From Seinonella peptonophila (lineage in GTDB: Bacteria > Bacillota > Bacilli > Thermoactinomycetales > Thermoactinomycetaceae), in contig NZ_FQVL01000008.1 of assembly GCF_900129355.1 (NCBI RefSeq), positions 99,155 to 131,154 of the forward strand: a stretch of DNA of 32,000 nucleotides. Direction: 5' to 3'. Within the stretch, counting starts at the first letter, position 1. Each line of letters begins with the position of its first letter. Both the position numbers and the translations under genes were made by a program. The notes below the pieces were generated by a model. That model had not been told where the DNA came from and made no database searches. It saw only the letters and a list, made by a program, of their open reading frames with translations. This document shows positions 1-32,000 of this stretch, in pieces.

Positions 1-184
1 ATAACGGGATTATTATGAGTATAGGTATACTTAAACTGAGTGATTCGTTATCAATTCCTTCAAAAGTATCCCTCGTCAATAATCTCCCAATATCTGGCTT
101 ATAGTAACGAGTCTGCAAATAGTAGAGACCAATTTCCTTATCATAACGATAACCTGCATAGTGATAAGGATTTTCTACTTCAGT
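1..184 (-). pseudogene. RHS/YD-repeat 'repeat-associated core' fragment; orphan or decayed, continues past the left edge
   Basis: The minus-strand frame reads TEVENPYHYAGYRYDKEIGLYYLQTRYYKPDIGRLLTRDTFEGIDNESLSL. This matches the canonical RHS core motif NPYRYxGxxYDxETGLYYxxARYYDPxxGRFxxxD. An in-frame TAA lies at 185-187 directly upstream and there is no start codon. The expected continuation (..YTYxHNNPV) appears as KYTYTHNNPV in a different frame over nt 1-35, implying a frameshift. Confidence 0.7.
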
Positions 185-347
185 TTACGATATATGGATT
201 CTATTCTCCATCAACTATATTTCGTTCTGAAAATATGTCTATTCTCCTCATCATACAGCCATCACTTAATCCTACTGAGAATGATGTGTTTCATTAAATC
301 AGAGAGTCTCCCTTTTATTAGCGCTAATTTCTTATCCCACAAACATC

Positions 348-382
348 AACCAGGCACTCTCCGTGATGGAGAGCGCCTGGTT
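348..382. terminator. 15-bp stem hairpin between the ABC gene stop and the RHS fragment
   Basis: aaccaggcactctcc / ggagagcgcctggtt pair with one mismatch around a 5-nt loop. The hairpin is T-rich on the + side (ggtttcttctatt) and lies 13 nt downstream of the minus-strand ABC stop at 395. Confidence 0.6.
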
Positions 383-394
383 GGTTTCTTCTAT

Positions 395-2341
395 TCAGTT
401 TCCCCGATATCTCCGCTCCCTTTTAAAGTATCTTGCTACTGAAGGTGGGCCGATCCTTGGGTGGCCCGTGACCTGGTTATAAGTTGTATAAGCCCTAGCC
501 TTTTCTATGGTCTCAAAATAATCCAGACCGTCGTCTGTGAGTACATAGGAGCTTGCGCTCTTCAAATCCTGGAGGGCGTTGTGAGACACGATGATAAGGA
601 TCCCGCCATTTTCCTTCATCTTATAATGAAGGTACTCAATCATCGGTCTCGCTTGCGCGGTGTCAATTTGGGAAAACGCCTCGTCCATGAACAGGACGAT
701 ACGCATCCTAGCTCGGTTTGCAAATAGGAGGTAGCAAACTTGCTGGGCTATTTGCACCCGCTTGCGCTCTCCTCCTGAGAGCTCGTTCGGATAGGCATTC
801 TCCTTTCCACAAAGCCCCGTTACATAAAGGGCTTCCTCTATAATCTCACTCTTCTCTTCTTCGGTTATCGTGGCATGCTTGAGCGTATCGGATAGCTTCT
901 CCGACACAGTCGCCCAAACTGTGTCAGAATCTTGCCCGACAAATCGGAATCTCTTTCTCCATTCTAGAAGAGATATCTGGTGAGCTGAAACCTCTCCTTT
1001 AAACAGACATCCGTACATATTCGAGATAGATTGATTTTTCGATATTTTGACGATCGCTCCCGCTTTCCGCGTCATAACAATGAGCTGACCGCAAACCTGC
1101 GATTCATCGGAAAGGGTTACAATATCGCTGTAGTCGTCAACAGGGTAAAGTTCTATCTGTCGCCTCATGATTTTAATCAGTTGTGACTTACCGACTCCCG
1201 ATGGTCCGGAGATGAAGTACGTTTTACCGCACAAGAAGATAGCATTCAGCCCATACTGAAAAAGTACCCTTCCAGTGGAGAATTCGATCCAGAGCCCGGC
1301 AATCCGGAAGCCATGGAAATCCTCTATTTTTTCCTCTCCTCCTGTACGAGTTGGCAGATTGAGGAATTCCGAAAGCTCCCTCATCGCACTGCTCTTTTCC
1401 ATTACTTTCAAACACCCATCGGCAGCCCCATAGATGCTCATGCATGAAGTCACGGCGAAATTGTTAAGGATGAATAGCTGGGCGATGTAAAGGTGATCCA
1501 CGAAGATTGCATAGGTCAGAACCAACAAGATAGTCATACCCGACCCTGCAAACCGCGGAAGACCAGACAGCACCCACTTTTTCCACAGTAGGCGCCTTGC
1601 CATTTGAGACGGCCCTAGAGCCGACTCCTGGATGGCATTAATCTTTTCCAATGTCGTTTCGTTAGCTCTTATGTCCTCCAAATTATCAACCAGTTCTTTC
1701 AGCTCACCAACTGCTTTCCTGGTGAGCTGGCTTACCTCCTTTCCAATCGTCTTTGCTTGCCTGGATGAAAAAGGGAAAAATGCGAGGGTAAAACCTCCTC
1801 CAATCATTACAGAGGCAACCGCGTACTCCCATCCGCATGCAACCGCTAGGGCCACATTGAAGATGACGAAAAACAACATCTCGCTGATTACTTTAGGCAT
1901 TTCCTGACCAAAGGTCGTTGAAATCTCCTCGACGACCCGTTCAGGTGAACTTCTTCTTTTCTTGAAACCCTTCAAGTCCTCAATCTCCACATCAGGGAGG
2001 TGATTCAGAACCTTTCTCATGGTGTACGCAAAAACCTCTTTTTCCACCATTTCCTGAAACAACAAGGACAATCGGGTGGTCATCGGCGAGATGGCAAAGA
2101 TCGCCGTCATTGCAACGACAATCATCCAGCCAAATGCTGTGTTCTCTTGATTACCTTCCAGTTGGCGAAGCACAACCATCTGGAGGACAGCAAAGACAAC
2201 AGCCATGACCGTCGCCGCCAAAAAGAGTGCGTACGACAGGCGCGACGAACGCCAGAGGATTGAGATCATCACCCTGAGTCCATGACGGACATCAGGGTCG
2301 ACCTCGGTGAGTCTGCACCGAGTTTTCAACCAATAAAACAC
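395..2341 (-). CDS. ABC transporter, fused permease plus ATPase (exporter type) with an atypical nucleotide-binding domain
   Basis: 648-aa ORF with a GTG start preceded by aggaggaaaggaag. The N-terminal half is hydrophobic with multiple TM segments. It carries Walker A GPSGVGKS, Q-loop VGQDS, signature LSGGERKR, Walker B VLFMDEAFSQID and H-loop VSHN. Confidence 0.85.
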   Translation of the reverse strand: MFYWLKTRCRLTEVDPDVRHGLRVMISILWRSSRLSYALFLAATVMAVVFAVLQMVVLRQLEGNQENTAFGWMIVVAMTAIFAISPMTTRLSLLFQEMVEKEVFAYTMRKVLNHLPDVEIEDLKGFKKRRSSPERVVEEISTTFGQEMPKVISEMLFFVIFNVALAVACGWEYAVASVMIGGGFTLAFFPFSSRQAKTIGKEVSQLTRKAVGELKELVDNLEDIRANETTLEKINAIQESALGPSQMARRLLWKKWVLSGLPRFAGSGMTILLVLTYAIFVDHLYIAQLFILNNFAVTSCMSIYGAADGCLKVMEKSSAMRELSEFLNLPTRTGGEEKIEDFHGFRIAGLWIEFSTGRVLFQYGLNAIFLCGKTYFISGPSGVGKSQLIKIMRRQIELYPVDDYSDIVTLSDESQVCGQLIVMTRKAGAIVKISKNQSISNMYGCLFKGEVSAHQISLLEWRKRFRFVGQDSDTVWATVSEKLSDTLKHATITEEEKSEIIEEALYVTGLCGKENAYPNELSGGERKRVQIAQQVCYLLFANRARMRIVLFMDEAFSQIDTAQARPMIEYLHYKMKENGGILIIVSHNALQDLKSASSYVLTDDGLDYFETIEKARAYTTYNQVTGHPRIGPPSVARYFKRERRYRGN

Positions 2342-2702
2342 GAAACTTCCTTTCCTCCTAACCCCTTAGGAGCTCTTATACATAAGTGGCACACATTGTG
2401 TTAGGTGGTATTAGGCACATTGTTCGATCTGTGCCTGATTATCTTCTAGATTTATCTACTTATCAGCATTGTAACATTATTCAAGCAGCTCCAAGGAGGA
2501 AGTACGAGGTTACAAAATAATCGTATTCATATAAAAATTATAAAAATAACACCCTTGGGAGCTGCAAACGAATTTTTTTGTGTGCAGGTGGGCTTTTTAC
2601 ACATCTCCATATGCAAAATCCCTCCGTAAGATTTCATAGTATCTCCTAGGGAGGGATCATATCCATTTTCAAAGCTTCTATCATAACACCCGTGACTCTT
2701 AA

Positions 2703-3050
2703 TCAAGAGACGATTTGATCATGTACAGACATAATTTTTTGCTTAACAAATTTAATTTGCTCTACATCTATCTCATACAATTCCAATGTTGCAAACAGAT
2801 GGTTTGCAACTGTTTGGTATTGCTCAGTAGTCACATCTAAATGATTGTGTGAATTTTTTATTCCTTCTTTACCTTTTTTATAAGGAGCACCCATTGAATA
2901 ATACACAATTCGTCTAAACTGACCAACGTCATCTCCCTTAAACAGATAATTTACACTTTCATCTGATTTAATTCGTTGATAATATTCTTCTACTATCTTA
3001 TTCATAAGTTCTGTGCCTACTAATTGTTCATATAAAGATGATTTTTCCAT
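2703..3050 (-). CDS. Truncated haemoglobin (trHb, group I-like)
   Basis: 115 aa. SLYEQLVGTELMNKIVEEYYQRI aligns with the trHb start (SIYDKIGG..VVEDFYxRV, B10 Tyr). IKNSHNHLDVTTEQYQTVANHLFATL aligns with the proximal-His F-helix region (MKxxHxxxxITxxHFxxVxxHLxxAL). RBS aggaggatgatt precedes the ATG. Confidence 0.7.
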   Translation of the reverse strand: MEKSSLYEQLVGTELMNKIVEEYYQRIKSDESVNYLFKGDDVGQFRRIVYYSMGAPYKKGKEGIKNSHNHLDVTTEQYQTVANHLFATLELYEIDVEQIKFVKQKIMSVHDQIVS

Positions 3051-3731
3051 TTAATCATCCTCCTATTTGCTAAAACGTTGTTGAATTGGGGACATTTTTC
3101 CTATGTTAGCAACCTTTGCTCTACCTGTGATAACAGATTCATTGTTTAAGTGCTAAAAGCTAATAATTATATTAATAATAAAATATATAATTCCAATTTA
3201 CAATAAAATATCTACATTATAAAAAATGAATTTATATATTTTATACAACCCAAAGATATGTCCTAGGTGCATTTCATAAGTCTACAAATAGAAATATGCA
3301 ACCTTTTCTATATTATACGAATGATTTATATTATGAAGAGGGTTAATATAGATATATACCTCAAACTAAAAAAACTCTATTTACTAAATGGAGAATAATG
3401 AGACATTTGGATAGAAGAAGGACAAATAGCAGAGCCAATCGTTCATTACGGGGAAAAATGCTCCTTACCCCGCATTTTACTAGGCGCTACAGCATCTGTG
3501 TAGTGAAGAATAGACAGTAGCATTGTTTGCACACGCCGTGCACAAGTTCGCTAAGCAGCTAACGCTGCAAGTCTAACTATGATGCGCTTAGCGGAGTTGA
3601 TACCGCCCTGAGCCAATAGATGCAGTGTATTGAAGACATCTGTGAAGCGTGAAATATTGACGGAACCATTATCTTTGTCTACAAGCTGGAATATAGAGAT
3701 ATTTATTAAACATTCAAAGGAGCTTTGTTGA

Positions 3732-4043
3732 TTGAACGAAAAAGAATTACAAATAAAGCTAAACAATAGTTATAGAAATGGTTTGATTGAATATGGAATT
3801 ACTTTTTCATATCTTACTGCTGTGATAACAGCTAACTATATGAAAAATGATTACTTCTACCTTTTTGCCAGTCTCACTTTGTTATGTGTTTTAAGCATCC
3901 TGAAACGTCTTTGGGGAGAATTACCTGACCTTGAAGGAACAAAATTTGATCACTATATTGCGAAACCATTCTTTCTCATTTGTATGATCGCAATATTATA
4001 TAGAGATGATATCCTTGCATTCTTTAGTCGTTTTGGTCATTAA
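3732..4043 (+). CDS. Hypothetical small membrane protein (about 3 TM segments)
   Basis: 103-aa ORF with a TTG start 9 nt after a strong RBS aaaggag (3716-3722). It has hydrophobic segments. No family recognised. Confidence 0.4.
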   Translation: MNEKELQIKLNNSYRNGLIEYGITFSYLTAVITANYMKNDYFYLFASLTLLCVLSILKRLWGELPDLEGTKFDHYIAKPFFLICMIAILYRDDILAFFSRFGH

Positions 4044-4462
4044 TGTTACACCACAGTTAAGCGAGTTATATGAATGTTTTCAATGAACATTAAAGAATAA
4101 CCCTAAATAAATAGTAGAGAACCCCCCGCATTAGTTCAACTGTGCCTAGGTTATAAAACTGTGATCTTGTGATATACATACACAATGAATAGATGCATTC
4201 TTCGAATTGAAGAGAACCCTAATGACACACATCATGGCAATCCCGGGTTGGAGCGTCGCCGACAGAGCCGATTACATAACTTTGTTCACAAGCTGAAGAA
4301 TGAATAGATTCATTCTTGTTGTAATACGACTGATCACTTAGAGGACAAACATGTCTTCACTAACAAGACCATGGCTTAGCACAAATTACTTGATTCTCTC
4401 TACTTCAATTGCCCCACTTTCTGATACAATCAAAGCAATTGAGCTTAGGAAGTGAATGAGAT

Positions 4463-5638
4463 ATGGTACATTTTCAACAAGCAGATCGAATGAAGCAGTT
4501 ACCAGCGCAATTTTTTGCTAGGCTTGTGCAACGGGTTAATCATTATCTAGAGCAGGGGATTGATGTGATTAATCTGGGACAAGGAAATCCTGATTTACCT
4601 ACGCCAGATCATATTGTAGCTTCTTTGCAAGAGGCAGCGGGCGATCCACAATATCATAAGTACCCGCCTTTTCGAGGGTTTTCATTTTTAAAAGAAGCAA
4701 TCGCAACTTATTACCAAAGAGAATATCAAGTAACACTTGATCCTGAAACAGAAGTAGCAGTTCTATTTGGGGGTAAGACGGGGCTAGTGGAAATTTCCCA
4801 GGCAATATTAAACCCTGGCGATCTGGCATTGGTACCCGATCCTGGCTATCCTGATTACTGGTCTGGTATTGCCATCGCCGATGGAAAGATGGAGATGATG
4901 CCGCTACTCGAAGAAAATCAATTTCTCCCTGATTACCAACAGATCGATCAAGCAAGTCTAGATCAAGCAAAGCTGATTTTTTTAAACTATCCAAACAATC
5001 CAACAGGCAGCATTGCAACACCTACATTTTTTAGCGATACGGTACAATTGGCGCAGAAACACGATCTGCTCGTCGTACATGATTTTGCTTATGGAGCGAT
5101 CGGCTTTGATCAGCAAAAGCCAATCTCTTTTCTACAGACAGCAGGTGCAAAAGAGGTTGGAATCGAAATCTTTACGATGAGTAAAACCTATAACATGGCG
5201 GGCTGGCGCATTGGCTTTGCACTTGGCAATCGCTCTGTAATTGAGTCGATCAATCTGCTGCAAGACCATTTTTATGTCAGTCTATTCGGCGCGATCCAAC
5301 ATGCTGCTGCCACGGCTTTACTTGGATCGCAAGCTTGTGTGGAACAATTGGTCACTACTTATGAACAGCGCAGAAACACCTTTATGAATGGCTTACGTTC
5401 GATTGGCTGGAATGCCAAGGCTCCGAAAGGTTCTTTTTTCTGTTGGCTACCTGTACCTGAAGGCTATCGATCAGAAGCGTTTGCTGAAGCACTGCTGGAG
5501 CAAGCGCATGTTGCGGTGGCTCCAGGTATTGGCTTTGGTAAGACCGGTGACTCCTATGTGCGTGTAGGGCTGTTAACAGATGAGCATCGATTAATGGAAG
5601 CAGTTGAACGAATCAAATCTGGTACATTTTTCAATTGA
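4463..5638 (+). CDS. mtnE: Methionine-salvage (KMTB) transaminase, class I/II PLP aminotransferase
   Basis: 391 aa. The N-terminus LPAQFFARLVQRVNHYLEQGIDVINLGQGNPDLPTPDHIV closely parallels B. subtilis MtnE/YkrV as I recall it. The PLP-lysine region is SKTYNMAGWRIG. It sits directly upstream of mtnWXBD. Confidence 0.88.
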   Translation: MVHFQQADRMKQLPAQFFARLVQRVNHYLEQGIDVINLGQGNPDLPTPDHIVASLQEAAGDPQYHKYPPFRGFSFLKEAIATYYQREYQVTLDPETEVAVLFGGKTGLVEISQAILNPGDLALVPDPGYPDYWSGIAIADGKMEMMPLLEENQFLPDYQQIDQASLDQAKLIFLNYPNNPTGSIATPTFFSDTVQLAQKHDLLVVHDFAYGAIGFDQQKPISFLQTAGAKEVGIEIFTMSKTYNMAGWRIGFALGNRSVIESINLLQDHFYVSLFGAIQHAAATALLGSQACVEQLVTTYEQRRNTFMNGLRSIGWNAKAPKGSFFCWLPVPEGYRSEAFAEALLEQAHVAVAPGIGFGKTGDSYVRVGLLTDEHRLMEAVERIKSGTFFN

Positions 5639-5689
5639 CAAACCGATTCACTTCAGCCATAATTCCTACTAAATCAATATAAATTGTAT

Positions 5690-5812
5690 TTCTCTTATCA
5701 AGAGTAGGTGGAGGGACAAGCCCAATGAAACCCGGCAACCGGTTTAGCTGTATGGTAGAAAACACGGTGCTAATTCTTGCAGTCATGACAGGCTGAAAGA
5801 TGAGAGGAAGCG
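5690..5812 (+). promoter_or_regulatory. SAM-I (S-box) riboswitch aptamer
   Basis: ttctcttatcaagagtaggtggagggacaagcccaatgaaacccggcaacc ... ggtgctaattcttgcag ... gaaagatgagaggaag matches the conserved S-box blocks (cttatcaagag-ggtggagggac-ggcccgatgaaacccggcaacc; ggtgctaattc; gaaagatgagag). Confidence 0.92.
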
Positions 5813-5821
5813 GATCGTGAT

Positions 5822-5850
5822 AAACCTCTTCCTCTGGTGGAGGTTTTTTG
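5822..5850 (+). terminator. S-box expression-platform terminator
   Basis: aaacctc ttcctctggtg gaggtttttt. The upstream agaggaag (5803-5810) can alternatively pair with cttcctct (5829-5836) as an anti-terminator. Confidence 0.8.
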
Positions 5851-5872
5851 ATGTTAAAAGGAGTGCGAACTG

Positions 5873-7108
5873 GTGAGTAAAGTTATAGCGACCTATTTGG
5901 TCTATGATCAAAAGAAAAATCTTGCGAAAAAAGCAGAAAGTATAGCACTAGGTTTAACTGTCGGTTCTTGGACAGACTTACCTGCGATTGATCAACAACA
6001 ATTACGCTTATATAAGGGTGAAGTCGTCTCCATCGAAGAGTTACCCATTGATCAGCAAGCTGACACATACTTTGATCGGGAACTAATCAAAGGTTTGATC
6101 AAAATCGCTTATCCTACACGTAATTTCTCTGCTGACTTACCTGCGATCCTTACCACTGTATTTGGTAAGTTATCGCTTGATGGTGAAGTAAAGCTAATCG
6201 ATCTAGACTTCCCTGTAGAACTGGCAAAGCAATTCCCTGGACCGAAACTTGGGGTTAACGGTGTACGTGAAAGACTACAGGTATTTGACCGCCCGTTATT
6301 AATGAGTATTTTCAAAAGTATCATCGGACGAGACCTTGTATTCTTTGAAACACAACTTCGTGCCCAAGCCTTGGGCGGTGTTGATCTTGTGAAAGATGAT
6401 GAAATTTTGTTCGATAATACACTTACTCCTTTTGAGGAACGCATTCGCGTAGCACGTGCAGTATTGAATGAAACAGAACAACAAACAGGCGAACGCACCT
6501 TATATGCTGTGAATCTGACTGGACATACTTTTGAACTATTAGACAAGGCAAAAAAAGCGGTCGAACTTGGTGCAGATGCTCTCTTATTCAACGTTTTTAC
6601 TTATGGACTTGATGTTTTACAAGCGCTAAGTGAAGATCCAGAAATCAATATACCCATCTTGGCCCATCCAGCCTTTGGTGGTGCAGTAACATCATCCACT
6701 TTTTACGGCGTTTCTCATTCCCTTTGGTTTGGTCGTTTCCTTCGTGCTGTTGGTGCTGATCTTGTTCTCTTTCCTTCTCCTTATGGAAGTGTCGCGCTTG
6801 CCAAAGAGGCAGCTTTAGGAATTGCAAAGGAGCTAACGCAAGACTCCGCTAGTTGGAAGACTGCTTTCCCTGTACCATCGGCAGGCATTCATCCCGCGCT
6901 CGTCCCTCAACTGCTAGCAGACTTTCAACTTGATTCTGTAATCAATGCAGGCGGCGGTATTCATGGACATGAGCAAGGAGCAGCAGCAGGCGGACGTGCC
7001 TTTCGACAGGCAATCACTGCTGCGCAAGCAAACATTCCATTATCCCAAGCGGCAAAAGAACATCCTGAACTCGCTACAGCGCTCAGACAATGGGGTGGGC
7101 AAAAATGA
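5873..7108 (+). CDS. mtnW: 2,3-diketo-5-methylthiopentyl-1-phosphate enolase (RuBisCO-like protein)
   Basis: 411 aa with a GTG start after aaaggag. [19 protein letters not shown] and the RuBisCO large-subunit-like core ([10 protein letters not shown]) are present, as is the conserved mtnW-X-B-D order. Confidence 0.92.
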
Positions 7109-7767
7109 GCAAACAACTCCTGATCTTTTGCGATTTTGATGGTACAGTCACCGATACAGACAACATCATTGAGGTGATGAAACACTTTGCGCCACCAGAA
7201 TGGGAACCGATCAAAGATGCCATCCTGTCTGAACAAATCTCGATTAAAAATGGTGTTGGGCAGATGTTTCAGTTGCTCTCAAGCAATTTAAAAGAAGAGA
7301 TTGTCCAATTTGTCCAAGAAAATGCCCACATCCGTCCAGGTTTTGCAGAATTGGTTCAATATGTCAATGAGGAACAAATCCCTTTCTACATCGTGAGTGG
7401 TGGAGTCGACTTTTTTGTTTATCCGGTACTGAAAAATTTCATTTCAACAGCTTCCATTTTCTGCAATGAAGGTGACTTCTCTGGTGAACGGATTCAAATT
7501 AATTGGCCTTATCCTTGTGATGATCAATGTCAGAATGATTGTGGCTGTTGTAAACCATCACTTTTCCGCCGTTTTCCCAGTGATCAATACGAAAAAATCA
7601 TGATTGGCGACTCGATTACTGATTTTGAAGCAAGCAAACAAGCTGATCATGTCTATGCACGCGATTTTCTACAGCAAAAATGTGAAGAACTACAAATTCC
7701 TTATACACCATTTACTACTTTTTATGATATTCTTGCTGACTTGCAAGAAAGGAAGATCACAACATGA
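7105..7767 (+). CDS. mtnX: 2-hydroxy-3-keto-5-methylthiopentenyl-1-phosphate phosphatase (HAD family)
   Basis: [16 protein letters not shown] carries the HAD DxDGT motif, and CGCCKPS plus IGDSITD match MtnX. I prefer the ATG at 7105, which overlaps the mtnW TGA (ATGA), over the ORF-track start at 7090. Confidence 0.9.
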
Positions 7768-8375
7768 TTCTCATTGAAAATTATTGGGATCAACTTGCTG
7801 ATGTAAAAGATGAACTGGCCTCTAGAGGCTGGTTTCCTGGTACTAGTGGAAATCTCTCTATTAAAGTAGATGAAAATCCACGCCGTTTCCTCGTTACAGC
7901 AAGTGGAATCGACAAAACCAAACGTACAGAGGAAGATTTTATATTGGTCGATCAACAGGGGCAGCCTGTTTATCAAACGGAGCTGCGCGTATCTGCTGAA
8001 ACAAGTCTACACTGCCAGGTCTATGAACAAACGGATGCAGGTTGCTGTCTTCATATTCACACCGTTGATAATAATGTCATCTCTGAACTGTATGCAGAGC
8101 AAGGATATATCACTTTTCGCAATCAGGAACTGATTAAAGCATTTGGAATCTGGGATCAAGATGGTGAAATTACTCTACCAATCATAGAAAATCATGCTAA
8201 TATGGAATTATTAACTCAAGCTTTTGCCCAAGCGATCAGCGCTGAGAGCTATGGCGTCTTAATCCGCAATCATGGGATTACCGTTTGGGGTAAAGATGCA
8301 TTTACGGCTAAAAAACATCTTGAAGCATTTGAATTCTTATGCTCATATGAACTAAAACTTAGACAATTTGCATAA
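7764..8375 (+). CDS. mtnB: Methylthioribulose-1-phosphate dehydratase (class II aldolase/adducin fold)
   Basis: 203 aa. WFPGTSGNLSIKV, PSAETSLH, CCLHIHTVDNNVISE and LIRNHGITVWGK parallel B. subtilis MtnB. It has an ATGA overlap with mtnX. Confidence 0.9.
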   Translation: MILIENYWDQLADVKDELASRGWFPGTSGNLSIKVDENPRRFLVTASGIDKTKRTEEDFILVDQQGQPVYQTELRVSAETSLHCQVYEQTDAGCCLHIHTVDNNVISELYAEQGYITFRNQELIKAFGIWDQDGEITLPIIENHANMELLTQAFAQAISAESYGVLIRNHGITVWGKDAFTAKKHLEAFEFLCSYELKLRQFA

Positions 8376-8395
8376 AAAATAAAGGAGGAATTAAG

Positions 8396-8920
8396 GTGGC
8401 ACAATTACGTTTTCATGATACAGAGGAAAGAGTGGAAAATCAGGCGGAAGTGAGCGCATACTTAGAAAGCCAAGGGGTTATTTATGAAAAATGGGATATT
8501 ACAAAACTACCTGCCCACTTACGGGATAACTATCAATTAAATGAACAAGAACAAGCGGAAGTAATCCAAACCTTCAGAAGTGAAATTGATGATTTATCTG
8601 CACGTCGTGGCTATGTAACAGAAGATGTGATTTCCCTCTCGCCACAAACACCTAATCTAGATCAGCTACTCACCAACTTCCTAGCAGAACATCACCATTC
8701 TGATGATGAAGTCCGTTTTATCGTGAGTGGACATGGCATCTTTGCCATCCAAGGACCAAATGGTCGCTTTGCAGATGTAGAATTAGAAGCGGGTGATTTA
8801 ATTTCTGTACCTGAGGGTTACCGTCATTACTTTACGCTGATGGATGATCGCCAGGTCGTTGCGATTCGTATATTTAAAGGTAAAGAGGGCTGGGTACCCA
8901 TCTACGATAAAGAATCATAA
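8396..8920 (+). CDS. mtnD: Acireductone dioxygenase (cupin)
   Basis: 174 aa with a GTG start after aaaggagg. EHHHSDDEVRFIVSGHGIF and LISVPEGYRHYFTL are the ARD metal-binding cupin motifs. Confidence 0.92.
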   Translation: MAQLRFHDTEERVENQAEVSAYLESQGVIYEKWDITKLPAHLRDNYQLNEQEQAEVIQTFRSEIDDLSARRGYVTEDVISLSPQTPNLDQLLTNFLAEHHHSDDEVRFIVSGHGIFAIQGPNGRFADVELEAGDLISVPEGYRHYFTLMDDRQVVAIRIFKGKEGWVPIYDKES

Positions 8921-9084
8921 GCGCCTGCCTCGGTAGAGAAATGTAAAAGACTTTGCAGAAAATTGTTTTTGCTATACTAAATCAGATAAGGGACGCACTG
9001 CGTCCCTGTCAACGCCTTTAGAATAGAGACGTGAAGACTACAATGGATGTTTCGCCAAAACAGTTGCCATGTAGTCGGTGGTAA

Positions 9085-9116
9085 AAGCGGTTGCTAATGA
9101 AGCAGCCGTTTTTAAT
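9085..9116 (+). terminator. Candidate rho-independent terminator downstream of the mtn operon
   Basis: aagcggttgc taatgaa gcagccgtt forms a stem with two G-U pairs, followed by tttttaatt. Confidence 0.5.
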
Positions 9117-9232
9117 TATTCCATCCATACTCTCAGAAGAGTAGAGTCGGTACACCGAATTTAATCAATCATAAATCGGCATTGATCCGTAAGCGACTCC
9201 TTCTACTGGGCGAAAGCTATCTTAAAAGCCCT

Positions 9233-9469
9233 CTACCGCAGTGAGATGATTTCCTTACCAAACTCATACATTATAAAAGCAAGGTTGAAGACGTTCGCAT
9301 CACTCTCTGACACGAGCTGAGCTTTGTCATCCCTATGCCAAGTGAGTAAACGTACTATCTCCAACCCATTTGAAAATAGTCTATAATAGGACATTCTATC
9401 CTGTTCATTTGGTATGTTACTAGACTCAAAATTGACCCAATATATCATATTGAAATAATAGTCAATCAT
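9233..9469 (-). CDS. Hypothetical 78-aa ORF (doubtful)
   Basis: Open frame only. There is no Shine-Dalgarno before the ATG and no recognisable family. Confidence 0.2.
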   Translation of the reverse strand: MIDYYFNMIYWVNFESSNIPNEQDRMSYYRLFSNGLEIVRLLTWHRDDKAQLVSESDANVFNLAFIMYEFGKEIISLR

Positions 9470-10614
9470 TGCTACATTTTAAATGCGAATTTGATTCTAG
9501 AACGGAACTCGTATGTAAAAAGATATAATCTTGGACTGCTTTTATCACGCTGAACAACCTGCCATCAATCAATGTAAATGTGGAGTGCCCCCTATGTTCA
9601 ACATGCATTGACCATTTTTCAGGTGTCATTTGTTATGATTGCGCTCAGCAAATGGAGAGTTCTATTAAGAGTTAGCAAATAATTGCAATTGAACACAGAA
9701 AAAGCGATCAATGGCTATCCACTATTTGAAATCTTCTACCTAGTAAGTGTATGATGATAGAGATATGCCTGAAAGAGTTGTGGTATCACTCACTTTCAAG
9801 TTAAGTGTGCCACTCCTCTTTTCATTTGTATGCATAAAAATACTAAAAACTTAATAGAAACCCATACTGCTCACATGTATATAAACTTCTCAATTGCGAA
9901 GAAGGGAGGGATTTATTATTAAAATTGGAAAATTCTAATAAATTTGAGATTTATATAAACACCTGCAACAAAGGAGGTGTAAATGTGAGTATAGGCGGTG
10001 ATGGAGACCTGCATGATTAAGTCTCAATTATTTATAAAACTATAGAGCGTTCTTTTAGCTTCAATCAAATAAACTACTTTATATTGAAATATAATGATAA
10101 ATATACCTTCTTTCAAACCATATACGATCATAGAGTGACAACCATCGTCACTGTGAAGATAAGAATAACTCTATATACGATAAACGAGCCCTATGTGCCC
10201 CCTTCTCTCACATAGGGCTGTAGTCTTGTAGATAAAGTTATGTGATCTGCTCGTGATCATGGTTCACGTCGACGCTCCGACTTAAGCTTGCAAGGATGTT
10301 TGGCTGTTCACTCATTTTTCCAAATGAAAAGTTGAAATCCGTTTTTTCTTATTCATTATAAGCAGATTATCAGAAAGCCCTAACGATTTTGATATCTGCT
10401 TGATTTGACATCATACAGATTTTGGAATTTACAAAGCGATGACTTAGAAAGCGATCCACGATACAATGGAAGAGTTTCGGTTTATAACAAATAAAAGTAT
10501 TTCTGACGGTTTTGACGGAATTAAACATATACAACAGTATATCAAGTGAATACTTCCAAGATATCTTATCACCTTCTATATGTTCTTCTTATTTAAACAG
10601 GAGGCTTTATTATT

Positions 10615-11829
10615 ATGTCAGATACAATTCAATCCAGTATATCAACTAGCCAACCTCAAAACTTATCAAAAAACAATCAGCTCCCATTATGGAAGCTGAT
10701 TGCCTTATCAGCGGCCGGTTTTGTCGCGATTATGACGGAAACTATGCCAGCAGGTCTCTTGATTCAAATTAGTAGAGACCTCCAAGTCTCAGAAGCCTTA
10801 GTGGGGCAGTTGATCACATTATTTGCAATCGGCGCGATGGTCTCAGCAATCCCATTGATCGCTCTGACAAGAAGTTGGGGGCGTAAAAAGGTATTTATCC
10901 TCGCACTTGCTGGCTTATTTTTGTTCAACACAATCACGGCTCTATCAACTAACTATGTATTAACTCTTATTGTCAGGTTTGGTGCTGGCATGTCGATTGC
11001 TCTAATTTGGGGATTATTTGCAGGCTATGCGCGGAGGATGGTTCCACAGCACTTACAAGGGCGGGCGTTAGCCATTGCAGGGGTGGGGCAGCCACTCGCT
11101 TTATCTTTAGGCGTACCACTTGGAACTTGGCTTGGCAAGTTTATAGAGTGGCAAATGATCTTTGGCTTGATTTCGATGATTATCTTAGGGCTAATCATTT
11201 GGATGCTTTTTTTATTACCTGATTTCCCTGGACAAGCGGCAGCTCAAAGAAAATCTCTTCGTCAAGTCTTTGTTATGCCAGGCGTTCGTCCCATCTTATT
11301 TGTACTTTTTGTCTGGGTTTTGGCTCATAATATCCTCTATACCTACATCGCCCCCTTTATGGCGCATGCAGGTCTTGCAAATCGATTAGATATTGCTCTG
11401 CTGGTATTTGGTATCTCATCATTAGTTGGCATCTGGATCACAGGTCTCTTCATTGATGGTCGACTTCGTACACTTACCTTGATCAGTCTTGCTAGCTTTG
11501 CCGTTGCAGCATTGGTATTGGGTATCTTCGTTTCAGTCCCACTGCTGATCTATATCGGAATCGCTGCCTGGGGTCTTACATTTGGAGGAGGTCCTACATT
11601 ATTGCAAACAGCCATTGCTGACACAGCCGAAGAGAATGCTGATGTAGCCATGTCGATGTTTGTAACCGTTTTTAACTTATCAATTGCTGCAGGTGGCATG
11701 GTAGGTGGTCTCTTGCTAGATTATGTTGGAGCAGGAACCTTTCCTTGGGCGCTCGTACTACTTAGTCTGATCGGACTCTTTACAGTCTGGCGCAATCGAA
11801 AACATGCATTCATACCTGATCAAAAGTAA
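10615..11829 (+). CDS. MFS transporter (12-TM, drug/sugar efflux-like)
   Basis: 404 aa and hydrophobic throughout. The TM2-3 loop LTRSWGRKKV resembles the MFS motif A. RBS aacaggagg precedes the ATG. Confidence 0.85.
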   Translation: MSDTIQSSISTSQPQNLSKNNQLPLWKLIALSAAGFVAIMTETMPAGLLIQISRDLQVSEALVGQLITLFAIGAMVSAIPLIALTRSWGRKKVFILALAGLFLFNTITALSTNYVLTLIVRFGAGMSIALIWGLFAGYARRMVPQHLQGRALAIAGVGQPLALSLGVPLGTWLGKFIEWQMIFGLISMIILGLIIWMLFLLPDFPGQAAAQRKSLRQVFVMPGVRPILFVLFVWVLAHNILYTYIAPFMAHAGLANRLDIALLVFGISSLVGIWITGLFIDGRLRTLTLISLASFAVAALVLGIFVSVPLLIYIGIAAWGLTFGGGPTLLQTAIADTAEENADVAMSMFVTVFNLSIAAGGMVGGLLLDYVGAGTFPWALVLLSLIGLFTVWRNRKHAFIPDQK

Positions 11830-11860
11830 ATATGCCGTCCTTAAGTGATGGACGGCATAT
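11830..11860. terminator. Bidirectional hairpin between the convergent MFS and yhfT-like genes
   Basis: Perfect 11-bp stem atatgccgtcc / ggacggcatat with a 9-nt loop. Confidence 0.6.
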
Positions 11861-11896
11861 GTTAACGTTATCATTTTGGACTGTTAGAAAACAACC

Positions 11897-13183
11897 TTAT
11901 GATGGAGGTGTATAAAGTCCTACCAATGCTAAAACATTGGCCAAAATCCCGACGATGATCGCAGCTAGAGGACCAGCCGCTAATCTCATTACAGGTCTTC
12001 CCGCAATTTCATTTAACACATAGAGTGATACAACAACAAAGAAGCCCGTTCCTGCCCAAATTTGATTCCCAGCGTTCATTCCACCTACTAATAAGGCAAC
12101 TTCTAAAATCTGCGTCATCCCATTTCGAATATTATCCCCTGAATTTTTTAGCGCAGGGAATTTATTGAGAAAACGACCGATTTTCCCTAGACTTAGCACC
12201 TCAACCCCCATCGCTGAAGCACCTAGCACCCCAGCCAATAATGGGTTGCCTGATAAATAGCCAATTCCGATCAGCCAATCACACCAACCATTTGTAGCAT
12301 AGACACCACTAATTAAAGAAGTGGTAACGATCAAAGGTAAAAATCCAATTGCTGATACAATGGCAACAATGGCAGCAGAGGTAATATCTCCTTTTCCTAA
12401 CAACGCTCCCGCAATGGGCTCACCTGCGATCCAATGGAAACTAGCGGCAATGGCCAAAATCGCCCCCATCGGCAATAGATAATAGATATTTTTACGAATT
12501 CGCGAGGCGTTTTCTGCAAATACCCCTTCGCCCATATCGATCTCTTTCGTCTTATCCCTTGCAGCAATCACGATTAAGCAGATCATCCCGACTAGCATCG
12601 CCATCCCTTCGGGACTGAGGGAGACTTCACTTCCACCAATTTTAAGCGGATTTATCTTCTCTACCACAATTCGCGCTACTAGTGAGAACAGAAATGTAAT
12701 CAAACCTTTTTTCTTACCAAATTGATATCCTACTGCCAATGCAGGGAAAGCGACAAAAGCATAGACAATTGGATCACCAACAGAAGCCAATGCATCGAGG
12801 AAATTAACGGGTAGATGCTTAAAGCCTTTAATAATCGCATCTAATGTAACGGTGACAATTCCTCCATATAATGTACCTACGATTGTCGCAATGATCGAAC
12901 TGGAGAAAAATGTTCCAATAATATCCGCTGCAAGTAAAACAATATGAATCACAATGATTCCTGTTGCTAAGGTGATCGGCATGGCGAATCCTGTAATAAA
13001 ACCAATACTGATCGCAAAGGAGACTGCTGCCAATTCTCTGCGTTTCATATTCCCATTGAGAAACTCAGGCATAATAGGTCGCAAACCATCATGATAGACA
13101 GCAATCGCCCGATTGGCGAGAAATGATGCATATCCACCCATGATTGCAAAGATGATAATCTTGATTATTTGCATCGAGTTCAT
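11897..13183 (-). CDS. yhfT: YhfT-like polytopic membrane protein (putative transporter)
   Basis: 428 aa and almost entirely hydrophobic (at least 10 TM). It is the last gene of a cluster whose composition and order match E. coli yhfZ-yhfT as I recall it. Confidence 0.65.
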   Translation of the reverse strand: MNSMQIIKIIIFAIMGGYASFLANRAIAVYHDGLRPIMPEFLNGNMKRRELAAVSFAISIGFITGFAMPITLATGIIVIHIVLLAADIIGTFFSSSIIATIVGTLYGGIVTVTLDAIIKGFKHLPVNFLDALASVGDPIVYAFVAFPALAVGYQFGKKKGLITFLFSLVARIVVEKINPLKIGGSEVSLSPEGMAMLVGMICLIVIAARDKTKEIDMGEGVFAENASRIRKNIYYLLPMGAILAIAASFHWIAGEPIAGALLGKGDITSAAIVAIVSAIGFLPLIVTTSLISGVYATNGWCDWLIGIGYLSGNPLLAGVLGASAMGVEVLSLGKIGRFLNKFPALKNSGDNIRNGMTQILEVALLVGGMNAGNQIWAGTGFFVVVSLYVLNEIAGRPVMRLAAGPLAAIIVGILANVLALVGLYTPPS

Positions 13184-13221
13184 GGTTCACCCTCCCATTT
13201 CTACTATGACTATGTCGATTT

Positions 13222-13596
13222 TTATTCTTTTTCAAGTAAGGTATCTAAGAGCAGCTTCATCGATTGTTCTACATGATCATTGGTAAAACCAAATGCCTTC
13301 ACACCTTTTTTAACGGCTTCCTCAACAACTTCCTTTTTAGGCGCTCGACCAGCCATCGAGATCGTCGCGCATTTATCGCGACCTAAGACACCATAAGCCA
13401 TTGCTAATGCACCACCTGCACCGCTCTGGCATGCTCCAACGTAATAGTCATAAGTTCCATTTTTCACTAACATTGCCGCTTCTACATCGGTAAAAATATC
13501 AGCCACTGCTTGTTGACTGGCATGCTGCTCGACATACGCTTTGATCTCATTCTTTGTTAATTGACCGCCAATGGCAAACTTCATCATGGTATTCAT
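13222..13596 (-). CDS. yhfU: YhfU-like DUF2620 protein
   Basis: About 120 aa. The likely true start is the ATG at 13587 (MMKFAIGG), 9 nt after aggag. The ORF-track ATG at 13596 abuts the RBS. It has a Gly/Cys-rich loop YVGACQSGAGGALAMA. Confidence 0.6.
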   Translation of the reverse strand: MNTMMKFAIGGQLTKNEIKAYVEQHASQQAVADIFTDVEAAMLVKNGTYDYYVGACQSGAGGALAMAYGVLGRDKCATISMAGRAPKKEVVEEAVKKGVKAFGFTNDHVEQSMKLLLDTLLEKE

Positions 13597-13599
13597 CTC

Positions 13600-14793
13600 C
13601 TATTTCATTACAATTTGTTCATAAAAGCTGGTTCCAAACTCAGGCTTTGGTAATTGGAAAAACTGACTCATCGTCGCACCAATATCAGCCATTGTTGAAC
13701 GTGTTCCAATTGAAACCGGTTGAACTTTTGATCCAATCACTAGAATCGGCGTATATTCACGAGTATGGTTTGAGTGTCCTATCGTTGGATCATTTCCATG
13801 ATCTGCCGTAATAATCAGTACATCATCGTCTTGAAGCAGTGGAATAAATGAGTCTAGGAACTGATCGACTGTTTCCAGTACTGACCGATACCATGTCACA
13901 TCTTCGGCATGTCCTGCTAAATCGGTCTCTTGGACATTGACTAGAAAAGCCGCAGCTTTCTTCTCCTCTTCATAGAGCTTTTGAAAGCGTTTTAATACCT
14001 CGGAAGTTTGAACAACCGGATCTGCATAACCGCGTCCATGCACTACATCGGCTGTTTTTCCAATTCGATATACAGGGATGTCAAATTGTTCGGCAAGTGT
14101 TGGAAATTGCTTTTCGTAGTCTACTCCATAACCTAAATGCATCACTTGATAACCTTCCCCATAAACGCCTGCTTTTGGGCTATCGACACCCCATTGTCCG
14201 GGATTTTTCTCTTTAACCGCTGCGAGAATACGTTCAATATTTGTCTTTTGATTTCCGTAAACGATCACTCGACTTGTATCAACATGCTGACGAATCATCT
14301 TTCCGATCTGAATCGATTCTGCAAAAGAGATCTGGTTTAAATCACAGACCACATTGATAATATTGCCCAATGCCGATTCAAGGTTATCACCAATGACAAC
14401 AGCTTGATTTACCAACAACACACTCCCATTTGAAACAGGATGTGTCACTTGATATCCAGCTTGCTTTAGTACCTGCTCAAATAGATCTCCTACTTCCATC
14501 ATCAGCCGCTTCTGTGGTTTGCCTGGTCTGCTGCCCATTAACTCCTGATGGCCCATAAAAGTATCTGCTCCATAATGCGCCAATTTACTACGCCCAAAGG
14601 CTGCCGTAGGGACACCCTGATCATCGACAAGTCGTCCCAATCCTAAACGATATAAAGTAGGGATCTGCAAACACACTTGTTCACGAATATGTTTATACGT
14701 ATGAGCATTTAGATCTGAAGGCTGAATCTGTAGGCAATCTTCCATCGCTCCGATTCCAAAACCATCAAGGACGAGTAAGGTTATTTTCCCCAT
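13600..14793 (-). CDS. yhfW: Phosphopentomutase-family metalloenzyme (YhfW-like)
   Basis: 397 aa. LLVLDGFGIG and ITADHGNDPTIGHSNHTREYTPILVIG match the DeoB/alkaline-phosphatase-superfamily metal and active-site motifs. Its start abuts the stop of the upstream gene with a 0-nt gap. Confidence 0.8.
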   Translation of the reverse strand: MGKITLLVLDGFGIGAMEDCLQIQPSDLNAHTYKHIREQVCLQIPTLYRLGLGRLVDDQGVPTAAFGRSKLAHYGADTFMGHQELMGSRPGKPQKRLMMEVGDLFEQVLKQAGYQVTHPVSNGSVLLVNQAVVIGDNLESALGNIINVVCDLNQISFAESIQIGKMIRQHVDTSRVIVYGNQKTNIERILAAVKEKNPGQWGVDSPKAGVYGEGYQVMHLGYGVDYEKQFPTLAEQFDIPVYRIGKTADVVHGRGYADPVVQTSEVLKRFQKLYEEEKKAAAFLVNVQETDLAGHAEDVTWYRSVLETVDQFLDSFIPLLQDDDVLIITADHGNDPTIGHSNHTREYTPILVIGSKVQPVSIGTRSTMADIGATMSQFFQLPKPEFGTSFYEQIVMK

Positions 14794-15954
14794 TTATGTC
14801 CCTCTTCTCTGCAAATAAACAAGTTCAGGTTTTTGGTCGATATGGCGGATATAAGCAACATGTGCGCGCGTAACAAAAATCTGTGTTCTGAAAGCATAGA
14901 CTACCGTATCTCCAATAGCTGTATCTTCTTTACGTTCCAACTCACCATAATAATCAATATGATCTCCTCTATAATCTTCTGTCACTCGATGATAATGATG
15001 AAGAATCTGATCAGGGTGACGTGCTACAAATGCACCTTTCATATGAGATCGAGGATAAAATCCTCCTCCTATCACATAAACATGGTCATCATAAAAATGG
15101 GAGACTTCCGTGACATATACCATCGCTGGCAACTCATCTAGATCCAAAGCTGCATGAAGAGGGGTTGTACCTGTTAATGCATGTCCTGGTTCTCCATGTG
15201 TAATCCCCTGTTGCTTCAGCATGGGAATCGTATGACAACATGTCGCACTAGGCCCATTTAGCTGTGTCACATTCATTCCAAAAGATTGCAGAAGGTCACG
15301 CGCTGCCAATAAAGTCTCTAGATTTGAGGTAAACAGATATTCGGTCTGTGTTTCATTCAGCTTTAAAACAGGAAAAGTCGTAACCCCTACAACGCGAATC
15401 CCAGATAGTTTGTTCAGTTCAGGTATTACCTTTGATAGTTCCTCTAAAGTAAAACCACCTGCCTGACCTTGGTAATATTCATCATTTGGTTGAACGACTC
15501 GCAGCAAAACATCCTGCACCAGCCCATGCTGGATCGCTTTAGCAGATAACTGAGCTGCTCTCTCTTTTGAAAAAACCGTCACAACTTGCGGTTGTATCTG
15601 CTTTAAAATATGCCCCCATTCATTTTTGCCAGGCTGTACAAGATGACCCAAATGACCGATTTTTACGCCTGATTTTGCTAAAATACGCGCCTCATCATAA
15701 TCGACTGCTACGGCTTGATCAATTCCATGTTGACTAATCCAACGACCGATAAAATCATTTCTACCCAGTTGCTTTGACATAAAATAAAGCTGAAAATCAT
15801 GTTCTTTTGCTGTTAGGGATAGTTTTTGGATATTGTGTGTTAGTGCATCCAAATCAACTACATACGTATTGGGAGGGATTTGTCCCGATTGATGGAGCAT
15901 CACAGAAGCTTTTAATAAAGACGGATTTCGCCTTTTGATTACATCAGTAAACAT
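14794..15954 (-). CDS. yhfX: PLP-dependent alanine-racemase-fold protein (YhfX-like)
   Basis: 386 aa. MFTDVIKRRNPSLLKASVMLHQSGQIPPNTYVVDLD and FMSKQLGRN (candidate PLP lysine) parallel E. coli YhfX as I recall it. Confidence 0.78.
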   Translation of the reverse strand: MFTDVIKRRNPSLLKASVMLHQSGQIPPNTYVVDLDALTHNIQKLSLTAKEHDFQLYFMSKQLGRNDFIGRWISQHGIDQAVAVDYDEARILAKSGVKIGHLGHLVQPGKNEWGHILKQIQPQVVTVFSKERAAQLSAKAIQHGLVQDVLLRVVQPNDEYYQGQAGGFTLEELSKVIPELNKLSGIRVVGVTTFPVLKLNETQTEYLFTSNLETLLAARDLLQSFGMNVTQLNGPSATCCHTIPMLKQQGITHGEPGHALTGTTPLHAALDLDELPAMVYVTEVSHFYDDHVYVIGGGFYPRSHMKGAFVARHPDQILHHYHRVTEDYRGDHIDYYGELERKEDTAIGDTVVYAFRTQIFVTRAHVAYIRHIDQKPELVYLQRRGT

Positions 15955-15956
15955 GC

Positions 15957-16331
15957 CTATCCCTCCTTTGTATCGACCTGTGCTAAGTAATTAGCAAGAT
16001 GTGCCATGATAAATCCGTGTTCTTGAGTTGGAAGGACATAAGGCAAATTCGCCTGTATCGCTTCAAACATCTCTTTTGCCTGACTGTAATAGGGAGAGCT
16101 CTTCACCTCCTCTTCAATTCCAGGCGCGGGAAGAGGAAGCGCTTCATTCTGCTCGATCCTAGTTACGACCATCGCCAGATGAGTTAACATCATCTCAGCC
16201 GCTTCATGTCTACTTGGCGTATTGATTTGAAGCTGTTGAATTATTTGCAGCGTTATATCATAAGCTAAAGGGGTGATCACTTCCTGTTTAAGCAGAAAAG
16301 CTAGCCGATCATTTGCATATTTCATTGTCAT
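15957..16331 (-). CDS. yhfY: PRD-domain-only protein (YhfY-like)
   Basis: 122-124 aa and all-helical-looking. It has two His-containing helices (MLTHLAMVV, FIMAHLANYL) typical of a PTS regulation domain. The second ATG (16325) has better spacing from aaggaag. Confidence 0.6.
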   Translation of the reverse strand: MTMKYANDRLAFLLKQEVITPLAYDITLQIIQQLQINTPSRHEAAEMMLTHLAMVVTRIEQNEALPLPAPGIEEEVKSSPYYSQAKEMFEAIQANLPYVLPTQEHGFIMAHLANYLAQVDTKEG

Positions 16332-16337
16332 CTTCCT

Positions 16338-16358
16338 TACAAAGTACAGTATTTTGTA
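16338..16358. promoter_or_regulatory. 21-bp near-perfect palindrome abutting the yhfY RBS
   Basis: TACAAAGTAC-A-GTATTTTGTA has 9 of 10 symmetric pairs. It shares the core ACAG-WWW-TTTGTAT with the site at 17381-17398. Confidence 0.45.
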
Positions 16359-16371
16359 TTTTAATTGGATA

Positions 16372-16407
16372 GATGATTCTAATCCCCCAGATCAGATTAG
16401 AATCATC
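16372..16407 (-). terminator. Perfect 13-bp stem hairpin in the yhfZ-yhfY intergenic region (terminator or attenuator candidate)
   Basis: gatgattctaatc / gattagaatcatc with a 10-nt loop. It is followed on the minus strand by A/T-rich sequence but no clean U-tract. Confidence 0.45.
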
Positions 16408-16432
16408 CACATTGCGCGAATCGCAGCATAGG

Positions 16433-17380
16433 CTAATAATGGGGCAAGATTTGTTTTGTCTCGACTTTCTTTTGTGTCTCTAAAATTTCTTCCACTGATA
16501 ACATAGAAAGAATCGTCTGTAGTTCTGTTTGCTCCGCTTTAATCAAGAGACATGCTTCTGTTATCTTCTGTTCAATCTTTTTTGCATGTGAACGGCTCAA
16601 AGGAATCTGTTTCATCAATGGAGCATTTCTTCCTACTTCATCTTTATTCCAGATCGCTGCATCGATTTGTCCGATTTCTAGCATATCTAAGAGATTCATA
16701 TAACTTAGCTCAATAAATGTAACATCTAGTCCTTCACATTCTGCAAGCGTTAGCTCTCTCTGGTCATCTGAAGTATGATCAATCCCAATCTTCATTCCAC
16801 TTTCAATTCGGGTATATTCAGGATGAGAAAGGAAAATCGAATGACCAGATACATAGGAAAAAGGTCCAAAAGTTAAGCCGATCTGAACGGCTGGATCCTG
16901 TTTGCAGATTAGTTCAGCCGCCAATCGCGAGACAATCGCAAAATCGTATCTACCATCTAGCATTGCCTTTACACGGGGTAATGATCCACGCATATAAGCC
17001 AGATGAAAAGGTAAGTCCTTTTTTTTGAATGCTTTTGTTAATCCTGTTGCCAAGCCTTCATATTTCTTCGAATAAGGTAATGGCATCGCACCAATCAATT
17101 GACCAATCCCTGAAAATTGAAGGAGCTTATGATTATCTTTTGCTAATAAAAATGTCCCTAAGTGTCCACGCGATTCTACACGAATCGCTTGATTCTCTTC
17201 TAAGAAACGTAAAGCGCCTTGGATGGTACCTCTGCCTAATGATAACTCGCTCGCAAAGTCACTAATCCTGGGAATCCGCTGATTCACTTCGATTGTCAGC
17301 ATCTTTCGAGCTATTTTCTGGGCAGCGAATCCATACTTTGTTAAAAGCATTTGCTCCAACTTGATCCCTCTAACCTTCAA
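16433..17380 (-). CDS. yhfZ: YhfZ-like transcriptional regulator (GntR-like wHTH plus periplasmic-binding-protein-like C-domain)
   Basis: The N-terminus IPRISDFASELSLGRGTIQGALRFLEENQAIRVESRGHLGTF is a winged HTH, followed by a large alpha/beta C-terminal domain. The ORF-track TTG at 17380 has no RBS. TTG 17359 (after agaggga) or ATG 17350 is a more likely start. Confidence 0.6.
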   Translation of the reverse strand: MKVRGIKLEQMLLTKYGFAAQKIARKMLTIEVNQRIPRISDFASELSLGRGTIQGALRFLEENQAIRVESRGHLGTFLLAKDNHKLLQFSGIGQLIGAMPLPYSKKYEGLATGLTKAFKKKDLPFHLAYMRGSLPRVKAMLDGRYDFAIVSRLAAELICKQDPAVQIGLTFGPFSYVSGHSIFLSHPEYTRIESGMKIGIDHTSDDQRELTLAECEGLDVTFIELSYMNLLDMLEIGQIDAAIWNKDEVGRNAPLMKQIPLSRSHAKKIEQKITEACLLIKAEQTELQTILSMLSVEEILETQKKVETKQILPHY

Positions 17381-17398
17381 TATACAGATATTTGTATA
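17381..17398. promoter_or_regulatory. Perfect 6-6-6 palindrome upstream of yhfZ
   Basis: TATACA-gatatt-TGTATA. It is related to the 16338-16358 site. Confidence 0.4.
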
Positions 17399-17487
17399 TT
17401 GGATTTTCTTTAGTGTAGCTCTTTTTTATTTCATATGCAAGTAAAATCTACAATCGGATTTGATGGTGAAAAAATGAAAGCCTTTTC

Positions 17488-17516
17488 TTGCTTTCTGTCC
17501 ATAGATATTTTATGAT
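17488..17516 (+). promoter_or_regulatory. Candidate sigma-A promoter of the PTS operon
   Basis: TTGCTT-N17-TATGAT, about 35 nt upstream of the RBS aaaggagg. Confidence 0.4.
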
Positions 17517-17550
17517 ATATGAAAATAATTTTCATAAAGGAGGTTTTTTG

Positions 17551-19095
17551 ATGAGTACTTTCTTCGAGAAAGCACAACAATTTGGTAAATCATTTATGCT
17601 TCCTATCGCTGTACTGCCTGCGGCTGGTCTACTATTAGGAATTGGAGGGGCACTTTCCAATCCAAATACAGTAAAGGTATATTCTTTTCTGGATATTGGC
17701 TGGCTTCAATCTATTTTTACGATCATGTCTAGTGCAGGTACTGTTGTCTTTGCAAACCTGGCGCTCCTTTTTGCCATTGGAATTTCGATCGGTCTTGCAA
17801 AAACAGATAAAGGGACAGCCGGATTAGCAGGCGTACTTGCTTTTCTCGTCATGAATGCAACCATCTCTGCCTTGCTGACTATTACAGGGAAGCTCAATAC
17901 AGAAAACCCAGCTGCAGTGGGTCAAGGTTCTATACTGGGCATTCAAACGTTAGAAACAGGCGTTTTTGGTGGGGTGCTTGTGGGAATATTAGCCGCTTGG
18001 CTTCACAATCGCTATAACAAAAAGCAATTGCCCAAATTCCTTGGCTTTTTCAGTGGTTCACGATTTGTACCCATTATTGCTTCTTTTGCCGCTATTTTTC
18101 TTGGTATCATCCTCTTTTTTGTCTGGCCTTTCATCCAAAAAGGTATCTTTCAAATGGGTGGTCTAGTCGAGGCGACTGGATATATCGGAACACTGATCTA
18201 TGGCTTTGTTCTCCGTATGCTTGGACCCTTTGGACTCCACCATATTTTCTATATGCCATTTTGGACAACGAGTCTTGGCGGCTCCATGATGATCCATGGA
18301 AAGCTGATCGAGGGAACACAACGTATATTTTTTGAACAGTTGGCCGATCCCAATATACAGCAATTCTATATCGGTACAGCACGCTTTATGTCTGGCCGTT
18401 TTATTACGATGATGTTTGGTTTAGTCGGCGCTTGCTTAGCTATGTATCATGCTGCTAAGCCTGAAAATAAGAAGCTCGTTGCCGGTCTGCTCACATCTGC
18501 CGCGCTCACTTCATTTCTAACCGGCATTACAGAACCAATCGAATTCTCTTTTCTTTTTATCGCTCCTGCTTTATATGTATTACACGCCTTCTTTGATGGA
18601 TTGGCCTTTATGCTTGCCCATATCTTTCAGATCACAATCGGTCAAACATTCTCAGGTGGATTTATTGACTTCATCCTCTTTGGCATCCTGCAAGGAAATG
18701 CGAAGACCAACTGGGTCATGGTTCCGATTATTGGGATCTTCTGGTTCTTCTTATACTACTTCTCATTTAAATTCCTAATTAAAAAATTCAATTTCAAAAC
18801 ACCTGGAAGAGAGGACACTGAGGAAGCCAGCGTACAGATCACAAGTCAGAGTGAGCGTGCCAACACAATTATTCAGGGTCTGGGTGGTAAAGAAAATTTA
18901 CAAGATGTTGATTGTTGCGCAACTCGTTTAAGAGTAACAGTGAAGGATGTCCAATTAGTAGATGATGGACTCCTTAAACAGACGGGTGCGCGCGGAATTG
19001 TCAAAAAAGGAAATGGCGTCCAAGTAATCTATGGTCCTGAGGTCACAATCATTAAAAATGAAGTGGAAGAAATTGTGGGGGAATCATATGCTTAA
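17551..19095 (+). CDS. PTS EIICB component, glucose/GlcNAc superfamily
   Basis: The start [33 protein letters not shown] is a typical EIIC-Glc N-terminus, with ATG at 17551 after aaaggagg. The C-terminal EIIB domain carries the phospho-Cys motif DCCATRLRV. The ORF-track N-terminal extension from 17488 is rejected. Confidence 0.9.
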
Positions 19096-19801
19096 ACAAA
19101 TCAATCAGCGCTTGGTCGTTTCCTGCCAGGCGTTAGAGCATGAACCACTTCATAGTTCCTATATTATGTCCAAAATGGCTCTTGCCGCTCAAGAAGGCGG
19201 AGCTGCGGGCATCCGAGCAAATTCACAAGCAGATATTCAAGCGATCAAAGCAGAGGTAGCTTTACCTGTGATCGGAATTATCAAAAGGAATTATGAAGAT
19301 AGTGATGTATTTATAACAGCTACAAAAAGAGAGCTGAATGAGCTATTCGAAAGCGGTTGTGATATGATCGCAATGGATGCCACCTTTCGAAAAAGACCTA
19401 GTGGTATACAACTTGCTGATCTGGTCACATATGTTCGCAAACAAAATCCAGCCATCCAACTGATGGCAGATATATCATCAGTCGAAGAGGCACGATATGC
19501 TGAGAAACTCGGATTTGACTGTGTATCAACTACCTTATATGGGTACACCGATCAAACAAAAGAACAGAAGCTCTATGACAGTAACTTTTCATTCTTAAAA
19601 CACGTATTACACCATGTTTCTCTTCCTGTCATTGCTGAAGGGAACATCATCACACCTGAAATGGCACAAAAAGCCTTAATACTGGACGCACATGCCGTAG
19701 TAGTGGGAGGAGCAATCACTCGCCCACACCAAATTACTGCTCGTTTTGTTGAGCAAATCTCTAAGCAAAACCACACTGTTACTGCAGAAACACAGCGATA
19801 A
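19088..19801 (+). CDS. nanE: N-acetylmannosamine-6-phosphate 2-epimerase
   Basis: [30 protein letters not shown] and [12 protein letters not shown] are NanE hallmarks. The ATG at 19088 overlaps the PTS stop by 8 nt. Confidence 0.88.
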
Positions 19802-20017
19802 CGAGCTGATCTCATATACACTAGATTCGATATTCAGGTTCAAGCGTGTTCTTTAGGCGAAGTGGTGAGAGATCGTAAATCTACTCGATACGTCTCTCGC
19901 CCTCTCACAGCTCAAGTTCAACGATACGATGCTTAAATGAACAAACAAATCCTTTCAATGTAGGATTGAAATCGATTCACTTCCATCAGACAATGGGATA
20001 AAAAGGGAGTTTGACGC

Positions 20018-20815
20018 ATGTCCTCGGTTTTAAATGAAATCCAAAGCATTTACTCATCTTTATCCGATAAGGAAAAAAGCATCGCCAACTATATTCTAGC
20101 CCACCCTGAAGAGACTTCAAGAGGGCATATACAGGAACTTGCGGATGCTACAGGCGTTTCTATCAGTGCCATTACACGTTTTGCCAAAAAGGTATCTTGC
20201 AAAAATTTTGTTGAAATGAAAGTGAAGCTAGCTAGTGGTGCTGATCCAAAACCAAGTACAGGAATCGAACAGCGACTACTCGCTTCTTATCGGGATATGC
20301 TAACAGATGTACAGTCATTGATCGATCATAAGCGTTTCCAAAATGTTTTAAAACTGATCCAGAACGCAAAGCGAATCTTTATCTATGGACTAGGCAGTTC
20401 AGGTCTAGCTGCCCAAGAGTTAAATTATCGTCTCAGTCGAATGGGTTTTATCTCTGAATCGATCACTGATCCTCACTTGATGGTTATTCGTAGCACACTT
20501 TTACAGGATGGTGATTTAGTCCTCGCTTTTTCTCGCTCGGGGCAAACGATTGATCTGTTGCAATCGATCCAAAAAGTGAAAGATAAAGGTGCCAAAGTAA
20601 TTGCTTTTACTGCATATGGTGATTCCCCTCTCATAAAAATAGCGGATGAATTTTTATGGACGGTTCATCCTATGCGAAATACTTTTATACTTACGGGTCT
20701 AGATATGAGTACACTCTATTTAATTGATAGAATCAGTCTTCATTTTCTTGCAGATCAGAAGCGAGAAGCACTTTATTTAGAGACAGTCGATGCAATCCAT
20801 AATCGAAGAAGCTGA
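20018..20815 (+). CDS. RpiR/MurR-family regulator (HTH_6 plus SIS domain)
   Basis: 265 aa. LSDKEKSIANYILAHPEE..IQELADATGVSISAITRFAKK forms the HTH, and IFIYGLGSSGLAAQELNYRL..AFSRSGQT forms the SIS domain. Confidence 0.88.
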   Translation: MSSVLNEIQSIYSSLSDKEKSIANYILAHPEETSRGHIQELADATGVSISAITRFAKKVSCKNFVEMKVKLASGADPKPSTGIEQRLLASYRDMLTDVQSLIDHKRFQNVLKLIQNAKRIFIYGLGSSGLAAQELNYRLSRMGFISESITDPHLMVIRSTLLQDGDLVLAFSRSGQTIDLLQSIQKVKDKGAKVIAFTAYGDSPLIKIADEFLWTVHPMRNTFILTGLDMSTLYLIDRISLHFLADQKREALYLETVDAIHNRRS

Positions 20816-20965
20816 TCGATTACAAAATTCATGATTCGTCATATCAATCGAATCAATCACAAGTTGATTGTTCCTTACATCGCTTTAATAGTCAAGTAAT
20901 CTCTATAAAGGAATGGGGTTGCCTCAAGGCGAAAGTTGAAACGCAAACAAGAAAGGAAGGGTAGT

Positions 20966-21454
20966 ATGTTTAAAAAATTATTTGGGCGTACCAATTCTAA
21001 TAGCAAAGAGACTCTTTTTGCACCGCTGTCTGGTCAAATTGTCCCACTTGATCAAGTTCCAGACGCTGCTTTTGCAGAAAAGATGCTAGGAGATGGCGTT
21101 GCCATTCAACCGGCTGAAGGAGAAGTAGTTGCCCCAATTGAAGGAGAAGTGGTAACCATTCCTCCTACGAAACATGCGATCGGCATTCGATCGCCACAAG
21201 GAGTAGAGATTTTGATCCACATTGGACTTGATACTGTACAGTTAAAAGGAGAAGGGTTTGAAACACTCGTCGAAGAAGGACAGCGAGTCTCAGTCGGTCA
21301 ACCTCTACTCCGATTTCAGCTCGATTTGTTACAAGCAAAAGGACTTAACACTGTAACCCCTGTTGTGATCACAGATACCAAAGGTGATCGGTCTGTCGAA
21401 GTATTAGCACAAGATGAGGTTACCAAAGGTAAGACCATACTGATCCAAATTTAG
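20966..21454 (+). CDS. PTS EIIA(Glc) domain protein
   Basis: 162 aa from the ATG at 20966 (RBS gaaaggaagg). DAAFAEKMLGDGVAIQP, TKHAIGI and LIHIGLDTV are the two-His EIIA-Glc motifs. Confidence 0.9.
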   Translation: MFKKLFGRTNSNSKETLFAPLSGQIVPLDQVPDAAFAEKMLGDGVAIQPAEGEVVAPIEGEVVTIPPTKHAIGIRSPQGVEILIHIGLDTVQLKGEGFETLVEEGQRVSVGQPLLRFQLDLLQAKGLNTVTPVVITDTKGDRSVEVLAQDEVTKGKTILIQI

Positions 21455-21627
21455 TTAAATATTCCGATTCATTTCAATTGTTGTCTTCCACGATAGAAGA
21501 TACAATTGATATCAAGTGACTGGTACGAGACGATATGAAATGTCGTTGTCCCTTTATAGCTCCGAAAAATGGCTATTCAGACTTTAGATGTCTATAGATT
21601 TGCAAATTTTCCCTCAATTTATACCAC

Positions 21628-21656
21628 GTGACCATGGGGCACACCCCCATGGTCAC
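21628..21656 (-). terminator. Perfect 12-bp GC-rich hairpin downstream of the mini-ORF
   Basis: gtgaccatgggg cacac ccccatggtcac. There is no strong U-tract. Confidence 0.45.
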
Positions 21657-21683
21657 AGCCATCACTAGAAACTCATCAGGTCA

Positions 21684-21779
21684 TCAGTTCTCGATGGTCT
21701 CCTTGTCGTAGCAATCCTGGCAAAGCTTCTTACCACCGATGGTGATCATCCACTCTTTCTGTTTGCACTTGTCACACAT
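21684..21779 (-). CDS. Unannotated 31-aa CxxC...CxxC zinc-ribbon-like mini-protein
   Basis: The sequence is MCDKCKQKEWMITIGGKKLCQDCYDKETIEN. RBS gagggaa lies about 11 nt upstream and a hairpin about 28 nt downstream. It is below the ORF-track length cutoff. Confidence 0.4.
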   Translation of the reverse strand: MCDKCKQKEWMITIGGKKLCQDCYDKETIEN

Positions 21780-22320
21780 AGGATCTCATTCCCTCTCAAT
21801 TCACAACCACATGAGTAGCATCAAAAGCACAACAATTGATCTCGTGTTGGGTCGATAAACCTCCCGAACTGAGCATATTCTCCATTCATTTATACTATAT
21901 CAAATAGACCAAATGATTTGAACCATATCTCTTTTTTATGCTGATGAGATCGAACTTATTTTATTTTTTAACACGTTTTACTGTTGTTAATCTGTCAACC
22001 ACTAAGCCCATCTCGATGCTCATAACAAGCATCCATCATATTATTCAACCATAACTCCTATATCACAATAAACATATCTTTTTTGAATCATCTCTGTTTA
22101 ACACCAATTGCCCTCAGCCATTATGTGAGAACACGTGTCAATATGCCATATGAAGCAAATGTAAATCTCCCAAAATCATCCCACTCGAATATACAATCGT
22201 TTGTATGATTAAATTACTAATGAGTTTCTATACTAGTTAAAAAATACAGTAATATTGATCCTACTTAACTTTCTTGATAATATTTTTGATGTGATCGGAT
22301 TGTACGAAAGGAGCAAACCT

Positions 22321-23151
22321 ATGTTTAAAATCGGTTCTTTTTCCAAAATGAGTCGTGTCCCCATCAAAACGCTCCGCTACTATGATCAGCGGGATTTGCT
22401 GAAACCTGCGATGATTGACCAGGATTCGGGTTACCGCTATTACTCCGCTGGTCAATTACTAAAGATTAAGCGCATTATTGCCTTGAAAAAACAAGGCTTT
22501 ACATTAGAAGAAATTAAACAACTATTAGCCGAGGATATATCCTTTCCCCATGTAAAACAATCGCTAGCTGAAAAGCAGCATGAGTTAACAGAAGTGATCA
22601 AGGAAGCACAACGGCAATTAAATGAGCTTGATACTGGTTTACGATGTATAGAAGAACTAGATGAACAAGTTTCGTCTTCTTCCATTGTGGTGCGCAATGT
22701 AAAAAAACAACTTGTCGCTTCCATCCGTGATCAGATTCCACAAGTAGAACTCTGCCTCCTTTTACATGAGCTCAAACAGTATATTCAACTTCAAGGAGAA
22801 GACGAAAATCGGCCCATGCATATATTACGACATCAACATCACCATAAAAGAGATCATGAAGATATGGTTGACTTAGAAGTTGCGATTCCCCTAGCCAAGG
22901 AAATCCCTGATAGTGATCGTATCAAAATCTACGAACTTCCTGAAATACCGCAAGCAGCTTCTTATGTACACTTATGCGACCCATATCAAACAGCTTGCTT
23001 GGCACAATCGCAGCTAACTACATGGATCTCTAAAAATGGCTATCGTCCAACCGATCAGGCACCTATTCGAGAAATTTATCTTACAGCGGATAAAGATATA
23101 TATGGAAAGCTACTCACTACCGAATTATTAATCCCAGTTGAAAAGCTATAA
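22321..23151 (+). CDS. MerR-family regulator with a GyrI-like effector-binding domain
   Basis: MFKIGSFSKMSRVPIKTLRYYDQRDLLKP..GYRYYS is the MerR HTH, followed by a coiled-coil linker and a C-terminal GyrI-like domain. ATG 22321 follows gaaaggag. The ORF-track start at 22255 is rejected. Confidence 0.88.
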   Translation: MFKIGSFSKMSRVPIKTLRYYDQRDLLKPAMIDQDSGYRYYSAGQLLKIKRIIALKKQGFTLEEIKQLLAEDISFPHVKQSLAEKQHELTEVIKEAQRQLNELDTGLRCIEELDEQVSSSSIVVRNVKKQLVASIRDQIPQVELCLLLHELKQYIQLQGEDENRPMHILRHQHHHKRDHEDMVDLEVAIPLAKEIPDSDRIKIYELPEIPQAASYVHLCDPYQTACLAQSQLTTWISKNGYRPTDQAPIREIYLTADKDIYGKLLTTELLIPVEKL

Positions 23152-23193
23152 ATTCACCCCTTCATTCAGAGCGATGAAGGGGTGAATTTTTTT
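23151..23193 (+). terminator. Rho-independent terminator after merR
   Basis: Perfect 15-bp stem aattcaccccttcat / atgaaggggtgaatt followed by a T-run. Confidence 0.85.
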
Positions 23194-23204
23194 AAAAGCG
23201 GCCC

Positions 23205-23236
23205 TTGACTCTCCACCATGATGGAGTGTGTAAATT
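23205..23236 (+). promoter_or_regulatory. MerR-type promoter with a long spacer and an operator palindrome
   Basis: TTGACT, then CTCCACCATGATGGAG (14 of 16 dyad symmetry), then tgtg, then TAAATT. The -35/-10 spacing is 19-20 bp, the hallmark of MerR-activated promoters. Confidence 0.6.
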
Positions 23237-23266
23237 AGAATCAACCAAATCAAAGGAGTGAGTTAC

Positions 23267-24034
23267 ATGAGTAAAAATCTAGTAGGGAAAGTTGCCCTTG
23301 TTACAGGGGGTAGCCGAGGAATCGGAAGAGGGATAGCACTCAGATTAGCAAAAGAAGGGGCATTAGTAGCGGTACACTATGGTAGCCGTTTTGCAGCAGC
23401 AGAAGAAGTGGTAAATCAGATTAAAACGGATGGAGGAGAAGCATTTGCAATTGGAGCTCCTTTAAACACCCTTGACGGCGTAGAGCAACTACTTCAATCT
23501 TTCGATCAGGAATTACTGCAACGGACAGACAGTAAGCAATTTGACATATTAGTCAACAATGCAGGAATTGGCACTGCTGAAACTTTCGAAGAAACGACGG
23601 AAGAAATGTTTGACCAATTGTTTGCGGTTAATGTTAAAGCACCTTTCTTCCTAGTACAAAAGTCACTCACACGTCTTCGCGATGGAGGTAGAATCGTCAA
23701 TATATCATCAGGTGTAACACGTATCGCCTATCCTCATATCATGGCTTATAACCTAACCAAGGGGGCTATCAATACATTTACACTTAATCTTGCACAACTC
23801 CTAGGACCACGTAACATTACAGCTAATGCCGTTTTACCAGGAATTGTGGATACAGATGTGAACGCTGCTTGGCTTCATACGCCAGAAGGACAGCAACATG
23901 CAAGTGAAATGTCTGCGCTAGGTCGAATTGGCGAGCCTGAAGATATTGCCGATATTGTCAGTTTCCTTGCCTCTAACGATGCTCGATGGATCACAGGACA
24001 AATGATCGATGCCACAGGAGGCGCTCATCTTTAA
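23267..24034 (+). CDS. Short-chain dehydrogenase/reductase (classical SDR)
   Basis: VALVTGGSRGIGRGIA is TGxxxGIG, LVNNAGIG is NNAG, and YNLTK is the YxxxK catalytic motif. ATG 23267 lies 8 nt after aaaggag. Confidence 0.9.
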   Translation: MSKNLVGKVALVTGGSRGIGRGIALRLAKEGALVAVHYGSRFAAAEEVVNQIKTDGGEAFAIGAPLNTLDGVEQLLQSFDQELLQRTDSKQFDILVNNAGIGTAETFEETTEEMFDQLFAVNVKAPFFLVQKSLTRLRDGGRIVNISSGVTRIAYPHIMAYNLTKGAINTFTLNLAQLLGPRNITANAVLPGIVDTDVNAAWLHTPEGQQHASEMSALGRIGEPEDIADIVSFLASNDARWITGQMIDATGGAHL

Positions 24035-24140
24035 AAAAGCTAGGTAGTAGGGTCATCATGTAGTCCTTGCTACCTTTCTTCTCTTAATACATAAACTCCT
24101 TAGAAGAGATCTATAAGTGTTAGATACATCATGTTTTATA

Positions 24141-24989
24141 CTACAAACTTATATTCGATTCTTTTAGCCAAGTATCCAAGCTTAATAACGTGGGGTGTAA
24201 TTGCTGTAAATATGCAAGATCAGCCTGATAACCCTCTTGCATAAAAAACTGAAAAGCTTTGATTCCATCATGTTCATGAGATGATTTTGGAGGCGACGCT
24301 TGATATTGTACAGGCATCGAGAAATACCTTTGAAACTTTTCAATCAGTTGATTAACTGTAAGTTCGTCTCCGGCGATTTCGAGCACTTCTCCTATATATT
24401 GATTTGGGTTTTCAAATGTAATTCTGGCAAACACACCAATATCATGGACAGCAATCATTTGTACTTTTGTTTCAAGTGCCCCTTTATAAGCAAGCTGAAT
24501 CTGACCATCGACTTTTTGCAGAGTAAAACGAAAGTTTTCCATAAACATCACAGGTCGAAGAATGGTAAAAGGTATATCTAATTTACGTATATACTGTTCT
24601 ATCACTCCTTTATTTTCGAATGAAGTAATGCCTGTCTGCCGATTCGCCCCTGCCACAGAACTATAGACCAAATGAGAAACACCTGCATTTTTTGCAGAAT
24701 CGACAACCAATTTACCTTGGCTCAACTCTTTATCAAGATTATGAAGATCTAATGCTTGCATACTAAAAACGCCATATACATCTTTCATTGCTGATTGAAC
24801 CGAGATAGGATCATCTAAATCACCCTGAATGATTGTAACACCTAATTTCTGAAGTGATTGGGGAGTTGGTTGATGTGGATCACGTACCAATGCCCGAACA
24901 TTCCATCCGGTTGTAAGGAGTTGTCTTACAACTGCTCCCCCTTGTTGACCTGTTGCCCCGATCACTAAAATTGTTTTTGCTGCCATCAT
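24141..24989 (-). CDS. NmrA-family NAD(P)-binding protein
   Basis: 282 aa. ILVIGATGQQGGAVVRQLL is a Rossmann motif and the layout is NmrA-like. It is divergent from an HxlR regulator. Confidence 0.85.
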   Translation of the reverse strand: MMAAKTILVIGATGQQGGAVVRQLLTTGWNVRALVRDPHQPTPQSLQKLGVTIIQGDLDDPISVQSAMKDVYGVFSMQALDLHNLDKELSQGKLVVDSAKNAGVSHLVYSSVAGANRQTGITSFENKGVIEQYIRKLDIPFTILRPVMFMENFRFTLQKVDGQIQLAYKGALETKVQMIAVHDIGVFARITFENPNQYIGEVLEIAGDELTVNQLIEKFQRYFSMPVQYQASPPKSSHEHDGIKAFQFFMQEGYQADLAYLQQLHPTLLSLDTWLKESNISL

Positions 24990-25063
24990 CGTTTCCCCTT
25001 TTTCAATGATATTGAAGCAATTGAGTCTCTACTATACTATATGATATTTTATTTTTATTAGAT

Positions 25064-25077
25064 TACTATTTAAAGTA
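25064..25077. promoter_or_regulatory. TACT-N6-AGTA dyad in the NmrA/HxlR divergent intergenic region
   Basis: TACTatttaaAGTA, a candidate HxlR/DUF24-type operator. Confidence 0.3.
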
Positions 25078-25142
25078 GGCAATATTTTTATATATAATTT
25101 CATATAAGAAACCAACTATATTTTCGTAAGGATGGTAAAAAG

Positions 25143-25490
25143 ATGGAAATCAAATTAGAACAAGAGCAATGTTTTCTTTCTATTCAACAAGCACTTCGTC
25201 TGCTTGGAGGAAAATGGTCATTCTTAGTTCTGGGTCAGCTCTTTTGTCATCAGCCGCAACGCTTTAACCAACTAAGGAGAAGCTTAGATAACATTAGTAC
25301 CAAATCTTTAACAGACACTTTACGGCACCTAGAAAAAAGTGGAGTTATTCATCGAAATGTCATCCCTACTGTACCAGTAACTGTAGAATATTCTTTAACA
25401 GATAAAGGCAGAGCATTTAGAGATGTAATTGTTGAGATGAGGAAATGGGGAGAAGCTTGGGGAAATGGTATACAAGAGAAGATGCACTAA
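25143..25490 (+). CDS. HxlR-family (DUF24) transcriptional regulator
   Basis: 115 aa. LGGKWSFLVLGQL, RFNQLRRSL..ISTKSLTDTLRHLEKSGVIHR and PVTVEYSLTDKG are HxlR signatures. Confidence 0.88.
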   Translation: MEIKLEQEQCFLSIQQALRLLGGKWSFLVLGQLFCHQPQRFNQLRRSLDNISTKSLTDTLRHLEKSGVIHRNVIPTVPVTVEYSLTDKGRAFRDVIVEMRKWGEAWGNGIQEKMH

Positions 25491-25721
25491 GCAGTGAACG
25501 TATTCAAATTGATGACACTACTTTGCGCTTGCAAACACATCGACGCAGTACAGCATCGACCATCCACAGTTCAAAGGATTTAAACTACCTACGTAAGTGG
25601 ATCTTTTTGAATGACACAGGCTTTTATGAGGAGATCCTGCCTTCAGATATCGTGTCTTCGCTAAAACATATGGCTAATCTTTTCATATGTAAAGAAAATT
25701 CATATCATAAGAGCTTTTCCT

Positions 25722-25818
25722 AATCTGCTGTTACAAGCAGATTCAGAGTGTAGACAAACCTGCTTTAGCAGGAAGGTCTACACTCTGAAGCGTTTGGTAT
25801 TTTTACCAAACGCTTTTT
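25722..25818 (+). terminator. Three tandem hairpins; the last is a canonical terminator
   Basis: H1 is aatctgct/agcagatt (25722-25743). H2 is a 12-bp perfect outer stem cagagtgtagac/gtctacactctg with a nested cctgc-ttta-gcagg (25744-25787). H3 is aagcgtttggta/taccaaacgctt plus tttt (25788-25818). Confidence 0.6.
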
Positions 25819-25995
25819 CATCATGGCTATTTACGAGAAAAATCCCCAGTGTATCTTCCTCAGTGATATTATTTGGATTTTTGAAACTATAAAAGTATAG
25901 GGAACCTTATTGATGATTGTTAGACAAATGACAGTTTCACACCTCTTATTTCATTCATATCGTAAATGGAATCCAATTGAATAGGAGGATATGAA

Positions 25996-26397
25996 GTGAA
26001 AAAAACAGTTGGTCCTCTTTGCCAGAGATTTGCAACAATACTTGGTGGAACTCCTCAAATTGTAAACGGTGTTTGTACAGTAACCCGCATCATTCCTCAT
26101 AGGGTAACGATTTTAGGTCGAAGGTCTAAATCTGCTTTGACGTTGGCAGCTTTATTTTCATTTGAATCTATGGATAGAAAAGGGCGGGCATTGAACCTTG
26201 GGGAAACGCATATTTTACAACAAGACGTTAACCCTTTTATCTCCGCATTACGCAAACGAAATATTATGGTAACAGCTCTGCATAATCATTGGTTGTTTGA
26301 TAAACCTCGTATGATGTTTATTCATTGGCAATCCGTCGAAAATCCAATTACATTTGCAAGAAAAACAGCTGAAGCACTCAAGTTAATCACTCATTAA
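25996..26397 (+). CDS. DUF1259 (LppY/LpqO-like) domain protein
   Basis: 133 aa with a GTG start 7 nt after aggagg. ALNLGE...NPFISALRKRNIMVTALHNHW resembles the DUF1259 core. Assigned from memory of the family motif. Confidence 0.55.
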   Translation: MKKTVGPLCQRFATILGGTPQIVNGVCTVTRIIPHRVTILGRRSKSALTLAALFSFESMDRKGRALNLGETHILQQDVNPFISALRKRNIMVTALHNHWLFDKPRMMFIHWQSVENPITFARKTAEALKLITH

Positions 26398-26759
26398 ATA
26401 TTTTAAAACAAAAGAATCATATTCCATTTGAAAATTAGGTTTAATGGAAATTCAGACCGGAGATCTGTCATAGTTATTCTTGACTACAGTCTGAATCAGC
26501 ATTTTACTTCTATTATTGAAATTTACTTATACATGAAACGCTAATTATTTGTATATATAATCGAAAAACCAAAAAGTCAAAGGGGCCAATGGAGCGATCA
26601 ACCAAAGAAAAATCAGAGCATGCGAGCTGGTGCTATTTCTATTGGTTATCCAGCACGTTTCATCGAAAATTTACTATCCCAACTGGTTACCTGCTCACAA
26701 GAAAAGAAGCAGGGATTAGTATGGTCCCTTTGGTTGCTGAGTAATTAAATCGTTGCTCG

Positions 26760-26879
26760 TTACCCTTTGAAACGTTCGGTCAAGTTTTGTTGTCGAAATA
26801 TATTCCATTGTTCAGCACCGTTATTCACTAAAATGTCTAATTTCCCAAATCGCTTTCTTGTTTTGGACACAATCTGTTG
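26760..26879 (-). pseudogene. SDR gene remnant
   Basis: The minus frame reads QQIVSKTRKRFGKLDILVNNGAEQWNIFRQQNLTERFKG*. FGKLDILVNN is the SDR NNAG block and EQWxxxxxxNL is the downstream EEWDxxxxVNL block, but about 12 residues between them are missing. TAG lies immediately upstream and there is no N-terminal Rossmann segment. Confidence 0.5.
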
Positions 26880-27265
26880 CTAGTTATGATTTGTTTACTT
26901 CGTAGAATATTTGAGTCATCAAACCTATTATTTCTGCAAAGGAGAATAATACATATGTGCTGTTCATTAGAGATGTGAACGGAAAAGTGGTAACAAAAAC
27001 AGATCATAATCCCCTCTTTAAGGGATCAGCGGATTTGTAGATCACTCAATTGATATGGTGCAATCCTTAGATGAGATCTAATCATCCTCAATAGATATCA
27101 TGTATAGAAGTATTACATGACTTCGCAAAACAATTTTTATCGGAGATTTTATATTAAATATATTTAAAAGAATCCCCTTTCATGGTATTTTTATTAAAAC
27201 TCCTATTAAACACAGCTATCAGTCAATAACTATTATTTACCTGTTTGACATCAAAGGAGGCCCTT

Positions 27266-27685
27266 ATGAAAAAATCCCTGATTTTTGTATCACTACTTGC
27301 TTTTTCTTTGCTAGTCCCTTTTTCAGCTTTTGCAGATACAGGATCATCGGCTAGCTCTGGACTGTTCATTTCCAAAGCACCTCACCAAATCCCTGGAGAA
27401 CCACCTGGTTTGAACCCATCGATTCCTGATACACCACCTGATGGTAGCAAAACAGAAGAGGAATATACACAAAAATATTTAGAAGACAACTATACTAAAT
27501 TCAAAGAAGCTGAAAATGGAACATGGTGGCGAGGAAACCCTAATAAAGGAATTCCTGATTATGTAATGGTATTTGTATGGAATAATAGTAAACAGGATGC
27601 TCTAAATATTGCTAAATTTTGGATGCAAAACGACGGTGAAAACTTAAAAAAAGCTGAACCATTTCCTACCCCAATAGCGAAATAA
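27266..27685 (+). CDS. Small secreted protein of unknown function
   Basis: ATG 27266 follows aaaggagg. The signal peptide MKKSLIFVSLLAFSLLVPFSAFA|DT is followed by a Pro-rich linker. No family recognised. Confidence 0.6.
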   Translation: MKKSLIFVSLLAFSLLVPFSAFADTGSSASSGLFISKAPHQIPGEPPGLNPSIPDTPPDGSKTEEEYTQKYLEDNYTKFKEAENGTWWRGNPNKGIPDYVMVFVWNNSKQDALNIAKFWMQNDGENLKKAEPFPTPIAK

Positions 27686-27765
27686 GAATTCTCACATATA
27701 CTAAGAAATAATCATCCACTTCATTCTTGGAGAATAGAAGTTCTATCAAGCACTCCTTAGACTGA

Positions 27766-27803
27766 AAAAAGCACTTCTGAAAATCTATTCAGAAGTGCTT
27801 TTT
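27766..27803 (+). terminator. Rho-independent terminator
   Basis: aaaaagcacttctga aaatctat tcagaagtgcttttt. Confidence 0.85.
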
Positions 27804-27858
27804 GTACGGTGCTAGGTGTAATGCCCGCTGCACATTATGCAACGGGTTTCGCCAATTT

Positions 27859-27913
27859 TTAAATTTCTACTAAGCAAAGCATGAAATCTTATCGAATGAT
27901 TGTGGCAATCCAT
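27859..27913 (+). repeat. 55-bp direct repeat, copy A
   Basis: 45 of 55 identical to 29411-29465. Shared blocks are ttaaatttctactaa and atcgaatgatt. Confidence 0.75.
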
Positions 27914-27960
27914 ATGTAGATGTAAAATTAAGTAATTATGACAACAATTTATATCTACAT
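27914..27960. promoter_or_regulatory. Long imperfect inverted repeat upstream of the second hxlR
   Basis: atgtagatgtaaaatt ... aatttatatctacat, with the outer 8 bp perfect. Confidence 0.3.
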
Positions 27961-27988
27961 CGATTTAACTTCGCAAGGAGCTGATCAG

Positions 27989-28351
27989 GTGGTAAAAGAA
28001 AACTATCGGTATCCGATTGAATTTACCATAGATTTAATTAGTGGAAAATGGAAACCACTACTCTTGTTTATTCTCATCCAAGAAGGAACCAAACGTTTTG
28101 GAGAACTCCGACGGATTATTCCAGAAGTTACGCAAGGGGTACTAACTACCCAACTTCGAGAACTGGAACGAGATGGTTTAATCAGTCGAAATGTATATCC
28201 AGAGATTCCACCACGAGTTGAGTATTCGATTACTCAACATGGTAAAACTTTGCTTCCTATCTTAAAGAGGATGTGCGATTGGGGAAGTACTCAAATCGAG
28301 CGACATTCAGTTCAGGCTCATGGTAAAAAACTAGCCTCTAAGAAAGAATAG
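27989..28351 (+). CDS. HxlR-family (DUF24) transcriptional regulator
   Basis: GTG 27989 lies 8 nt after aaggag. [45 protein letters not shown] and [12 protein letters not shown] are HxlR signatures. The ORF-track start at 27938 has no RBS. Confidence 0.88.
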
Positions 28352-28514
28352 AGGCTAGTTCTTCAATTCTTTTATTCGTCGGACTTCCTACTCCATTTAT
28401 CTGATCATCCACTTGAAAGGTTGCGTTCACGAGTTACGAATGTGCCGATTCATTCCGCTTGTAATCGTTCACAGATCACGCAAGAGAATTACCTATCTTA
28501 ACATATTGAAGTCT

Positions 28515-28559
28515 TTCCGCTCTCTTATATACCCCACATAGGTATATAAGAGAGCGGAA
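28515..28559. terminator. Perfect 19-bp stem between convergent genes
   Basis: ttccgctctcttatatacc ccacata ggtatataagagagcggaa. Confidence 0.7.
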
Positions 28560-28597
28560 TCATCTTATCTTTTGCGTTAGATGATGAAAGCTGATTC

Positions 28598-29137
28598 TTA
28601 GCGGTATAGGGCTTCGGCAGGTGCCAGAATATGATCAAGATATCGTTTAGCTGCTTCTTTTAGAGCAGCACCCGTTGCTCGATCGGCATTATAAGTGGCA
28701 AAGGCAGGAAGAAAGGTACCATTGCAACGGTTAATCGTCGCCTGGATCGGTCTCAGATACTCGCTTATCGTAAACCAATTTCTTCCACCTGATCGATATT
28801 CGTTTTCGGGACCTCCTGTTGTTGTTGCAACAATAAAATCCTTTCCTTTTAGCGCTTCACCACCAGGGCCAAAAGCCCATCCATAAGTTAAAACTTGATC
28901 AAACCATTCTTTTAAAAGCGGCGGACAGCTATACCAATAGAAAGGAAATTGTAAAACAATCCGATCAACCCCTAGCAACAGTTGTTGCTCACGTTCAATA
29001 TCGATCTTTCCATCTGGATATTCCTCATATAACTTTCGTACTTGAATGGTCGAATGATTGCTCAATTCTTTTGCCATTGCAGAGTTGGCTCGTGAGTCCT
29101 TTAAGTTTGGATGTGCAATGATAACCATCATTTTCAT
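28598..29137 (-). CDS. Flavodoxin-like-fold NAD(P)H oxidoreductase (YwrO/KefF/general stress protein 14-like)
   Basis: 179 aa. MVIIAHPNLKDSRAN, DRIVLQFPFYWYSCPPLLKEWFDQVLTYGWAFG is characteristic of the Flavodoxin_2 quinone-reductase family. Confidence 0.85.
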   Translation of the reverse strand: MKMMVIIAHPNLKDSRANSAMAKELSNHSTIQVRKLYEEYPDGKIDIEREQQLLLGVDRIVLQFPFYWYSCPPLLKEWFDQVLTYGWAFGPGGEALKGKDFIVATTTGGPENEYRSGGRNWFTISEYLRPIQATINRCNGTFLPAFATYNADRATGAALKEAAKRYLDHILAPAEALYR

Positions 29138-29199
29138 AAATCATTTCATCCTTTCAACAAATTGATATTATTATTATGTATGGTTGATAAAAATCAGAG

Positions 29200-29262
29200 A
29201 AGTACTTAGTTGTTTCTGACCTAGTATGCTAGAACATACTAATAGCAGCTAGACAAGTACTT
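29200..29262. promoter_or_regulatory. Three-part palindromic operator candidate upstream of the oxidoreductase
   Basis: AAGTACTT-N14-TAGTATGctagaaCATACTA-N13-AAGTACTT. The central 7-6-7 dyad is perfect (29222-29241). Confidence 0.4.
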
Positions 29263-29410
29263 TCCCTATGCTTGGAATTTTATGGTCAATCAATCCTATC
29301 AAAACCTTGGCGTCTGAGGAGACTCGAACAGTTTGCTCGAAAGGAAAATGCTGCTTCAGCTGTCATTCCGCTTAGATACGCCGAAATGGAACTTTGCCGA
29401 TCACCTCTTC

Positions 29411-29465
29411 TTAAATTTCTACTAAAAAAAGTACGAAGTCTGATCGAATGATTATGGTACTTCAT
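29411..29465 (+). repeat. 55-bp direct repeat, copy B
   Basis: See copy A. The two copies are 1552 bp apart in the same orientation. Confidence 0.75.
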
Positions 29466-29580
29466 TTATAAGAGGATTGTGACTTCTTAACACTTAACAT
29501 TCGACTTTATTGCTATGATTCTCGATTTTGAACAAAAGACACATCTTCATCTTGTCTTGATCCTTTTAGCACTCATTTGA

Positions 29581-31266
29581 CTACGATCCCCCAAGCACAG
29601 CATTTACAATATGATTCAATCGATTTTGATATTCATCTAAGGTCTGTGGAACATGTCCTACAGATGGTTCCAAGATAAATTCCCAATGTAACCCCCTTAT
29701 TTTCGCCTGTTCGACCAAAGCACTCGATTCTGAGTAATCGACGACCTCATCTTGATCACCCTGGATCACTGTAACCGGTATATTTTGATTGATCAGATAA
29801 CGGTCTGGTGAAAATTCAGCATGAAAATCACCAAATCGTTCTTGAAACCAACGCTTATATTGAGGTGACGCTAAACGCTTCACATGTCTTTCCAAGCTGA
29901 CCATTGGTGATACAGCGATAATTCGCTGTAGTTGCGATCGCAATGAGCCTGCTAACAAAGCTAGGCTTGCTCCAAAACTCACTCCATACAAGACCAGCTC
30001 ATTTTCATCCAGACCATAGTGATCGGATAAGTATTCTACTAAGGCATCGATCTCTTCACCAAAGCATTTCTTCCATTTTTTCCATGGCCGTTTCTTATGC
30101 ATCATACCTAGCTGAGAAGACCCTGAATAATTTAGTACAACTACCATCCAACCCGCTTTTAACATCACTCGGTACAAACCTAAATACCGAAGCTCATCAT
30201 ACTCACACGACTCAGGGCCTCCATGTAGAGAGACCATACATCCTTTGATCTGTTCATGTGGTGTGTAGACTAAGAGATGGAGAGATGAGACAATATGCCG
30301 ATCACCGATACACGTATCTTTTATAAAGCCAGGTAACTTTGTTATTTTCTGTTCTTGTGATATCAGAAGCCACTCCGTGCCATTTAATAAACTTTCTTTT
30401 TCAAGCAAAACATGGTGGTTAAATCGATTGGAAATGCGCACACTTCCCTGCATATCAATCGGTTCACTTTTAGTACCATCTAATTCAATATACTGAATAA
30501 AATGATTTCCATTTTGATTAAGAATAACCAGCAATTGCTCATCTTTCATCCATGCCGCATCGACAACAGCATTATTCGTGCAAATGGTTGAGATCATTTT
30601 TTGATCTAATGTATTGAGAATCTTTAATTCAGACCCTTGCTCTAACTCATGCTCAAGACAGAAATAATCCCGATTACTACATAAATAACGATCCTTGATC
30701 ACCACTTCTTTAGCATGAAAAGGAAGTGAGACAACAAGTTCAGATGAATCAGGGGTGCGATCACGAAGCGACAACAGAATTTGACGATTCCGGTGATAAT
30801 ACACTATGTTTTCATATCCTCCTCTTATCCGCTTCCATGCTTTACCATAGATTTGTAAAGAGAAAATTTCATTTCTGTTTGCTTGCGTTTGAACTACCAC
30901 ACAAATATATGTTGGATCATCTGCTGCTAGACAAGCATCGACCAATAATTCGATTTCAGAGGGCATCTGATAGCTTGCTGTTACTCGCCAGCTTCCGTCC
31001 ATATTCATTTCCTTTATTTGAACAATACGTTGATCAAGAACCGATATCATGATCAAAATGGGACGATTATCTGGAAATAATAGTGCTTGATCTTCTTCAG
31101 TCAATACATAGATTGTATCCAAACGACAAGTAGCTCTATGATAAATAACGACTGCTAAAGGCTCCATATATTGGATCAATACGGGATTTTGGTCGGCATC
31201 GAATCCGACCAAACGATGGAGATAGTGCTGATAAATCTCATGAAATACTTTTTCTTGCTTTCTCAT
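29581..31266 (-). CDS. S9-family (prolyl-oligopeptidase-type) serine hydrolase with an unassigned N-terminal domain
   Basis: 561 aa. The C-terminal alpha/beta-hydrolase region has SLHGGPES, the nucleophile elbow GVSFGA, VIQGDQDEVV (Asp) and SVGHV (His). RBS agaaggtg lies 6 nt before the ATG. Confidence 0.78.
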   Translation of the reverse strand: MRKQEKVFHEIYQHYLHRLVGFDADQNPVLIQYMEPLAVVIYHRATCRLDTIYVLTEEDQALLFPDNRPILIMISVLDQRIVQIKEMNMDGSWRVTASYQMPSEIELLVDACLAADDPTYICVVVQTQANRNEIFSLQIYGKAWKRIRGGYENIVYYHRNRQILLSLRDRTPDSSELVVSLPFHAKEVVIKDRYLCSNRDYFCLEHELEQGSELKILNTLDQKMISTICTNNAVVDAAWMKDEQLLVILNQNGNHFIQYIELDGTKSEPIDMQGSVRISNRFNHHVLLEKESLLNGTEWLLISQEQKITKLPGFIKDTCIGDRHIVSSLHLLVYTPHEQIKGCMVSLHGGPESCEYDELRYLGLYRVMLKAGWMVVVLNYSGSSQLGMMHKKRPWKKWKKCFGEEIDALVEYLSDHYGLDENELVLYGVSFGASLALLAGSLRSQLQRIIAVSPMVSLERHVKRLASPQYKRWFQERFGDFHAEFSPDRYLINQNIPVTVIQGDQDEVVDYSESSALVEQAKIRGLHWEFILEPSVGHVPQTLDEYQNRLNHIVNAVLGGS

Positions 31267-32000
31267 CTATAGCACCTTCTTTACTTGAGCGATTCACAGA
31301 TTGAACGAGGGTGTAAAACAGAGGAAATAGTACTGAGTTGAGAATCGTAATCCCCCCGCTCACGAACAAAGCATAGTGAGTATGTAGCTGAAATAACCAG
31401 CCACCCAATGATCCACCTAAGGCATCACCTATAAAAAATGCCGATTGAAGAAGTCCAAAGAAAAAACCAACCAAATGACTAGGGAATAGTGATAACTGGA
31501 TCAACTCTTCACATATCACCGAAATCGTGAGTAAAAAAGACCGTAGCAGGAAAGCAAAGACAACCATAATAGCAGGTAGTTGATAAGTAAGCATCAACAC
31601 AAGCATACCTGTGATCAATTCTGCAAAAAAGAAATAAGCCACCTTGTGTTGATTGAATTTTTTATTACTAAAAAAAGGGGCGCTAATTGCCCTTATGATA
31701 CTCGTAGCGGCGATGATGATCCCCAAAGCAGCTATGTTAAAACCTTGCTCCTTTAAAATAATCGGCAAAAATGGAGCAAGCATACTAACAGACAGACCAG
31801 ACATCATACCAAAGAACACCACACCTGTTGAGATCAATAAATGATCTTGCCATCGACCTTTTTGCTTATCCTGTTTCTCCACATTTCTAGTCTGCATGTT
31901 AGGGACTAAAAATGCAGTGAATCCACATAAAATGGCAGACAAAACAAGGACTGTTGGATATGAAAAGGATGGTGCTCCTAAGATCATGGCCAGAAAGCCT
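31238..32000 (-). CDS. MFS transporter, C-terminal part (5' end beyond the window)
   Basis: Hydrophobic with multiple TM segments. The reading frame stays open upstream of the ORF-track Met to the window edge. Its stop overlaps the peptidase start by 29 nt. Confidence 0.72.
   Translation of the reverse strand, partial: GFLAMILGAPSFSYPTVLVLSAILCGFTAFLVPNMQTRNVEKQDKQKGRWQDHLLISTGVVFFGMMSGLSVSMLAPFLPIILKEQGFNIAALGIIIAATSIIRAISAPFFSNKKFNQHKVAYFFFAELITGMLVLMLTYQLPAIMVVFAFLLRSFLLTISVICEELIQLSLFPSHLVGFFFGLLQSAFFIGDALGGSLGGWLFQLHTHYALFVSGGITILNSVLFPLFYTLVQSVNRSSKEGAIDEKARKSIS

Follow-up and report, generated by a model that had tools for sequence, protein, structure and literature searches.

A 32-kb stretch of DNA from Seinonella peptonophila (the window) carries a real and intact copy of the yhf gene cluster, a kind of cluster that is already known and widely conserved in bacteria. 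The copy is a short form without php and yhfS. Judging from its sequence and that of its relatives, we favour with modest confidence that it serves as a self-contained, inducible and PTS-linked system for the catabolism of an amino-sugar-type compound handled as a sugar phosphate. What draws interest is the question of what this conserved cluster does, rather than the window's own copy of it. The claim of an earlier note that no function has been established agrees with RefSeq, where the E. coli genes are still putative or uncharacterised, and with the searchable full-text literature, in which no functional study of the yhf cluster was found. A paper of January 2026 still terms yhfW a putative mutase.

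Organization of the locus

The six genes (Table 1) passed the curated family cut-offs for YhfZ, PRD-only YhfY, YhfX, YhfW, YhfU/DUF2620 and YhfT in an HMM search, which upholds each family call of the earlier note. As also claimed there, the gene order is that of E. coli, being an exact match to yhfZ-Y-X-W-php-U-T-S of strain K-12 minus php and yhfS. No homologue of either missing gene was found across the whole 32-kb window.

Table 1. Features of the yhf locus, in coordinates of the window.
Feature	Position	Strand	Description
Six-gene locus, Z-Y-X-W-U-T	11897–17350	minus	all six ORFs co-directional
Operon terminator, bidirectional (probable)	11822–11860	minus	11-bp GC-rich hairpin, then UUACUUUU
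yhfT	11897–13183	minus	polytopic membrane protein, ~12 helices; presumed permease
yhfU	13222–13587	minus	DUF2620; small cytoplasmic alpha/beta protein
yhfW	13600–14793	minus	alkaline-phosphatase-superfamily phosphomutase related to phosphopentomutase
yhfX	14794–15954	minus	fold-type III (alanine-racemase-fold) PLP enzyme
yhfY	15957–16325	minus	PRD-only protein, 122 aa; deposited protein also 122 aa
Z-box 2	16340–16363		palindrome TAAAATACAAAATACTGTACTTTG directly upstream of yhfY ribosome-binding site
Hairpin past yhfZ stop	16369–16410	minus	perfect 17-bp stem, 8-nt loop, no U-tract
yhfZ	16433–17350	minus	GntR-type winged-helix regulator with YhfZ_C ligand-binding-type domain
Z-box 1	17378–17401		palindrome CAATATACAAATATCTGTATATTG upstream of yhfZ; intergenic region shared with divergent PTS gene

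The tight gene coupling described earlier was correct on reading the sequence: 2 nt separate the yhfY stop from the yhfX start, yhfW starts 0 nt after the yhfX stop, and the yhfW stop codon TAG forms part of TAGGAG, which serves yhfU as ribosome-binding site 9 nt before its start at 13587. The 38-nt gap between yhfU and yhfT contains a GGGAGGG ribosome-binding site. For yhfU and yhfY (start at 16325) the start codons are those of the deposited proteins. The longest yhfZ ORF begins with TTG at 17380. The true start is probably the ATG at 17350, since the alignment of the family model to the long ORF begins only at residue 11 and the conserved operator spans 17378–17401. Promoter scans of the locus gave unconvincing output. 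Downstream, 36 nt past the yhfT stop, a hairpin abuts the stop of a convergent MFS gene; with a minimum free energy (MFE) of -24.5 kcal/mol (z = -5.2; 0 of 200 shuffles folded equally well) it is a probable bidirectional operon terminator.

Candidate YhfZ operators

YhfZ matched the NCBIfam model YhfZ_full with 371 bits (cut-off 260) as well as Pfam HTH_41 and YhfZ_C, and aligned with the YhfZ structure 2OZZ in the PDB at E = 7e-30. The same 24-bp palindrome, CAATATACA-N6-TGTATATTG, lies ahead of both yhfZ and yhfY. The loci compared are those of the 80 best-matching among 412 relatives of the window's T, which is a biased sample. Here this Z-box was found upstream of Z in 41 loci and in the Z–Y intergenic region in 33; overall, 52 of the 66 loci that have Z carried it, versus 1 of the 14 that lack Z. 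When 1.58 Mb were scanned with the pattern TACA-N6-TGTA, 82 of the 126 matches lay just upstream of Z or Y, and the conservation extended to flanking bases outside the pattern requirement. Because it occurs in most Z-bearing loci, the palindrome is probably the YhfZ operator, with Z-box 1 probably mediating autoregulation of yhfZ and Z-box 2 control of Y-X-W-U-T. In principle it could instead form a hairpin in the RNA or bind a different regulator.

Since the palindrome precedes both genes, the locus probably comprises two transcription units, Z and then Y-X-W-U-T. The hairpin past the yhfZ stop (whole-region MFE -33.6 kcal/mol, z = -3.9) is probably a 3'-end or terminator structure of the Z transcript. 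It is particular to this genome, the Z–Y gaps being short in other loci, and no second exact copy of its arm was found within the window.

Short and long forms of the cluster

Across phyla the core Y-X-W-U-T is kept. Tracing php/yhfS co-occurrence, as the earlier note had proposed, showed that the genes travel as pairs: in the top 80 of the 412 relatives, U lies beside T in 68 loci, X beside W in 64, Z beside Y in 59 and php beside yhfS in 53, while the order of the pairs varies. In two loci U–T occur alone, with X and W absent. The form without php and yhfS was also found in Yersinia spp., Pantoea dispersa and Pseudomonas lundensis (L004–L012, L019), in the same order (Z-)Y-X-W-U-T and with 70–72% (T) and 58–60% (U) identity to the window proteins; no informative neighbours of the short form were found in these three genera. 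We take the absence of the two genes to be a recurrent functional short form, not an incomplete operon. On sequence identity two U/T types exist, and the window's T is of a distinct, more conserved subtype, with 63–77% identity to T of php-less clusters from four phyla versus 44–50% to T of long clusters.

Long clusters of Firmicutes and Thermotogae have the order Z-Y-U-T-(amidase-like)-php-yhfS-X-W(-nagB)(-HPr). They share with the window all six families, the Z-box ahead of Z and Y and the pairwise modules, but contain at least three extra enzymes, the other T subtype, and U-T ahead of X-W. The E. coli K-12 cluster (b3383–b3376) likewise has all six families, the strand logic and the order Z-Y-X-W … U-T of the window, whereas the identities of Z, X, W, U and T are only 34–42% and E. 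coli YhfY is not detectable by BLAST with the window's YhfY.

The enzymes YhfX and YhfW

In the alignments the catalytic residues of both enzymes are intact. YhfX matched Pfam Ala_racemase_N and YhfX-like_C and the E. coli YhfX structure 4KBX (E = 7e-83), and its Lys61 is invariant in 70 of 70 homologues. Beyond its own family the nearest solved relatives are alanine racemase, YggS and D-threonine aldolase, at E-values of 1e-5 or weaker. YhfW scored 520 bits (cut-off 254) with the NCBIfam PRK12383 'phosphopentomutase' model, and D10, D77, T/S78, D291, H295, D331, H332 and H343 are invariant among 67 homologues. It aligns over the full length with DeoB (Bacillus structure 3M8W, for example), and the DT nucleophile and every ligand of the two metals are kept, but it falls in the separate PRK12383 group and the nucleoside-catabolism context is absent here. 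With the deoB equivalog TIGR01696 it scored only 151 bits, short of the cut-off of 341.

YhfY and a probable link to the PTS

A PRD protein is present in every cluster compared. The window's YhfY contains a single Pfam PRD domain (38.5 bits, cut-off 23) in which His51 is invariant in 71 of 71 homologues, as is Glu104, and His111 is found in 61. With the BglG/LicT antiterminators and the MtlR/LicR/LevR-type activators it has the PRD with conserved histidines in common, and the cluster is also HPr-associated: in 6 diverse loci of the 80 an HPr gene is the last or second-to-last gene of the operon, in one of them, from a Thermotogae genome, followed by the Enzyme I gene. Unlike these regulators YhfY is a lone PRD without RNA-binding, DNA-binding or EIIA/EIIB-like domain, and DNA binding sits on a separate GntR-type protein. 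To our knowledge there is no earlier study of such a split arrangement. The ever-present PRD protein together with the in-operon HPr, once with Enzyme I, is what suggests a PTS link.

YhfU, YhfT and alternative roles

YhfT (Pfam YhfT, 479 bits; AlphaFold pLDDT 87.5) has no solved relative by fold or profile search. Its presumed role as a permease comes solely from its conservation, its polytopic membrane topology and a weak internal two-fold repeat. YhfU (Pfam DUF2620, 131 bits) carries the invariant Cys53 in the motif G-A-C-(Q/N)-(S/T)-G-x-G. Its AlphaFold model (pLDDT 93.5) predicts an RpiB-like fold: its top nine hits in the PDB are RpiB without exception (probability 0.99–1.0, TM 0.58–0.70), and in a full-length profile alignment Cys53/Ser55 fall on RpiB Cys66/Thr68, i.e. 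on the Cys-x-Ser/Thr-Gly loop of the RpiB/LacAB isomerases.

YhfU might accordingly be a soluble RpiB/LacAB-type sugar-phosphate isomerase with Cys53 as catalytic base, next to a YhfT that is an ordinary secondary carrier, a kinase encoded elsewhere that phosphorylates the substrate, and a YhfY that transmits only general catabolite status. Weak LacAB_rpiB matches of 2 of 53 DUF2620 family members and PfkB kinase genes near a few clusters are in agreement with this. We nevertheless consider it rather unlikely. The window's YhfU has no significant sequence-family match to these isomerases, including Pfam LacAB_rpiB, and the other catalytic and phosphate-binding residues of RpiB do not align. 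Gln-Leu replaces Asp9-His10 and the C-terminus is about 30 residues shorter, such that YhfU presumably lacks the RpiB acid/base and phosphate-binding residues. Furthermore, YhfU is always encoded adjoining a membrane-protein gene: it is beside T in 68 of 80 loci, wherever X and W sit, and stays with T in the two loci without pathway enzymes. Nor does the cluster include a conserved kinase in the loci compared. The predicted fold supports the earlier suggestion of a possible isomerase; the strict U–T pairing favours a transport-linked role instead.

A transport-linked role could go as far as an unrecognised PTS Enzyme II, in which Cys53 of YhfU receives a phosphoryl group from HPr~P, YhfT both moves the substrate across the membrane and phosphorylates it, and YhfU phosphorylates and dephosphorylates YhfY like the EIIB of a classical PRD regulator. 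The in-operon HPr and Enzyme I, the PRD protein in every core, the obligate U–T pair and the position of the invariant Cys, in a Gly-rich loop where a helix begins, would all fit, as would the need of YhfW and NagB for phosphorylated substrates when no kinase is conserved. A DUF2620–PRD fusion protein exists as well, but fusions of this kind are isolated cases that may stem from faulty gene calling. An analogous enterococcal set (SFCGS, DUF4312, DUF4311 and DUF4310), uncharacterised like the yhf cluster, also combines a small Cys/Gly-loop protein with membrane proteins and adjoining PLP and sugar-phosphate enzymes and PRD regulator (in E. faecium DgaE-type 6-phosphate enzymes and a BglG regulator). 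Four of the 53 DUF2620 members weakly match the SFCGS model; the similarity is, however, below significance, the membrane families differ and the SFCGS enzymes are DgaE and KDPG aldolase. We assign this reading a low probability, given that neither profile nor fold comparison linked YhfT to the EIIC proteins tested or to a solved structure, that YhfU is closer to RpiB than to any EIIB with its Cys following strand 3 and not strand 1, that an EIIA partner is not conserved, and that HPr could merely phosphorylate YhfY.

Substrate

The amino-sugar part of the favoured reading rests on neighbouring genes. nagB directly follows W in 10–12 of the 80 loci (TIGR00502 equivalog cut-off passed) and often terminates the longer versions of the cluster, HPr is encoded within the operon in 6, MurQ, MupG and RpiR-type (MurR/RpiR) genes flank the cluster in 4, and a GH18 gene adjoins one locus (L085). 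These signals are minorities (nagB 12/80, HPr 6/80, MurQ/MupG 4/80) that come mostly from the long form and not from the window's short form. Of the two substrates guessed earlier, a phosphorylated amino sugar agrees with the context and is a candidate, while a glycated amino compound found no specific support.

Salvage of cell-wall fragments (muropeptide, teichoic acid or D-amino acid), where YhfX would work as a racemase or on D-amino acids and YhfW would be a phospho-sugar mutase or phosphatase for MurNAc-/GlcNAc-type phosphates, would be in keeping with the MurQ/MupG genes, a PBP4B/AmpH-like lipoprotein gene adjoining 9 loci, the amidase-like gene within 39 long clusters, the alanine racemases among the YhfX relatives and the divergent neighbours in the window (glucose-family EIICB, NanE, MurR/RpiR regulator and EIIA), but is quite improbable. 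Such neighbours are confined to a minority of the loci and missing from the other short forms, elsewhere the cluster is not accompanied by a conserved PTS–nanE unit, and the YhfX–racemase similarity is remote (E about 1e-5).

Proposed mechanism

In the favoured scheme of PTS-linked amino-sugar catabolism, YhfZ would bind the palindromes ahead of its own gene and yhfY and thereby control both transcripts. HPr would phosphorylate YhfY on His51, such that PTS status, and possibly transport status, is reported to YhfZ. YhfT would act as permease with YhfU as obligate cytoplasmic partner, whose invariant cysteine in a glycine-rich anion-binding loop may pass on a phosphoryl group or act on a sugar phosphate. 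YhfW would move a phosphate on the sugar by way of a phospho-Thr/Ser in a two-metal mechanism as in phosphopentomutase, and YhfX would catalyse a PLP-dependent reaction at the carbon that bears the amine. It also speaks for this scheme that YhfW and NagB need phosphorylated substrates although the cluster has no conserved kinase. Without a named substrate, however, moving a phosphate on a sugar that is already inside the cell has no evident purpose. In long forms, the amidase-like protein, Php and YhfS may first trim a conjugated precursor, and NagB would feed glucosamine-6-phosphate, the end product, into glycolysis. The compound imported by the short form, whose U/T type is distinct and highly conserved, would already be simple.

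Gene content and layout of the yhf operon

The six co-directional genes that the earlier note had read as a complete yhfZ-Y-X-W-U-T-type operon are present in the window as six consecutive ORFs on the minus strand, and HMM searches confirmed the family that had been named for each of them. The finding is real and was correctly read: the window system is a further member of a catalogued yet uncharacterised gene cluster, here as a short, mosaic form that recurs in other genomes. The description as conserved but experimentally uncharacterised also holds, as the literature searched contained no functional study of these genes or of DUF2620 or YhfT. The E. coli K-12 cluster reads yhfZ-Y-X-W-php-U-T-S, with all eight genes annotated as putative or uncharacterised (RefSeq copy, 2026), and a paper of January 2026 still terms yhfW a putative mutase.

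As previously proposed, the gene order in the window is identical to that of K-12 apart from php and yhfS, and the proteins share 34–42% identity with their E. coli counterparts. YhfU and YhfT are 100% identical to proteins deposited for Seinonella peptonophila (Bacillales). No homologue of php or yhfS was found within the 32-kb window, such that the locus is not a member of the eight-gene E. coli-type cluster. The tight spacing was borne out when read from the sequence: 2 nt separate yhfY from yhfX, yhfX and yhfW abut with 0 nt between them and the yhfW stop lies inside the TAGGAG of the yhfU ribosome-binding site, 9 nt ahead of the yhfU start. Between yhfU and yhfT lie 38 nt with a strong ribosome-binding site, and 36 nt past yhfT there is a hairpin of 11 bp with a U-rich tract after it. 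For three genes the start was corrected, with an ATG being the most likely start of yhfZ rather than a TTG.

Coordinates of the yhf operon and of nearby features in the window
Feature	Position	Strand	Remark
yhfZ-Y-X-W-U-T operon	11897–17380	minus	six ORFs
yhfZ start	17350	minus	ATG; corrected from TTG at 17380
yhfY start	16325	minus	corrected
yhfU start	13587	minus	corrected
Z-box 1	17378–17401		palindrome upstream of yhfZ
Z-box 2	16340–16363		palindrome upstream of yhfY
17-bp hairpin	16369–16410		between yhfZ stop and Z-box 2
Further palindrome	22191–22206		upstream of MerR/GyrI-like regulator gene
MerR/GyrI-like regulator gene	22255–23151		
PTS–nanE unit	17488–21454	plus	divergent from yhfZ; four genes
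EIICB gene, likely start	17551	plus	first gene of the PTS–nanE unit
MtnB-like and MtnD-like genes	7764–8920		within a co-directional ORF run
Candidate methionine-salvage cluster	4463–8920		probable full extent

Conservation of the cluster in other genomes

A YhfT alignment used as query on species-representative genomes yielded 412 relatives, and the best 80 of these 412 loci were analysed by ORF calling and clustering. The cluster occurs in Firmicutes, Proteobacteria, Actinobacteria, Thermotogae and Spirochaetes. Within this sample the commonest Firmicutes/Thermotogae layout was a long form, Z-Y-U-T-(amidase-like)-php-yhfS-X-W, which was intact in 35 loci. The short form (Z-)Y-X-W-U-T lacking php and yhfS, as in the window, was also found in six Yersinia species, Pantoea dispersa and Pseudomonas lundensis, while Coriobacteriia and others possess the layout Z-Y-U-T-X-W. 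Four pairs of genes stayed together irrespective of the order in which the pairs were arranged: among the best 80 loci U and T were adjacent in 68, X and W in 64, Z and Y in 59, and php and yhfS in 53.

In Bacillus sp. T33-2 and Neobacillus pocheonensis (loci L002 and L003, approximately 300–13200) two yhf-type sets adjoin each other, of which the first is long (Y'-U-T-php-S-X-W-nagB) and is followed by Z-Y-U-T-S with a window-type T (75% identity). Apparently, one enzyme set is common to two uptake and regulator modules there. A distant version of the cluster, with the order PRD-W-X-U-T, was seen on a metagenome contig (locus L085, 570–8593). It carries a divergent GntR/UTRA regulator in place of YhfZ, and some 2 kb further downstream there is a gene for a GH18 chitinase/EndoS-like protein.

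The enzymes YhfW and YhfX

YhfW matched the PRK12383 'phosphopentomutase' model over its full length (520 bits, cut-off 254) and belongs to the YhfW-type phosphomutases within the alkaline-phosphatase superfamily; it aligned end to end with phosphopentomutase and matched the Bacillus enzymes. The Asp-Thr nucleophile motif and the ligands of the two metals (D10, D77, T78, D291, H295, D331, H332, H343) were invariant among 67 homologues. The score for DeoB itself (TIGR01696) was, however, below the equivalog cut-off (151 vs 341 bits). Since the nucleophile and metal ligands are kept while the DeoB cut-off is failed, YhfW is predicted from its sequence to be an active phosphomutase-type enzyme with a substrate other than that of DeoB.

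YhfX is a member of the YhfX-like fold-type III PLP enzymes. It contains the PF01168 (Ala_racemase_N, 58.9 bits) and PF21279 (YhfX-like_C, 107 bits) domains and closely matched the solved structure of E. coli YhfX (4KBX, E = 7e-83). The PLP-binding lysine, Lys61, is invariant within the motif M-(S/T)-K-Q-x-G-R. Beyond its own family the solved relatives obtained by profile search against the PDB were remote and comprised alanine racemases, YggS and D-threonine / D-3-hydroxyaspartate aldolases. Neither alanine racemase (E = 1e-5) nor D-threonine aldolase (E = 1e-2) is a close family, and NCBIfam provided no match for YhfX.

YhfU and its pairing with YhfT

YhfU matched DUF2620 in Pfam with 131 bits (threshold 25). 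It carries an invariant G-A-C-x-(S/T)-G-x-G loop, and Cys53 was invariant in 53 sequences. A profile search of 1.84 billion proteins recovered 160 representatives with E values of at most 1e-3, which makes this a very small family. All checked matches of this search were DUF2620 proteins, providing no bridge to SFCGS or RpiB, and a tblastn search with YhfU on plasmids for SFCGS relatives returned DUF2620 genes only. Matches of the YhfU profile to TAL effectors in the PDB were rejected as an artefact in which many weak repeat matches were summed and no single stretch was significant. Fusions of DUF2620 with Php, with a PRD and with YhfT were each seen once (Php–DUF2620, DUF2620–PRD and DUF2620–YhfT; metagenomic proteins P0205, P0259 and P0242) and could be real or gene-calling artefacts. 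For DUF2620–PRD a read-through is less likely, because the order of the fusion departs from the usual gene order.

Judged by its fold, YhfU would be an RpiB-like isomerase: the structure model (pLDDT 93.5) had ribose-5-phosphate isomerase B for all of its nine best PDB matches, at TM scores of 0.58–0.70. The catalytic set of RpiB consists, in E. coli numbering, of Asp9/His10, Cys66, Thr68, His99 and C-terminal Arg residues. Profile alignment placed Cys53 and Ser55 of YhfU on Cys66 and Thr68, but only this Cys/Ser loop aligned. The Asp-His pair of RpiB is Gln-Leu in YhfU, which is also shorter, and the window protein had no LacAB_rpiB match in Pfam, such that YhfU is not a member of the RpiB/LacAB isomerases despite the similar fold. 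Its genomic behaviour points instead to a partner of YhfT, and two loci carry U–T alone without X and W.

One locus with such a U–T pair, in a Brevinema MAG (L020, 9614–17043), continues with a PNP_UDP_1 (nucleoside-phosphorylase-family) gene and also encodes two nucleoside hydrolases as well as a fusion of a PfkB kinase with a PTS_IIB domain. At this locus the substrate of the window-type U/T module may hence be ribosyl or nucleoside-like.

YhfT itself matched PF10797 over its full length (479 bits, residues 8–424 on profile positions 1–430), and its model (pLDDT 87.5) displayed a weak internal two-fold repeat. Foldseek matches in the PDB reached a TM score of about 0.3 at best (Band 3 and SVCT1), too low to be meaningful, and the YhfT profile had no match among all PDB sequences at E up to 10. 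Nor was there a match to a Pfam EIIC family at E up to 10. In hhalign comparisons YhfT had no similarity to E. coli SgcC (Gat-family EIIC) or UlaA (Asc-family EIIC), and YhfU had none to SgcB (EIIB), with probabilities below 1% throughout. Among the fold matches of YhfU the first Lac-type EIIB ranked 28th. YhfU and YhfT are hence no members of the Gat, Asc, Glc or Lac families of PTS Enzymes IIB and IIC.

YhfZ, YhfY and a candidate operator

YhfZ matched NF041241 (YhfZ_full, NCBIfam) over its full length with 371 bits at a cut-off of 260. It is composed of an N-terminal winged helix (HTH_41, 62 bits) and YhfZ_C (267 bits) and resembles the structure 2OZZ (E = 7e-30). A palindrome with the consensus cAAtATACA-N6-TGTAtATTG was found immediately ahead of Z in 41 loci and between Z and Y in 33 loci. 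For the bare core TACA-N6-TGTA, 82 of the 126 matches in 1.58 Mb fell within these two short regions, and the flanks were conserved too, though the search pattern did not demand them. The palindrome was present in 52 of the 66 loci with Z and in one of the 14 loci without a Z call. From this pattern we infer that it is the putative operator of the winged-helix protein YhfZ, and that Z and Y-X-W-U-T would be separate, co-regulated transcripts. The window carries one copy ahead of each of these (24-bp palindromes Z-box 1 and Z-box 2).

Between the yhfZ stop and Z-box 2 the window further contains a perfect 17-bp hairpin with no U-tract. It does not occur in the other loci, in which Z and Y are usually less than 60 nt apart. 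Consensus scans of the region for sigma-70 promoters and terminators gave no more than expected by chance. Over 11000–22500, Rfam gave no match with E values up to 0.1, and no known riboswitch or RAT-like element was detected. A paper on riboswitch candidates lists the E. coli yhf operon, but its sites are 5–12 kb away and irrelevant here. ATACA-N6-TGTAT occurs as an exact palindrome a third time (GAATATACAATCGTTTGTATGATT), some 50 nt ahead of a gene for a MerR/GyrI-like regulator; this copy might be an additional YhfZ site, the operator of that regulator or a chance occurrence, and the count of this palindrome in the window is not significant by itself.

YhfY (122 aa) consists of a single PRD (PF00874, 38.5 bits, threshold 23) and no other domain. 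Of the canonical PRD histidines His51 was invariant (71/71 homologues) and His111 was present in 61 of 71. In contrast to BglG/LicT antiterminators and PRD-containing activators, YhfY has no fused RNA-binding CAT or DNA-binding domain and is not a member of these groups; against the GlcT model it scored 23 bits at a cut-off of 320. A homologue search with YhfY returned only itself, the protein being too divergent for the word index.

Genes accompanying the cluster

A family scan of 147 co-directional neighbours from non-redundant loci returned most often Glucosamine_iso (10), PTS-HPr (7), Beta-lactamase (5), MupG (4) and PTS_EIIC (4). The Glucosamine_iso proteins scored above the nagB equivalog cut-off and were encoded directly after W. 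In six diverse loci the HPr gene was last or second-to-last in the operon; this was the case in Petrotoga (L043, 14062–14331), and in a Thermotogae MAG (L051, 16807–19536) the operon ends in HPr and then Enzyme I. If these were the sole PTS machinery of the two genomes, this would constitute a strong mechanistic clue. MurQ, MupG and MurR/RpiR genes flanked four clusters, and 39 long clusters contained an amidase-signature-like protein. The characterised relatives in the Php Pfam family are phospho-sugar lactonases (PMC10971088). A conserved kinase was not found among the cluster neighbours.

A working model for the yhf locus

On balance we lean towards the yhf locus being a PTS-linked, YhfZ-controlled catabolic locus that processes an amino-sugar-type compound as its phosphate ester. 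YhfT and YhfU would form the uptake module, YhfW would move the phosphate and YhfX would carry out a PLP-dependent step. In the long forms, additional hydrolases and YhfS would trim a conjugate, and NagB would feed glucosamine-6-phosphate, the likely endpoint by comparison, into glycolysis. The short form in the window would handle a simpler compound, for which the minimal five-gene core Y-X-W-U-T should suffice.

A more specific proposal is considerably more doubtful: YhfT and the RpiB-fold cysteine protein YhfU may constitute a new class of PTS permease, fed by EI and HPr and unrelated to the known EIIB/EIIC, with the PRD-only YhfY as its phosphorylation-sensing partner that switches the GntR-type YhfZ. 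Such a phosphorylating permease is conceivable because the cluster lacks a conserved kinase, some operons contain HPr and EI and a PRD protein is always there. With it the PTS would gain a new family, and the roles of YhfY and YhfZ would amount to a split, previously undescribed version of PRD-regulator logic.

The window copy is not special in itself; the interest lies in the open question about the cluster, which is among the larger remaining gene blocks of unknown function in E. coli K-12 and includes two families without known role, DUF2620 and YhfT. The comparison with the best 80 of the 412 loci makes this question directly testable, as it defines a candidate operator for YhfZ and predicts a phosphorelay from EI via HPr to YhfY, possibly also including YhfU.

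Other genes near the operon in the window

Four genes that diverge from yhfZ form a unit encoding an EIICB of the glucose family (TIGR02002, 595 bits, cut-off 592), the ManNAc-6-P 2-epimerase NanE, a MurR/RpiR regulator and EIIA-Glc. It has a 200-bp control region in common with yhfZ, which contains Z-box 1. A functional link between this unit and the yhf operon was rejected, as the unit is not kept beside yhf clusters elsewhere. For the same reason we rejected a link to methionine-salvage genes a few kb away, which are likewise not conserved beside the cluster. Of these, two genes were checked and encode an MtnB-like class II aldolase and an MtnD-like acireductone dioxygenase; together with the probable remainder of the run they look like a Bacillus-type methionine-salvage cluster.
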